From positions 146,692,001 through 146,756,000 of the forward strand of contig OZ024743.1 of NCBI GenBank assembly GCA_964016885.1: DNA of 64,000 bases. Reading direction: 5' to 3'. This stretch comes from Eledone cirrhosa (lineage: Eukaryota). Both the position numbers and the translations under genes were made by a program. Below the pieces are notes generated by a model. It did no database searches. It saw only the letters and a program-made list of their open reading frames with translations, and was not told where the DNA came from. How positions within the stretch are numbered: the first letter of the stretch is position 1; every line of letters starts with the position of its first letter. This document shows positions 1-64,000 of the stretch, piece after piece.

Positions 1-1039
1 TGGTTTTGTTAATTACTATATTAATGTATTTCAATGAGCAATGCAAGTGATAATTAAATTTTTTTGTAACTAAATATTGTCAATGAATCATGCTAATATA
101 ATGCTAATATATTCAGCACTGACATATTTAGGTGTGCAATGATTCCATGGTGGCAGCCTATCACCGATGAAGCTGCATCAATTGGATGTGTCATTATATT
201 TCTTTATTAGAGCTGCTAGTGACATTTTCGTGGAATCCCTCACCCCATATTATATATATTTTGAAGAGACACTTAAAGACAGATCTTGCTGTGTCAGCAC
301 TGACAACACCGTAGAGACGGCTGACATCTGTGAAATAAACAAGTACAAAAACGAAAATGCCAACAACATTTGCAGATATCACTGAGAAAGGGGAAGAAAT
401 GAACTTACAGAAAATCGAGAAACAAATAAAATGGGAGATGTATTTTGCATGGAAGCAGGCCTTGTTACCTAGAAGGTTTGTCAAGGAGAGACATAGGTTA
501 ACAATGACAAGTCTCTTCTACTTCAAAGGTAACAAAGTAGGATCCTCATGCTAGTGAAGGGGAACATTTGGCACATTTGGCAAAACGAGGTTTATGGAAT
601 CTTAAGCCTGATGCTAAAAAACTTGGGTAGGGGGAGGCCAAACAACAGTTCAGCACTCATGCAACACATGCCAACCTATATGTTTTGTGGCCAAGTATAT
701 AGGGCAAATAACACAAGAGTAACACATGAGGAGATGGACAAAGACATTTATCCATGCTTGATAGTGACCTTCATGAAACCTAAGGAAATGAAACTTGCAC
801 ACAGAACCTGAAAAAGATATTGGGAAAGTATTCATTGTGTTTAGCATTTTAGTATATTTTTTATTAATTTATCATTTTTTGTTATTATTCAGAATACTAA
901 ATTTCTCTATGCCATTAATGTTGATATAATAATTTAATATTATAAAACACAACTTTATATTTCAAATATTAACAAAATCACTCATAATAATTCCGAGTCA
1001 ATAAATTACTATACTTCTCATACAGGGGTAAATAACACT

Positions 1040-1362
1040 TTTGGTCATGAATGACCATGAGATTTGCACCTAGAAAATTCCCCTCTGAAGCACAAGTCAG
1101 GGCAAGGTAGTTTGTGGGTGGAGGATTAGCAGATGCTCATGCATACCAGTCTCCCTGCTCCATGCGACCAATGTTGTCCAAGGGAAAGGCAATGGCTGAT
1201 ACAGCTTGGCACCAGTGACATTGCAACTCACTTCTACAGCTGAGTAAACTGGAGCAATGTAAAATAAAATGTCTTGCTCAAGGACACAATGCATCACCCA
1301 GTTCAGGAATCAAATTCACGTCATGATTGCAAACCCAACACTCTAACTACTAAGCCATGCAC
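1040..1362 (-). mobile_element. tRNA-derived SINE (head plus CORE-like middle), decayed
   Basis: Reverse complement begins gcatggcttagtagttagagtg (A-box-like) and contains tgtgtccttgagcaagaca and ttgctccagtttactcagctgtagaa. These blocks are shared with copies at 1416, 7190 and 28010. Confidence 0.7.
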
Positions 1363-1415
1363 ATTCACTTCTTATATAACCCGAGTTATTATTTGTAATT
1401 TGTATTACATATTTC

Positions 1416-1750
1416 TGGAGGCACATGGCTTAGTGGTTAGAGCATTGGCTTTGCAATCGAAAGGTTGTGAGTTTAATTCTCAGACCGGGTGATGTGTTGT
1501 TTCCTTGAGCAAGACACTGTATTTCACATTGCTCCAGTTTACTCAGCTGTAGAAATGAGATGATAGGGACTGGCGTCCCTATCATTCCACTGCAAAGTGG
1601 TTGTGGAGGTGCCACAGCAAAAAAGCACCCAGCACTCACTGTAAATGAAGTTGGTGTTAGGAAGGGCATCCAGCTGTAGAATTCAAGCCAGAATCAGTTC
1701 CTGTCCCACCCTTGCAAGCAGGGAAAAAGCGGACGTAAAATGAAATGATG
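1416..1750 (+). mobile_element. tRNA-derived SINE, apparently chimeric, ending in the RTE-type 3' tail
   Basis: Head ggaggcacatggcttagtggttagagc and CORE-like ccttgagcaagacac, then ggtgttaggaagggcatccagctgta and the tail cccacccttgcaagcagggaaaaagcggacgtaaaatg. The tail is nearly identical to the RTE 3' end at 57448-57485. Confidence 0.7.
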
Positions 1751-1961
1751 ATTTCTGATGATGATTTCTGATGATAAAATTTATCTCTATCACACATTTT
1801 TATATTAGAAGGTTTGTATTTTGAATTTTTAATAGTATTTCTGAATTCAATTTTACATAAGTATTCTTTTGTACTGATGATAGTGATGATGACCTTTTTA
1901 TGCTTTTACTAATTATTCAACTAGCTAGGACAAAAAGTCTTTTTGTTTGTTTCTTATATAT

Positions 1962-4399
1962 GTTTCTTTATTAGCCACAGGGACACAAAAGAAGGGGACA
2001 AATACAAAGGGGGAAGTTTACATACAATAAAAACGTGTAAAATATTATCACAAATGTAATTTAAAAATTAGTCGATTTCCCCAATAGGGGGAGACATTTC
2101 CCCCGAAAAAAAAATGTGCAACCCTCATCTCCAGGAGTACGAAAAGTTTGTACTCCTTTCCTCTCCTCTTTTTCCTCAACCTACAGGTTGATATAGAGAG
2201 AAGGCCCATTCACTCGGGCCATTCTCGCTACTTTCACCCACCTTTCATAAAACTTGCTGGGGTACAGCACCTCTCTCTCCATCCTGATGCTTCTTCCAAA
2301 GTGGAATTTGAAAAAAAGAATCAGTTGTTGGCCGGAGAGAAAGGTGTCTGACCTCAGCCCTTTCAACCTTGTCCACCATACAACCTCTTTCGCCATAGCT
2401 ATCACACAAAGGAAAACCGCCTCTCCTTCGTTTTTGAAGGAGGGTGGCGGTTTGATCATGACAATGGACTTGGTGGTCAACCGGATTGGTCTCACCCACG
2501 ACAATAGTCGTTCTACATAGCCCCACAGGTCGGTGACGCCCGGGCAGTGTATGAATGCGAGCGCGACGGTTTCTTCGTCTCGCACGCATCTCGGACAGAT
2601 CTTTTTTGCAGGGTCCCTGCCCGGGCGTCCATGTCTGTAGAGCTTGTCTCGAACTGGTAGAGCTCCTCGGTAGCACTGCCAGGCCAGGGACCTTTGAAAG
2701 TTGTCCATCGGTCCCGGGCGGAAGGTCCTACCGAACAGACTGGCCAGTTCGTCTTCCTCTACGCCCAGAGTTTCACCGAGAACGTCGTCGCACTTGCTGC
2801 GGATCAACCGTCTATAGAATGACGAAGTGGAGTCTCCACTGATCGCCGGGTCCGCCTTCCAGAGGGCTGTGAGCGCCTGAGCACATTCGATGTGCCAGTC
2901 GCCCATTTTCCTCGGTCTTTGCTTGACCCAGGACTGCAGCTCGGTCAGCGAGACGAGTCGTGGGAAGGCTCGCCTCACGAACGGGGCCCACACCGGTTGT
3001 CCGGTGAGGAATACGTAGAGATGCCGCAGCCTGAGCGCGTGTTTGCGCATCGTCAGCCACGGCATCCCCAGCCCTCCGTTGGAAGGGCGTTGGCAGCAGA
3101 TGGATCTTCTCACCAAAGGAGCCCGCCTCTTCCAAAGGAATTGGAAGAGCGTGCGCTCCATTTTGGCTGGACAAGGCACGACGGTCAAGCGGTAGTAGAT
3201 GGCGGACGCTATAAAAGTGTTCGCCACCTCCGCTCGACCTTTCAAGGATAGTTTGCACTCGGCCCACTTCTGGGTGAGTGCAAACACCTTGGCCGACACC
3301 TCGTTCCAGTTCTTCTCCACCTGGAGGTCCGGACCAAACCAGACCCCGAGCAGCTTTACTAGTCCTTCCGTCCAGCGTCTGACGACGCCATCGGAAAGCA
3401 TCGGTTTGCGTCTCCACGATCCGAGTTGCAAACCGATGGACTTGTCCCGGTTCAGCTTCGCTCCTGTGAACCTTTTGTATTCCTTCAGTAATGTGCCGAC
3501 TTCCTCGATTTGCGAGGCGCTCGACACCATTACTGCCTTGTCGTCGGCGTAGGCCGACGCCGCTTTCCGCAGTCCCGGTTCCAGAGGGATGCCCTGCAAT
3601 AGCTCCAACTTCCGTAGTAGTGGCTCGAGAGTCAATACGTACAGAAGGGAGGAGAGAGGGCATCCCTGTCGAATGGATCGCGTGATATGAAACGGCTCCG
3701 AGAGGTAGCCGTTCACCTTAACCCTTGAGCAGATGTTGCTGTTATGCATTGCAGGAATCCAGCCTCTGAACACGGATCTGAAGCCTGCCGCCTCGAGCAC
3801 CGCATCTAGGTAACGATGGTCACCCTATCGAAAGCCTTAGACTGATCCAAGTTGATCAGGGCCCCACCGAAGCTGGGTTTACACCCTACCCTCTCTATGA
3901 TGTATCGCATGAGGTGGAGGTTGTCGTGTATGGACCTGGTCGGGATTGCGCATGTCTGCGCTTCTTCCACCAGGTTTCCGACGACAAGCGCCAGCCTCTT
4001 TGCCAACACCTTGGCCAAAATCTGTAACTCTGTGTTTAGCAGAGTTAGGGGCTGGAAGTTGCCTATGTCATCCCCCTTATTCTCGTCCTTCCTGACTAGT
4101 GTAACTACGCCCCCGGTCACAGAACTGGGAATTCTCCCGTTCTGTTGCCAGTTGCAGTAGACCGCTTCCAGGATACCGGAGAACAAGTCCGGCATTGCTA
4201 CGTAAAATTCGTAGGGTAGACCGTCGAGACCTGGAGATTTGCGTTTGCCGTATTGGCTCAACGCGTCCCCTATCTCAGCGGCTGAAATCGGCTTTCGCAG
4301 AACTTTGCCTCGCTGTCCGAGAGTCGCGGTAGGCCATCGAGGTATGGACCGAAATCCATAGCCCCTCCCGGCGCGCCGCCCTGCCCGAACAGTTGAGCA
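1962..4399 (-). pseudogene. 5'-truncated Tx1-clade LINE (ORF2 RT, CCHC and 3' UTR), a diverged subfamily of the intact copies
   Basis: ORFs 3806-4567 and 2181-3800 give KSPGLDGLPYEFY, LDQSKAFDRV, IRQGCPLSSLLY, AYADD and CPRC..ET..C, collinear with ORF2 at 33969. There is a 1-nt deletion frameshift near 3820. The 3' end reads ccctgtggctaataaagaaac. Confidence 0.93.
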
Positions 4400-4603
4400 A
4401 GAAAAATAGTCACCCATTATCTCAAATTCATACACAATCATCACTACACATCTGCATACATAAACACACACACACATGCACGCACGCACGCACACATACA
4501 CACACATACACACACACACGCACACATGCACGCACGCACACACACACACACATACACACACACACACATATAAGGGGATATATATATGAATGTATTTATA
4601 TAG

Positions 4604-4644
<41 letters not shown>

Positions 4645-4814
4645 TGCGGGGGATTGATTATATTGTTCTCTGCAAAATATTATATATGTGGTTTGCTATG
4701 ATATTGGCAGTGTGTAAATCTTCAATCTTTTAGCTTCAATTCTCTTATTGAGAGATCATAGAGTCACATGGTCATTATATTAAATATTGATATCGTTAAT
4801 ACACACACATATAC

Positions 4815-4835
<21 letters not shown>

Positions 4836-4846
<11 letters not shown>

Positions 4847-5267
4847 ATGTGTGCGTGTGTGTGTGTGTGTGTCCCCATGTATTTCAGGTTTAATTGGGAG
4901 TAACCACAGTAAGTAAGGTACTCAATACATAATAGAGTATATAATGTTTAATATAGAGATGGCTTCTACAAGACTAGAACTGTTTCATTCAAAGGAAATC
5001 ATCAGAATGAAACAGTTCTAGTCCTGTAGAAGCCATCTCTAATTTAAACATTATATGTGTGTGAGTATGTGTGCGTGTGTGTGTGTGTGTCCATGTATTT
5101 CAGGTTCAATTGGGAGTAACCACAGTAAGTAAGGTACTCAATACATAATAGAGTATATAATGTTTAATATAGAGATGGCTTCTACAAGACTAGAACTCTT
5201 TCATTCAAAGGAAATCATCAGAATGAAACAGTTCTAGTCCTGTAGAAGCCATCTCTAATTTAAACAT

Positions 5268-5272
<5 letters not shown>
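4836..5272. repeat. Tandem duplication (216-bp period) of a unit containing a long hairpin with a hammerhead-like core
   Basis: ccatgtatttcaggtt at 4875 and 5091. Each unit has agagatggcttctacaagactagaactgtttcattc ... gaatgaaacagttctagtcctgtagaagccatctct. The minus strand reads CTGATGA...GAAAcag..ttgTA. Confidence 0.85.
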
Positions 5273-5312
<40 letters not shown>

Positions 5313-5720
5313 TTATTTTGCAAGACACTTGATGTAAATCATGTGTTGCAACAGATATTGTTATATTTTGAGAGGGTCATACTGCCAATGTGTTTTTATT
5401 GCCAGTAAGTATTCTTACATTTCCTTTGGTTTTGTAAGCATAGACACATATTCTTATCTTCTCAGATGCATTAGAAAATAAATGGTAAAGAGAAACAATA
5501 TGGTTGTCAACATGGTGGGGTTTACAAATAAGCAACAACAGATCAACTTGTTTGTTGATCCACGTAGGAAGTTAGACACCCAAATGACAACAATAGGGCG
5601 TCAATGCATACAATGTAACTATCTGTTAACTTCTGGTATCAAATTACTACCTAAACTGTTAAAACATGCGAAGTTTTAGCCAATCTCTGGAAAGTACATT
5701 CTGTGATTAAAGAACATTTG

Positions 5721-6027
5721 ACTTTGCCTTTCATCTTTACGGGGTCGATAAAATGAAGTACCAGTAATGCACTGGGTAATTGCTGGCCTTGTGCCTAAAG
5801 TAGAAACAATTATTTATACTTATTTATACTTGAGTACAAAGGGCGTTGGATTGGCAGTATCGGTAGAGGGTCGGACGCCATGCTTTGCAGCAAAGAGTTA
5901 CGGCCCTTTATGGTTTGAGTTCAAATCCCGCCGAGGTTAACTTTGCCTTTCATCCTTACGGGGTCGATAAAATAAAGTACCAGTAATGTGCTGGGTAATT
6001 GCTGGCCTTGTGCCTAAAGTAGAAACA
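5721..6027 (+). mobile_element. Two copies of the ATT-tailed tRNA-SINE: truncated (5721-5808) and full-length (5841-6027)
   Basis: A box tggcagtatcggtag, B box gagttcaaatccc, central gcctttcatccttacggggtcgataaaataaagtaccag, 3' end ccttgtgcctaaagtagaaaca. A 19-bp TSD ttatttatacttgagtaca lies at 5820-5838 and 6029-6047. Confidence 0.9.
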
Positions 6028-7189
6028 ATTATTTATACTTGAGTACAGAAAAAGAAGACTGGTCTGACTACATTCAGCATTAAATTATTTCATCAGAGGC
6101 TGGATACTCATTTTCCTGAACACAGACAGAATAGTAGTTTAGAACTGCTTATAGTATACACAAACTGAGATAATACTAAATTAGTCTGCTCTAGTTTGCA
6201 TAACATTAGAATCATTGTAAATTGAATAAGCATATGAATATGTGTTAGATTCAATATGTACATGTATAAATCCTATATAAAATAATCCTGTGGCAGATTT
6301 TTTTTACTGCACAGTCATGTTCATTGGAGGTATCTTTACAATAACAATATGCTTAGCATGTCCAAAATAATTCTTCCTTCATTTTGTTTAATTCCAATCT
6401 CGATGTGTTCAAAACAGTGTCCAAACAACAGCTTTGGTGCATGTGATATAATATGGTGCAATTATTAAATGTACACTCTGATAACTGAGAGGTATTAACA
6501 TGATATTGAACACTAGACGTTATTATTTCAAGGCAATTCCTACTGGGTTCAAAATTACAGACATGTATCATGCTATGATGACATTGAAATATATGAAATT
6601 GGTCGTTTTATGTCAGATACACTTAACTATAGAATAGGTGATGCCAACATAGCAAATTGTACAGAGAGAATTAACTTTCTGTGCTGCATAAAGAGAATGA
6701 ACAAGATATGGAAAAAGATTATTGGTGTATTTAGAGGTTTCAGCCATAAAATACGAATTTCAAAACAATAAATTACTTAGATAATAACTTTGAAACTTGA
6801 CGCAGGTAAATACTAGGTTTTTGACAAAACCAATACATCAAATGTCTCTCTCTAACTCAGTAAACTACCTGCATTGACTTGGTATTCAATCTAAACAATA
6901 TATGCCATGCCAAACCTGTCAGTGTCAGCTTGACCCTATGAACAATGAGTGAATTTGCATGTAACAGAATTCTTAGTAAGACAAATGCATCACTGCTCCC
7001 CACCTTAATCTTTCCCTATATTGCTTCTGTATTTACTTGTATTGTGTGATAGAATGTTTGTGTAAAATATCATTTCTTCAGTACAAGCTTCAAATGTGGG
7101 TTAATTCATTCCAATCCTCCACTAGTAATTCCTTTTACATTAAATATAGAACATTTTTTCCAGTCTATATGATGTTTGTCTTGAGCCTG

Positions 7190-7430
7190 AAGGCTCACCA
7201 AGCCAGTACTTATCCCAGTTTTCATGGTGTGAAACAACTGAGAGTAAAAGACTTCCCTCTAGACTGGACGCCAGTCCATTGCAGGGTAAACCCCCAGCTA
7301 TGTATAGATCTCATTTTCAGCTGAGTATACTGGAGCAATGTGAAATGAAATGTTTTGCACAAGGACAAGACACACGGCCCAGTCCAGAATCAAACTCACG
7401 ATATTATGATCCAACACCCCTAGCACAAGG
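7190..7430 (-). mobile_element. tRNA/CORE-like SINE with a V-domain-like segment, decayed
   Basis: ctggacgccagtccattgcagg, cagctgagtatactggagcaatgtgaaatg and caaggaca. Same family as 28010-28265. Confidence 0.65.
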
Positions 7431-7630
7431 TCACACGAAGAAATGGAAAATTTGTACTGTCTTCAGTTAACATTGGTTGATTTTTAATCCCCCCATAGCC
7501 ACCTAATGAACTAAGTGATAATTTTAATGTAAGGAACCTGCAAGTATCATTGGTTTCAGACGATCAAATTAAAAACTATTCTACAAATATTCTACCGATT
7601 TCTAACTATAATTTCTAACTGCTATTCCTG

Positions 7631-7702
<72 letters not shown>

Positions 7703-7767
7703 CACGTGTGCACGTATGTGTGTGTATAGAGAGAGAGAGGAAGCAGAGAGAAAAAAGGAGACAGATA

Positions 7768-7808
<41 letters not shown>

Positions 7809-8419
7809 TTATGCATATAAATAAATATGTATATACATACATATTTATTTCAAAGTATCACCTAAATTTATATAAACATAAATGTGTTGATGTTATGTGT
7901 ATGCATGTATATATGTGGATATATGTATGTATACATTAGCACCTAGGAAAAGAATTACAATTTTACAAAATCATATCTAAAATATTTCTTTAAATTTTTT
8001 AAGTAAGAACTTATTGATTCAAAAACTAAGGATTGTCTTAAAGGGGGAGAAAAAGTCCTTCTTGATTTATTTATAGAAGACAATTGAAGTTATTTGGATG
8101 TTCAATTAAATCATAGGGAAAACATTCAAGTGGTATTGTTTGTGTTGATTTACTTATTTATTTATTGTATCAAAACCCATTGTTATATATAATCTTTATT
8201 TCTGATATTGTTTGAAACACGTTCTTTACCTATCCATCCAGACAGATAGACACATAAAAACACCAAAATACATGCACATACACTCACACATAAGCTTCCC
8301 CACAACACCCACACATGCACACGCTAACACTTATCATACTCATACATACATTCTTACACAAACACACATATCTGTTTTGTTTGTAAGTAAATATATACAT
8401 ATTATGTACATGTGTATAT

Positions 8420-8481
<62 letters not shown>

Positions 8482-8635
8482 ATATATACACATGTATACA
8501 TATATACACATTTTATACACTTGTTTACATTTTTCCACACACACACACACACTCACATGCATACACTGACACACACACTCACATACACACACATATATAT
8601 ATACGTATATATATATATATATATATAATATACAT

Positions 8636-8694
<59 letters not shown>

Positions 8695-8830
8695 CGTATA
8701 TATATATACATGCATATATATATACATGCATATATATATATATACATATATATATATACATACACATATATATATATATACATATATAGATATATGTGTG
8801 TGTGTATGTATGTATGTGTGTATGTATATC

Positions 8831-8869
<39 letters not shown>

Positions 8870-9377
8870 ATGTATGTGTGTATTTAACTTTGAGGTTATA
8901 TATATATATGTATATATGACTCACAGAAACGGGAACATGCTCAGGTAGACACATATTTATTTAGTTATAAAGGGAAACCTACCCTACACATTTTATACAC
9001 TTGTTTACATTTTTCCACACACACTCAAACACACACACATACACCCAAACCCCCACACATACATATATATATATGTATATATAAATATACATGTATACAT
9101 ATATTTGTGTGTTTGCGTGTATTTGGGGTTGCCAACTGAGTATGCTTGCTTGTGTGTAGGTGTATATGTGTTCTGTGTATGAAAGCAGGTGGTTTGTGAA
9201 TATTTGTATTTCTGTGAATATACATTTACTCTTTATGTATTTGTTATTCATTCTTTATGAATTAAAAACCCTGCTTTCTCTCTCAACATATTGAACTTCA
9301 TACCTTCTACACACACACACACACATACACACACATACATATATATATATAACACGTTATATATATATGTATATATA

Positions 9378-9428
9378 GTCCCACCCTTGCAAGCAGGGAA
9401 AAGCGGACGAAAAATGATGATGATGATG
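9378..9428 (+). mobile_element. Extreme 3' stub of an RTE LINE/SINE with (ATG)n tail inside (TA)n
   Basis: gtcccacccttgcaagcagggaaaagcggacgaaaaatgatgatg, flanked by TA repeats. Confidence 0.85.
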
Positions 9429-9465
<37 letters not shown>

Positions 9466-9496
9466 GTATGTATATGTAGATGTATGTGTGTATGTA

Positions 9497-9532
<36 letters not shown>

Positions 9533-10072
9533 TATATATATAAAATTCCTACAACAATGTTTTTATATATGTATGAATATTCCTATCTATTTACATGTTT
9601 TTAAATGTTATAATCCATTGAAATAAATCATTGAACAACAGAGATACTTTTAAAAACCATTTACTTTGTATTTTGTTGTGAAAATCTTTTTTCAATCTAT
9701 CAAAAATAGTTTTCCTCACCAGATATGTTTTTTCTATTTTTCCTCTTTCAATTTCTTATTTTTCTTTCATTCATGTAAATTAGGGAAACTAAAAAGAAAA
9801 TATAGATGGCAAATAGCAATAACTATAAAAGTATTTAATAAAATACTTGCATATTCTAAATTTAAACTATTTTTCATGTAAATCCTCTTTGGTGCATGTT
9901 TTCTTAGCAAGATATATATATTAAAAAATCTGTTAGTAAGTATCTTCTCCTGGTGGTTGTTTAGTCTTTTATTTGTTCTAACCAGTAAGCTGTGACCATA
10001 CTAAGGCACTATTCTAATAGTAGTAGTAGTAGTAGTAGTAGTAATAGTAATAGTAGTAATAATAATAATAAT

Positions 10073-10280
10073 TGTTTCTGATTTAGGCACAAGGCCAACA
10101 ATTTTGGGGGAGAGAAAAGTTGATTAAATTGACCCCAGTGCATGATTGGTATTTTATTTTATCAACCCCGTACAGATGAGATGGTGATGTTAACTTCAGT
10201 GGGATTTGAACTCAGAACAAAAAGGGACATAACTAAACGATGTGAAGCATGTTGTCCGATGCTCTACCGATACAGCCAAA
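10073..10280 (-). mobile_element. Older copy of the ATT-tailed tRNA-SINE
   Basis: ttgtttctgatttaggcacaaggcc...gggatttgaactcag...gctctaccgatacagccaa, bounded by (AAT)n on both sides. Confidence 0.75.
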
Positions 10281-10300
10281 TGATAATAATAATAAAAATA

Positions 10301-11336
10301 ATTTCTTTATTGGACTTACATATAGGGGACAGTACAAAAAGACAGGGACATTAGGAGGTTACAATAAAATTGAGTAAAAAAAAATTAACAAAAACAATTA
10401 ACAATAAAATTATGACAATAAATATACCCGATAGGGAAGAGAACCATCCAGATGCAACTTAGGTACCCCACAAATCTTGAACCACCTGATACTTCAAGGG
10501 CACTTAGGAAGGGCACCCCTCTTATCATCAAATTAATCAGCCTGCAGGTACATGTGCAGAGTAGGCCCATTCACACAGGCCATTCATCACATTCATCCCC
10601 CTTTTAGCAAATGTACTGAGGGGCAACACTTCTCTCTCCACACTTACCTTTCTTTCCAAGTGAATCTTGAAAAAGTTGATGAGGGAATAACAGAAGAGAA
10701 AAGTGTCTGTCTTCAGTTCTTTCAACCCAGTCCACCACACAACCTCTTTCGCTACCATCACCGGACAGAGGAAAACTGCCTGCCCTTCCCAGCCAAAAGA
10801 TGGCCGGTCAATGTTCACTATGTGACAACAGTTGTTTGACATAAATCCACAAGTTAGTAATGCATGGATACTGGTGAGTGTATGCAGAATGCTTTTGTCA
10901 CTCTCTGTGCACCTCTCAGGCAGGTCCGTCTGACAGCACTTCCATGTCGGTAGAGTTTATCTTGAACTGGCTGTGTTCCTGGCAGCATTGCCAAGTGAGG
11001 GATTTCTGGAAGTTATCCATAGTCCCCAGCTTGAGAGTCTTCTGGAACAGACTGGTCAGTTCAACTTTGTCAACACCAGAGCCTCCCTGTGCATGTCATC
11101 ACACTTGCCCACCACTAATCCTCTATAGGACTTGAGAGCGGAGTTTCCACTGACCACATTGCCCACCTTGTAGAGGGCAGTGAGGGTCTGGCAACATTCC
11201 AAGTGCCCAGTCGCAGTCTCTTCTTGACCCAGGACTGCAGCTCAACCATGTCTGTTCACTGTTTAGTCAGAATATTTGGAGATATTGCAGACTCAGTGCA
11301 TGTTTGTGCATCATTAGCTATGGCATGCCTAGCCCA
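10301..11336 (-). pseudogene. Decayed 3' fragment of a Tx1-clade LINE
   Basis: ORF 10537-10842 (EGQAVFLCPVMVAKEVVWWTGLK..FFKIHLERKV) matches the ORF2 C-terminus. GLGMP*LMM lies near 11320. The 3' end ccaataaagaaat is followed by ATT repeats. Confidence 0.85.
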
Positions 11337-11569
11337 GTCAAAGAGAAAGAACAAATTAAGTGTACCATACATAGTATCATCACTCTTTCTGTTGAAATTT
11401 ACAAAATTTGATAGCAACCATAGCTACTTTAAAGTAAGAGACAACATTTATAAACTGTTGATGCTGACCTTGACTTAGTTAAAACAAGCAGCAGAAATCA
11501 ACAAAAACACCATTAACAACGAAAACAACAAATAATTTAAAAAATAACCAACACTAACAGCTTCAATGA

Positions 11570-11790
11570 CATCCACATCAGCACCAGTACCAGCAGCAGC
11601 AGCAGCAGCAGCACCACTACCACCAGCACCACCACCAGCAGCACTAGCACCACCCCTGCCACCAGCACACTACCACCACCAGCACCACCAGCACCACCAG
11701 CACCACCAGCACCACCAGCACCACCCCTGCCACCAGCACCACCAGCATACCACCAGCACCAGCAGCAGCAGCACCACCACCACCATCAGT
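11570..11790. repeat. (CAC/CAG)n compound trinucleotide repeat
   Basis: caccagcaccaccag units seen directly. Confidence 0.9.
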
Positions 11791-11819
11791 TATTCACATC
11801 CAATGCCATATCCTTTTTC

Positions 11820-14480
11820 AGAGAAATAGGGAAGGAGAAAATAAGACCTCACTTCTATGGAAGAAATTGAAAACTTTTCGAGAAAGATTTAGTGATGAGA
11901 AGACATACAATGGAAATGTATTGGTGTAGATGCACAGAACAATCTTACAAAAGTTTGCAAGAACAAGCATGGGAAAACATCTCAATAGCAGAGACAAAGA
12001 GGTCATCAAAGAGGGCTCATGAGTGGAAATATTCTGGGTTTCTTTGCACACACAAAAGTTATTCTAGCTGTTCAATGAAATTATAAAAGATCCTGAAAAA
12101 ACACCTGACTGAATAGCAAGTGGTATTACTTACTATCAAAGAATCTCTTCTCATGGAGAAAACAAAGGCATTTATAGAAGAGAACAATCTTTTCCATATT
12201 GAACAAAAAGGGTGCCAACAAGGTTCTTATAAATGTAAAGATCAATTCTTTATTAATTGTACAATTGTTGAGAACTGTCATGACAAGTGAAAAATATATG
12301 TTCTGCATGGATTGATTACAAAAAGGCTTTTGGCAGTACTCCACTTTTACGGATTCTGAAATTGCTGGACATCTTCAAAATTTCTCCTGTAATTTCAAAC
12401 TTTCTGAAATATATGTCATTGTGGAACACAATTCTCCAATTATATTATTCCAATGGAGTACTAAAGGTCAAACATTATTATCATTGATAAAATAAAGTAC
12501 CAGTAATACACTGGGTAATTGCTGGCCTTGTGCCTAACGTAGAAACAATTATTATCATTGACTGTGGCATTTTCGAAGGTGATACACTTTCACCTCTGAT
12601 ATTTTGCATAGCTCTAAAACCCTTACAATCGAACTTAACAGAACAAGTTATGGTTATAATATTGACAGGAAAATAAGCCACCTATTTTATATGGATGACT
12701 TAAAACTATATGACAGAGACAATGATGAGTTTGAAGGCCTTTTACATACTGTAAAAGTATTCAGTTATGATATTAGGATGGAGTTTGGGCTTCTTAAGTG
12801 TGCCAAGACCACTTTCAAGAAAGGGAAATTGATAAACTCAAATTCAGTTGAATTGGATGTTGAAACAGTTATAAAAGAACTTGAGCAGAAACATACCTAT
12901 AAATACCGAGGTATAAATGAAGCATGCAAGCAAAAGAGAGAAGTTAAGGTTGTAATGTTATAAGAGAGTACAAGCAGTTATGATATCTGAACCAAATGCA
13001 CATAAGGTGTTAGCCATAAATTCCTTAGTAGTTTCACTTGTTAGTTAAAGCTTCAATATGTTGAACGGAAATATCAGTGAAATAAAGAGAATTGACACAA
13101 AAATTTGTAGGTTGCTGATTTGTAATAAGATGCACCACCCAAAAGTCAGATGTGGATCATCTTTACCTTCCTGGAACTCAAGGAGGCAGAGGCTTGACCC
13201 AGTTTGAACTGTCTTTCAAAACCATTACAGATATCTTGAAGCAACAACTCATTTAAAAACATGAGACGAGTAAGAAACTTAATTCGATTTTGAAAGAGAG
13301 TAAAAAATTGATACTGATTTCATAACTAATAGGTAGGCTGAACAGACCAAGATTACTGTGGCAGCTGTTGTTGCAAAGCAAGTAAAATTAATGGCTAAGA
13401 AAAAAGGGCATGAACAATTAACATCGAGGTGGGAGCAGAAATCTCTGCACCAGCAAACAAACTGATGTTGGTCAGAAGCACACCCATCAGTGGCTATGTT
13501 GCTCAGGGCTAATGATAGAGAGTGAAGGCTTCGTCTTAGCTACCTAAGATCAAATCTTATTAACTCAGAATTATCAAGCCAATGGGATAAGAAATGGAAT
13601 AGATCCAAAGTGCCATTTCTGCAGTGATGCTATTGAAACAGTGAACCACTTAATCTCTGGACATAAAGTTTTAGTCCTAGTAGAGTATAAATCAAGGTAT
13701 GATAGAGTTGGACTATATCCACACTGATTAATATGTCAGCATTATAAAATCAAAACTGCTGACAAGTGGTGTAAGCATCACCCTGAGGCTGTAACTGAGG
13801 GTGAAAATGTAATGATTCTTTGGGGCTTTCCTGTACATACATACTGAACCATCAAAGCTAACAGACCAGATATTATTGTAAAAGACAAAAATAACAAAGT
13901 ATGTTTATTGATTGATATATGATCCCATGTGAACACAATATTGCAGCAGAAGAATTCGACAAGTTCAGAAAATTTAAAGACTTGTTGATTGAAAAAATGT
14001 GGCATCTCAAGGTACTTACAATACCAGTGATTGTAGGAGCACTAGGAATTATCAAAAAAGGGACTGAAAATTATTTTAGAATGACCCATGTCTTACCATC
14101 ACTGAAAAAAAAATACAAAAAAATTGCTTTAACTGGTATGGTCCATGTATTGAGAAGAGCAATATCGATGTGAGACAGATAATCATTTATTTAATTTGTT
14201 TTAACATAACATTATTAGATTAGATTCCATAATTAAGTAAGCTGTAAATAATTGAACACTCTTATATGATTGAATATCATTCTGTTGTAAATATTATTTT
14301 AAACAGATAATATGCACATGCATAAAGTAAATGATATACGTGTAACTGTGCAAAGTACGTGATTTGAACAATCTGGTGTTATTATTTTGTGGATTATGCA
14401 GTGAGTTTCTCTGGCCTAGGTGTCGGAAAGACATTCAGCAAGAAATGGAAACAAATCTGAAGGAAGAAAAAAAAAATACA
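11820..14480 (+). pseudogene. Decayed R4/Dong-clade non-LTR retrotransposon (RT, CCHC and restriction-like endonuclease) ending at (AAT)n
   Basis: Broken-frame motifs EQKGC, AWIDYKKAF, GIFEGDTLSPLIFC, ISHLFYMDDLKLY, EFGLLKCA, CHFC..ETVNHL, NRPDIIV and PVIVGALG. An (AAT)n tract starts at 14481. Confidence 0.88.
12488..12547 (+). mobile_element. 60-bp 5'-truncated ATT-tailed SINE inserted in the Dong-like RT
   Basis: taaaataaagtaccag...ccttgtgcctaacgtagaaaca with a 14-bp TSD attattatcattga (12474-12487 and 12548-12561). Confidence 0.9.
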
Positions 14481-14825
14481 AATAATAATAATAATAATAA
14501 TAATTATGATAGTAATAATAACAACAACAAAGAAGAAATAAAGAGTGGAAAAGAAGACCTTTATTCATATGTGTATGCCATCAGAATTAATTCTAGACTA
14601 AACAATAGGGACAACAAATAATAAGAGCCAGGTAGTTTTTAGTTTCTGGTTGTACAATTAAGCATCATTAACTTTACTTGGTTCTCTGCAACAATTTACT
14701 CAGCAGCATTCAATTCCTCTTACAAACTTAAGAGTGGCTTTGATGAAAATAAATAAAATTTAGCAGAAAAAGCTAATAAATGATTCATATTTATGAACTG
14801 AAAACTATGATTTTTCAGGGAAAAT

Positions 14826-17430
<2,605 letters not shown>

Positions 17431-18039
17431 ACTGTATACAGTTTACCTTTTTATACACTTATAGTAATTATTGCATGTACACAAGCTTATTGAAATAGTA
17501 ACAAGGAAAATTAATTACTTTTGTTTTCCATTCTTTATTGTTCTCCCTGATCTCAACAGCAAAAAGTCATAGACACACACACATGCCCCCCCCCCCCTCC
17601 TACACACACATAAGACAGCAACACAAACAACAATGCCAATATCAATGAAAACAAATACAATGATGATGATGATGATGATGATAATTATAATGATAATAAT
17701 GATAATATATACTATATAGTAATTGCAGAAAAATATTTTGGCATGTGTAAAATTCAGAAGATTAATGAGATACACTTCCCTCTGCTTAGAATGTGCTTCC
17801 AGGTTCGATTCTGTTGAACAGTACCTTGAGGAACTATTTTCTACTTTAGTCTTGGAGTCATCAATGTCTCATGAATGGATGGACGTTGATTGATGCAAAT
17901 TATGTGGAAGCCAGCCATATATAGATATATAGGTAGCTGGAAAATACCTAATTCCAGCCAGTCGTATATGATAGACTATTTAATAGGATGTCAACATGAT
18001 CTCACTGTGTCACTAGTATGAGGGATGTTAAATCCTGAA

Positions 18040-18915
18040 TTGACCACTGTCTAGACGCTATAAATATAGAGGCATTGTGGGAGATTTTATTAAGATTGGT
18101 TTTCCCTGATGAATTGGTTGCTCTTATCAATTTCTTGCATGAGGGGATGAAAGTAAGAACATAGGGTAAAACAATGTGACACCTATAAAATTCTCAATAT
18201 ATCTTGCTATAGTATTTCTCATACCTTTTAAGGATAACCCAAATGATATTTATATCAAATATTGCACTTCAGGCTAGGTATTCAACTTAACAAGTATCAA
18301 TTACCCTGAGCAGAAATTTCTTATATGAAGCTAACTGTGACATAGTAATGCATACTGAGATGCAAATGTATCTATCCAGTGATCACTTCTGTAATGTTTG
18401 CAAGGCACTTGGACCTGAAATCAATTATAAACAGGCTGTTTCACACACAGACCTGTTTCTCATCAACTTTATGTTAAGCCTTCTATCCTCATCAATGGGA
18501 AACATTTGCAGGTGGCTAAGTTTTTTATGTACTTTGACAGTATATTTATAGAAGATGATAAGCTTGATAATGAAACTTTTCTTCATACTGGAAAAGTATC
18601 CAAATTCTTCTTAAGCCTAGAAAAGCATCTGTGGTCAAAATTTTACACAAAAGTATGTAAAGTTCTGAGAGCTTTTTTGTTTGCCACTGAGACATGGGTT
18701 ATCAATAAACATAAAGTAAAATTTCTAGAAGATTTTCATCAAAGATGTCTCTGACATACACTTTACATTGTCTGGAAGTAACATTTCAAATACCAAAGTT
18801 CTTGAGAGAACATAGTTGCCAAATATAAAGTCTGAAATTATAAAATGTTATCTTCATTTGTCTGGTTATCTTGTTTGTATGGATGATTTGCAACTTCTAA
18901 AACAAATGTTGTAGG
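18040..18915 (+). pseudogene. Highly decayed RTE (BovB-like) RT fragment
   Basis: Fragments ALWEILLR..P....LINFLHEGM, LFATETWV...KVKFLEDFHQRCL and SGYLVCMDD..LLKQML. Confidence 0.7.
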
Positions 18916-20039
18916 TGTAGAGTTGGCATTATGAGGGTTGATGTGAACAAGAATAGATGAGCTTTTTTATGTCTACAAGTGTTTATGCAATAATGGTGGC
19001 TGTGCATTTGGGTCTGTCAGAGATGCAGGTGTATGTGTATGGTTGTAGTACCTCGTTTAAGTGCATCCATCTATATAAATGCGTGTGTCTGTCTATTCAC
19101 ACTCTATTGTTACTTTTAAAGACAATAAGTAGCAATTTAAGGGTGATTTGACTGCTATTTCTTGTAGGTCAAGAGACAACATAGAGGTAGTGTGTTGATG
19201 AATAAAAATTTGTCAATCAGCAATACGATCTAAGTTTTTGGATACTTATTCCCTTATGATGAAGGAGAGACATGGATCAGGTTATAAATATTGATCAAAT
19301 TCTTCATTTAATAAGCTACACCTGTACTTTAGACATTTTGAAGCAGAGATGATCAAGAGGGAAACAATTCATAGCATATCAAGACTACACAAAACATCAT
19401 CACATAGATTTACATACATCACAAGACAAGACAAGCAGAGATCATTTCATGAAACTAAAGCACAAACTAAAAAAAAAAACACATAAATAAAACGAAAACA
19501 AAAACAATAACAATAACAACAGCAATAACAATAACAACAGACATACAAATACAGGCAAAAATCACAATGTAGCATTATGTGATTTCTACATGCTACTTGT
19601 TAATACAAACACTTTCCTGTAATATTCAAATGGCTTTGACAACACAGATGAATTACTTATTGTGGAGGTAAGTGGAGGAGAATCTTACACATGTTATTAT
19701 TTCCATTTTACTATTCTCACCTTTTCAACAACTTTGTTTCAATTTCCCTTATGTCTTTCCCTTCCTCTTTCTCACATTCCCTAAATCATTTCTATTTTAT
19801 ATTTCTATTTTAGCTTTATATTTTAGCTTTATATTTTAGCTGATTCTCTACATTGCAGGCCTATTTCTTAACTTCAGTTATTTTAATAATTGTTTCTGCT
19901 TTAGACACATTAACTTTGTTGTTCTATACACTGTTACACATATTGTTTCTATCATGCATTTTCTGCCATTTCTATCAAGTGGTATGACCATGTAGCGGTT
20001 CTGTGGTTGTAGTTGTTATCATGGTTATAGTAGTTTTAA

Positions 20040-20172
20040 GAGTGTTGGATTGGCAGAAGCATTAGAGCATCAGTCACAATGGGTCAAGATGTTTGTTCTA
20101 GTTCTTTACATTCAGAGCTCAAACCTCACTGAAGATAACTTTACCTTTCATCCTTCTAGCCTTGTGCCTAAA
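20040..20172 (+). mobile_element. Decayed ATT-type tRNA-SINE
   Basis: ggattggcagaagcattagagc...gagctcaaacc...cctttcatcctt..gccttgtgcctaaa. Confidence 0.6.
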
Positions 20173-21324
20173 AACCATTGTTGATGTTCTTTGCTGACAT
20201 CTTGTTGCTGTTGTTGTTTAGTTCCAGATCAGCCTTGATCAAACAAATCTATGATCAAAGACATTTCAGCCATGAACATCCAATCTTAGTTTCAGAATAC
20301 TGTACCTATATGACCAAATTTTTTTGAAGGTGCTATGAAATAATTATTTTTACTTTATGTCCAAGGTGTCTTATGGTATACTTTGTTTGAAGGCAGCCAC
20401 CAATTGCAATAACTGTGGACATGCTTACACTTATGTCTCAAATATAGATGTTTTATGAATAACAAAATTTGTTATATAATATCTATATGAATTATCTAAA
20501 CACAAAGTTGAAAATATTTATGAAATACCATCATTTCAACTAGTATTTGTTCAACTTTTGAAAATGTATACCAGCACTAATTCAAACAGACTAACATTGA
20601 TCTTCACACACTCCTTATTTATTCCTTTGTATTATAATGTATTTTCTACACAATAATCAAAACATTTTTTCCCGTTATCCTACATGATTCATTTCTGTTC
20701 AGGGTAATCTCCATTACCTCAGAAACCTTTCCTAACCACTTTAGCAATTCTAATTTCTATGTTAAAAAAAACTAAGTTCATCTAAGGAATTTTTGATTTA
20801 GATTGTTGGTACCTCTTGTAACTCCTCAGAGTCAAGGCATATGAAAAGAATTTATTCATATGTCTACTAGCTTTATATGTCTTTGTGGAAGTTCTTTGGT
20901 TTAATTATGAAACTGGAAATGAAGTGCAAATTTGTACATTGACTTAATCAATGATACACACACACACAGACATATATTACTCTGTACTTGTATTGAATAT
21001 TTTATTTTGGTTTATGTAAATTCATTTACAGTATATGTTTGTGTATGCATGAACATATATTTTGCTGATATATATTGACAAAGGATGCAAACCGTGGTAA
21101 AATAATTGAAAACAAAGTACTTTTCAAACAAAGATTTGGGTTACAGTCATTCCCTTGTTACTCCCACCGCCAGAAATGTTATGTAATGATTACCCCCTTA
21201 CAAAATTTAACCAAGACACTATTGTTCACTATTATGTACTTGATAGGTTTGATGCCAATGAAAATCAGTGCTGCAAAAACTGAGACTCGTCCTCTCAAAG
21301 AAGTCTGCACAGTGCATTCTATAT

Positions 21325-21983
21325 GTAAATGGATTCCACTGAAGTAGGTAGAGAAGTTCAAGTATCTCGGGGCTGTGTTCATGAGTGATGGAATGCAGGA
21401 GGCTAAATTAAGTGCAAGGATTGCAAAAGCTGGTGCAGTAATACACCACCTTAAGCATTCTATAATCAGAAGAAGGGAGGTTGGTGTAAAAGCCAAACTC
21501 TCTATCTTCAATTTAGTTTTCGTGCTAACTATGGTTAGGAATTTTGGGTAATGACCGAAAGAATATGATTGTGATACAAGTGGCTGAAATGGGATTCCTC
21601 CAAAGCGTCTTTGGATGTTACTCGATAAAGTGCATAGCTCAGAGATCAGAGAGTCACTCCAGGTAGAGCCACTACTTCTCCGAATTGAGAGATCACAGCT
21701 CCTGATACCATAACAGATTGTACGGACAAAACCAACTGGCAAGAGACCCAGGAATAGACCCTGAACAAGATAGTTTGATAACATCTATGAGCTTGGCTGG
21801 TCATGCTTGGGGATCCAGCCAGATCAGTTGGAGACGGTTGCTTCTGACAGGACTCGCTGGAAGGAGTGTTTGAGGACTCTCAGGAATAAGTGGGTGAAGA
21901 AGAAGAAGAAGAAGAAGAAGAAGAAGAAGAAGAAGAAGAAGAAGAAGAAGAAGAAGAAGAAGAAGAAGAAGAAGAAGAAGAAG
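21325..21983 (+). pseudogene. 3' fragment of an RTE-clade (Expander/Rex3-like) LINE with a long (GAA)n tail
   Basis: VEKFKYLG, ARIAKAGAV, AEMGFL, SSEIRESLQVEPLLLRIERSQL, GKRPRNRP and VASDRTRW. (GAA)n runs 21896-21983. Confidence 0.8.
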
Positions 21984-23650
21984 AGACTATTGTTTACCAA
22001 TTCTGGTAAAAAATATATAAATCTGCAAATCCTGTTTGGTTTTGCAGGAATGCTAGATATTGCTACTTTTGTACATTTTGGATTTGGACTCAAGAGGGCT
22101 AATACTTTAAAAGTCTTTTACATGCATTGCAATTGAGCTAGTATTTGAAAGTAGCATGCTAGTTTTCTTGTAATATGTCCATGTTATAGCAATGATCAGC
22201 TTAGATACAGACACACTGGGTAGTAATATGAAAAAAAACACTGATTAGTGAAAACAAAAGAAAAGAAAACAAAAGAAAAAAGTGGATTTGCAGGTTGACA
22301 TTTGGAGAAACGAAATAACTGGCAACAAACATTTTCAGACAAAATGCATGTTCAATTAATGTTATTTAGTTATGGTCAGACCAGGTATCCAACTTGGCAA
22401 AAAAAACAAACAAACAAAAAAACCAGGATTGGATAATAGTTAGGAAGGTCAATGGTCAAAGAATAAAGTGGTTCTTAATTATTGGTTGAACCAAAGTTGT
22501 TATTTGTTGGTTTCATGGTAATTAGAAAACAAAAAGAAAAAAAAATTGTACTGATAAAATTTTAATAAATGCTCAAACACATTTCATCAAAATAATTCTT
22601 ACTGAATCATTTAGGCTTCATTTGAAGAGGGACATTAACTGTGTGTATCTCGTTAGTCTAAAAAAAGGGCAGCAATATTTATGGCCTTTCTTATAGAAGA
22701 AAACAAAAGAATATTAACTTTATGCGATTTAGACAGAAAATATACAAGGCTTAATGCAATTTATTGTTGTTGTTGTTGTTGTTGCCTCAAGTTAGTCTAT
22801 GAAGGTAGGTATTTTAGCTATGACTATACCAGCTCCTTTCAGACATAATGTGTCAATGATTACATAATGTAATATTACCTTTCCTTTTGTAACATGGTAG
22901 GGTATAGCTGCTATTTCCAACAGGCTGAACAACCACATACAGACCCTAATATTGGTTTCAGTGTTTTCATTATTGTCTGGTTTTGATGATGCTATTGTTT
23001 ATCCCCAAGTCAGCCCTGATCATACAGACATATGATCAAATATATTCCAGATGTGAATATCCCATCTTTTTCAGGATATCAAAAACTAGATTATCTAATG
23101 CTTCCTTCAATTATTCAGAATGCCAGGATATAATTTGATGGAAATTTGTTTGTTATTTCTAGTAAGCCATGTGACTACATAGAGAGCTCCTTGCTGGTTT
23201 AATGTTGTTGAATGGGGTGAGCTATACATGTAGTCCCTAGGCTAATTAGAATATATGAAAGTAGGGAACATCATTTCCTAATATCAGGAGGAATATTTTT
23301 CTCCTTGCAGCATTCATAGTGCCATTTTAAAAGTTTATAGCTTATATATTTCTTTTATAATTACCCCTCCCTTTAATTAAATTACATTATCATATAACAT
23401 CTTTCATCTTCTTAAATTATATTTTAAATTATTCCATTTCATTTTAATGATTACATCTTGATCTCTTATTGTTCGATAAATTAGAATTTATATTTGATTT
23501 TTATTTCTTTTATATTGCTTCTCTAACTCTTACTTTTTATGGTAAATAAAGGTATTCCTTGTTTTCCTTTTATTTATCCATTTCTAGTATTATCAAAACC
23601 TATATAACCACTAGCTCAAAACCCACAGCAACCATCACTACATGTCCCTT

Positions 23651-23687
<37 letters not shown>

Positions 23688-23791
23688 GTGGCTGCTACTG
23701 CTTCTACCACTACTATGACCACAAACATTGTTATTGCTATGTGTATCAGTGAAAAATCAGGAGATAGATAGATGGATAGAGAGAGAGAATG

Positions 23792-23882
<91 letters not shown>

Positions 23883-24800
23883 AGAGAGAAGAGAAAGAGA
23901 GAAAGAGAGAGTACCAATGTCCTGATTGTTTGTTAGATCTAAGGTTGATAGAATTTCATTAAAATCTCAGACAATTTAACCAATTAAGCATCCAGAAATC
24001 TGCAGGTGGCAGTCCAGCATGTGTGTGTTAGCTACCTTTACCCAATATAGAGACTGAGAAAATTTTTACAAGACTAGCTTGACTTTATAGTTTAGTACAA
24101 AACTGATTAGCCATGAAAACACTCACAGAAGCTAATTAGCAATAAATCTACTTCCTATATGCCTGCAGAGGAAAAGAAATCTTTAAAAAAGAAGAGGAAA
24201 AACAGAAAAAAAAAAAACGGAATGAAAACAAATATATTAATAAATATATGATCATCAATATTAGACCATATTGAAATAATTTCTCATATCCAAACATCAA
24301 GACATTTTTACTCTTTACTCATCCTGCCTTATTTGTGGTTTAAATAACATTTCTGAAATGTTTGGTTCCAAATTTCTATAATAATTGCCTTCTACTTTAT
24401 TGAAAAATTTGAATTGCCTTTAGCTGAAAAATATGATATGAAGTCTTGCCCTGATGTGTTTGTTCCCATCAATTTTATATAAAGATCCTACCAGTGTTTA
24501 GCCCCTGGGTAAATTGTTTTCTTAGCACTAGTTAGCCAACTTTGGTGATTTCATATTGGATCTGCTATCTTACAGTTCTTCTTTTCAAGCTGGTTCACTA
24601 CAATCTGCTTAATTTTACTTCACTAACTCTTTATCATAAGAACTCTCTCTAATCAAACTGATTCTCTTGAACATATTTGTAGCTTCTTCACTATGTATGT
24701 ACCCTTGATATAATAGATGTTTGTGTATATATATATATATATATATATATACATACATACATATATATGTGTGTGTGTATACATATATATATATGTATAT

Positions 24801-24868
24801 AAGACCCGTCCCACCCTTGCAAGCAGGGAAAAGCGGACGTAAAATGATGATGATGATGATGATGATGA

Positions 24869-24872
<4 letters not shown>
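24801..24872 (+). mobile_element. RTE 3' stub with (ATG)n tail inside (TA)n
   Basis: aagacccgtcccacccttgcaagcagggaaaagcggacgtaaaatgatgatg. Confidence 0.85.
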
Positions 24873-24954
<82 letters not shown>

Positions 24955-25144
24955 GCATATTAGTAATATACACACATGTATGGCTACATATATACATCAT
25001 CATATGGTTAAAAAGTTTGCTTCACAACGACATGATTTTGGGACTGTGTGGCACCTTGGGCAAGTGTCTTCCAGTAGCCTTGCAGTAATGAATGTTTTGT
25101 ATATCAATAAATGGAAACTGTAAGGAAGCATGTCATATATATGT

Positions 25145-25180
<36 letters not shown>

Positions 25181-25181
<1 letters not shown>

Positions 25182-25233
25182 GGATTCCTGATGATTTCTA
25201 AAGAATGAAACAGTTCTAGTCCTGTAGAATCTC
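25181..25233 (+). ncRNA. Candidate type-I hammerhead ribozyme
   Basis: gggattc-CTGATGA-t ttc taaa gaa t-GAAA-cag ttctagtc ctg-TA-gaatctc. Stem I gggattc/gaatctc, stem III cag/ctg, GUA cleavage triplet. Confidence 0.6.
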
Positions 25234-25567
25234 ATCTATATTAAAACTATATATATATATATATATATATTATCTTACAATTTCTTTTTTCAACATATAT
25301 TATATACGTATTTGTGGTCACACATACACTGATATGCTTGCCCTCATATATGTACTTACGCACACATTTTTTCACTATACACATGCATTTGTACATACAC
25401 ACATATGTACATTTGTAGGTGCATATACACACATTTATACACATACCCTTACTATATTTCCTTATTTTATTTTTATATATCTCTTGCATTACTTTTATTT
25501 ATATATTTTTTTGCCCGTTAAACTTTTGCCTTTCTTGAGGAGATTTTTCAAATATTTCACTGTTTTA

Positions 25568-25645
25568 AATTGCCTTATCCGACGAACGAATGAGGACGTT
25601 TTTCGTATTCGTCTTATTCGGGAAACCTCTGGTAATGAGGTAATT
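25568..25645 (+). ncRNA. Candidate type-I hammerhead ribozyme (U4C core variant or mutant)
   Basis: aattgccttat-CCGACGA-a cgaatgaggacg..cgtcttattcg g-GAAA-cc tct gg-TA-atgaggtaatt. Stem I is 11 bp, stem II is long, cleavage triplet GUA. Confidence 0.65.
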
Positions 25646-25859
25646 ATACATTAAATTTAGCTCTGTAACTTACATAGAGCACTCTTCACTCCTATGACTT
25701 TTTCAATTTTCAACGGAAACTTCAATACTTATATATATGTTATTTTAATAAATATATATATATATATATATATGCAAAGTTTTATTTAAATTGTTGGGTT
25801 ACAACAAGTAAATATTTGTAACTGATATAAAAGCACTCAACAAGTATTTGGAGTATATT

Positions 25860-26224
25860 TACGATATTAAATAAATGGAAACTATATTTATAAAACCATA
25901 TTTATTTCATTATATATATTTCAGGGATATCATATTAAAAATATGGTATGCCTTCATCAGACAAAATACAATATAAACAGTCTTATAAATAGATAGATTT
26001 GACATACCTTACAACTTCAACTTCCATTCAAATCAACTTACAAATCAACTTTTTAAATTGAAGTTGAAGTTGTAAGGTATGTCAAATCTATCTATTTATA
26101 AGACTGTTTATATTGTATTTTGTCTGATGAAGGCATACCATATTTTTAATATGATATCCCTGAAATATATATAATGAAATAAATATGGTTTTATAAATAT
26201 AGTTTCCATTTATTTAATATCGTA
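25860..26224. repeat. Perfect 165-bp inverted repeat with a 35-bp spacer
   Basis: Arms 25860-26024 and 26060-26224 are reverse complements; (TA)n tracts lie nearby on both sides. Confidence 0.95.
26116..26181 (+). ncRNA. Candidate minimal hammerhead ribozyme, mirrored at 25903-25968 on the minus strand
   Basis: tattttgt-CTGATGA-agg..catatt ttt aatatg..cct-GAAA-tatata-TA-atgaaata. Stem III is palindromic, as in Penelope-associated minimal hammerheads. Confidence 0.6.
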
Positions 26225-26589
26225 TATATATATATATATATATATACTTCGTTTTTTGCAATATATAAACAACCTTTAAGGCCTCCATGCTTCCCGAGAT
26301 CCGCCAACACTACAGCTAACACATACACACATGTACTTCCCTGACATTTGTGTATTATTCTATGTACTATACATACACCTTTGACGAGTTGCAGTGCACC
26401 TGAGCACTTTGCACAATAATTTCATTATTATCATTATTATTAACCATCTGGTTATTGAACCAACCAACTAACCAGAAATTTATAATATGTATGAGAGCCA
26501 GAAAATTTTACTTTCCCATTACACCACATTTTAGTGTTTGTGTCTTCTGTGAAACACTAAATCTGTCCTGCTCATTCAAACCAGGCTGC

Positions 26590-27090
26590 ATCCCTCATAC
26601 ACAAATCATTGAACAGAAACTGCATTCCTTTCACCTTACCTTAGATCACCTAGTTGGCATGGCTCCTGATGACATTTTGATTTTCCTCCATCTCTTACAG
26701 TCAGCAGCACATTCCTCAAATATTTGAGTTTATATTCCAAAATGCTTGATATTATTCTTCAGTTTATCCTTGTATCTAAGAAGGGTTCTTCCTATGATTC
26801 GCACTCTCGCTTGAGGATTTTCGGCAGTCTTTCATTATTCCTCCTAGAAACATGACTAGCCTATCTTAATTGAAACTTTATCAAGAAGGCCTCTAAGCTT
26901 TGTATATCATATTTATGAAACAACAGTTCATTAGACACCTTTTTCTTCCATGTGAAACCTCAGATATTTCTGAGACATCTCTCGGGGAAAGTATCTAGCT
27001 ATGTAATATATTTTCTATATGGTGCCCATGATTCAGACGCATACAGCAATGTTGAAATGATAACTGTATGGTAAACTGAGATTTTGGTCT
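26590..27090 (-). pseudogene. Decayed RTE (BovB-like) 3' fragment
   Basis: Minus strand reads LDTFPERCLRNI*GFTWKKKVSN, QLR*ASHVSR..NERLPK and LRYKDKLK. Confidence 0.7.
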
Positions 27091-28009
27091 CTCTCTATAT
27101 ATACATGTGTGTGTGTATGTGTGTGTGTGCGTATGTGTGGGCCTGTTTTTTTTTCTCTTCCCATTTAACATCAAAGACAATAATATTTGTTTACATTCTG
27201 TATAAAAAGCGATCTCATTTCTCAACAATTATACATCAGAAAAACCATATCGTACTTAGAAAACAACTGGTGGTTGGCATAGGAGAGGCATGGAAAAATG
27301 GATTTAACACTGGTGTTGATGTTGACAATATATATTTATATATGAGTGTGTTTGCATGTTTGTGAGTGTGTGTATATGGTTTTTGCATGTGTGTTTGTAA
27401 CTTCATGTTTATGCATTAACATCACTTGGGCAGCTGGTAGCGTTTATTTATGTCTCACAGCTCAGTCATCGGACATGTGATGTTTAGTGGAAAAGTAATT
27501 TGCTTAAAAAAAGAAGGGCATCCAGTTGTAGAATAATACCTCAAACAGTTTCATATAATCAGTCTTTCTACATATGACCATCCTACCTTTTCTGACATAG
27601 TTTATTTTGGATTATGTTATAGAATGTGTTTGAGAGATATTCAGCCGTTGTTGTGTGTGTGTGTTTGTCTCTGTATATGTTTGTTTGTGTGCATGTGTGT
27701 GTTTTTTGAGTGTATATATATAAACAAGAGTAATAAATTGTTAGATCAAACTCAGTTATGATATACCAAGAAAAATTCAATCTAAATGTGTTTCTACAAT
27801 AAATAAATGGTCTATCCAATGTGTAATCCATGGGGTAAATTAATCTAAGATATTGTACAAATGTAAGGACACAGCACATAAATAATAAATCCATTTGTAT
27901 TACTCTTATGAACATTTCTACAAATGAAATAAAGTGTAAAGATAGGGTTAGTGAAAGATTCTCAATTAAGTAAGATGCTAAAAAGTCTAAAGTCTGTCTC
28001 AAGTCTGGA

Positions 28010-28265
28010 AGCTCATCAAGCTGGTGCTTAACCTGGTTTCCATGGTGTGAAGCAACTGAAAGTACAATACTCCTCACCCAACTGGACAGGATGCCAGTCG
28101 ATCGTAGCCCCCCCCCCCCAGCTATTGCTAGATCTCATTTTCAGCTGAGTATACTGGAGCAATATGAAATGAAATGTTTTACACAAGAACACAACACAAC
28201 CCAGTCCAGAAATCAAGTCCATGACATTATGATCATAAGTCCAACTCCCTTACCACATGGCTATG
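28010..28265 (-). mobile_element. tRNA/CORE-like SINE with a V-domain-like segment
   Basis: ctggacaggatgccagtcgatcg and cagctgagtatactggagcaatatgaaatg. Homologous to 7190-7430. Confidence 0.65.
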
Positions 28266-28371
28266 AATCTCCATTCTAAATAAGATTCCAGTATATGGAA
28301 TAAATCCATATATTAGCTGACATAAAACAAAAAAGGTATACACACACACACACACGCGCGCACACATATAT

Positions 28372-28430
28372 CACCCTTGCAAGCAGGGAAAAGCGGACGT
28401 AAAATGATGATGATGATGATGATGATGATG
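28372..28430 (+). mobile_element. RTE 3' stub with (ATG)n tail inside (TA)n
   Basis: cacccttgcaagcagggaaaagcggacgtaaaatgatgatg. Confidence 0.85.
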
Positions 28431-28489
28431 TATATATATATAGAATAGTCATAGGCAATAGATTAACAACATTATCTCTACCTATTACA

Positions 28490-29400
28490 ATCAGGACTAA
28501 GTAAAGAAAATGAGGGCCTTTCTATGAGGAACTACTATGGACAAGCTCAGTTACAGATGACAAACACTTCATCATTCTAGCTGGTGTATTCAATGGATAT
28601 GTTGGACTGCATCAACATGGCTACACAAGAGAACATAGTGGATATGGTTATGACTCAAGAAATGAAGAGGGAAAATCACTGCAAGAATTCTGTGATGCAA
28701 ATAAACTAAGTGTAACACTAACTTCAAGAAAGGTAAACACACAAGCTACATTTACTTTCTACATGTTAGAAAATGGGATAGACAGTTGGTTATGAATATT
28801 AAGTCTTTCCTCAAAGAAGAATGCACCTCAGAATATAAGTTAGTTATTAGTGATATCAGAATAAACACAAGAAATGCAGGAAAATCTGGAGGAGGAAAGA
28901 ATGGAACCTAATGTACCTCTCTGTTAAATATAAGTTCAGAAAAGCCCCACTTGATACATTTGTGAAGAAGTAAGAAGAATTAGATACATATGACAAAAAA
29001 GGCAATTGGATGTTTTTATGAGACAACCTACGTCACACTACTGATGAGACTTGTGGCTGGTGCAAAGCATCAGCCAGACAGAGGTAAACTGCTAAGAGAA
29101 AAGCTAGCTATAAGAGGGATTTGATGTAGTGTGCAGGAAAAAAGACTGCACTGGTATAGACAAGTGATGCATATGGATGATGATCATTGGATGAAGAAAT
29201 GCCAAGAAATCCCCGTAGAATGAAGCTGCAGTAGAAATAGACCTTGGCAGAAGTTGTGAGAGCCTAATCTCAAATCATTGAAGCTCACAGAAGAGATGGT
29301 GTAGAACTGTGATAAGTGGGAGGATGTTGTGCTGGAAAGGCTCCTGTCCAACAAATGCAAGCACGAAAAAGCAGACATAAAACAATCATGATGATAATAA
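28490..29400 (+). pseudogene. Old internally deleted RTE element (endonuclease part joined to the 3' end)
   Basis: HSGYGYDSRNEEGKSLQEFCDAN..TNFKK (RTE APE region), then DHWMKKCQEIPVE, matching 57275-57320, and a decayed tail. Confidence 0.7.
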
Positions 29401-29598
29401 TGTATCTATACATCTGTACGTGTTTATTTCTTCAATGCTTGTGATTAAGTCTGCTGCTCACCATACACAGAAATATTATTATGGCTTGAATTCTGAGTTG
29501 TGATAAAGTGAATCACCAGCTTAGCTTACATGAATAGAGTATCTAAGATGTGCATCGAGTCCTCTTTCTTATTTGTTAAACATACACAAAAAGAAAAT

Positions 29599-29666
<68 letters not shown>

Positions 29667-30646
29667 TATAAACTCACATGAAAAATTAGGGGTGAGAGAG
29701 GGAGATGTGAAATCAAGAAAAAAAGGGAGGGAATGAATGAGACTGAGTAAGAGAGAAAGACAGAGAAGTAGAGGGAGAAAAGAGAAGGAGAATAACAAAA
29801 TAAGTCAGAGGTTTAGAGCAGAATAGTTTTAAGTTTTAGATTTAGCAGTTTTAAATTAACATTTCAATTCATGAGGCATGTGAGAATGTAAACACAAGGA
29901 ATGGTCTGCTCCACCATCCCACTCCATGTTATCAAATATTGGCATCTGTTTATTGATCCTTTTCAAATCGTATTTAGTCATGTTATCAAAAGGTGCAGAG
30001 AGTAGAGTTTGGTGTTAAAGGGCGGGGTAGACACCAGTTGGGTTCATAAAATATTCAAGAAACAGTAAGTGCAAATGTGAAGAAGTTTTAACATTTTATT
30101 TTCTACATTTTTGAATTTTCATTGAGCAATGACAGTAAAGTGGGGGGGGGGGGGGGGGGTTATATTTAGTTTGCTTACATTTTTCTTGTTTCTTTAAGTT
30201 GTGTAAGGTTTACTTGCTGCTGTTGTTGTTGTGATTGTTGTTCTTATTGTTGTTCTTACTGTTGTTGTTTTGCCAACTTTCAGTAATAATTTATAAATTC
30301 TTAAGTTAACATGACCTTTTCAAATAATTATAGGAAATCAGTTTAGATATATAAATGATGATGAGAAAAAAAAAGATAAGGTACATAAAACAAGAAAAAG
30401 AGATGTAGATGTGTGTTTATGTATGTGTTATACATTTGTAAACACACACAAACATATATATAAATATAAATACATATAAACACATACATTATATATATTT
30501 ATATGTATCTATGCATATATATATACATACATATATATATGTATCTATCTATCTATCTATCTATCTATCTCTCTCTCTCTCTATATATATATATATTTGT
30601 ATATATATGTATATATATATATATATATACACATATATATATATGC

Positions 30647-30683
<37 letters not shown>

Positions 30684-30754
30684 CATATAGTACGGGTGTT
30701 TTTTTTACACATACGTTCTGCTATCTAGGCATAATATGTATATATATATGTATC

Positions 30755-30804
<50 letters not shown>

Positions 30805-30806
30805 CG

Positions 30807-30837
<31 letters not shown>

Positions 30838-31442
30838 GTGTGTATTTATCTATGTATGTGTATATATATATATATATGTATCTATTATATGTATCTATGT
30901 ATATGTATATATATATATATACATACATACATACATAAATACCATTTAACGTCTGTTTTCCCTGCTAGCAAAGGTTGGACAAACACACGCTTACATACAT
31001 ATATATTAGTTTCTATTTATTATTTAATTTCTTAATTATTATTGTTGTATTATCACTTTCCATTTTGTCGTTTTTTTTTGTGACAACCAGAAGATGGAAT
31101 CAGTTTTACTTTAACACAAAAATAACATGATTGATAATAAATTATGCAAACCGACACACATGTTGCATTATTTTGACCCATGTATTTTATTTATTGTTTT
31201 TCATTAAACCTTTTGAAATGTTTAGATTTTGTCTACCAATTTTTTCTCTATGTTTTAAAAAATAGATTGAAGACATTTTCTTGCTTTTCTAAAAAAAAAA
31301 AAGGGGGGGGGGGGGTCGAAAATCCCCCAAATTTAAATAGAACATACATAGATAAAAATACATATATGATTTGAATTAATTTTACTATTATCTTATTCCA
31401 TTTTTGATTTTTTTTAGTTACATTTAAAATGAAAACATATAT

Positions 31443-31500
<58 letters not shown>

Positions 31501-31590
31501 GTTGCTGCTGCTGCTGTTGCATATCATACTTCTGTTCTTCTTATCTTGAGCATTTTTTATTCTGATTTTCTGTTTAATATTTTATTTTAC

Positions 31591-31621
<31 letters not shown>

Positions 31622-31678
31622 GAATGCCATGGTTGACGGAGGCTCGGCTCTGTAAGGTATAGTAATGTTTAACCGTTA

Positions 31679-31809
31679 AAACAATTGTAAATTGTTTAAA
31701 ACTTGAACCAAATTGTTGATAAAGACACCCTCCTCCTCGTGAGAGGGGTCTTTCTGTCCGTTATTTGGCCCTTCGGGGTTAAATAACCAGTTATTAGGGT
31801 TTTGTACCC
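31679..31809 (+). promoter_or_regulatory. Structured 5' UTR: four consecutive hairpins, including a C(UUCG)G tetraloop stem
   Basis: aaacaatt/aattgttt; aaagac..gtcttt (31721-31753); gttatttggccc-ttcg-gggttaaataac (31760-31787); gggt/accc. All are retained in copy 2. Confidence 0.55.
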
Positions 31810-31836
31810 CAAATTTCATTTTAAACAAAAAACAAC

Positions 31837-33933
31837 ATGGCTACGAAAAAGAAATTTCATAGGTCACTCCCACTCATTCCGTCTTCTTCTTCCTCAATCA
31901 TCACTACAGCAGAGAGAAGATTGTCTCTCTCCCTCCCTTCTTTAAATGTGTCTCTCTCCCTCCCTTCTCTTTCGCAAGTGACGAAAGAAAAGAAAAGTCT
32001 CGTGCAAAGCGTGCAAGGTTTCTCCACGACGACGACGACAGCGACGAAACAGGTGTGCGGGAAATACGAAAACCCAGTTCATTCGTCTGACGTCAGGAAT
32101 AATAGCAGTAGCAGCCGTAATAACAACAGCAACAGTGACAATGAAAACAACAGTAGCAGCCGCAACAGCATCACCAGCAGCATAAACAACAACAGCATTA
32201 GCAGCAGCAACACCAACAACAACCACAGCAACAGCGGCGGAGGCAGTAGTCGTAGTACCTGCAGCAACAACAAAAGTACCAGCAGCTCTGACGACAACAA
32301 CAAAAGCAGAGAAAAACCAATCTCATTTGCAGGTATTGCGAAAAACTTGGAAACAATCCTCATAACAAATGAGGAATTAGAGGAAGCGAAGAAGATGGTG
32401 ACAAAGAACGGACACCGAGCAATCTGCAAGGCAGCGGAAAAATTTTTCGAAACCCAAGAGCACTGTACGGTCGCGTACCGTACAGTAAGTACAAAATCCC
32501 GTAGGGTGGAAAGAGCCACAGAGGCCCAAATACAAAAAGCCTTGGGGTCTGTGTGGCAGCGGAAAACGCACATCACCCGAGGCAAAAAATATGCCACCGT
32601 AGACGTACTTTTTGCCACACCCCAGGAGGCAAAGGCCCAATCAGTAGTGACCCTAAGGAGCGAGGAAATGGTGTTGGTGCCCTCCTACTGCGGGCAAAAA
32701 ATTGTGAGGGTCAAACTGACCCACGTCCCCCCCGGAATGACCCCTTCTTGGCTGGCCGCGTCTGTCCTCGTCGGAATCGAGGACAAAACAACTGTACTGC
32801 AAGTACAGAAAAAAGTAAGAGAAGATTGGGTCGGCTCCTCCATTGAGATGCTAATCCAAACCAACCAGGAGTGCATCGAAGCTATCCCGGATGTGATAGA
32901 CTTCGATAACGGCACTCAACTGCCCATAAGTGTTGAGGGCAAACGCCCGAAATGCTTTCGCTGTGGATCAAAGACTCACCTCAGGGCCTTCTGCAACGAG
33001 AAGACCCTGAGAAAGGAGAAAACCCCCCTCCTTCCGAATCCGGCTCCACGGCTACCAGCAACAGGACAAGCGGCAACCAGGAACGATAGGTCCGTGGCAC
33101 CCATACCCACTCCACGGAAATCAAAAACAGCAGCAGCAGTGGAAATATTAACAACAACAACAGCAATACCAAATGCAGCTGCAACAGATACTCCAGTGCA
33201 AACATCACCAACAACAATAAGTGAAAGAGTGGAGCTGGTACCCCTCCCCGACCTCACAGAATCAGACATGGAGTGTGAGGTGGGAGAGGGATGGCAAAAG
33301 GTCGCAAGAAGGCACAAACGCAGAAGCAGCGCATCGTCGCCTTTGAAAAGGGAGGAAAGAAATGAGAAAAGGGTAAAGTCTACTGCAAAGAGACCCACAG
33401 CAGCAACACCACCAACACCATCACCACCCACACCAGCACCACCATCACCACCGGCGACAACCCCACCGCCAACAACACCTTCAACACCACCACCACAAGC
33501 ACCAACATCGCAAACACAACAACAAAACACACACACCCAGCAACAACGACAAGAAAATAGCAGAACCACACCCCACCCTCAGAAAAACAAATGCACGGCA
33601 ATAAACACACACAACAAGAAACTAATGACTTACATAATTGAACACACAGACATTTCACAACAGGACTACATAATACCAGCACCAATCAAAACGCCAACTA
33701 ACATAAGACTGCTAAAAATAGCACAGAAACAATACACAAACATTAAAACGAAATTCCCCAACGCAGTTGGTGATTTCAGGGACCTAGGAGGAACCATCAA
33801 TCGAAGAGTATATTCAGACATTCTCTTAGAAGAGCCGACGACCAGCCGAAGGGACGATTCAACGGTCCCTTCACCAGACGATCAAGTGAAAAGGGATGTA
33901 AAAACCATCCCCCCTCTACCAAAAGTACGGTAA
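31837..33933 (+). CDS. Tx1 ORF1 nucleic-acid-binding (Gag-like) protein, 698 aa
   Basis: CFRCGSKTHLRAFC (C-x2-C-x4-H-x4-C knuckle), basic WQKVARRHKRR motif, and N/S-rich and P/T-rich linkers. Confidence 0.92.
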   Translation: MATKKKFHRSLPLIPSSSSSIITTAERRLSLSLPSLNVSLSLPSLSQVTKEKKSLVQSVQGFSTTTTTATKQVCGKYENPVHSSDVRNNSSSSRNNNSNSDNENNSSSRNSITSSINNNSISSSNTNNNHSNSGGGSSRSTCSNNKSTSSSDDNNKSREKPISFAGIAKNLETILITNEELEEAKKMVTKNGHRAICKAAEKFFETQEHCTVAYRTVSTKSRRVERATEAQIQKALGSVWQRKTHITRGKKYATVDVLFATPQEAKAQSVVTLRSEEMVLVPSYCGQKIVRVKLTHVPPGMTPSWLAASVLVGIEDKTTVLQVQKKVREDWVGSSIEMLIQTNQECIEAIPDVIDFDNGTQLPISVEGKRPKCFRCGSKTHLRAFCNEKTLRKEKTPLLPNPAPRLPATGQAATRNDRSVAPIPTPRKSKTAAAVEILTTTTAIPNAAATDTPVQTSPTTISERVELVPLPDLTESDMECEVGEGWQKVARRHKRRSSASSPLKREERNEKRVKSTAKRPTAATPPTPSPPTPAPPSPPATTPPPTTPSTPPPQAPTSQTQQQNTHTQQQRQENSRTTPHPQKNKCTAINTHNKKLMTYIIEHTDISQQDYIIPAPIKTPTNIRLLKIAQKQYTNIKTKFPNAVGDFRDLGGTINRRVYSDILLEEPTTSRRDDSTVPSPDDQVKRDVKTIPPLPKVR

Positions 33934-33968
33934 GTGGTCTTTCCCATATTTTCCACTCTATTTTAAAC

Positions 33969-36900
33969 ATGACCTCACTCAGAATAGGCAGCATAAATGC
34001 GCGTGGCTTGGGGTCGTCATGGAAGCAGGGTCACCTGCTCAACGACCTCAGGTCACTAAACATAGATGTAGTGGCCATCAGCGAGACCAGAATCTCCGAA
34101 GCACGGGCCTCGGCACCGATCTTCGGCGGCTACGATGTGTACGCATCTCCCAGCTGTCCTGGATCGGGTGGAGGAGTTGCTGTGCTTTTTCGGAGAGGTT
34201 TGGATCTCGCCATACGGGCCATCTTCCTGGACCCAGAGGGTAAGCTGGTGGTGCTGGACGTGACCAGCGGAGACGGGCAAGCTTTCAGGCTAGTGGCCGT
34301 CTATGCCCCGACAGGAGCAGGGCGGCCTGATTTCTTCCGGCGTCTGGAGACCTTTCTTGGAACGTCCCGCTCTTTAGTGTTAGTGGGCGACTGGAACGGG
34401 ATCTTAGATGCACGCTGGGACTGTGTGGGATTAGCGGATAGGGGTGGAGGGTGCAAGAGCCTCACCAACCTGCTCAGGCGTTTTGAACTGTCTGACAGGT
34501 ACCGATTGGATTTCCCGAATGTACCAATGTGGACTTGGACAAACCGCATAGGGTCATCCAGATCATATCTAGATAGAGTATTTTGTAGGGAAATAGATAG
34601 GTCTAGCATAGGCTGTCCACAATTCAAGATAGTCAGCTACACGGACCACAAATTCGTGATCTGTGTGCTTGACTTAGATAGGCTTCATAGACGAGGACCC
34701 GGCTACTGGAAGCTAAACGCGTCCTTACCAGCGCGCAAGGCCTACAGAGACCGGATTAGCGAACTAGTTAAGCGGGCGTTGACGGGGGCCATCGTCAACA
34801 ACAAGTGGTGGTTTGCTCTGAAAAGAGCGATTAGAATAGAATCGATTAGGTTTAGTAAGGCTTTAGCAATAGAGAAAAATAGAGCAGAGGGAGAACTAGT
34901 TAGAAAATTAGACGAGGCGCTTAGCAAAGGCATTGCGACCGACGTGCTTGCGGCGAAATTGGCCCTTGACCAATTCTTCAATGCAAAGCACGAAGGCTGC
35001 GTTGTCAGAGCTAGGGTGCGTGCTCTCAGACACGAGGGGACGAAAGCCGTTCAATGGGCCCGAGTGGCGGAGGCGCGTCGTGGCAACAAAGCGACGATCC
35101 GGTCTTTGGTGGACCACGACGGGCGCATGCTACTCGATCCCGGGCAAATGTGTGAAGCTTTTCAGCGACACTTCGCTCAGCTGTTCGGGGGCAGCGGGGG
35201 GCCGGGTAGAGGGATGGACTTTAGTGTCTACCTCGACGGACTGCCGCGGCTCTCGGCCACTGAGGCGAAGTGTTGCGAAAAGCCGATAACAGCCGCTGAA
35301 GTAAGGGAGGCAATGACTGGCTGCACAAGGGGTAAATCGCCTGGTTTGGATGGTCTGCCCTATGAACTTTACGTACAGATGCCAGACTTGTTCGGAGGCC
35401 TCTTGGCGGACGTCTACTGCAACTGGCAACAGAACGGGAGAATTCCCAGTTCTGTGAGCCGAGGAGCGGTGGCACTGCTGAGAAAAGATCCTAACAAGGG
35501 GGATAACATAGAAAATTTCCGGCCCATAACTCTGCTAAACACAGAGTTTAAGATTTTGGCCAAGGTGCTAGCAAAGAGGTTGGCGCTTGTCGTTGGTGGT
35601 CTGGTGGGAGAGGCGCAGACATGCGCCATTCCCGACAGATCCATCCACGACAACCTCCACCTCATGCGATACATCGTAGAGAGGGTAGCTAGGGAACCTG
35701 GCACGGGTGGGTCCTTGATCAATTTAGATCAGTCGAAAGCTTTCGATAGGGTCGACCATCGTTACCTAGCGGCAGTCCTGAGGGCGGCTGGCTTTGGGCC
35801 CGTCTTCAGAGGCTGGATCTCTGCCATGCACAGCGACATCTGCTCTGTGGTGAGAGTGAACGGTCACCTGTCGGAACCGTTCAACATCATGCGCTCGGTC
35901 CGCCAAGGATGTCCCCTCTCGTCCCTCTTGTACGTATTGACGCTCGAGCCATTACTGCACAAACTGGAGACGTTGAGGGGAGTCCCGCGCGAACTAGGAT
36001 GCGGAAGATCCGTGTCAGCATATGCGGACGATGTCACCGTAGTGGTGTCGAACGCCAAACACATCGAGGCGATCGGCACTACACTAAGAGAATACGAAGC
36101 GGTGACAGGAGCAATGATCAACCAGGAAAAGTCAGTGGGCCTGCAGCTCGGCACCTGGAGAGGCAGGTCCATGCCGTCCAACAGCGTCGTCGGGCGCTGG
36201 ACGGACGGACCGGTTAAATTGCTAGGGGTCTGGTTCGGTCCGGACCTCCAGACGGACAAAAACTGGGACGAGGTGACGAGCAGGGTGGCTTCTCTCACCC
36301 AGAAATGGGCGGAGAGGAAGCTATCCCTGAAAGGTCGAGCGGAGGTGGCTAACGCGTACATCGCGTCTGTCATCTGCTACCGCCTAACCGTCGTACCTTG
36401 TCCTAAGCCTCGCCTGACTGCGCTGGAGCGTTTGCTCTTTCGCTTTTTGTGGAAGGGACGTGCTCCGATGGTCAGGCGGTCCATCTGTTGTCAACACCCG
36501 CTACGTGGAGGGCTGGGCATGCCGTGGCTGATGATGCGCAGGCACGCGCTCAGGCTACGACATCTCCACCTCTTCCTCGACGGTGATCAGGTGTGGTCGC
36601 CGTTTGCTAGACGCGTTTTTCCCCAGCTCGTTTCCTTGACGGAGCTGCAGTCCTGGGTCAAGCGAAGACCGAGAGGGAGCGCCTGGAGACTGGAATGTCT
36701 TCAGGCGCTCACAGCCCTCGACCAATCGGGCAATGTGATCGGTGGAAACTCCACCTCGGCGTTCTATAGAGGATTAGTGGAGGGGAAGAGCGACGACGTA
36801 CTTGGGGAAACTCTAGGCGTCGACGAAAATCAACTAGCCAATCTCTTCGGAAGAACCTTCGGGCCAGGGCCTATGGACAACTTCCAGAAATCTCTGGCCT

Positions 36901-37388
36901 GGCAGTGCTACCGAGGAGCCTTGCCAGTTCGGGATAAACTCTACAGGCATGGAGGTGCCGTCAGCCGGGCATGTCCGAGATGCGCGCAGGGCGACGAAAC
37001 CGTCCTGCACGCACTCGTCCAGTGTCCGAAAATTGCTGACTTGTGGGTTTATGTCGAACACCTGCTGTCGCGTTTAGGACGGATCCAGCTATCATCTGAG
37101 TCTATCGTGAGGATTGCCCCGCCCTCCTCCTTTAGCCGGGAAGGGCAGGCAGTTTTTATCTGTCTGGTGGCCATGGCGAAAGAGATAGTATGGTGGACAC
37201 GTTTGAAAGGGCTGAAGACGAGCACTTACCTCTTCGGTGATGCTCTGATTGACTTTTTCAAATTTCATTTGAAAAGGAAAATCAGAGTAGAGAAGGAAGT
37301 GCTCTCTTCCCAGCATTTTGTTGAAAGATGGGTGAGAGAAGCAAGAATGGCCCGAGTGAATGGGCCGACTCTGAGTATATATCTGTAA
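33969..37388 (+). CDS. Tx1 ORF2: APE endonuclease, reverse transcriptase and CCHC zinc finger, 1139 aa
   Basis: SINARGL, ISETR, VYAP, GDWN, SYLDRV and TDH (APE). KSPGLDG, RPITLLNTEFKIL, DQSKAFDRV, RQGCPLS and YADD (RT). CPRC..ETVLH..C. Confidence 0.97.
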   Translation: MTSLRIGSINARGLGSSWKQGHLLNDLRSLNIDVVAISETRISEARASAPIFGGYDVYASPSCPGSGGGVAVLFRRGLDLAIRAIFLDPEGKLVVLDVTSGDGQAFRLVAVYAPTGAGRPDFFRRLETFLGTSRSLVLVGDWNGILDARWDCVGLADRGGGCKSLTNLLRRFELSDRYRLDFPNVPMWTWTNRIGSSRSYLDRVFCREIDRSSIGCPQFKIVSYTDHKFVICVLDLDRLHRRGPGYWKLNASLPARKAYRDRISELVKRALTGAIVNNKWWFALKRAIRIESIRFSKALAIEKNRAEGELVRKLDEALSKGIATDVLAAKLALDQFFNAKHEGCVVRARVRALRHEGTKAVQWARVAEARRGNKATIRSLVDHDGRMLLDPGQMCEAFQRHFAQLFGGSGGPGRGMDFSVYLDGLPRLSATEAKCCEKPITAAEVREAMTGCTRGKSPGLDGLPYELYVQMPDLFGGLLADVYCNWQQNGRIPSSVSRGAVALLRKDPNKGDNIENFRPITLLNTEFKILAKVLAKRLALVVGGLVGEAQTCAIPDRSIHDNLHLMRYIVERVAREPGTGGSLINLDQSKAFDRVDHRYLAAVLRAAGFGPVFRGWISAMHSDICSVVRVNGHLSEPFNIMRSVRQGCPLSSLLYVLTLEPLLHKLETLRGVPRELGCGRSVSAYADDVTVVVSNAKHIEAIGTTLREYEAVTGAMINQEKSVGLQLGTWRGRSMPSNSVVGRWTDGPVKLLGVWFGPDLQTDKNWDEVTSRVASLTQKWAERKLSLKGRAEVANAYIASVICYRLTVVPCPKPRLTALERLLFRFLWKGRAPMVRRSICCQHPLRGGLGMPWLMMRRHALRLRHLHLFLDGDQVWSPFARRVFPQLVSLTELQSWVKRRPRGSAWRLECLQALTALDQSGNVIGGNSTSAFYRGLVEGKSDDVLGETLGVDENQLANLFGRTFGPGPMDNFQKSLAWQCYRGALPVRDKLYRHGGAVSRACPRCAQGDETVLHALVQCPKIADLWVYVEHLLSRLGRIQLSSESIVRIAPPSSFSREGQAVFICLVAMAKEIVWWTRLKGLKTSTYLFGDALIDFFKFHLKRKIRVEKEVLSSQHFVERWVREARMARVNGPTLSIYL

Positions 37389-37649
37389 ACTAAAGGTGGA
37401 AAACTGGGAGAGGGCACTTGCCTTGGTGGTCAGGGTCATTGTGGCTTTTTACTGGGCTTTCTCCACAAATGTCCCTCCGAAGTCTCCCCCCTATTGGGGA
37501 ATTTTTCATTGTTATTTTCATTGTTATTTTTGTTACATCCTCTATTTTTGTTTTTTTTACACGCAGAAATGCCCATTTGTACCGTCCTGCATTGTCCTGC
37601 ACTGTCCTTAATGTCTACTTTATGTAAACCCTTGTGGTTAATAAAGAAA

Positions 37650-37684
<35 letters not shown>

Positions 37685-37897
37685 GAATGCCATGGTTGAC
37701 GGAGGCTCGGCTCTGTAAGGTATAGTAATTTTTAACCGTTAAAACAATTGTAAATTGTTTAAAACTTGAACCAAATTGTTGATAAAGACACCCTCCTCCT
37801 CGTGAGAGGGGTCTTTCTGTCCGTTATTTGGCCCTTCGGGGTTAAATAACCAGTTATTGGGGTTTTGTACCCAAAATTTCATTTTAAACAAAAAAAC

Positions 37898-39994
37898 ATG
37901 GCTACCAAAAAGAAATTTCATACGTCACTCCCACTCATTCCGTCTTCTTCTTCCTCAATCATCACTACAGCAGAGAGAAGATTGTCTCTCTCCCTCCCTT
38001 CTTTAAATGTGTCTCTCTCCCTCCCTTCTCTTTCGCAAGTGACGAAAGAAAAGAAAAGTCTCGTGCAAAGCGTGCAAGGTTTCTCCACGACGACGACGAC
38101 AGCGACGAAACAGGTGTGCGGGAAATACGAAAACCCAGTTCATTCGTCTGACGTCAGGAATAATAGCAGTAGCAGCCGTAATAACAACAGCAACAGTGAC
38201 AATGAAAACAACAGTAGCAGCCGCAACAGCATCACCAGCAGCATAAACAACAACAGCATTAGCAGCAGCAACACCAACAACAACCACAGCAACAGCGGCG
38301 GAGGCAGTAGTCGTAGTACCTGCAGCAACAACAAAAGTACCAGCAGCTCTGACGACAACAACAACAGCAGAGAAAAACCAATCTCATTTGCAGGTATTGC
38401 GAAAAATTTGGAAACAATCCTCATAACAAATGAGGAATTAGAGGAAGCGAAGAAGATGGTGACAAAGAACGGACACCGAGCAATCTGCAAGGCAGCGAAA
38501 AATTTTTTCGAAACCCAAGAGCACTGTACGGTCACGTACCGTACAGTAAGTACAAAATCCCGTAGGGTGGAAAGAGCCACAGAGGCCCAAATACAAAAAG
38601 CCTTGGGGTCTGTGTGGCAGCGGAAAACGCACATCACCCGAGGCAAAAAATATGCCACCGTAGACGTACTTTTTGCCACACCCCAGGAGGCAAAGGCCCA
38701 ATCAGTAGTGACCCTAAGGAGCGAGGAAATGGTGTTGGTGCCCTCCTACTGTGGGCAAAAAATTGTGAGGGTCAAACTGACCCACGTCCCCCCCGGAATG
38801 ACCCCTTCTTGGCTGGCCGCGTCTGTCCTCGTCGGAATCGAGGACAAAACAACTGTACTGCAAGTACAGAAAAAAGTAAGAGAAGATTGGGTCGGCTCCT
38901 CCATTGAGATGCTAATCCAAACCAACCAGGAGTGCATCGAAGCTATCCCGGATGTGATAGACTTCGATAACGGCACTCAACTGCCCATAAGTGTTGAGGG
39001 CAAACGCCCGAAATGCTTTCGCTGTGGATCGAAGACTCACCTCAGGGCCTTCTGCAACGAGAAGACCCTGAGAAAGGAGAAAACCCCCCTCCTTCCGAAT
39101 CCGGCTCCACGGCTACCAGCAACAGGACAAGCGGCAACCAGGAACGATAGGCCCGTGGCACCCATACCCACTCCACGGAAATCAAAAACAGCAGCAGCAG
39201 TGGAAATACTAACAACAACAACAGCAATACCAAATGCAGCTGCAACAGAGACTCCAGTGCAAACATCACCAACAACAACAAGTGAAAGAGTGGAGTTGGT
39301 ACCCCTCCCCGACCTCACAGAATCAGACATGGAGTGTGAGGTGGGAGAGAGATGGCAAAAGGTCGTAAGAAGGCACAAACGCAGAAGCAGCGCATCGTCG
39401 CCTTTGAAAAGTGAGGAAAGAAATGAGAAAAGGGTAAAGTCTACTGCAAAGAGACCCACAGCAGCAACAACACCAACACCATCACCACCCACACTAGCGC
39501 CACCATCACCACCGGCGACAACCCCACCGCCAACAACACCTTCAACACCACCACCACAAGCACCAACATCGCAAACACAACAACAAAACACACACACCCA
39601 GCAACAACGACAAGAAAATAGCAGAACCACACCCCACCCCCAGAAAAACAAATGCACGGCAATAAACACACACAACAAGAAACTAATGACTTACATAATT
39701 GAACACACAGACATTTCACAACAGGACTACATAATACCAGCACCAATCAAAACGCCAACTAACATAAGACTGCTAAAAATAGCACAGAAACAATACACAA
39801 ATATTAAAACGAAATTCCCCAACGCAGTTGGTGATTTCAGGGACCTAGGAGGAACCATCAATCGAAGAGTATACTCAGACATTCTCTTAGAAGAGCCGAC
39901 GACCAGCCGAAGGGACGATTCAACGGTCCCTTCACCAGACGATCAAGTGAAAAGGGATGTAAAAACCATCCCTCCTCTACCAAAAGTACGGTAA
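37898..39994 (+). CDS. Tx1 ORF1, copy 2 (ATG at 37898, 698 aa)
   Basis: Collinear with copy 1 ORF1, about 13 aa substitutions, no stops. Confidence 0.92.
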   Translation: MATKKKFHTSLPLIPSSSSSIITTAERRLSLSLPSLNVSLSLPSLSQVTKEKKSLVQSVQGFSTTTTTATKQVCGKYENPVHSSDVRNNSSSSRNNNSNSDNENNSSSRNSITSSINNNSISSSNTNNNHSNSGGGSSRSTCSNNKSTSSSDDNNNSREKPISFAGIAKNLETILITNEELEEAKKMVTKNGHRAICKAAKNFFETQEHCTVTYRTVSTKSRRVERATEAQIQKALGSVWQRKTHITRGKKYATVDVLFATPQEAKAQSVVTLRSEEMVLVPSYCGQKIVRVKLTHVPPGMTPSWLAASVLVGIEDKTTVLQVQKKVREDWVGSSIEMLIQTNQECIEAIPDVIDFDNGTQLPISVEGKRPKCFRCGSKTHLRAFCNEKTLRKEKTPLLPNPAPRLPATGQAATRNDRPVAPIPTPRKSKTAAAVEILTTTTAIPNAAATETPVQTSPTTTSERVELVPLPDLTESDMECEVGERWQKVVRRHKRRSSASSPLKSEERNEKRVKSTAKRPTAATTPTPSPPTLAPPSPPATTPPPTTPSTPPPQAPTSQTQQQNTHTQQQRQENSRTTPHPQKNKCTAINTHNKKLMTYIIEHTDISQQDYIIPAPIKTPTNIRLLKIAQKQYTNIKTKFPNAVGDFRDLGGTINRRVYSDILLEEPTTSRRDDSTVPSPDDQVKRDVKTIPPLPKVR

Positions 39995-40029
39995 GTGGTC
40001 TTTCCCATCTTTTCCACTCTATTTTAAAC

Positions 40030-43000
40030 ATGACCTCACTCAGAATAGGCAGCATAAATGCGCGTGGCTTGGGGTCGTCATGGAAGCAGGGTCACCTGCT
40101 CAACGACCTCAGGTCACTAAACATAGATGTAGTGGCCATCAGCGAGACCAGAATCTCCGAAGCACGGGCCTTCGCACCGATCTTCGGCGGCTTCGATGTG
40201 TACGCATCTCCCAGCCGTCCTGGATCCGGTGGAGGAGTTGCTGTGCTTTTTCGGAGAGGTTTGGATCTCGCCATACGGGCCATCTTCCTGGACCCAGAGG
40301 GTAAGCTGGTGGTGCTGGACGTGACCAGCGGAGACGGGCAAGCTTTCAGGCTAGTGGCCGTCTATGCCCCGACAGGAGCAGGGCGGCCTGATTTCTTCCG
40401 GCGTCTGGAGACCTTTCTTGGAACGTCCCGCTCTTTAGTGTTAGTGGGCGACTGGAACGGGATCTTAGATGCACGCTGGGACTGTGTGGGATTAGCGGAT
40501 AGGGGTGGAGGGTGCAAGAGCCTCACCAACCTGCTCAGGCGTTTTGAACTGTCTGACAGGTACCGATTGGATTTCCCGAATGTGCCAATGTGGACTTGGA
40601 CAAACCGCATAGGGTCATCCAGATCATATCTAGATAGAGTATTTTGTAGGGAAATAGATAGGTCTAGCATAGGCTGTCCACAATTCAAGATAGTCAGCTA
40701 CACGGACCACAAATTCGTGATCTGTGTGCTTGACTTAGATAGGCTTCATAGACGAGGACCCGGCTACTGGAAGCTAAACGCGTCCTTACCAGCGCGCAAG
40801 GCCTACAGAGACCGGATTAGCGAACTAGTTAAGCGGGCGTTGACGGGGGCCATCGTCAACAACAAGTGGTGGTTTGCTCTGAAAGGAGCGATTAGAATAG
40901 AATCGATTAGGTTTAGTAAGGCTTTAGCAATAGAGAAAAATAGAGCAGAGGGAGAACTAGTTAGAAAATTAGACGAGGCGCTTAGCAAAGGCATTGCGAC
41001 CGACGTGCTTGCGGCGAAATTGGCCCTTGACCAATTCTTCAATGCAAAGCACGAAGGCTGCGTTGTCAGAGCTAGGGTGCGTGCTCTCAGACACGAGGGG
41101 ACGAAAGCCGTTCAATGGGCCCGAGTGGCGGAGGCGCGTCGTGGCAACAAAGCCACGATCCGGTCTTTGGTGGACCACGACGGGCGCATGCTACTCGATC
41201 CCGGGCAAATGTGTGAAGCTTTTCAGCGACACTTCGCTCAGCTGTTCGGGGGCAGCGGGGGGCCGGGTAGAGGGATGGACTTTAGTGTCTACCTCGACGG
41301 ACTGCCGCGGCTCTCGGCCACTGAGGCGAAGTGTTGCGAAAAGCCGATAACAGCCGCTGAAGTACGGGAGGCAATGACTGGCTGCACAAGGGGTAAATCG
41401 CCTGGTTTGGATGGTCTGCCCTATGAACTTTACGTACAGATGCCAGACTTGTTCGGAGGCCTCTTGGCGGACGTCTACTGCAACTGGCAACAGAACGGGA
41501 GAATTCCCAGTTCTGTGAGCCGAGGAGCGGTGGCACTGCTGAGAAAGGATCCGAACAAGGGGGATAACATAGACAATTTCCGGCCCATAACTCTGCTAAA
41601 CACAGAGTTTAAGATTTTGGCCAAGGTGCTAGCAAAGAGGTTGGCGCTTGTCGTTGGTGGTCTGGTGGGAGAGGCGCAGACATGCGCCATTCCCGACAGA
41701 TCCATCCACGACAACCTCCACCTCATGCGATACATCGTAGAGAGGGTAGCTAGGGAACCTGGCACGGGTGGGTCCTTGATCAATTTAGATCAGTCGAAAG
41801 CTTTCGATAGGGTCGACCATCGTTACCTAGCGGCAGTCCTGAGGGCGGCTGGCTTTGGGCCCGTCTTCAGAGGCTGGGTCGCTGCCATGCACAGCGACAT
41901 CTGCTCTGTGGTGAGAGTGAACGGTCACCTGTCGGAACCGTTCAACATCATGCGCTCGGTCCGCCAAGGATGTCCCCTCTCGTCCCTCTTGTACGTATTG
42001 ACTCTCGAGCCATTACTGCACAAACTGGAGACGTTGAGGGGAGTCCCGCGCGAACTAGGATGCGGAAGATCCGTGTCAGCATATGCGGACGATGTCACCG
42101 TAGTGGTGTCGAACGCCAAACACATCGAGGCGATCGGCACTACACTAAGAGAATACGAAGCGGTGACAGGAGCAATGATCAACCAGGAAAAGTCAGTGGG
42201 CCTGCAGCTCGGCACCTGGAGAGGCAGGTCCATGCCGTCCAACAGCGTCGTCGGGCGCTGGACGGACGGACCGGTTAAATTGCTAGGGGTCTGGTTCGGT
42301 CCGGACCTCCAGACGGACAAAAACTGGGACGAGGTGACGAGCAGGGTGGCTTCTCTCACCCAGAAATGGGCGGAGAGGAAGCTATCCCTGAAAGGTCGAG
42401 CGGAGGTGGCTAACGCGTACATCGCGTCTGTCATCTGCTACCGCCTAACCGTCGTACCTTGTCCTAAGCCTCGCCTGACTGCGCTGGAGCGTTTGCTCTT
42501 TCGCTTTTTGTGGAAGGGACGTGCTCCGATGGTCAGGCGGTCCATCTGTTGTCAACACCCGCTACGTGGAGGGCTGGGCATGCCGTGGCTGATGATGCGC
42601 AGGCACGCGCTCAGGCTACGACATCTCCACCTCTTCCTCGACGGTGATCAGGTGTGGTCGCCGTTTGCTAGACGCGTTTTTCCCCAGCTCGTTTCCTTGA
42701 CGGAGCTGCAGTCCTGGGTCAAGCGAAGACCGAGAGGGAGCGCCTGGAGACTGGAATGTCTTCAGGCGCTCACAGCCCTCGACCAATCGGGCAATGTGAT
42801 CGGTGGAAACTCCACCTCGGCGTTCTATAGAGGATTAGTGGAGGGGAAGAGCGACGACGTACTTGGGGAAACTCTAGGCGTCGACGAAAATCAACTAGCC
42901 AATCTCTTCGGAAGAACTTTCGGGCCGGGGCCTATGGACAACTTCCAGAAATCTCTGGCCTGGCAGTGCTACCGAGGAGCCTTGCCAGTTCGGGATAAAC

Positions 43001-43449
43001 TCTACAGGCATGGAGGTGCCGTCAGCCGGGCATGTCCGAGATGCGCGCAGGGCGACGAAACCGTCCTGCACGCACTCGTCCAGTGTCCGAAAATTGCTGA
43101 CTTGTGGGTTTATGTCGAACACCTGCTGTCGCGTTTAGGACGGATCCAGCTATCATCTGAGTCTATCGTGAGGATTTCCCCGCCCTCCTCCTTTAGCCGG
43201 GAAGGGCAGGCAGTTTTTAACTGTCTGGTGGCCATGGCGAAAGAGATAGTATGGTGGACACGTTTGAAAGGGCTGAAGACGAGCACTTACCTCTTCGGTG
43301 ATGCTCTGATTGACTTTTTCAAATTTCATTTGAAAAGGAAAATCAGAGTAGAGAAGGAAGTGCTCTCTTCCCAGCATTTTGTTGAAAGATGGGTGAGAGA
43401 AGCAAGAATGGCCCGAGTGAATGGGCCGACTCTGAGTATATATCTGTAA
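40030..43449 (+). CDS. Tx1 ORF2, copy 2, 1139 aa
   Basis: Collinear with copy 1 ORF2, about 9 aa substitutions, catalytic motifs intact. Confidence 0.97.
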   Translation: MTSLRIGSINARGLGSSWKQGHLLNDLRSLNIDVVAISETRISEARAFAPIFGGFDVYASPSRPGSGGGVAVLFRRGLDLAIRAIFLDPEGKLVVLDVTSGDGQAFRLVAVYAPTGAGRPDFFRRLETFLGTSRSLVLVGDWNGILDARWDCVGLADRGGGCKSLTNLLRRFELSDRYRLDFPNVPMWTWTNRIGSSRSYLDRVFCREIDRSSIGCPQFKIVSYTDHKFVICVLDLDRLHRRGPGYWKLNASLPARKAYRDRISELVKRALTGAIVNNKWWFALKGAIRIESIRFSKALAIEKNRAEGELVRKLDEALSKGIATDVLAAKLALDQFFNAKHEGCVVRARVRALRHEGTKAVQWARVAEARRGNKATIRSLVDHDGRMLLDPGQMCEAFQRHFAQLFGGSGGPGRGMDFSVYLDGLPRLSATEAKCCEKPITAAEVREAMTGCTRGKSPGLDGLPYELYVQMPDLFGGLLADVYCNWQQNGRIPSSVSRGAVALLRKDPNKGDNIDNFRPITLLNTEFKILAKVLAKRLALVVGGLVGEAQTCAIPDRSIHDNLHLMRYIVERVAREPGTGGSLINLDQSKAFDRVDHRYLAAVLRAAGFGPVFRGWVAAMHSDICSVVRVNGHLSEPFNIMRSVRQGCPLSSLLYVLTLEPLLHKLETLRGVPRELGCGRSVSAYADDVTVVVSNAKHIEAIGTTLREYEAVTGAMINQEKSVGLQLGTWRGRSMPSNSVVGRWTDGPVKLLGVWFGPDLQTDKNWDEVTSRVASLTQKWAERKLSLKGRAEVANAYIASVICYRLTVVPCPKPRLTALERLLFRFLWKGRAPMVRRSICCQHPLRGGLGMPWLMMRRHALRLRHLHLFLDGDQVWSPFARRVFPQLVSLTELQSWVKRRPRGSAWRLECLQALTALDQSGNVIGGNSTSAFYRGLVEGKSDDVLGETLGVDENQLANLFGRTFGPGPMDNFQKSLAWQCYRGALPVRDKLYRHGGAVSRACPRCAQGDETVLHALVQCPKIADLWVYVEHLLSRLGRIQLSSESIVRISPPSSFSREGQAVFNCLVAMAKEIVWWTRLKGLKTSTYLFGDALIDFFKFHLKRKIRVEKEVLSSQHFVERWVREARMARVNGPTLSIYL

Positions 43450-43711
43450 ACTAAAGGTGGAAAACTGGGAGAGGGCACTTGCCTTGGTGGTCAGGGTCAT
43501 TGTGGCTTTTTACTGGGCTTTCTCCACAAATGTCCCTCCGAAGTCTCCCCCCTATTGGGGAATTTTTCATTGTTATTTTCATTGTTATTTTTGTTACATC
43601 CTCTGTTTTTGTTTTTTTTTACACGCAGAAATGCCCATTTGTACCGTCCTGCATTGTCCTGCACTGTCCTTAATGTCTACTTTATGTAAACCCTTGTGGT
43701 TAATAAAGAAA

Positions 43712-43746
<35 letters not shown>

Positions 43747-44469
43747 GTTCTTTGAGTCTCAGTCATTGATGTTAGTTAACTGGAAAGTTTGAAATGAATA
43801 TCAAGCCACTACCTGCAGCCTCAGATATTCAGGACGTATCGGAGGGTTCTTGCTGTTCCCAGCAAGCATGCCTTTTGAAGTGTTCCAAAAAGCGGGGCGG
43901 GGCCAATTTTCTTTAACCATCCCTGGAAACTTTTTGAGATAGTACCTAGTGCACCTATGACAATCGGGATCACTTTGATTTCATGGTAGTGCCAAATCCT
44001 TTTTACCTCCCACTTTAAGTCCTGGTATCGGTTAATTTTCTCCCTCTCCTTCTCTTGCACTCTCATGTCGAATGGGCAGGCCACATCCACAATCAGACAC
44101 GATCTTTTTTCCTTGTCCAAAACCACCAGGTCAGGTCTATTTTGTTCCAGTTTCTTGTCCGTCTGTATCCTAAAATCCCATAGTATCTTCACCTGATCGT
44201 TTTCTATCATCGACTCTGGCTTATGCTCATACCACTTCTCAGAATGTGGTAAATTGTTTACTTTGCATAGGTGCCAATGGATCACCCTGCCCATCACATC
44301 ATGTCTCCAGCCCTTATAGTGAGTCTGGGCTAGGTGTTTACACTCGGATACAATGTGAGCCACAGTCTCCTCTCTCTCTCCACAGATCCTGCACAGTGGG
44401 CTAGCCTCCTCCTTGTAAATATGGTGTTTCAGCCACTTCGTTTTGAGGGCCTGCTCTTGTGCAGCCATT
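43747..44469 (-). mobile_element. 5'-truncated R4/Dong-clade element (CCHC, restriction-like endonuclease, 74-nt 3' UTR) flanked by (AAT)n
   Basis: Uninterrupted frame 44468-43821: AAQEQAL, CRICGEREETVAHIVSEC, RHD, WDFRIQTD, NRPDLVV..VDVACPFD, EKINRYQDL, PIVIGALG. AAT repeats on both sides. Confidence 0.92.
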
Positions 44470-44510
44470 TTATTATTATTATTATTATTATTAATATTAT
44501 TATTATTATT

Positions 44511-45905
44511 GGTTGATGGACTGCGAAGACGTGTTTTTGTGAGCTCCATGAGTTGGTTAATATTCAAGTTTTTGCATTGAATTAATTGTATTTTTTGTGA
44601 GAAAAGGATCATAAGAGATGAATGAGACACACACTCTCCTGTTAAGTCAACTACCAAGTGTCAGCGACTTAAACGTTGAGCGGAGCAAACAGGATTATAT
44701 GTGCAGCCACAGTGGTAACGAGTCAAACACTATACAATTTTGACTTAACAGAAAAAAATGAACGTTTGGCCCAGGCAGAAAAAATTATAACTAGAGAAAA
44801 AACCTGGGCCAACTTAATCATCCCGGAAGTGGTGATAGCAGTAAAGGAGAGGAGAACACTGAAATATAGATGCATTTCAGTGAAATCATGAAAAGCCAAG
44901 ACAGCCTTTGAAGGACAAGTAAAGGCTGCACTGAAATGCATCAACAATAATGACATAGAGCATATAGCAAGGGCCAAACAATTTGGAAACATCTTGGTGC
45001 TCTTCAAACCTGAGGCTCTTGCTATCAAGCATTCTGTGGTCCCCTGTCAAACAGACCAAATAGTCATGTACCCATTTTACATAGGGAGGAGAAGGGTAAG
45101 GGTCCGTGTTCTCAGGATTCTGCCAGGACTGGAGTTATGAGGGCTCCTGGGATGCATGGCGGCAGAGGGCCCTGACACCCTCCTCAATGTCAAATTTACA
45201 AAGAGGGAGAGGTGGTTTGGGATCAGTTTGGGGATTCTTCTCCAAATCAGACGTGAAGACATCAAAAATATCCTGGACCACATCAAACTACTGGATGGAT
45301 ATGAGATCCAAATAGTCACAGAAAGCAAACAGCCACACTCTTTCGTTTATGGTGAAGCCACAGATGTACATGCCTTTTGTTCCTAGCTGAAAACTTCAGG
45401 GGGATACAAACCTCCATTGCTGCCAAGAGAGGTGCCCTCTGATACAGAATCCCTTGACACCAGTTCCTCCTCATCTCCAAATGAAGATGAGGAGGAACCC
45501 CAAAAAACCAAAAATGTCAAAAACGAAAACACAAAATGAAAACAAAATTCATCTTCACACACACCAACAATCTCACAAGCACACCCACAGCAAACACAGA
45601 CACACCTACAACAACACCACAACCATTAACAAAAACACAACCAACACAGACACAACTGCAAACCATGCCTCACAAAAGAAAATATGCAGACACCAACAAT
45701 GACAGAAATACCCAACTTTGTGTTACGAAGAAGGGCCAACAAAAAACTGATGGCCCTTGTAACACAAAATCAAGACACTAAGAAAGAGGTGGAGATTTTT
45801 GGCACTTGCACCTTCAAAGTGCCCCAAACACTGCTGATGGTGCGGATACCAATCAGCACCTACAAAAACATTAAAGAGAGCTTTCTCGATGATATGAGGA
45901 CCCCT
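44511..45905 (+). pseudogene. Decayed Tx1-family element (5' UTR and ORF1) starting directly after (ATT)n
   Basis: 5' end ggttgatgga resembles ggttgacgga of the intact copies. HIARAKQFGNILVLF, PFYIGRRRVRVRV, RERWFGISLGILLQ and KKLMALV..YKNIKESF align to ORF1. Confidence 0.78.
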
Positions 45906-45909
45906 AATT

Positions 45910-47182
45910 GGAAGCCTCGAGTAGGCTTTTAAAGAAGTTCCCAACAGAAACCTCACCAACCATTGCTGAATTGTAAAGGGCAGTGAGCACCTGGCAACAT
46001 TCCAGATACCAGGTGCCCAGACTTGGTCTTCGTTTGACCAATGATTGCAGCTCAATCAAAGAGACGAGTTGCGGAAAGACTTATCTCACAAATGGTGACC
46101 ACACCTGTTCACCATTTAGGGATATCTGGAAATGTTGTAACCTCAGTGCATGTTTGCACATCATCAGTTATGGCATGCCCAGCCATCTGCATAGAAAGTG
46201 CTGGCAGCAGATGGACAACCTAACCAAGGGATCCTGCCCCTTCTACAAGAAGTTGAAAAGCAGGTGCTCCAATTTGGTGAGGCATGCACATGAATGGGAG
46301 CAAGGCATGACGGTCAGATGGTAATAAATGATGGATGTGATGCACGCATTTGCCACTCCTGTCCGACCTTAGCTTCCTCTTTGCACATTATTGGGTTCCG
46401 AAACAGTTCCGAAAGATGGCCATTAACTTTGACCACCAAGCAGATGTCGCTCTACATTGCAACAATCCAGCCCCTGAAGATGAGACCAAAGCCAGCTGCC
46501 TTGAGGACAGTCTTCAGGTATCAATGGTTGACCCTATCAAAAACTTTCGACTGATCCAAATTAATCAGAAACCCAACAAAGTCAGGTTTACACTATATCC
46601 TCTCTATGATGTATCTAGATAAATTTACTCGCACAAAGTATGGCATCTGTGCGGTCAGTTGTTGTGGTAGTGTGTGTTTGTGTTTGCTTGGTTTTGTTGC
46701 TGGTGGTAGCGGTGGTAATGTTGGCAGTGTTTGAGTTGCTGTGGATGTATCTGTATTTGTTATGTGTGTATTCACTGCATTTTCTGTTCTGTGTGTGTGA
46801 TGCCAGATGTTTCTGTCTTGTGTTCTTTTGTAGCTCCCCCTCATCTTCACTTCGAGATAAAGAAGTGCCAGTGTCTGTGGAATCTGTTTCTGATGTTAGT
46901 GGGTGTTTGTTTGTTAGTGTTGGTGGGGGTGGTACTACTATTGACTTTTGAATCACAGTCATGTGACATCTGGCTCAAGAGGGACGTATCCCCTCTATTT
47001 TTTAAAAGCTTGTAGGCATGAAACTAAAAAACAAAATTCTAATATTATGAGGTCTCGCTTCTTGAGGGCAAAATACCTATGTACCCTTGAAACTAAAATA
47101 ATTTAACATATAATGGTTTAAACAACTTAAAACAGCACACTTACTGGAGCTCACAATTATACATTGTCATATGTCAGTTACC
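45910..47182 (-). pseudogene. Decayed, internally deleted Tx1-family element (5' end, ORF1 piece, ORF2 pieces)
   Basis: Minus strand reads LINLDQSKVFDRVNH, AAGFG..FRGWI, LEHLLF, ICCQH, GMP*LMM and VFPQLVSL. The 5' end ggtaactgac abuts ATT repeats at 47183. Confidence 0.8.
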
Positions 47183-48362
47183 AATAATAATAATAATTGT
47201 TTCTACTTTAGGTACAAGGCCAGCAATTTAAAGGGTGGGGAAAGTCGATTAAAATGACCCCAGTGGATTTTACCGACCCCATAAGGATGAAAGGCAAAGT
47301 TAACCTCGGCAGGATTTGAACTCAGAAGATAAAGGGCCGTAACTCTATGCTGCAAAGTATATTGTCTGACGCTCTACCAATACTGTTAATCCACCGCCTT
47401 AATAATTGTTTCTACTTTTGGCACAAGGCCAGCAATTACACAGTACATTACTGGTACTTTATTTTATCAACCCCGTGAGGATGAAAGGCAAAGTTAACCT
47501 CAGCGAGATTTGAACTCAGATCATAAAGGGGCGTAACTCTATGCTACAAAGCATGGCGTCTGACTCTCTACCGATACTGCCAATCATAATAATAATAATT
47601 GTTTCTACTTTAGGCACAAGGCCAGCAATTACCCAGTACATTACTGGTACTTTATTTTATCGACCCCATGAGGATGAAAGACAAAGTTAACCTCAGCGAG
47701 ATTTGAACTCAGATCATAAAGGGGCGTAACTCTATGCTACAAAGCATGGCGTCTGACTCTCTACCGATACTGCCAATCATAATAATAATAATTGTTTCTA
47801 CTTTAGGTACAAGGCCAGCAATTCACCAGTGCATTACTGGTACTTTATTTTATCGACCCCGTAAGGATGAAAGGCAAAGTTAACCTCGGCGAGATTTGAA
47901 CTCAGACCGTAAAGGGACGTAACTTTGCTGGAAAGCATGGCATCCGACTCTCTACCAATACTGCCAATTCACCGCCCCTAATAATAATTGTTTCTACGTT
48001 TGGCACAAGGCCAGCAATTAGCCAGTGCATTACTGGTACTTTATTTTATCGACCCCGTAAGGATGAAAGGCAAAGTTAACCTCGGCGAGATTTGAACTCA
48101 GACCGTAAAGGGACGTAACTTTGCTGGAAAGCATGGCATCTGACTCTCTACCAATACTGCCAATTCACCGCCCCTAATAATAATTGTTTCTACGTTTGGC
48201 ACAAGGCCAGCAATTAGCCAGTGCATTACTGGTACTTTATTTTATCGACCCCGTAAGGATGAAAGGCAAAGTTAACCTTGGCGGGATTTGAACTCAGAAT
48301 GGCAAGGGCCGTAACTCTATGCGTCAAAGCATGGCGTCCGACCCTCTACCGATACTGCCAAT
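47183..48362 (-). mobile_element. Head-to-tail array of six ATT-tailed tRNA-SINE copies
   Basis: Six units of about 185-205 bp, each beginning (plus strand) aataattgtttctac(t/g)tt..gg(c/t)acaaggccagcaatt and separated by AAT repeats. Confidence 0.93.
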
Positions 48363-48399
48363 GGTCATTACTATGACTATTACTATTCTTGTTTGCTGT

Positions 48400-48465
48400 T
48401 TTCCTCTGTATTTTGCCTTTGTATTGTTCCCAACATTTTTAGTCCTTGTGGCCAATAAAATAAAT
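48400..48465 (+). mobile_element. Possible short Tx1-type 3' UTR stub
   Basis: cctttgtattgttccc...gtccttgtggccaataaa resembles the 3' ends of the Tx1 copies. Confidence 0.45.
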
Positions 48466-49198
48466 AATTTTTACTACAATTATTTTCATCATTGTTTTTA
48501 TTTTCATCACCATTATTATTATCTTTATATTTATATAGTTTTTTTTTATCAACTTCAATATTGTATTTTTTCATTACAATTTTTTTAAAGAAAGAAAAGC
48601 TTTGGCAAGTAACGTGCATTTGCCACCCAACATCACTGCATGTGACTTGAACAATGAATGCAAGCAACTCTTGCAACATATGTTAGATTTTATTGCAATC
48701 TAGATTATGTATGTGTACAGTGATTGATCACATGGAACATTCTTGGTGTGAGGGGCAATTTGCAGGAGTAGAAAGAGTTATGACATGTTTGCATACCTGA
48801 TATGGATTGTTGAACACCTGCTGAGAAGAAACATTTTTGTTTACTTGTTCATTTAGGTTGAATATATCATCATCCTCATTATATCTGCCTCATCCCTCTT
48901 ATCATCATCATCATCGTTATCATCTTCCTCCTCCTTACCACCACCACAACCATCACCACCACTTCCACTACCATTATCATCAACATCATCGTCATCATTG
49001 TCATCATTGTTGACACCATCATCATTGCCATGTCACCGATTGCCATGTTAACGATGATGATAATTACAAGGTCATATATTCCTTGCAAAGTATTAATGCT
49101 ACATATCATTTCGGTTCATTTTGCTCCTTATGAAAATGGGGGAAGTTGTAGCTGCATGCTTATCTCTAATATATACATATACAAATACATACATGTAA

Positions 49199-49289
<91 letters not shown>

Positions 49290-49312
49290 TATATACAAAT
49301 ACATACATATAA

Positions 49313-49370
<58 letters not shown>

Positions 49371-49381
49371 TATATATATAT

Positions 49382-49412
<31 letters not shown>

Positions 49413-49444
49413 GTGTGTGTGTATGTATGTATGTATATATACCT

Positions 49445-49499
<55 letters not shown>

Positions 49500-49551
49500 G
49501 ATATAAAATACACACACACATTCATATATATATATATAGAGAGAGAGAGAT

Positions 49552-49635
<84 letters not shown>

Positions 49636-51065
49636 GTGGCGTCAGAGAGATAAACAGACAGAAAAAGAGACAATGTGGGGACTGAAGAAGAGATGTAAAA
49701 TATTGTGCGATATACAAAACGTAAGCCAAGCTGACAGATTGTATAAAGTGACCCTTGCAAGAAATTATGTAAAAATGTTAACCATAGTTTAATTGTGTAA
49801 GACAGGAAAAAAAGGGGTTGGTGTTTCAGAGAAGGGGAGAACAACATTCTCTCACAACTGAGTCTATTCATCATTCATCTTCATAGTTTCTTTATATATT
49901 TATTCACTTCTTATTTAATATTGTTATTTGATTTTTAATTTATTTTCATTTAAATTTTTAGGTATTCATTTGTTTACTTATTTATTGAATGGCTGAGGGT
50001 GGAGGGTGGTGGGTTGGTGGAAAGTAAAGGAGAATTGAAACAGTTTTGTGTGACCCTCTCTGTGTGAATATGTACATGTATGTGCATTTGTTTAAGTGTG
50101 TGATTTTGTTTGTATGTGTGTATATGTTTCTAAATGTTATTTTATTTTGTTTTCTTGAGTGACAACGACATGCACATGCATGTTATGTATACAGATATGC
50201 ATTTATGCTCATGCATACTTATATACAAAAATACATGCACACCCATATATCTATTCATGCACAAGCACACACGCAAACAGACACATGTGCACACACACAT
50301 GCAAACACACATATTCTTATTCACATACATACACATAGACTTACTTATACAAACATCAACATGCACACATACAGAGTTCACCCACATATATATATATATA
50401 TATATACAAGCATACACAGACACATCATTATCATAATCAGCATTTTCATCATCATTTTAACAGCCCTTTTTCCAAGGCTTCCATGTGTTAAAAGAAACAC
50501 ATTCACACATGCATCATCATCATCATTTTAATGACAATTTTCTAAGGTTCATGTGTGTTGAATGACATACACATTCATATGCTTATATGCATACAGATAC
50601 ATACATATATCATTTTCATGACCATTATCAATATCCTCCTCTTCATCACCAACAACATCATTTTAAGAGCCATTTTTCCAAAGACACTGATATACATAAA
50701 TACATACATACATGGTGGCTGCCAACTCGTTTTCGAGTACGGCCACTACTTTATATCCATGTAGGAGAACCCCTACCGATGCGCTAAACAAGTGTGACTT
50801 TTTAGTCCAGCCATCGACTTGAAAACTCTGGTACAAACACTACACTTGTGACAATTATTGACACATAGTGCTGGGCTCATGTTACCATATGACGACAAGT
50901 GCAGAGAGATCTCCAGATATAAAGCAATGCCTGTGCCGTGAAGCTTTTATAGTGAGCAAAGCCAGTCCCACTCTCTTAACCAAGATGATATTTACCAAAA
51001 AGAAGAACATGACAACATCATTGGATACCATAATTGGATACATAAATACATACATACATACATTC

Positions 51066-51103
<38 letters not shown>

Positions 51104-51159
51104 CAAGTAAGAATATTTTCGAAACAGTGAGTTGATTTGAAATTATTAGAAATGTTAGT

Positions 51160-51367
51160 TATCTCCGTATTTTGACTAAAGAAATTAAAAAAATTATTTA
51201 GCCTGATAGTGGGGTTAAGAACCCTCGGAGAAATGGAAAAAGATGAGTATTGACGTACATGGGAGTCGAACCCACATCTTTGGTTATCTGGACCACTGTG
51301 CTACCATTTACACCAACACGTATTGGTGTAAATGGTAGCACAGTGGTCCGGATAACCAAAGATGTGG
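51160..51367 (-). mobile_element. Element with a tRNA-like head and a 45-bp inverted duplication of that head
   Basis: Minus strand reads ttggtgtaaatggtagcac..ggttcgactcc. Arms 51272-51316 and 51323-51367 have one mismatch. Confidence 0.65.
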
Positions 51368-51519
51368 ATAAATGGCATATATATAGGTAGGTAAGAGAGG
51401 GAATGTGAGTGATGTGTTATGTATTAGTTGGGTAATGCTGCTCGTTTGATTGTTATTAAAACCATGACCATTCTATCTTTTATTTCTGATATATGTATAT
51501 ATATATATATATATATTTT

Positions 51520-51633
51520 TTTTTTTCCGTCCACTTTTCCCTGCTTGCAAGGGTGGGATGAGAACTGATGCTAGCTTGATTTCTACAGCTGGATGCCCTT
51601 CCTAACACCAACCTCATTTACAGTGAGTGCTGG

Positions 51634-51640
<7 letters not shown>
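51520..51640 (-). mobile_element. 3' half of the RTE-tailed SINE
   Basis: Reverse complement of 1625-1740 (cacccagcactcactgtaaatg..ggtgttaggaagggcatccagctgtag..cccacccttgcaagcaggg). Confidence 0.8.
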
Positions 51641-51693
<53 letters not shown>

Positions 51694-51697
<4 letters not shown>

Positions 51698-51867
51698 GCT
51701 TTCACCGTATTTTTGACTAAAGAAATTTTAGTCTGATAATGGGGTTTAGAACCCTCAGATAAATGGAAAAAGTTGAGTATTGATGTACTCATCTTTTTCC
51801 ATCTGGGGGTTCTAAACCCCATTATCAGACTAAAATTTCTTTAGTCAAAAATACGGTGAAAGCTATT
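51694..51867. repeat. Inverted repeat with 67-bp arms plus an inner stem, related to 51160-51260
   Basis: Arms 51694-51760 and 51801-51867; inner ggaaaaagttgagta/tactcatctttttcc. Confidence 0.9.
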
Positions 51868-52349
51868 CTATTTTCTAATTTCAAACCTGCTCACTGTTTC
51901 AAAACATACTTACTTGTCATATATATATATATATGTTTCTCTCTCTATATATATATACGTATATATAAATATATATGTCTATATATATATAAAAATATAT
52001 GTATATATATATGTGTGTGTGTGTATATATATACACACATATATATACATACAACATATATATATATATATATACATAAATATATATATATATGTATATA
52101 TAAATATGTATATATACATATACATATATATATGTATATATATATATATGTATCAGTTACCCCCTGACACAACTCTGTAATTTACATATTATACATATAT
52201 ATATATATACATATATATGTATATATATATATATACACCTCACCACCACACCCTACACCACCCTCTCTATCCTGTTCCGTCCACTGTGTTGATGACACAA
52301 CAGTCGTCCACAGTGTAAGGTGAGTGTGTAGGAGACACAGTGAAAAGGC

Positions 52350-52530
52350 TCCCAGTCCACGCTGTAAATGTGGTTGGTGTTAGGAAGGGCATCCAGCTGT
52401 AAAAAACCTGCCAGAGACCTGCCGTGCGAGTGAGACATGGTCTCCTGACCATTCCCACATCAAATGGAACAAAACCGTCTAACCCATGCTAGCGTGGAAG
52501 ATGGACGTTAAACGATGATGATGATGACGT
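52350..52530 (+). mobile_element. RTE-tailed SINE 3' portion (variant tail)
   Basis: ggtgttaggaagggcatccagctgtaaaa...aacccatgctagcgtggaagatggacgttaaacgatgatgatg. A similar copy lies at 63690-63965. Confidence 0.7.
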
Positions 52531-55500
52531 ACATAAGTGTGTCTTTTAGTGATTGTATATGCAAAAGATGAAAAATGTAAAGATTTGTGAGAACATTGGT
52601 GCTTTTGAATCAAGTTATGTGAGATATTTATTCTGCACTGAGTTACAGACACAGCCTTGTTACTTTTTCTAAGAGAGATGCAGTGAACCAGTAATTGATT
52701 CATTAGAAACCTTCAACCAAGACATGGTCGTTTGACCTGCTAGAAATGTCAGTCAAATCTCCCTCAAATTATACTTTGTTGTCTGAAAATATAAGGAAGG
52801 ATTAGATGCTCATATCTGAAATAACTTTTACAGGTCTGCTGACCTAGGGCTAAACAACAACAACATAAACGTACTCTTACTACTGAATCATCTCAATTGG
52901 TCTATGCTCTGAAAATATTGCCCTCACTCTTCCTTTATGGCTGGTTAGCATCCATCTGTAACATGATTCACACAAAGCAGAAAGAATTCAACTCATGCTT
53001 GAAGAAAAACAGATGTAAAACCATTTAGAATTGGTAAAAATTGCATTTGAGTAGCTTACCAGTTTCCTCCTCATCTGACATTTCCTACCTCCCAGACACA
53101 ATACTAAACACTTTGCCTAATTCTTCTTTGTGTTCCTTTTTTATTAAATTCCATCACTCTCATGTTCAAACTGAATTATATTTTGAGTTTTCTCGCGATT
53201 CTCTCGTTCTGAATAAATCATTAAACAAATGGTTAATCAAACTTGTTTTCTGCTCACCATGGATGTAATTTCGATTAATTAAAATTTTGTTGGATTAGGA
53301 CTGATTTAAATATTAATTTGTCATACAGGACATTGTGTTCCACAACAGCTAGTATTTTTTTAAAGTTCATTTAATAACCCTTGTATATCTCATAGTTTGG
53401 GGAGTACTGGAAAAATCAATGCATTACTGATAGGATCATATAACAACCAAAACATGTCTGGGGTTGTTTCTGTGCTTTGTACTGCGTTACACACATTCTG
53501 TAAAGTAATCTAAATTGTAAGTTGCATCCCTTACCTTTCTACACCAAAATTAACTATTAAGCGTTGTTTCTTCTGGTTTTGGGTGTAGTAGAAATTATCT
53601 AAAATTTCTTCACTCATTATACCAAGCATGTTAGAATGAATGTAACTAGTTTTTCATACAGAAGGTATCTCTACAAATTTCTTTCAGTTATTCTTGTAAA
53701 TTGATCATATTAGCCTAATCAAACTGTCCTTATCTTTCAGGGCAAAGTTGTACATTGTTTGGCTCCAAGTTAGTCCTGATAAAACAGGCCGATAATAAAA
53801 ATATTTCAGTCATAAACATCCTGTCTTTCTCTACACCAAGGACTACAATATCCATATTAAGTTGTTAAAGTATGATTTGAAGGATATTTGGTTGCTAGTA
53901 GTTTCCATAACTATGTAGAGGGTCCTCTCATTTGAAATGGTGTAGGTACTGTTTCTCATCTTCGGACTAAACTATAATAATAAACAATAAAGGAACTTTT
54001 CTCAATTAGACATCTGTAACAATTGCAAACTTAAACAACATTTTTACTACTAGTTAATCATAAGATAAGGCGATCACGGGCCACTACCAACTAGTGAGAT
54101 TGGAGCAAACAATACCCACTCCAAACATCTGTTAGTCAGTGGCTGCAGGAAAACTGTACATGGAGAGGAAATTGTGGATCTGGTGTAAATGCTTACAATA
54201 TTGTGAACTATACTAAAGAACTTAAGAATCAGGTGTTGTTAAACCATATGCCATGTTAAATCTTAAGTCTCAAACTGGTCATCTATAGAAAACATGCAAC
54301 TAAGATTTCCTTCACTACCTGGATATCTCATTCCATGAACTGTTTCATCTATCCCACGATTGAGAATAATCTGTACTAATAATGTATCACAGATAAGAGG
54401 GATTTTTCTTCTTCATTGAATAAAACATATCCAATTTTATAATTTCAGTATAGCTCTTGCTTGAACCTACATTATCTAACTTCCAATATCTAAGACAACT
54501 AACGTTTAGCTGTGATTTCATTGATTACAAATGTTGTGCACTCTGTTCAAGCCTAACTATGGTATAGTGTTGCCCCATCAACCTTTTAAGAATACCTTCT
54601 AAGATTTGCACTTTGAAAATACCGAGCTTTAATCTGTGCAGGGATAAGACTACACAAAAGTCATGCTGAATTATCACCATCATCATCATCATCATCATCA
54701 TCAGTGTTTAACATCCATTCTCCTTGCTAGCAAGAATTAGATGTGCTGTCACAGACTGGTCAGTACTCTGATCTCCAGATGAGCTGGAGATCTAGCATAC
54801 ATACCAGCACTCTACTGAGTGCATTTTATTGAGGTACTAAAGAAGTTGTCATGTCTTTGATATAGCTGAAGAATCTTCCCGACCTTTTGTTTGGCAGGTT
54901 TTATACAGCTAGATGCCCTTCCTATCACTAATCACTTTATAGAGTGTACTTGGTATGTTTATCATGCATGTCATTAAGGAAGTTTTCATGTCTGTGGTCC
55001 TTCTGACTCTGTTTGGTAAGTTTTTAATGACTATCATTAACTACTTTACATGTGTTTATTGAGTAGACCCCCTGAAATCTTTGCTGCTTTTGTAAAAGTC
55101 AAATCACTTGTGGCGATCACAATACTAAATTAAGCTAAGTGGACTTGATCAATGCCATATAGTTTCAATTCCTTTGAATTTCAATTTTGAGCCTTATTTG
55201 GCTGTTTATGTTGTATTTATGTTGTATTTATTCTAGTATGTTTGTGTATTTTAAGCTTGTTCAGATTGTGTGGATGGGAAATATATTTTTAAAGAAATGA
55301 TACAAAGATCAGTTGAGAATATAAAGTGATGCTTGTAACAGCATATTTTTTTAGAATCAAACTAGGACAATAAAAGAAATAAATGAATAAACGAATAAAA
55401 ATAAATAGCTGAATAAATAATATGGCAGAGAGATTTTGCTTGTTGTTTATAAAATTGTTATGACAATAAACTAAAAAAGAAATCTAGATGAAAACTTAAG

Positions 55501-56038
55501 TAACTAACGAGTTTGGAAAGTTCGTATAGCAATTTTCATTTATGATATTCATCATGTTACTCTATGAACGGTTTGTTCGATATTTCACAAGACATTCTGG
55601 ATTCTTTCCTTTCACATTTTTCAAACTTAAAAAAAGCGATGCAAAATGAGAAACAGAAAAAGAGAAATATTTGAGAAATTTCTCTTGGTTTTTGGAAAAA
55701 TAAACTAAAAAAAAAATCAGTGTGCATGTGTATATATACATGTTACTACACATGTACACATGCAAGATTACATGTAAATATACATAGAGGACAAGGAAGA
55801 ACCAATAGTCAATATTTCTGAAAATCAAGAAAATACATGTAGGACATAAATATATGTAATTATATATACATACACGTGTGCACACATAAACACAAACATA
55901 TCTGCATACACATATATGTATACACACACACACACTTATATATATATGTATGTAAAAGGTAAACAGAAATAACAACACAATCGGTACAGTATATGGAAGG
56001 GAGATATTAGGTTAACGCTTGATATAGCAGGAAGAGGG

Positions 56039-56074
56039 TCTTAACGTTTCGGACGCTAGTCCTTCATCAGAAGA
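56039..56074 (-). ncRNA. Candidate minimal hammerhead ribozyme (Penelope pLTR type)
   Basis: Minus strand reads tctt-CTGATGA-a ggac tagc gtcc-GAAA-cg-TT-aaga, with palindromic aacgtt at stem III. Confidence 0.55.
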
Positions 56075-56157
56075 AAGAATGACAAAATAAGATAGATTGA
56101 GGGGACGGGCGGGCTGGAATTGGAAAAAATGTCTTCAGATAAAAATAACATATATAT

Positions 56158-57510
56158 ATGGGAAGAGTACAACAGATGCCCTCTTCTTGGTGAGACAATT
56201 GCAAGAGAGGTTCTTAGAGAAAAATAAGCCACTATACTTAGCCTTTGTTGACCTAGAGAAGGCCTTTGATAGGGTACCCCGATCTGTCATCTGGTGGTCC
56301 CTAAGGAAGCTAGGTGTTGAGGACAGTGCAAACTTTGTACAGAGGTACTCTCAGTAAAGTCAGGGTAGGAATGGAGTTTAGTGAGGAATTCCAGATACAA
56401 GTAGGAGTACATCAAGGTTCGGTCCTCAGCCCGCTCTTGTTCATTATAGTCCTCCAAGCCATAACAGAGGAGTTTAAGACTGGTTGTCCATGGGAAGTTC
56501 TCTATGCTGACGATCTGGTTCTTATAGCAGAATCAGTAGAGGAGCTAGAGAATAAATTCTGGCTATGGAAACAGCAGTTGGAAGCAAGAGGACTGAGAGT
56601 GAACCTAGCTAAGACAAAAGTGTTGATGAGTAGAAAAGAGGACAAAACCCTGATTCCGTCAGGGAAATGACCATGTTCGATATGCAGAAAAGGAACTGGC
56701 ATAAATTCTATAAAATGCACACAATGCAGATCCTGGGTACACAAGAGATGTAGCGGGATAGCAGGCAAACTAACAGGTAGGGAGAAATACGTATGCAGTA
56801 GATGTACAGGGAAATTAGACAGTAGAAGTCGCATTGATAGACACATTTTTCAGATGCAGGAGGGCGCTATAGAAGTGGTGGATAGCTTCCGGTACCTAGG
56901 AGATCAGATTAGCATGGGAGGAGGGTGTTCCGAGGCCATAGTATCTAGAATAAGGACGGGTTGGAAGAAGTTTAGGTAGTTGCTTCCTCTGTTGATGAAG
57001 AAGGGTTTCTCCCTGCGTACAAAAGGCCGGTTGTATGATGCCTGTGTGAGGAGCGCGATGTTGCATGGTAGTGAGACATGGGCAGTAACTGCAGAGGATA
57101 TGCGACGGCTGGAGAGAAATGAGGCAAGCATGCTCCGTTGGATGTGCAGTGTCAATGTGCGTGAACGACCCAGCATAAATGTGTTGAGAGAGAAACTGTG
57201 TCTGAGAGGGATAGAATGTAGTGTACGGGAGAGGAGACTGAGGTGGTATGGACATGTGATGCGCATGGAGGATGACCGATGGGTGAAGAAGTGCCAGGAA
57301 ATGCCAGTTGAAGGAAGACGTGGTAGAGGTAGACCATGAAAAACATGGGCGGAGGTGGTGAGAACAGACCTCAGATCATTGAAGCTCATGGTGGAGATGA
57401 CGAAGGACCGTGACGATTGGAGAGATGCTGTGCTGAATAAGACCCATCCCACCCTTGCAAGCAGGGAAAAGCGGACGTAAAATGATGATGATAATGATGA
57501 TGATGATGAC
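56158..57510 (+). pseudogene. 5'-truncated RTE-clade LINE with a PHD finger inside the RT region and an (ATG)n tail
   Basis: STTDA, FVDLEKAFDRV, GVHQGSVLSPLLF, LYADD, C4HC3 at 56674-56805, FRYLGD, HGSETW and RLRWYGHVMR. A few stops and frameshifts. Confidence 0.93.
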
Positions 57511-58549
57511 GATATATAGCATATATACCTATACATTATTGAGTGAACTTGTGTGTGTGTGTGTGTGCATGCACACTCACACACAAATGTACACCTACAC
57601 ACGTGTCAATTTCACCTCGAGCTGTTAACCTCCTGCACTGATCAGCATGCACACATGCTTATATGCTGACACAAACAGTTATACATATGTAATAATTCCT
57701 CATAACACTTCATAAGGACAGGTGGTGGTATAATAATTACCATTCATTTAGGAGAATAGACAAGTGTCGGAGCACAGAACTATCTGAGTTTATGTGGAGG
57801 TTTAACCCTTTAGCATTTAAACCGGCTGTAATCTGGTCAGAATTTTCTTACCTCTTTCTGTTCAAACCGGCCATAACCAGCCACACATACCAATGTTAAG
57901 GTATTTTTTTTCAAAATAAATAATATCAAAATCTCATAGATTCAATATTATGTGTGATAATTGTGTAAGGTAATGCCTTTACCATGAAAATACAATTGTA
58001 AGTATAGAGTAATGTAAATGCAGGTAACTGCAGAGTAATGTAAGCAGGATAGAATACAACATTCTTTATTGTGGTCAATGCTTAAAACCACACACTTGTG
58101 CGAGAGAGGATCCTTATGGCTGTGTAAATTATAGAGGTTGGGCGCCACATAATAAATAAATGCTCCAATTTTTTAAACACACGTAGACACAAAATATCTA
58201 AAACCTTCCGAAAAGTCTTTAGTTAACTTATAGTCTATAACTTGTACCTTTTGAACCCCTGCCTACACCACATCAATGTGTAAATGACCCAAATATTATA
58301 TCACTTTGCAAACACATAAACCTTCTTTGGTTTTGCCACTGGTGATCAGACAATGCAATAAATACAGCAACTTCAAAACTGGTATCTTCCAAACAGTATG
58401 GTAACATAGGAAAAAACAATACACCCTAGCAGAAAACAAACATAATTTTGTCTACGATCTATTAACTGCATGGTCAATTAATTAACACTTTTTGTTTTTA
58501 TTTCTTCAATGTTTTTGGGAAAAAAAGTTTCTTCCACAGTTCTTTCAGT

Positions 58550-58822
58550 TTCAACTTCCTCTCTTCAATATTTTAATATCTCACTGTTCTATTTTTGCAC
58601 TTTTATTGAATTTACTGTTTTGAATGTTCACACACACAGCATCCATCTCAACATCTCACACACATTTCCTTGTTCTTTGTACATCTCAAAATTCTTTTTT
58701 TGTTTCAACTTCTTCTCTTCAATGTTTTATTATCTCACTGTTCTATTTTTATACTTATTGGATTTACTGTTTTAAATGTTTACACACACATAACATTCAT
58801 CTCAGTATCTTACACACATTTA
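58550..58822 (+). repeat. Imperfect tandem duplication (about 153-bp period)
   Basis: tttcaacttc..tctcttcaat..tatctcactgttctattttt..tttactgtttt occurs at about 58550 and 58703. Confidence 0.8.
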
Positions 58823-59615
58823 CCCACAAACACAGAATTAATTTATCTGTTTTAGCTACTTTCCAACCTCGTATACCTGTGTGGCCCATACATCCCTTTT
58901 ATATGCCCATCCTATGGGAAATTTAACATTGATGGTTGGTTAAAAAAAAATATCACCATTTAGATCTAAATCTAAATTATTTTAAGGGCATGTGCCAAGT
59001 GACCAGGAGACTTGCATGGTTAAAGGATTTCCTAACATCCTATCAGCCTTTGTTCTCCCATTCCTCACCATCCCCTCCTCATTCTAGGAGAGCTAACTTG
59101 TATCTCCTATTTCCCCATCCCCCCTCTATCAATATACCTCCGTGTATGGGGCCCAAGTGTACATACATGTGCGCGTGGGAGCGTAGGAGTTGTGTTAGCA
59201 TGTATGTGCTTGCAGGTAATCTGTAGGGATCAAAACTGCCAAAGTCTACTTCAATGGCCAATGACACTGGAGTTCTGTGTCATTTGTTTGTATTTTTATT
59301 TAAAAAAAAACAAAAACTTTTTAAGGTTCCTCTTAAAAAATTGATTTTTGTTTTCGTTCATTGTCTTGTCCTCTCTGTTAATTTTCCTAAGTTTATTATT
59401 AAAATCTGTGATGCATGTCTTATCTCTTCTTCCCCCTTTATTTAAATGGTTTATGTTTTTAATATGACATCTTACTTTCTTCTTGCTTTTTCTCTTCCTT
59501 TTCTTCTTTTGTTTTTGATTCCTGAGACTTTCGCGCTATAAGAAGCATCACATCTTTTCCTGATGTCACATAATTTCTATGTGTACTTGTTATAGCTTAA
59601 TTGCTATAAATTAAT

Positions 59616-59803
59616 TGTTTCTATTTTAGGCACAAGGCCAGCAATTACCCAGTACATTACTGGTACTTTATTTTACCGACCCCGTAAGGATGAAAGGCAA
59701 AGTTAACCTCGGCGGGATTTGAACTCAGATCATAAAGGGACGTAACTCTATGCTTCAAAGCATGGTGTCCGACTCTCTACCGATACTGCCAATCCACCGC
59801 CCT
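59616..59803 (-). mobile_element. Full-length ATT-tailed tRNA-SINE
   Basis: 19-bp TSD ttaattgctataaattaat at 59597-59615 and 59808-59826. Confidence 0.92.
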
Positions 59804-60464
59804 TGAATTAATTGCTATAAATTAATGTTTTGTTTTCTGTCTCTTACTCAAATGGACAGCGTTTGGCTCATATTAAACGCTGTGGCCCTAGGTGAACCAG
59901 CAGTACCATTGGTATGGGTTGAAACTGCCAAAGGCCACCTCAACGGCCGATGACCCTGGAGTTCTGTGTCTTTTGTTTGTATTTTTAATTTAAAAAAAAA
60001 CAATTATTTAAGGGGAACCTTAAAAAATTGTTTTTCATTTTGCCTTGTTTTCATTTGTTGTCTTATCTTCTCTGTTAATTTTCCTAAGTATATACATATA
60101 TTTCAAATCACCCAGCACTGTAATAATTCATAAGATTTGTTTACTTCCAGCTTCTGCTGCAAGCTGTTTATTATGGTACCGTAATTCAGGCAGTCTGGTG
60201 AATCAGCTGTCCCTTAGTTTAACAAGCCTGCAGGATATTTGAAAGATACAGAGTTTGATTTTCTTTTGTGGCCACTGGATACTTTTTCTATTATTTAGAT
60301 CAACTGTTGTTCCAAATTTTCTGCATTTGGGATTCCCACATTTTCAAATTTCAAATCGCCCAGCTGTTCAATAATTTCTAATATATATATATAGGGTGTC
60401 ACATATTTATTAGAATACTGTTGAAGTGTGTATACATTTTTGGGGGACATCTGTATATATATAC

Positions 60465-60595
<131 letters not shown>

Positions 60596-61134
60596 ACATA
60601 CACAGACATGCAAATGTCTTTGAATATTTAAGTTTCAGCATGCAGAAAAACAGATGTATCTTATAATTTTTTGTTAGGTAGTGTATACTGGGAGGTGTAT
60701 GTCTAGAATTGTGTGGTGTTTTATCATTCTCAATATCCATAATGAAGAAATAAGTTTTGAAAAATTTTTCTTAACAAAATACAGTCTAACAAAAAATAGG
60801 AAATGAAATTACTTTTCATCTAGATAGAGGGGTTGGGGCATGTTGAATGAATTCCATTTTGATTTCGACTGACTCATGCTGTCTTTTATATTTCAACATG
60901 ACTAATAGAGTTAATATCATGCCCACACATATAGACATTTGCATACACACACACACACACACAGACATATTTATATAATGTTCATCCACACACACACACA
61001 CATATATATATATTATGCTCATTCACCACACATATGCACAGGCATCGTGCATGACAGAGAAACATACATACAAATGCAGTACTGGGTCCCTGAAAAAAAT
61101 AAAAAGTGAAAGAATTTAAAAATAATAATAGTGA

Positions 61135-61196
<62 letters not shown>

Positions 61197-61790
61197 ATAA
61201 TAATAATAATAATTGTTTCTACTTTAGGCACAAGGCCAGCAATTACCCAGTGCATTACTGGTACTTTATTTTATCGACCCCATAAGGATGAAAGGCAAAG
61301 TCAACCTCGGCGGGATTTGAACTACTACTACTACTACTAATAATAATAATAATGGTAATTTAGGCACAAGGCCAGCAATTTGGGGAGAGAAGAAATCAAT
61401 TAAATTGACCCCAGTACTTTACTGGCAATTTATCTTATTGACCACTGAAGGATCAATCTGAACATGATCTTGGGAGTAATCTTTACTCAAAACATAAATA
61501 GCAGGAACAAATACTGCAAAACATTTTGTCAGGTACTCTAATGCTTCTGTCAATCCAATAATAATTACTAGCAAAAGTTCAGCAATTTGGGGTGAAAGGT
61601 CAAGCTATTAAATCAATCATTGTACTCAACTTGTATTTTAATGACTCTGAAAGCCAAAGGACTTTGAAAGCCAAAGAAATGTTGAAAGCCAAAGTTGACC
61701 TCTGCAAGATTTAAACTTGGAACAAAAAAGGGCCATAACTAAATACAGTAAAGTATTTTGTTCAATGCTGTAATAATTCTGCTAAATATT
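61197..61790 (-). mobile_element. Cluster of three ATT-tailed SINE copies (one young and truncated, two old) in (ACT)n/(AAT)n
   Basis: aataattgtttctactttaggcacaaggccagc...cggcgggatttga, then two diverged units each preceded by AAT repeats. Confidence 0.75.
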
Positions 61791-62215
61791 GATTAAAAAC
61801 AATATGATGATGGCAATGATGATTATAATGATGGAGATGATAGTGGCAGTTGCACCACGACCACCACCACTACCACCACCACAACAACAACTAATACTGT
61901 TACTAATATGCAAAAAAACAACAACACTAAGAAAACAATAAAGAAATAAGTAATTTTAAAATTACTTTGTCTTTATCATTTATTAACTAATAATCACAAC
62001 GTCTGTGGAAATACAACTACAACCACAATATGACAGGAGGAAGAATGTGTGAATTTTCTCTTAGTTTATTGGTCGTTTTCTCATTCTTCACACTTTCCTG
62101 ATTTTATTCTTTGTTTGTTTTGTTTTTTTATTAAAAAGTGAATCAATTTGTTTGTTGCATGGAGGACGTATATGAATAAATACATTTAATTAAAATCAGA
62201 AAATTTATATGAATA

Positions 62216-62328
<113 letters not shown>

Positions 62329-62849
62329 ATGTGTGTATGTGTGTGTGTGTGTATTAATAAGATAAATAAAGATGTCGTGTCTGATAAAATTACAGACACG
62401 CGCCATATCGCCTGCAAAGGAAGCTCAAAGTAAAAAAAAAATCCGAGCTCTTATTATAAATTAAAAAAAACGAATGACATATATAAACATATCAAACATT
62501 AAAACAGAAGATAATTTGCAAAGAATGTAAGAAAATATATTTACAAATGAGCAGTATATTGAAATTTAACAATAATATTAAACAGAAATATCTGACATTA
62601 GATAACTATTTTACTCTCTCGTAGATAATTCTTTTATGGCTACAGAAATATGTTTCACCTTTCAAATGGTGAAGTTCAATAGTCAGTCAGGATCATCGGT
62701 GAGAGAAAATCGAACTATATGAACTTACACAACTAAAGCAAATCTAAGGATTTCAGAAAATGCACATGTAGTTTCGAGAAAACCACTGCATCTCAGCTTT
62801 GTCCATATGATATAAATAGGTATGTTGATGGCTAAAAATAGTAGCCAAA

Positions 62850-63260
62850 AAAAAAACAATTCTACATCTAGGTCTGTAATTAAAACCCTGTTTTTGATCT
62901 TTCAAGGTGATATAACTTTATATTTAGCTAAGCTTTCAGTTCTTTTATTATCTTTAAGTATCTAGCGATGTATTTAGCTTCGTTATTAATATTATATGTA
63001 TTAGTTTTAGTTTTCTGATATATGTTAGTAATACTATTTAATAAGAGCTTATTATATTTATCTTTATCTACTTTGTATAAGTTTTTAGTTTTATCAGAGA
63101 AGACAAAAATAGTTCTAGACAATTCAATCTTATTAATATCATGCGAAAATTTAGTTTGGAAATTGTTATTGTACTCACGGAACTTATTATTATTCATTTG
63201 TAATAAATCTGCTTCGACAGAGGTAAGGCCTCTAACTCTACGAGGATATTTGATTGACAT
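62850..63260 (-). pseudogene. Penelope-like element RT N-terminal fragment
   Basis: FVFSDKTKNLYKV..KYNKLLLNSIT..YQK..INNEAK.IA..L followed by YITLKDQK, resembling the Penelope-like-element motifs ADKT and ITLKDHK. Confidence 0.7.
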
Positions 63261-63961
63261 GGTATTAAAATAAACTACAAACAGCTTGTGTCCTTCACCA
63301 CCCGGAAACTCATCTCCTCCTCTCCTCTACTCCTCTCACCATCACAAATCTTATAGTATGCATACATTACTTTCTTCCCGAGAAACATAAACCTAACAAT
63401 CCTGGCCGTCCTAATATTTTTGCTTGCAACACTGAAATATCTCTCAATAATTTGACACCCTCCTTGCCCTCTTTGTCACTAACTTCAACTTCCACATCCA
63501 CAACACTAATTATGTTCTTCGACTGTTCAACTTTCTCTCCTGGCCCTTCTCATCAGTCTTAACATTAATTTCATACATAGCAACTCTGTCACATTTGATC
63601 ACCACTGTAATGTTGGATAAATATGATTGACTTGAAGTGCCATTATCTGCTTACCCCTGTTTATCAACAACATATCGTGACACAACTCTTGCAGTGAAGC
63701 ATCCAGTCCACACTGTAAAGTGGTCGTATTGGTGACAACAAAAAACGCCCAGTTCACACTGTATATTGGTCATTTTGGTTCCACAATAAAAAGCATCCAG
63801 TCCACATTGTAAATGTGGCTGGCATTAGGGTGGTCATCCAGCCATAGAAACCAAGCCAGAAACAGTCCTGTATGAGCAAAATACGGTCATCTGATCTGAC
63901 TTGTGTCACTATGGGACAACTTGACTAACCCATGATAGAGTGGAAAAAGGGACGTTAAACG

Positions 63962-64000
<39 letters not shown>

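What the first reader, a model, noticed from the sequence alone, without database searches (positions are those of the whole stretch)
25181..26181. Cluster of four candidate hammerhead ribozymes from three sequence families within 1 kb
Seen: three unrelated sequences (25181-25233, 25568-25645, and 26116-26181 with its mirror at 25903-25968) each show stem I - C(U/C)GANGA - stem II - GAAA - stem III - NUA - stem I', interspersed with (TA)n tracts. Known: Penelope-like elements and retrozymes carry type-I, often minimal or dimeric, hammerheads. Inference: this is a (TA)n hotspot for ribozyme-bearing non-autonomous retroelements. The core variants (U.U at the base of stem II, C at position 4) are atypical.
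Basis: partly seen in the sequence, partly recalled or inferred. Interest (0 to 1): 0.7.

Follow-up and report, generated by a model that had tools for sequence, protein, structure and literature searches.

The report
Penelope ribozyme ends with twin hairpins
The four hammerhead ribozyme motifs are in the sequence and are most likely the truncated 3' ends of three Hydra-clade Penelope-like jumping genes in (TA)n repeats, a known kind; beside them lies a conserved RNA hairpin, doubled in full-length relatives and not found in the papers searched, that likely marks where reverse transcription starts.

Summary
All four type-I hammerhead motifs sit at the stated coordinates. A strict descriptor gives 4 hits in 64 kb, against 0.01-0.09 per shuffle. 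They come from three insertions, because HHR3 and HHR4 are mirror arms of one palindrome. They most likely are 5'-truncated 3' ends of Hydra-clade Penelope-like elements (PLEs). Family depth peaks at the 3' end, flanks are (TA)n, and only one palindrome arm has a tail. The U.U base of stem II is common in this clade (14 of 25 published families). Only HHR2 (C4 plus A10.1.G11.1) is unusual, and C4 is shared across its family. The cluster is not tighter than (TA)n targeting predicts (P 0.13-0.30). The new result is a covarying bulged hairpin (RCUC...UW-GAGYRC) behind the ribozyme. A model built only from PLE loci of other animals finds it four times in the window, each time in a tail. Full-length elements carry two copies, 62-65 nt apart, before the ATG, and copies end 0-6 nt before one or the other. 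The pair likely sets the two reverse-transcription start sites (inferred). Cleavage is untested, and HHR3/4 are predicted to be masked in read-through RNA.

The parts
25150..25177 (.). (TA)n tract left of element A
   Evidence: sequence
25180..25247 (+). Element A: tail-less 3' end of a Hydra-type PLE family, truncated at the start of stem I
   Evidence: about 80% identical to two relatives at 4913-5005(-) and 5129-5221(-); stops about where their tail hairpin begins
25181..25233 (+). HHR1: stem I 7 bp, CUGAUGA, U10.1.U11.1, stem II 3 bp, stem III ACAG/CUGU 4 bp with a loop holding palindromic CUAG; predicted cut after 25226
   Evidence: stem III region self-duplex -12.8 kcal/mol; same stem III as Hydra-1_aMil, Penelope-1_NV and Penelope-1_SK in Craig 2021 File S2
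25248..25269 (.). (TA)n tract between elements A and B
25284..25728 (+). Element B: about 450-bp 5'-truncated 3' end with tail, of a high-copy family (ends approximate)
   Evidence: overlapping contigs in runs X1, X5 and X6 cover 25286-25738; summed depth peaks at 25594-25655
25568..25645 (+). HHR2: stem I 11 bp, core CCGACGA (C4), A10.1.G11.1, long stem II, stem III ACC/GGU; predicted cut after 25634
   Evidence: (stem I pairing probability 0.87-0.92 with 0-300 nt of flank)
25660..25682 (+). Tail hairpin (hairpin 1) of element B
   Evidence: model R1, built without window sequences: 30.2 bits, E 3e-5
25753..25772 (.). (TA)n tract between elements B and C
25776..25854 (-). 79-nt tail of element C, on the long arm only; begins with hairpin 1 (25833-25854)
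   Evidence: model R1 24.6 bits, E 8e-4; X1 depth drops from 3.03 million (25873-25903) to 0.26-0.37 million (25780-25841), and loose (TA)n ends lie before 25854 in X5 and X6
25776..26063 (-). Element C, long arm (sense on the - strand), 5'-truncated
25903..25968 (-). HHR4: stem I 8 bp, CUGAUGA, A10.1-U11.1, long stem II, palindromic AUAUAUAU stem III; predicted cut after 25911
26021..26063 (.). Palindrome centre: asymmetric spacer bounded by an 8-nt near-complement (26021-26028 with 26056-26063, 7 of 8 pair)
26060..26224 (+). Element C, short inverted arm, tail-less; stops 5 nt before the place of hairpin 1
   Evidence: 165 bp identical to the long arm; end point
26116..26181 (+). HHR3, identical to HHR4; predicted cut after 26173
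26223..26246 (.). (TA)n tract right of element C
4875..5272 (-). Two tandem fold-back copies of the HHR1 family: inverted short arm, core at 5005 and 5221 that has lost its adjacent stem I 5' strand, and one-sided tails with hairpins at 4918-4938 and 5134-5154 (outer ends approximate)
   Evidence: E 0.008 each

Best explanation
The four motifs are most likely the hammerhead-bearing 3' ends (pseudo-LTR remnants) of three families of Hydra-clade Penelope-like retrotransposons, left as 5'-truncated copies in (TA)n, and a conserved doubled hairpin behind the ribozyme likely sets where reverse transcription starts. Shown: the motifs; the (TA)n flanks; high-copy families whose depth falls steeply towards the 5' side; a palindrome with a tail on one arm; and a shared hairpin that ties all three families to loci with Hydra-type RT/endonuclease ORFs. 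In those loci the hairpin is doubled 62-65 nt apart before the ATG, and copies end 0-6 nt before one of the two hairpins. Inferred mechanism (about 0.5): the PLE protein, likely as a dimer, binds the two hairpins on an uncleaved partial-tandem transcript and nicks (TA)n on both strands. It would prime cDNA a few bases 5' of hairpin 1 (tail-less end) or hairpin 2 (tailed end). If both target strands prime, one at each site, and the two truncated cDNAs anneal by a short complement at their 3' ends, the product would be a head-to-head palindrome with one tail, as in element C. Elements A and B would be single-primed copies. In the source elements the ribozymes would cut tandem transcripts, as dimers or with protein help. 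The copies here are probably passive, and HHR3/4 are predicted to be locked in the long hairpin of any read-through RNA.
For: Motifs and chance control. In X1, summed depth over element C falls from 3.03 million at the 3' end to 9-13 thousand at the 5' end, and over element B from 164 thousand to 16 thousand (no copy number, and AT-rich matches may inflate it). Of 6 listed variable sites in HHR4, two turn a wobble or mismatch into a Watson-Crick pair (25908, 43%; 25930, 18%), three lie in loops or at N7, and none is in the invariant core. All 7 G>A sites of X1 are visible and none is in a core. Hydra-clade hallmarks match: (TA)n targets, hammerhead near the 3' end, U.U in 14 of 25 families, and an inverted 5'-truncated copy in Penelope-13_HM (Craig 2021). 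Hammerheads were found in 9 of 11 Hydra-ORF loci; of the other two, one ends inside a hammerhead and one has no 3' sequence. L006 repeats the whole architecture behind a Hydra ORF. Model R1 from 10 non-window hairpins gives 4 window hits at E below 0.01, all in tails; the next is E 0.52. The upper stem pairs in 37 of 39 cells against 23.5 permuted, and 0 of 100000 permutations reached that. On the 19 distinct model-aligned hits, 4 of 7 pairs show two-sided changes. A second hairpin follows 62-65 nt later in L003, L005, L008, L010 and L011. End points measured by script in 6 of 8 copy pairs lie 0, 4, 4, 5, 5 and 6 nt before a hairpin; the other two read 5 and 8 by eye. In vitro, the Poseidon-clade PAc extends both strands, starts RT at two internal sites that bound the tail, uses uncleaved RNA and is predicted to be a dimer (Frangieh 2024).
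Against: Rfam has no hit, and the hammerhead fold is not the lowest-energy fold of any motif. HHR1 stem I drops to P 0.04 or less with flanks, and stem III is below 0.1 in all three. HHR1 got no read coverage, so its family evidence is two in-window relatives that lack the adjacent stem I 5' strand. Read variants are unphased, so two-sided covariation inside each hammerhead family was not shown; 8 of X1's 45 changes are hidden; and one listed variant (25923, 19%) breaks the 10.1-11.1 pair. The hairpin instances were chosen by their lower stem (L008 by eye), some are related (L006a with L013; L009 with L012), and A6 is fitted to the model. Hairpin 2 is not seen for the window's own families. 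The RT-start role rests on end positions and on analogy with another clade. TA flanks blur end points by a few bases.
Confidence: 0.85

Rival explanations
1. Same elements, but the doubled hairpin is not an RT-start signal on RNA. It is a DNA-level endonuclease site, a promoter part or a translation element, and the palindrome arose by one cDNA snapping back on itself.
For: Hairpin 2 lies 12-25 nt before the ATG in 5 loci. Frangieh 2024 recalls that the D. virilis tail was needed for endonuclease recognition. The centre complement (7 of 8) fits snap-back equally well.
Against: The upper stem covaries in structure with little fixed sequence, which suits a folded single strand. Snap-back should copy to the tail end or stop anywhere, yet the short arm stops 0-6 nt before hairpin 1 in 4 of 4 fold-backs examined (element C, the 5005 copy, two in L006).
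Confidence: 0.35
2. They are non-LTR retrozymes: small non-coding units amplified through circular RNAs released by tandem hammerheads.
For: Type-I hammerheads with palindromic loop 3 and no ORF nearby. Retrozymes are reported to derive from PLE pLTRs (Li 2026 preprint). The HHR1 relatives form a 216-222 bp tandem pair.
Against: No head-to-tail array of intact hammerheads. The tandem pair has lost stem I next to the core. Steep 5' truncation, one-sided tails and head-to-head arms are PLE features.
Confidence: 0.05
3. The hammerhead look is chance in AT-rich repeat DNA, and the palindrome is a fold-back DNA element or an assembly artefact.
For: The descriptor was set after seeing the motifs; there is no Rfam hit; folding z-scores are unremarkable. 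The arms are 100% identical, and no listed contig spans the whole stretch.
Against: Shuffles give at most 1 hit. An independent model finds the PLE tail hairpin behind the motifs. The arms differ by a tail and have an asymmetric spacer. The same layout recurs in L006 from another source, and other copies show opposite-strand joints.
Confidence: 0.03
4. HHR2's family carries a catalytically dead or weak ribozyme: C4 and A10.1.G11.1 are decay fixed in a master copy that spreads without cleavage.
For: U4C is reported to cut in vitro activity considerably (Perreault 2011). PAc transposition in vitro did not need cleavage. 0 of 25 published Hydra families and 0 of 17 hammerheads in the fetched loci have C4 or A.G.
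Against: G5, G8, G11.1, G12 and G16.2 vary in under 5% of X1 depth, while neighbouring free positions vary by 21-47%. About 35% of depth has U4. U4C still supports viroid infectivity in vivo.
Confidence: 0.4

Closest known systems
Hydra-clade Penelope-like elements and their hammerheads (Craig et al. 2021, PMC8557442)
   Same: (TA)n insertion; type-I hammerhead near the 3' end; U.U at the base of stem II (14 of 25 families); ACAG/CUGU stem III; A-U at the base of stem II as in Hydra-1_oBim; inverted 5'-truncated copy; tail at one end only.
   Different: Tails here are about 55-80 nt, not 30-40. HHR2 has C4 and A10.1.G11.1, seen in none of 25 families. The doubled tail hairpin is not mentioned in the passages, section and supplement parts I read, although one copy is visible in the published Hydra-2_Amil consensus. 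No ORF is attached to the three copies.
Minimal PLE hammerheads (Cervera and de la Pena 2014, PMC4209133)
   Same: Type-I motifs scattered as single truncated copies; pairs 100-700 bp apart on opposite strands; palindromic stem III, expected to act as dimers; low activity alone.
   Different: Those have an extra base after A9 and a G10.1-C11.1 pair; the window's fifth motif at 56070(-) fits that type. The four here have U.U, A.G or A-U and a fuller stem III.
Poseidon element PAc (Frangieh et al. 2024, PMC11167929)
   Same: Two internal RT start sites bound the tail; sequence 3' of the ribozyme cut is retained; AT-rich targets; both strands extended.
   Different: PAc starts in an AC-rich stem-loop inside the ORF and its ORF begins within the hammerhead. 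In Hydra loci the two ends fall before two copies of one bulged hairpin in the 5' UTR.
Non-LTR retrozymes (Cervera and de la Pena 2020, PMC7229834; Li et al. 2026 preprint)
   Same: Non-coding type-I hammerhead repeats of PLE origin in animals.
   Different: Retrozymes are head-to-tail tandem units that yield circular RNA; these are dispersed, truncated and head-to-head.

Membership tests
Type-I hammerhead ribozyme | Core CUGANGA, GAAA and UH with three stems in type-I order | tested here: met
   HHR1, HHR3 and HHR4 meet it in full; HHR2 has C at position 4
Type-I hammerhead ribozyme | Core conserved and stems covarying across family copies | tested here: inconclusive
   Core Gs of HHR2 and C3 of HHR4 vary in under 5%; pair-improving single changes are seen; data unphased, 8 of 45 changes hidden, HHR1 not covered
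Type-I hammerhead ribozyme | Match to an Rfam hammerhead model | tested here: not met
   No hammerhead family among the matches; the canonical minimal motif at 56070 is missed too
Type-I hammerhead ribozyme | Site-specific self-cleavage | not testable with these tools
   Only contigs were laid, and they cannot show RNA ends
Penelope-like element insertion | 5'-truncated copies of a repeat family sharing a 3' end | tested here: met
   Depth gradients for B and C; loose (TA)n ends before 25854; for A, only two in-window relatives
Penelope-like element insertion | Inverted 5'-truncated copy at the 5' end and a tail at one end only | tested here: met
   Element C and the 5005/5221 copies
Penelope-like element insertion | RT plus GIY-YIG ORF in full-length members of these three families | not testable with these tools
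Hydra clade | (TA)n insertion preference | tested here: met
   All three insertions are flanked by (TA)n
Hydra clade | Protein motifs RWK, DKT, CxCX5C, no CCHH | tested here: inconclusive
   Read by eye in the homologs used to fetch L003-L013; DKT seen in the fragment at 62855-63323; no protein is joined to elements A-C
Hydra clade | Tail hairpin shared with Hydra-ORF loci (diagnostic found here, not a published criterion) | tested here: met
   Model R1 hits in B, C and the HHR1-family relatives; whether other PLE clades also carry it was not tested
Non-LTR retrozyme | At least two head-to-tail units, each with a complete hammerhead | tested here: not met
Non-LTR retrozyme | Circular RNA | not testable with these tools
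   Contigs only

The most novel reading that the evidence does not exclude
Hydra-clade PLEs carry a twin bulged-hairpin signal (RCUC, a 3-5 bp variable stem, a UU/UA bulge, GAGYRC) in the 5' UTR/pLTR. Each copy docks one half of the RT-endonuclease dimer and fixes cDNA priming about 5 nt upstream, one on each nicked target strand. This single signal explains the optional tail and the inverted pLTR of PLE insertions. Alongside it, the HHR2 family is an amplified natural hammerhead with C4 and an A.G pair at the base of stem II.
Probability: 0.4. Interest if true: 0.7.

Novelty: new variant of a known kind. Interest (0 to 1): 0.45.

Why it matters
The ribozyme cluster itself is ordinary PLE debris. 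How PLE reverse transcriptases, relatives of telomerase, recognise their RNA and why insertions carry a one-sided tail and inverted copies is still open. A short, covarying, doubled hairpin whose position predicts both 3' ends makes this directly testable in the existing in vitro assay. It would also give a marker that assigns ORF-less fragments to their clade. HHR2 offers a natural, amplified test case for how far the hammerhead core can drift.

Tried and rejected
Rfam searches found no hammerhead; the miRNA-like matches were below threshold and came from (TA)n tracts and the palindrome. The run search listed no RNA holder, which is no evidence either way. HHR1 received no coverage when contigs were laid, so it has no family statistics; run X7 held only scraps. 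A 21-nt HHR2 pattern found 2 metagenome loci, L001 and L002; neither has a hammerhead or any BLASTN match to the window, so both were rejected as chance. A word-indexed protein search with the 62.9-kb fragment gave 0 of 221 candidates; the HMMER scan then gave 909 hits. Pfam named neither that fragment nor the PLE domains of 7 homologs. Viral contigs gave 0 of 153 candidates. Source names for the homologs could not be obtained. CpG decay as the cause of the C4/U4 split was rejected, because C>T at 25580 is 35% while G>A at 25581 is under 5%. An ORF starting inside the hammerheads, as in PAc, was checked by eye and stops within 16 codons. A hotspot beyond (TA)n preference was rejected. Earlier scan notes had nothing by place, by sequence or for the hairpin.

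Full report
Observation. The window is AT-rich, microsatellite-rich DNA with LINE copies. It looks like an animal genome, and its SINE and LINE ends recall octopus, but that is from memory and no call names the organism. Shuffles give 0.013-0.087 hits and never more than one (150 per order). A looser descriptor adds a fifth motif at 56070(-), against 0.09-0.15 per shuffle. I wrote the descriptor after seeing the motifs. Rfam reports no hammerhead, and the motifs fold no better than their shuffles. HHR3 and HHR4 are the two arms of one palindrome, identical over 165 bp, so there are three insertions: A, B and C.

Family evidence. Logan contigs from 4 of the 16 listed runs were laid on 25160-26075 at 80% likeness. 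B and C are high-copy families with 3'-heavy depth. In X1, C runs from 3.03 million at 25873-25903 to 0.90 million over the core and 9-13 thousand at its 5' end. B runs from 164 thousand to 16 thousand. The tool warns that this is no copy number, and AT-rich matches may inflate it. Six variable sites are listed in HHR4. Two improve pairing (25908, U.G to U-A, 43%; 25930, C.A to C-G, 18%). Three lie in loop 2, loop 3 or N7. One breaks the 10.1-11.1 pair (25923, 19%). X1 has 45 changes, of which I count 37 shown. All 7 G>A sites are among those shown, no G>C or G>T is listed, and none lies in a core. In HHR2, position 4 is U in 35% of X1 depth, in 0 of 21.1 in X5 and in 2.9 of 7.41 in X6. The partner G does not decay, so C4 and U4 are likely subfamilies, not CpG damage (inference; shares lean towards copies like the reference). 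The data are unphased, so two-sided covariation was not shown. HHR1 was not covered. Its only relatives are two tandem fold-back copies at 4.9-5.3 kb, which keep the core, stem II and stem III but have lost the adjacent stem I 5' strand.

Clade. Craig 2021 describes a Hydra clade with RWK, DKT and CxCX5C motifs, (TA)n targets and hammerheads. In its File S2, 14 of 25 Hydra families have U.U at the base of stem II, three share HHR1's ACAG/CUGU stem III, none has C4, and Penelope-13_HM carries an inverted 5'-truncated copy (counted by hand). A protein fragment at 62855-63323(-) has 909 relatives. Four long ones show the Hydra motifs by eye, though Pfam names none. An alignment of 7 of them found 11 loci among 50 candidates in prokaryotic genome bins, probably animal DNA binned with microbes. 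Nine of the 11 hold hammerheads: 17 hits, of which 7 have U.U, 9 G-C, 1 A.C, and none C4 or A.G. Most lie at ORF ends or between ORFs in partial tandems. L006 shows the same layout as the finding behind a Hydra ORF: three families, two head-to-head pairs with one-sided tails, and (TA)n spacers.

The tail hairpin. Behind the hammerheads in these loci, and in the window, lies a hairpin: RCUC, an upper stem of 3-5 bp in most copies, a UU or UA bulge, then GAGYRC. Over 13 instances (3 from the window), the three upper pairs, which were not part of the first search pattern, pair in 37 of 39 cells against 23.5 permuted, and 0 of 100000 permutations reached that value. Instances were chosen by the lower stem, one by eye, and some are related. 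Model R1, built from the 10 non-window instances, gives 12 window matches up to E 10. Four fall below E 0.01, all in tails: 25653-25688, 25827-25861, 4912-4945 and 5128-5161. The next is E 0.52 (E-values rough). This links all three families to Hydra-type elements by sequence, A through its relatives. In the loci, the model also finds a second copy 62-65 nt after the first in L003, L005, L008, L010 and L011. Hairpin 2 lies 12-25 nt before an ATG in L003, L005, L007, L010 and L011; the script misplaced it in L008. Tail-less copies stop 5, 6 and 0 nt before hairpin 1, and tailed copies stop 4, 4 and 5 nt before hairpin 2 (6 of 8 pairs measured). The two the script missed read 5 and 8 by eye. TA flanks blur these values. 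X5 and X6 show (TA)n loose ends before 25854. Hairpin 2 was not seen for the window's families, as expected if tails end before it.

How it likely works. For the Poseidon element PAc, the protein cuts AT-rich DNA, extends both strands and starts RT at two internal sites that bound the tail. It uses uncleaved RNA, its ribozyme cuts only with protein present, and it is predicted to be a dimer (Frangieh 2024). I infer that in Hydra elements the two hairpins are the protein-binding marks for those two sites (about 0.5). Priming on both target strands, one at each site, followed by annealing of the truncated cDNA ends through the 7-of-8 complement at the palindrome centre, would give element C. Plain snap-back uses the same complement but does not explain why the short arm ends at hairpin 1 in 4 of 4 fold-backs. 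The copies keep sequence 3' of the cut site, so their templates were uncleaved or re-ligated (inference). In place, HHR3/4 stems have probability 0 with 300 nt of flank, HHR1 loses stem I with flanks, and HHR2 keeps stem I at 0.87-0.92 and stem II at 0.51. The stem III regions are self-complementary (-12.8, -5.1 and -3.2 kcal/mol), which fits dimer use as proposed by Cervera 2014. No cleavage was tested.

Clustering. Three of 5-6 insertions within 1.1 kb has P 0.009-0.016 under uniform placement and 0.13-0.30 when drawn on the 82 (TA)n tracts (post hoc, and insertions split tracts). (TA)n preference is enough.

Novelty. The hammerheads are new members of a known kind. U10.1.U11.1 and U4C are both reported in natural hammerheads (Perreault 2011). 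A search for A10.1 with G11.1 found 0 papers. The doubled hairpin was not found in Rfam, in three paper searches judged from their listings and the papers read, or in earlier scan notes. One copy is visible, unremarked in what I read, in the Hydra-2_Amil consensus. The library lacks most subscription papers, Repbase notes were not seen, and the supplements of Frangieh 2024 and most of Craig 2021's were not read; any of these may describe it.

Papers seen. PMC4209133: parts 1-2 of 4. PMC8557442: passages, section 11, supplement part 2 of 59 and search hits. PMC11167929: parts 1-2 of 4 and passages. PMC3088659: passages and section 8. PMC7229834, PMC13282606 and PMC8969392: passages. bioRxiv 10.64898/2026.07.22.740005: part 1 of 5. 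Lunse 2017 on dimeric PLE hammerheads: not held, recalled only. One earlier scan note on another genome (e1-9995956) reads a similar palindrome as a fold-back PLE insertion; it agrees but is not independent support.

Verdict. The cluster is ordinary Hydra-type PLE debris (0.85). The doubled tail hairpin and the HHR2 core are the parts worth following. Interest 0.45.

Noticed in passing
window 56035-56074 (-), core at 56070: A fifth hammerhead of the canonical minimal PLE type (extra A after A9, G10.1-C11.1, ACGU palindrome, 4-bp stem I) upstream of a TA/CA tract; it has no tail hairpin, so probably another PLE clade.
   Followed up: partly
window 62855-63323 (-) and core at 62699 (-): N-terminal fragment of a Hydra-type PLE ORF (DKT motif, 36-44% identity to full-length homologs), followed after a deletion by a decayed hammerhead-like core with C4 and U.U but no stem I partner.
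   Followed up: partly
window 4830-5314: Tandem duplication (216-222 bp period) of a fold-back HHR1-family copy together with its (CA)n flank; a local duplication or an assembly artefact.
   Followed up: partly
L006 3334-4834 and L013 1726-3523: Clusters of several Hydra-type hammerhead families with head-to-head pairs behind PLE ORFs, in contigs filed under bacterial genome bins; likely animal host DNA.
   Followed up: yes
L010 1315-1435: A full ORF unit begins right at hairpin 1 after (TA)n, so its direct repeat is only hairpin 1 plus the tail.
   Followed up: partly
window 31593-43747: Two tandem 6.06-kb LINE copies, 99% identical, each with a 700-aa ORF1 and an open 1204-aa endonuclease/RT ORF (L1/Tx1-like by recall); older relatives lie at 2197-4398 and 10557-11243.
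   Followed up: no
window 47184-48362, with pieces at 5718-6040, 59605-59814 and 61189-61323: Head-to-tail array of a repeat unit of about 196 bp that also occurs dispersed.
   Followed up: no
window 51272-51367 and 51690-51871: Two more near-perfect palindromes without hammerhead cores; the first overlaps a tRNA-like Rfam hit at 51251-51322 (-), 34.6 bits.
   Followed up: no
window 1224-1562: Inverted pair of SINE-like copies about 76% identical.
   Followed up: no
window 43821-44660 (+): 278-aa frame with a weak zf-RVT match and an endonuclease-like C-terminus; probably the end of another LINE.
   Followed up: no
run X1, loose ends behind 25923: About 80 contigs (agreement 0.6) share element C's 3' part but carry a different stem II sequence that appears to pair, suggesting a sister subfamily.
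   Followed up: no

Follow-up and report, generated by a model that had tools for sequence, protein, structure and literature searches.

The ATT/AAT tract in this Eledone cirrhosa sequence is, on the weight of the evidence, probably a reusable landing site for two retrotransposons, Tx1 and Dong, which insert in opposite orientations, each by target-primed reverse transcription, using the strand with which the 3' end of its RNA can pair. The window (the whole stretch of DNA analysed, 64,000 nucleotides) is AT-rich and abundant in simple repeats. Within it, the locus that carries this reading extends over 12,918 bp from tract 1 to tract 4 (31593-44510), in the following order:

31593..31621 (+): (ATT)n tract 1, the 5' flank of Tx1 copy 1
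31622..37651 (+): Tx1-type LINE copy 1, 6030 bp; ORF1 31837-33933, ORF2 (APE-RT-zinc finger) 33969-37388
37652..37684 (+): (ATT)11 tract 2, 33 bp, between the 3' end of copy 1 and the 5' end of copy 2
37685..43713 (+): Tx1-type LINE copy 2, 6029 bp; ORF1 37898-39994, ORF2 40030-43449
43714..43746 (.): (ATT)11/(AAT)11 tract 3, 33 bp, common to Tx1 copy 2 and the Dong-type fragment, which lie tail-to-tail
43747..44469 (-): Dong/R4-type fragment, 5'-truncated, 723 bp
44470..44510 (.): tract 4, 41 bp with one interruption; read as sense (AAT)n it adjoins the Dong 5' junction, and read as sense (ATT)n it adjoins the 5' end of Tx1 relic E

Tract 1 is the sole one of the four with non-element DNA to its left. 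Tracts 2 (37652-37684) and 3 (43714-43746), both 3' of Tx1 ends, are identical in length. An earlier note on this DNA had described an R4/Dong-type element tail-to-tail with Tx1 copy 2 on one 33-bp tract, AAT repeats at the truncated 5' end of that element, and one original microsatellite that would have gained about 12.9 kb. The coordinates were confirmed, sense (AAT)n was found at the truncated end (tract 4), and the span from tract 1 to tract 4 was measured as the 12,918 bp given above. It is possible that the four tracts are pieces of one original microsatellite, as the note had proposed; element tails and target duplications would give the same picture.

Polarity of element ends in the window

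The other Tx1-type and Dong-type pieces in the window, together with a SINE array lying among them, are:

1961..4398 (-): Tx1-type relic A, 5'-truncated, 74% at the nucleotide level to copies 1 and 2; 3' stem-loop motif present
10279..11340 (-): Tx1-type relic B, whose sense ATT tail (10279-10302) continues into a SINE of the same polarity
11790..14504 (+): Dong/R4-type relic, interrupted by a SINE and ending in sense (AAT)8 at 14481-14504
44511..45906 (+): Tx1-type relic E, older, with the 5' region and a broken ORF1
45907..47182 (-): Tx1-type relic F, internally deleted
47183..48362 (-): ATT-tailed SINE, six tandem copies
48362..48466 (+): isolated Tx1-type 3' end G, with the stem-loop motif, AATAAA and a degenerate AT-rich tail

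The Tx1-type pieces counted were copies 1 and 2 and relics A, B, E, F and G. Across the 64-kb window, 7 of their 10 resolved ends touch sense (ATT)n and none touches (AAT)n. Four of the five resolved 5' junctions are at sense ATT (copy 1, copy 2, E and F) and that of A is not; the junction of B is unresolved and G has none. At the 3' side, sense ATT adjoins the ends of copy 1, copy 2 and B, the tail of G is degenerate, A has no tract, and the ends of E and F are lost. Dong ends are found at sense (AAT)n in 3 of 4 cases, namely both 3' ends and one of the two 5' junctions. The earlier note had also reported that the Dong-like relic ends in sense (AAT)n, and this was seen at 14481-14504; no AAT tract was found at the 5' junction of that relic, which was delimited by tblastn pieces (approximately 11790 to 14170).

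Strand-positions that lie inside a sense ATT tract of at least 12 bp, or immediately follow one, make up 0.12% of the window (151/128,000). Against this background, 4/5 Tx1 5' junctions give a nominal P of 1e-11, and the same excess counted as 2/3 independent loci gives a P of 4e-6; both values are partly circular, since the insertions themselves lengthen tracts. Three of the four ATT-tract 5' junctions are at one locus, and two of the tracts are the tail of another element. Counted by element, ATT-sense polarity is seen in all five Tx1 pieces that bear a tract (two-sided P 0.06); the sample is one window, with five such Tx1 pieces and two Dong pieces. Every perfect tract of at least 12 bp (13/13, or 12 after merging) abuts a Tx1, Dong or SINE end, as classified by eye. 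Kojima's criterion for a microsatellite-specific Tx1 is the presence of the target in >20% of flanks, and the figure to set against it is the 7/10 resolved ends, which come from one window with several diverged families pooled. Relic A, a Tx1 without an ATT tract at either end, is a counterexample.

In each of the four Tx1 5' ends preceded by an ATT tract (31622, 37685, 44511 and 47182) the first base is G, which may represent a copied cap. In relic F the 5' end comes after the (ATT)5 tail of a SINE. Relics E and F have a 12-nt motif in common near their 5' ends, and the 5' ends of copy 1, E and F align only weakly outside short motifs. A putative inversion of about 45907-48362 would put E, F, the six SINEs and G all in ATT-sense order. 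Beside relic B (-), the stretch 11340-11790 (+) is low-complexity CAC/CAG sequence that resembles Tx1 ORF1 by simple-sequence similarity only; it is possibly a 5' inversion of relic B.

The suggestion that an empty site would join 31594 to 44511 as flanks did not survive on its right side. Position 44511 was rejected as unique flank, as relic E begins there, identified by an ORF1 match at 44775-45383 (31%, E 2e-18). An empty site would instead join 31592 to the 5' end of relic E. The resulting order of unique flank, tract and E is compatible with one original tract.

The Tx1 copies and the Dong-type fragment

ORF1 and ORF2 are intact in each of the two Tx1 copies. ORF2, of 1139 codons, matches the Pfam families Exo_endo_phos (5.6e-14), RVT_1 (2.2e-28) and zf-RVT (8e-8), and the APE catalytic motifs were found in it. 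In the Tx1 clade ORF1 is gag-like and bears a CCHC knuckle; here one C-x2-C-x4-H-x4-C knuckle is present in ORF1, at aa 389 of the copy 2 protein (P0003). The Xenopus Tx1 ORF2 (YTX2_XENLA) was matched by the window ORF2 with 331 bits over residues 66-1204 at 29% identity, and solved L1 ORF2p chains with 180 bits. By these bit scores, the only comparable measure between the two databases from which the matches come, the window Tx1 appears closer to Xenopus Tx1 than to mammalian L1. Among named proteins its closest relative comes from Argonauta hians (69% over 59% of the query), which points to a probable octopod host. In RT trees (quick and FastTree) the window Tx1 groups with Argonauta and other relatives with support of 98-100, in trees whose deep forks are poorly settled and whose rows do not include mammalian L1. 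A stem-loop is predicted at the 3' terminus of copy 1 (37627..37639, +), with a 4-bp stem and a 5-nt loop that overlaps AATAAA, and the same predicted structure is found in copy 2 at 43689-43701.

R4/Dong elements have a C-terminus in which a CCHC knuckle is followed by the RHD, PD..D and KxxxY motifs of a restriction-like nuclease. The Dong-type fragment carries CCHC, RHD, PD..D and KxxxY at aa 90, 119, 176 and 208 of its predicted protein (P0001). It consists of 215 intact codons (43824-44468), a stop codon and a 74-nt 3' UTR. The R4/Dong element had been credited with an open frame, and this holds for the Dong-type part of it. The frame has 279 codons and is homologous to Dong in residues 65-279 only, which correspond to residues 944-1158 of a full-length relative at 72% identity. 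The remainder is AAT tract and antisense DNA. With 215/279 codons from Dong and the RT absent, the frame was rejected as a gene.

A single ORF, an upstream RT and the lack of N-terminal zinc fingers were read from relatives of the fragment, which is itself without that region. Among the 30 relatives of at least 1100 aa, the N-terminal C2H2 pattern is present in none and an RGYRxRM-type motif in 21. One relative (P0005) has a weak HSDR_N_2 (restriction-fold) match, and the nearest solved structures to the full-length relatives are R2 proteins. Both the lack of N-terminal zinc fingers and the proximity of R2 structures would be expected of R4/Dong elements. The 105 matches to the fragment include no named Dong or R4 protein, and its assignment to R4/Dong therefore depends on motifs and target rather than on a tree.

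The ATT-tailed SINE

A SINE of about 195 bp, with a head that is tRNA-like by eye, is present in 13 copies that have the 3' motif, and ATT follows all 13. Its loci and the insertions with target duplications, together with the single RTE-type relic used for comparison, are:

5720-6027, 10073-10279, 12489-12547, 47183-48362, 59616-59802, 61214-61456: ATT-tailed SINE loci
5842..6027 (+): full-length SINE, 19-bp target duplication overlapping the ATT tail
12489..12547 (+): 5'-truncated SINE inside the coding sequence of the Dong relic, 14-bp target duplication starting ATT
59616..59802 (-): full-length SINE, 19-bp target duplication starting ATT
56150-57510: RTE-type relic with an ATG tail

In an Rfam search of the window the SINE was unmatched and one tRNA gene only was returned. 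A tRNA-Ser-like gene is found at 51251-51322 (-) by both ARAGORN and Rfam, with a low score.

Seven SINE copies were checked for duplications. Three have them (14, 19 and 19 bp, in unique DNA), two lie in repeats, and no target duplication was found for the other two. The three insertions with ATT-led duplications sit at short ATT sites, outside long microsatellites. The last 22 nt of the SINE match the Tx1 ends at 15-17 positions, and a match of at least 15/22 to the SINE end occurs at 8 of 122,650 positions, three of which are Tx1 ends. The 17/22 matches at 19891 and 20345 were rejected as Tx1 or SINE ends, as they have no upstream support, and were counted as background. From these similarities the SINE is likely a non-autonomous partner of the window Tx1 lineage. 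RTE was rejected as the partner, as the window RTE is tailed by ATG and has matching repeats of its own; this relic serves as an internal control for the SINE-Tx1 pairing. Short repeats with the same 3' end and tail as the RTE relic are found at 1700-1760, 24800-24872 and 28372-28430. At 10018-10072 and 61136-61353, long ACT/TAG tracts directly continue SINE ATT tails, which suggests that SINE tails seed or target other trinucleotide repeats.

A sister Tx1 lineage and a predicted 3' stem-loop

A contig scan for Tx1 relatives returned 42 loci, of which 36 (L001-L035 and L040) are on contigs of one record, CAXXMW01. No orthologue of the window locus was found among the 42 loci, and no Dong C-terminal match among the 36. 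The CAXXMW01 loci represent a sister Tx1 lineage, 40-44% to the window element, with which it groups in trees (support 98-99). The sister elements form head-to-tail arrays with a period of 6.4-6.8 kb, and each sister subfamily has its own particular junction sequence. Two truncated sister copies are preceded by the same 16-17 nt as full-length copies, a pattern expected if the target is regenerated. Three ATT/AAT units in the following 45 nt were found at 0/48 distinct sister junctions on 16 contigs. ATT as the ancestral target of the lineage was rejected on this count, and because no sister junction carries ATT, targeting of ATT is probably particular to the octopod branch of Tx1.

The record CAXXMW01 is titled as a bacterial MAG; at least 16 of its contigs consist of tandem Tx1-type LINE arrays, and these are evidently eukaryotic host DNA. 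Another bacterial MAG record contains a distant, Keno-like Tx1-type element (L041:4051-5640), whose 3' end abuts a U2 snRNA, with U1 and 5S genes adjoining.

Between the SINE end and the sister Tx1 3' end there is a 13-nt exact match, a length reached by control windows in 0/1336 and 0/2032 cases. Across 15 3' ends, the inner three pairs of the stem around the five-base loop are paired in 44/45 cells, with changes on both sides. Stem covariation is 0.293 compared with 0.103 in shuffled alignments, and 0/500 shuffles reach it; the test used 15 hand-registered related rows, with relic B left out (no motif), and the best slid control (+3) scored 0.229. These values are suggestive of a covarying 3' stem-loop common to the SINE and the Tx1 lineage.

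The nuclease hairpin loop is nearly the same in 7/8 to 8/9 sampled sister loci (L001 being apart), despite their differing junctions. The loop was accordingly rejected as the cause of the junction differences, and near-identical loops with different junctions favour RNA pairing over read-out by the nuclease. The hairpin loop of the window Tx1 is unlike those of both the sister lineage and Xenopus Tx1.

Mechanism and alternative explanations

The likely mechanism is priming by the RNA tail at a loosely specified nick, rather than a proven convergence of nucleases. The Tx1 transcript would run past AAUAAA into a few AUU units, and ORF2p would bind the 3' stem-loop. The (AAT)n strand would be nicked by the Tx1 APE with loose specificity, the likely site being a T/purine step, and the freed target end could then pair with AUU and prime the cDNA. 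The target duplication and the tail would rebuild the tract on both sides, allowing further Tx1 copies to stack head-to-tail; LINE target duplications are hidden inside the repeats. Dong would nick the (ATT)n strand first and insert with sense (AAT)n, by analogy with (TAA)n-specific Dong elements. Tx1 likely also spreads the SINE of the window. SART1 and R1Bm provide a precedent for annealing between RNA and target (PMC7265360). In the Tx1 and R1 elements described in two papers, the main target determinant is reported to be the nuclease (PMC4494074, PMC7265360), which counts against tail priming.

The earlier note had proposed that an APE-type and an RLE-type enzyme converged on one repeat and nick opposite strands. 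The two nuclease types, their opposite polarity and the common repeat are borne out by motifs and junctions. Opposite first-strand nicks are inferred from the opposite polarity combined with target-primed reverse transcription, and convergence is favoured by the lack of ATT at the sister junctions (0/48). Tail priming accounts for the polarity as well as a putative recognition of the repeat by the Tx1 nuclease would. That the Tx1 APE has acquired a specificity of its own for the (AAT)n strand, comparable to that of Kibi and Koshi for TC/TTC, with two nucleases converging to nick opposite strands, is rather unlikely. Such specificity would agree with the 4/5 Tx1 5' junctions at tracts of at least 5 units, with the microsatellite-specific Tx1 families already described, with the target changes that follow nuclease swaps in SART/TRAS, and with the difference between the window hairpin loop and the sister-lineage and Xenopus loops. 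However, the SINE with a Tx1 3' end inserts where there are only one to three ATT units, and sister subfamilies with nearly the same loop differ in their junctions.

Tail priming has also to be weighed against passive accumulation, in which Tx1 has no target, the tracts are tails or read-through 5' repeats, and Dong, with its preference for TAA, landed in a Tx1 tail. That all tracts of at least 12 bp adjoin element ends, that relic A is without tracts, that window families each have their own repeat tail (such as ATG in the RTE relic) and that tracts 2 and 3 are equal in length would all fit. Passive accumulation is nonetheless improbable: the four 5' junctions at ATT tracts belong to at least two diverged families, non-element DNA lies to the left of tract 1, and the upstream copies of the SINE duplications, which represent target DNA, start ATT or TTA. 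Least credible is an origin of the Tx1 tandem by local duplication, or by assembly duplication of two alleles, instead of by two insertions, even though the copies are 99.2% identical (51 differing alignment columns) and each is followed by an identical 33-bp tract. Their 43 coding substitutions (20 synonymous and 23 replacement) correspond to a dN/dS of 0.36, with P 0.001 from site counts and P 0.01 in a transition-aware neutral simulation. Such synonymous-enriched divergence argues for two insertions rather than a duplication; in addition, flanking DNA was not duplicated along with the element, and the sister lineage is commonly found in tandem arrays. Copies 1 and 2 are therefore likely separate insertions from two source elements under selection.

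Comparison with known elements

Sense TAA is reported upstream of silkworm Dong (PMC3774820), TAA is the Dong target in most insects, molluscs and cnidarians (PMC7998251), and Dong on TAA is included in a list of microsatellite-targeting LINEs (PMC3812793). The window fragment resembles the Dong elements of Bombyx mori (Dong), DongAg and DongBg in having a restriction-like nuclease after the CCHC knuckle and sense (TAA/AAT)n at its two junctions. It differs in being a 5'-truncated piece of 723 bp that lacks the RT and is inserted against a Tx1 tail. L1-Tx1 and Dong-R4 have been recently active in Octopus vulgaris (for Dong-R4, Table 1), in a report whose excerpts do not mention targets (PMC13282606). 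Cephalopod repeats are covered in PMC8967140, PMC10294476 and PMC9115989, and SINE partners in PMC3747384 and PMC4758252.

Kibi, Koshi and the crocodilian Tx1 elements are likewise two-ORF APE elements in simple repeats (TC, TTC, TTCC, TTTC; PMC4494074), and Tx1-1_ACar is a Tx1-type element in telomeric repeats (PMC10088271). The window Tx1 differs from these in its likely ATT target, its apparent placement on a separate invertebrate branch, the lack of a poly(A) tail and the conserved 3' stem-loop. Parallel evolution onto one target, the U2 snRNA, has been described for Keno (Tx1, APE) and Utopia (RLE) (PMC4640811). Those two have the same 3' flank and orientation at a gene target, while the window pair occupies a microsatellite with opposite polarity. 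TRAS and SART are two LINE families oppositely oriented on (TTAGG)n, and annealing of RNA to target has been implicated for SART1 (PMC7265360). Both are telomeric R1-clade APE elements, in contrast to the unrelated nucleases and interstitial repeat of the window pair. The crocodilian SINEU/Tx1-Mar system combines a SINE that has the Tx1 target preference with tandem stacking around duplications (PMC4494074). SINEU carries snRNA heads and poly(A), and a LINE with the SINEU-1 3' end is reported not to have been detected (PMC4494074), whereas the window SINE has a tRNA-like head (by eye) and a 3' stem-loop in common with the Tx1 lineage.

Dong on (TAA)n was thus already known. The ATT-placed Tx1, the sharing of a tract with opposite polarity and the SINE link appear to be undescribed, each as seen in one window. 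In the literature searched, which does not include Repbase or subscription journals, no ATT-specific Tx1 was found (the supplement and Figure 3 targets of PMC4494074 may include one), nor any Tx1 partner for an octopus SINE, nor any APE/RLE pair on one microsatellite.

Implications

These results would add ATT to the known targets of Tx1. The occupation of one microsatellite by an APE and an RLE element of opposite polarity joins two precedents that had so far been found separately. A candidate partner LINE can also be named for a SINE with 13 tailed copies in the window; in Octopus vulgaris about 11.6% of the genome consists of SINEs, most of them unclassified (PMC13282606).

With two intact Tx1 copies it becomes testable whether the target of a site-specific LINE is set by the nuclease or by RNA-target pairing. 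If the RNA sets the target, a Tx1 lineage would be retargetable by altering its tail. A broader, speculative and so far somewhat doubtful picture is a three-element ecosystem: the octopod Tx1 would read a conserved 3' stem-loop, pick its site by pairing of a read-through tail and switch targets with the nuclease unchanged; together with the SINE it would make ATT microsatellites, of which Dong would colonise the other strand. The findings suggest how octopod ATT microsatellites may arise and why markers of this kind can fail.

Follow-up and report, generated by a model that had tools for sequence, protein, structure and literature searches.

A tRNA-like SINE of Eledone cirrhosa is probably copied in trans by the ORF2 protein (ORF2p) of an ATT-targeting lineage of Tx1-type LINEs, by way of a predicted hairpin with a CUUGU loop in the SINE tail. 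That the partner is a Tx1 element of one mode or the other, whether or not it reads the hairpin, appears highly probable. The tail of the SINE resembles that of Tx1 and both elements use the same ATT landing sites, and the SINE therefore likely borrows the Tx1 copying enzyme. The initial annotation had proposed that the SINE uses the ATT-specific Tx1 ORF2p; a partner of the Tx1 lineage is favoured by the tail, the covarying stem, the ATTATT-led target duplications and the common polarity, but the intact LINE family seen at this locus was too narrow a choice. The window referred to below is the whole stretch of 64,000 nucleotides that was analysed (contig OZ024743.1, positions 146,692,001 to 146,756,000).

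Tx1-type LINEs and SINE copies in the window

The Tx1-type elements of the window and their parts were located as follows.

31622..37651, plus strand: intact Tx1-type LINE copy 1, between (ATT)n runs
31837..33933, plus strand: ORF1 of copy 1, 698 aa, with a C-X2-C-X4-H-X4-C knuckle in the translation
33969..37388, plus strand: ORF2 of copy 1, 1139 aa, with APE endonuclease, RT and zf-RVT
37627..37651, plus strand: Tx1 3' end; a hairpin AACC-CTTGT-GGTT is predicted at 37627-37639, ahead of AATAAA, and 16 nt separate its loop from the junction
37685..43713, plus strand: intact Tx1-type LINE copy 2, 99.2% identical to copy 1 and linked to it via (ATT)11
1961..4398, minus strand: older, 5'-truncated Tx1 copy, ORF2 67-74% identical in amino acids, tail matching the SINE at 17/22, 3' flank of AT type
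10280..11335, minus strand: degraded Tx1 3' fragment with an ATT-rich junction to a SINE head
45907..46628, minus strand: pieces of Tx1 ORF2, at a distance of 555 bp on the downstream side of the SINE array
48414..48484, plus strand: degraded Tx1 3' tail adjoining the head of the SINE array

Both intact copies have ORF1 and ORF2 open and carry ATT runs at their flanks. ORF1 of copy 1 gave no Pfam hit, and the solved structure nearest to ORF2 was human L1 ORF2p (E = 2.5e-52). Based on the two ORFs and on the domains and closest structure of ORF2, the LINE is a member of the L1 group of non-LTR retrotransposons. The label Tx1-type was given on the grounds of this affinity, of the zinc knuckle in ORF1, which is a feature of the Tx1 clade, and of microsatellite targeting, rather than by comparison with a named Tx1 family. 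The older copy that ends at 1961 is not followed by ATT: the next letters are ATATATAAG, an AT-type flank, and by its tail this copy clusters with Tx1 subfamilies located in (ATCT)n or (AT)n.

Several other features of the region were recorded. The 5' UTR of Tx1 contains a long predicted hairpin (31760-31787, plus strand; 12-bp stem, UUCG loop, z = -2.3). At 44510-45900 (plus strand), past an ATT run, lies another Tx1-like 5' end with an ORF1-like frame (31% to ORF1), facing the minus-strand ORF2 fragments at 45907-46628. A Dong/R4-type LINE has left a 3' fragment at 43747-44468 (minus strand), in the same repeat run as Tx1 copy 2 and tail-to-tail with it; (ATT)n runs border the fragment at 43714-43746 and 44470-44510. 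Two LINE clades here use one microsatellite from opposite strands. Near-identical Tx1 sequence (36600-37651) was also present in sequencing runs coded as 16 organisms (X1-X20), and all eight runs that were examined carry the SINE too; only X6 and X9 contained thousands of contigs and five runs contained 17-65, which resembles trace DNA or shallow data, and we make no claim of horizontal transfer.

The SINE copies of the window are listed below, with the array units numbered from the head of the array.

5840..6027, plus strand: single SINE copy lying behind a truncated one, with a target duplication of 19-20 nt (5820-5838 and 6028-6047)
10073..10279, minus strand: long-subfamily SINE immediately beyond the 3' end of a Tx1 fragment
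48185..48362, minus strand: unit 1, short subfamily, 5' end short of about 10 nt
47989..48172, minus strand: unit 2, 184 nt, A-box-like sequence from position 10 and B-box-like sequence at about 74, 97% identical to unit 3
47793..47976, minus strand: unit 3, 97% identical to unit 2
47600..47778, minus strand: unit 4, 97% identical to unit 5, source of the 22-nt tail used in the comparisons
47407..47585, minus strand: unit 5, 97% identical to unit 4
47198..47398, minus strand: unit 6, long subfamily, 78-81% identical to the other units, then (ATT)5 to 47183

The six minus-strand copies at 47198-48362 are arranged head-to-tail and spaced by (ATT)2-5, in agreement with the initial description of the SINE as forming ATT-separated arrays. 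Apart from the pairs 2/3 and 4/5, the short units are 89-91% identical to each other. Given these identities (97% within the pairs versus 89-91% and 78-81%), the array most likely originated from about four insertions followed by local duplication. The SINE had further been described as sitting directly beside Tx1 in two places. In the first, this was confirmed, with the SINE at 10073-10279 abutting a co-oriented Tx1 fragment at about 10280-11335. At 47183 the case is weaker: homology to ORF2 begins only at 46628, and the stretch at 47117-47190, which is 77% like a stretch 3' of an ATT run in another locus (L183), may be where a further Tx1-like subfamily has its 5' end.

The SINE is a non-coding, dispersed element of 185-205 nt with target duplications and 5' truncations, and its abundance was extrapolated to about 2.6e5 copies from 69 tails in 0.8 Mb of sampled genome (80 evenly spaced 10-kb pieces). 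An A-box-like sequence was found in the head of 30/38 full-length copies and a B-box-like sequence in 36/38, and the head aligned to tRNA-like loci of the same genome, reaching z = 5.0 at best, with some 20 additional nt separating the boxes. These boxes and the head alignment suggest that the SINE is tRNA-derived, and it is called tRNA-like here. No parent tRNA was recognised among 14 tRNA-like loci, and neither ARAGORN nor Rfam called the head as a tRNA; a weak Rfam match to TP53TG1_1 (E = 0.25-4.9) was under threshold and was rejected as an identity. The head aligned best to a dispersed tRNA-like family (loci L367 and L369-L377) whose members are near-identical and are variously called with anticodons for Ala, Val, Thr or Asp. 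Elsewhere in the window, ARAGORN called a tRNA-Ser(AGA) at 51251-51322 (minus strand), which is short for a serine tRNA and is possibly a pseudogene or a repeat. As for the CORE, V, Deu, Meta and Ceph domains, short motifs of the SINE body were absent from the supplements of PMC4824008 and PMC4758252, bar one file each, and gapped alignments can hide such motifs.

Similarity of the tails and the predicted hairpin

The 3' ends quoted in the initial annotation for the SINE, the intact LINE and the copy at 1961 are all present in the sequence. Compared without gaps, the last 22 nt of the SINE match the intact LINE at 15/22 positions and the Tx1 copy ending at 1961 at 17/22, as had been reported for the latter. 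Among 400,000 shuffles of the Tx1 tail, a score of at least 15 was reached in 21 (5e-5) and a score of 17 in one (2.5e-6). The 14 Tx1 ends found in the samples fall into two target groups, six in ATT and eight in ATCT or AT-type flanks, and at the best shift the SINE tail matched the ATCT group at 12-17/22 and the ATT group at 11-15/22. Given that the 17/22 match is to a Tx1 of the ATCT/AT group, the tail marks the Tx1 lineage and the target alone points to the ATT branch. The stretch common to SINE and Tx1 is short, about 22-25 nt, and BLAST of the whole SINE against Tx1 3' UTRs gave a best E of 0.1-0.7.

The possibility that another LINE family matches the SINE tail better was examined with 3' ends from an RTE family, two Dong/R4 families, several CR1/L2-like families, one Penelope and one RNase-H-bearing family. 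They were gathered from the 0.8-Mb samples and the best hits of two family searches, a survey that a low-copy clade could escape. The LINE types encountered, RTE, Dong-R4, CR1, L1-Tx1 and Penelope, agree with those tabulated for O. vulgaris in PMC13282606. Eight of these tails reached only 8-11/22, close to the background mean of about 8/22 for a score taken as the best of seven shifts, and a few further 3' ends were compared by eye only and left unscored. Tx1 was thus the best match among the LINE types sampled. In these comparisons the similarity of the SINE tail to Tx1 lies above chance and above every sampled rival LINE type, but it is short.

Both tails are predicted to form a 4-bp stem with the shared loop CTTGT, with 16 nt from loop to junction in either case. 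Some of the mismatches between SINE and Tx1 lie within the predicted stem and pairing is retained. The stem arms are AACC/GGTT in the young Tx1 and TGGC/GCCA or TGGC/GCCT in the SINE, and other Tx1 subfamilies have AGCC/GGCC, GGCC/GGCT, TGCC/GGCA or CGCC/GGCT. When 14 tails were tabulated, 50/56 cells paired and three of the four pairs varied on both sides, which was equalled in 0/500 shuffles, and controls with the stem slid along the alignment scored much lower. The rows were hand-picked and the structure was derived from the same rows, so these values are biased by row choice and shared ancestry, and the change between G-C in the SINE and C-G in Tx1 is a single event counted four times. Thermodynamic folding gave the hairpin as the minimum-energy fold in 2/6 windows, with 3-4 pairs and non-significant z-scores, and in 17/48 SINE stems the outer pair is a T-T mismatch. 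The hairpin is retained in both SINE subfamilies. Sister Tx1 subfamilies in (ATCT)n or AT-type flanks (L099, L119, L126, L128, L152 and the copy at 1961) retain it as well, with loops CTAGT, CTGGT or CCTGT.

Searched for in 0.8 Mb, the hairpin-plus-spacer motif occurred at 60 sites: in 48 a SINE body was attached, one was a truncated SINE and 11 were Tx1 ends, with no third family; the motif was built from both SINE and Tx1 and the count is partly circular. A terminal hairpin of this type was absent from 14 inspected of 72 metagenome-contig relatives (23-48% identity) and none was seen among viral contigs. A DNA search with a 91-nt tail of another Tx1 subfamily gave no match although the query was drawn from the same genome, and empty DNA searches therefore weigh little.

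Insertion sites and the choice of partner

The prediction that SINE insertion sites prefer ATT held, with a target consensus of AYY^ATTATT. In the unbiased 0.8-Mb samples, 52/67 SINE 3' flanks start with ATT and 38/67 with ATTATT, compared with ATTATT at 0.11% of positions. Target duplications were scored in 104 full-length SINEs (all own-genome loci up to L220), requiring at least 10 nt with at least three letters that do not belong to ATT repeats. A qualifying duplication was present in 41/104, against 1.7 in shuffled pairings, and 63/104 were without one. The median length was 17 nt, and positions +1 to +6 were A, T, T, A, T and T in 37, 40, 38, 37, 40 and 32 of the 41, respectively. A looser test on the unbiased set gave 25/66 against a shuffled mean of 7, a figure inflated by ATT repeats. 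Three of the duplications begin with G on both sides, which indicates that the ATT is derived from the target. Just upstream of SINE heads ATTAT was found in 80/104 copies (18/28 in the unbiased set), with a background of 7%. About 12 of the 41 duplications lie behind the tail of another element, and the same duplication recurs between array units (L046, L049, L058, L060), which points to repeated insertion at a rebuilt site.

ATT follows 30/30 3' ends of the young Tx1, 11 of these 30 being in tandem, and precedes 43/43 of its 5' ends. At 92 junctions of ATT-group Tx1, the next element was a SINE in 13 cases, co-oriented in 13/13, and a Dong element in 13 cases, in opposite orientation in 13/13. 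Only about five Tx1 duplications were readable from 46 ends tried, as most are unmeasurable inside repeats. In composites of a SINE and a short Tx1 (L204-L206, L217) no shared outer duplication was seen, and template jumps were rejected as their origin.

Which Tx1 subfamily would drive the SINE was judged from junctions and ages. Uninterrupted ATT units at the junction have a median of 15.5 in the young intact Tx1, 2 in the SINE (four or more in 4/67) and 2 in the older ATT subfamily (8/30). Copies of the short SINE subfamily are 3-21% from their majority sequence (median about 6%), and the older ATT Tx1 subfamily is about 89% identical pairwise, whereas at least 40 3' UTRs of the young intact family are identical. 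Since the ages and short junctions of the SINE resemble the older subfamily and not the young family, which is stricter and younger than most SINEs, it was probably older and less strict ATT Tx1 subfamilies that produced most SINE copies. The older subfamily as sampled has a 6-nt loop variant with a weaker match to the SINE tail (11-14/22), and its readable duplications are few, of 17-19 nt and one of about 24. By target, polarity and age, the SINE and the older Tx1 subfamilies appear to have the same insertion signature and overlapping activity, with the Tx1 duplication length coming from about five copies.

None of the 66 listed SINE 3' flanks begins with an ATCT repeat, although the ATCT-group Tx1 carries the same hairpin. 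This lack could arise if the primer pairs with AUU in the RNA, or if tails are discriminated more finely. It is also what a priming filter would give, together with the ATT-type flanks and an equally good tail match in the ATCT group, if Tx1 ORF2p copied the SINE without reading the hairpin, the tail being a relic of an old capture and pairing between AUU and the target, or loose binding, being what matters. We regard this alternative as unlikely. The predicted hairpin is weak and the SINEU/Tx1-Mar system offers a Tx1 partner without a common tail (in the available text of PMC4494074), but the loop and spacing are conserved among Tx1 subfamilies that have dissimilar upstream UTRs and an identity of about 55-70% between their ORF2 ends, the stem pairs change together, and the hairpin is present in both SINE subfamilies.

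A partner other than Tx1, either the ATT-tailed CR1-group LINE, the AAT-targeting Dong/R4 or a low-copy clade outside the sampled 0.8 Mb and the best hits of two family searches, is doubtful to a greater degree. The sense strand of the CR1-group LINE (L319, L324; 729 candidates) does end in (ATT)n, and Dong inserts in the same microsatellites. However, the CR1-group tail matches the SINE at only 8-10/22 and has a different hairpin, and truncated copies of this LINE had a duplication starting at the junction in 0/24 and ATTAT upstream in 2/24. The ATT of the CR1-group LINE is thus best read as a copied tail and that of the SINE as target. Dong ends in AAT on the sense strand, in a polarity opposite to that of Tx1 and the SINE, and its tail scored 9-11/22. 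The remaining ends differ as well: (ATG)n in RTE, (CAA)n in the RNase-H-bearing LINE, and TTCAAAG, ATTGA or GAAAT repeats in other CR1/L2-like families.

Some properties of these other LINEs were noted in passing. The CR1-group LINE (L324:300-3131, L319, L335-L364) has a predicted hairpin of its own and is without long target duplications, and it is a likely origin of new ATT runs that were later used by Tx1, Dong and the SINE (L319, L342, L348, L350, L360). RTE-type 3' ends are located at 9393, 24823, 28383, 52492, 57461 and 63938 on the plus strand and at 30965 and 51544 on the minus strand of the window, mostly followed by (ATG)n; 52 such ends occur in the 0.8-Mb sample, and a part of them may derive from a further short element with an RTE tail. 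The RNase-H-bearing LINE, which we take to be I/Nimb-like, is low-copy (L305, L306, L325-L334) and ends in (CAA)n.

It is very improbable, and in view of the duplications and covariation largely refuted, that the tail likeness is a coincidence in AT-rich ends and that SINE tails merely give Tx1 its ATT landing pads: Tx1 does insert in SINE-flanking ATT runs (L005, L071, L088, L194, L204-L206, L217) and short A-rich matches are readily over-read, but the shuffle probability is 5e-5 or less, SINEs have inserted just 3' of Tx1 with duplications of their own (L184, L220), and the SINE target logo fits even away from Tx1.

Proposed mechanism, known systems and significance

Target-primed reverse transcription is the general scheme behind the priming steps of the mechanism we favour, in which a Tx1 ORF2p reads the tail hairpin. 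The SINE RNA would be made by Pol III, and the Tx1 ORF2p would bind its tail hairpin, by analogy with zebrafish L2 elements. The endonuclease of ORF2p would then nick the strand opposite AYY^ATTATT, and the freed AATAAT-3' end would serve at the tail junction as the primer for reverse transcription, where it perhaps pairs with AUUAUU that the RNA has brought along from its site of origin. The target duplication would arise when the other strand is nicked some 17 nt away. Because an element end followed by ATT is a rebuilt target, later SINE and Tx1 copies would stack in the same orientation. The steps from binding onward are modelled on experiments with L2 elements (PMC4176376). As a broader reading, we suggest tentatively, and at slightly less than an even chance, that an animal L1/Tx1 lineage has stringent recognition via a 25-nt tail, made up of the CUUGU-loop hairpin and the 16-nt spacer, by which ORF2p selects its template; this tail was kept through switches of the endonuclease between ATT and ATCT targets and was captured by a SINE that rides only the ATT branch and rose to roughly a quarter of a million copies.

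Stringent pairs of the L2 clade include eel UnaL2/UnaSINE and zebrafish ZfL2-1 and ZfL2-2 (PMC4176376, PMC3747384). As far as the available text of these sources goes, they resemble the present pair in having a 3' stem-loop with a conserved loop and a swappable stem, followed by short repeats, and in that the SINE carries the LINE tail; they differ in clade and in having been tested experimentally, whereas the Tx1/SINE pair is proposed from sequence, has a much shorter stem and has a repeat that appears to derive from the target. Tail sharing within the L1 clade is described for maize ZmSINE2/3 and sorghum SINEs with LINE1-1_ZM and for Chlamydomonas SINEX-3_CR with L1-1_CR, with about 50-80 shared nt, poly(A) ends and, in the available text, no report of microsatellite targeting (PMC3472496, PMC3747384). 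The present pair, in contrast, concerns an animal Tx1-type lineage, shares about 22-25 nt, and its DNA copies are without poly(A). The crocodilian SINEU/Tx1-Mar system is alike in that Tx1 was assigned by target preference and overlapping age, and in its tandem insertions; it is unlike in having snRNA heads, a Mariner target and, according to the text available, no LINE with the 3' end of SINEU-1 (PMC4494074), whereas the present SINE has a tRNA-like head, an ATT target and a tail in common with Tx1. Specificity for microsatellites is also known from Tx1-clade LINEs of fish and crocodilians, among them Kibi with (TC)n, Koshi with (TTC)n and crocodilian elements with (TTCC)n or (TTTC)n, and the available text names no SINE partner for them (PMC4494074); the microsatellites occupied in the present genome are (ATT)n and (ATCT)n. 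Bivalve SINE/LINE pairs are reported to share 35-61 nt (PMC11481361). No Tx1 partner for mollusc SINEs or octopus repeats was named in the available parts of PMC4824008, PMC4758252, PMC11481361, PMC8967140, PMC13282606, PMC5786205 and PMC3531059.

Outside Repbase, the sequences of SINEBase and the papers of Ohshima and Okada (1994) and Akasaki (2010), the literature searches listed no tail-sharing Tx1/SINE pair. Ohshima and Okada reportedly described the octopus tRNA-derived SINE families OK, OR1 and OR2 in 1994, and OR1 and OR2 are said to be cited as CORE-SINEs. The present SINE may be one of these three, and it may already have a family name and a database record of the pairing. Stringent pairs of a SINE and a LINE have been described before, and the Tx1 pair described here remains a variant of a textbook mechanism.

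Animal L1-group enzymes are thought to select RNA by poly(A). L1-group SINEs that share tails with their LINEs are known from plants and a green alga (PMC3472496). If true, a Tx1/SINE pair with a common tail would inform the question, left open by Ohshima, of whether stringent recognition came first in the L1 group, and would provide a minimal testable system for shifts of this group between stem-loop and poly(A) recognition. The intact, near-identical young ORF2 copies make a mobilisation assay practical, and the tail would amount to a short RNA handle that directs cargo into ATT repeats. In O. vulgaris, 893/900 recently active SINE families are unclassified, according to the available text of PMC13282606. 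The pairing would name a likely driver for a major repeat class in octopod-type genomes and would account for the piling up of SINE, Tx1 and Dong elements in ATT runs.
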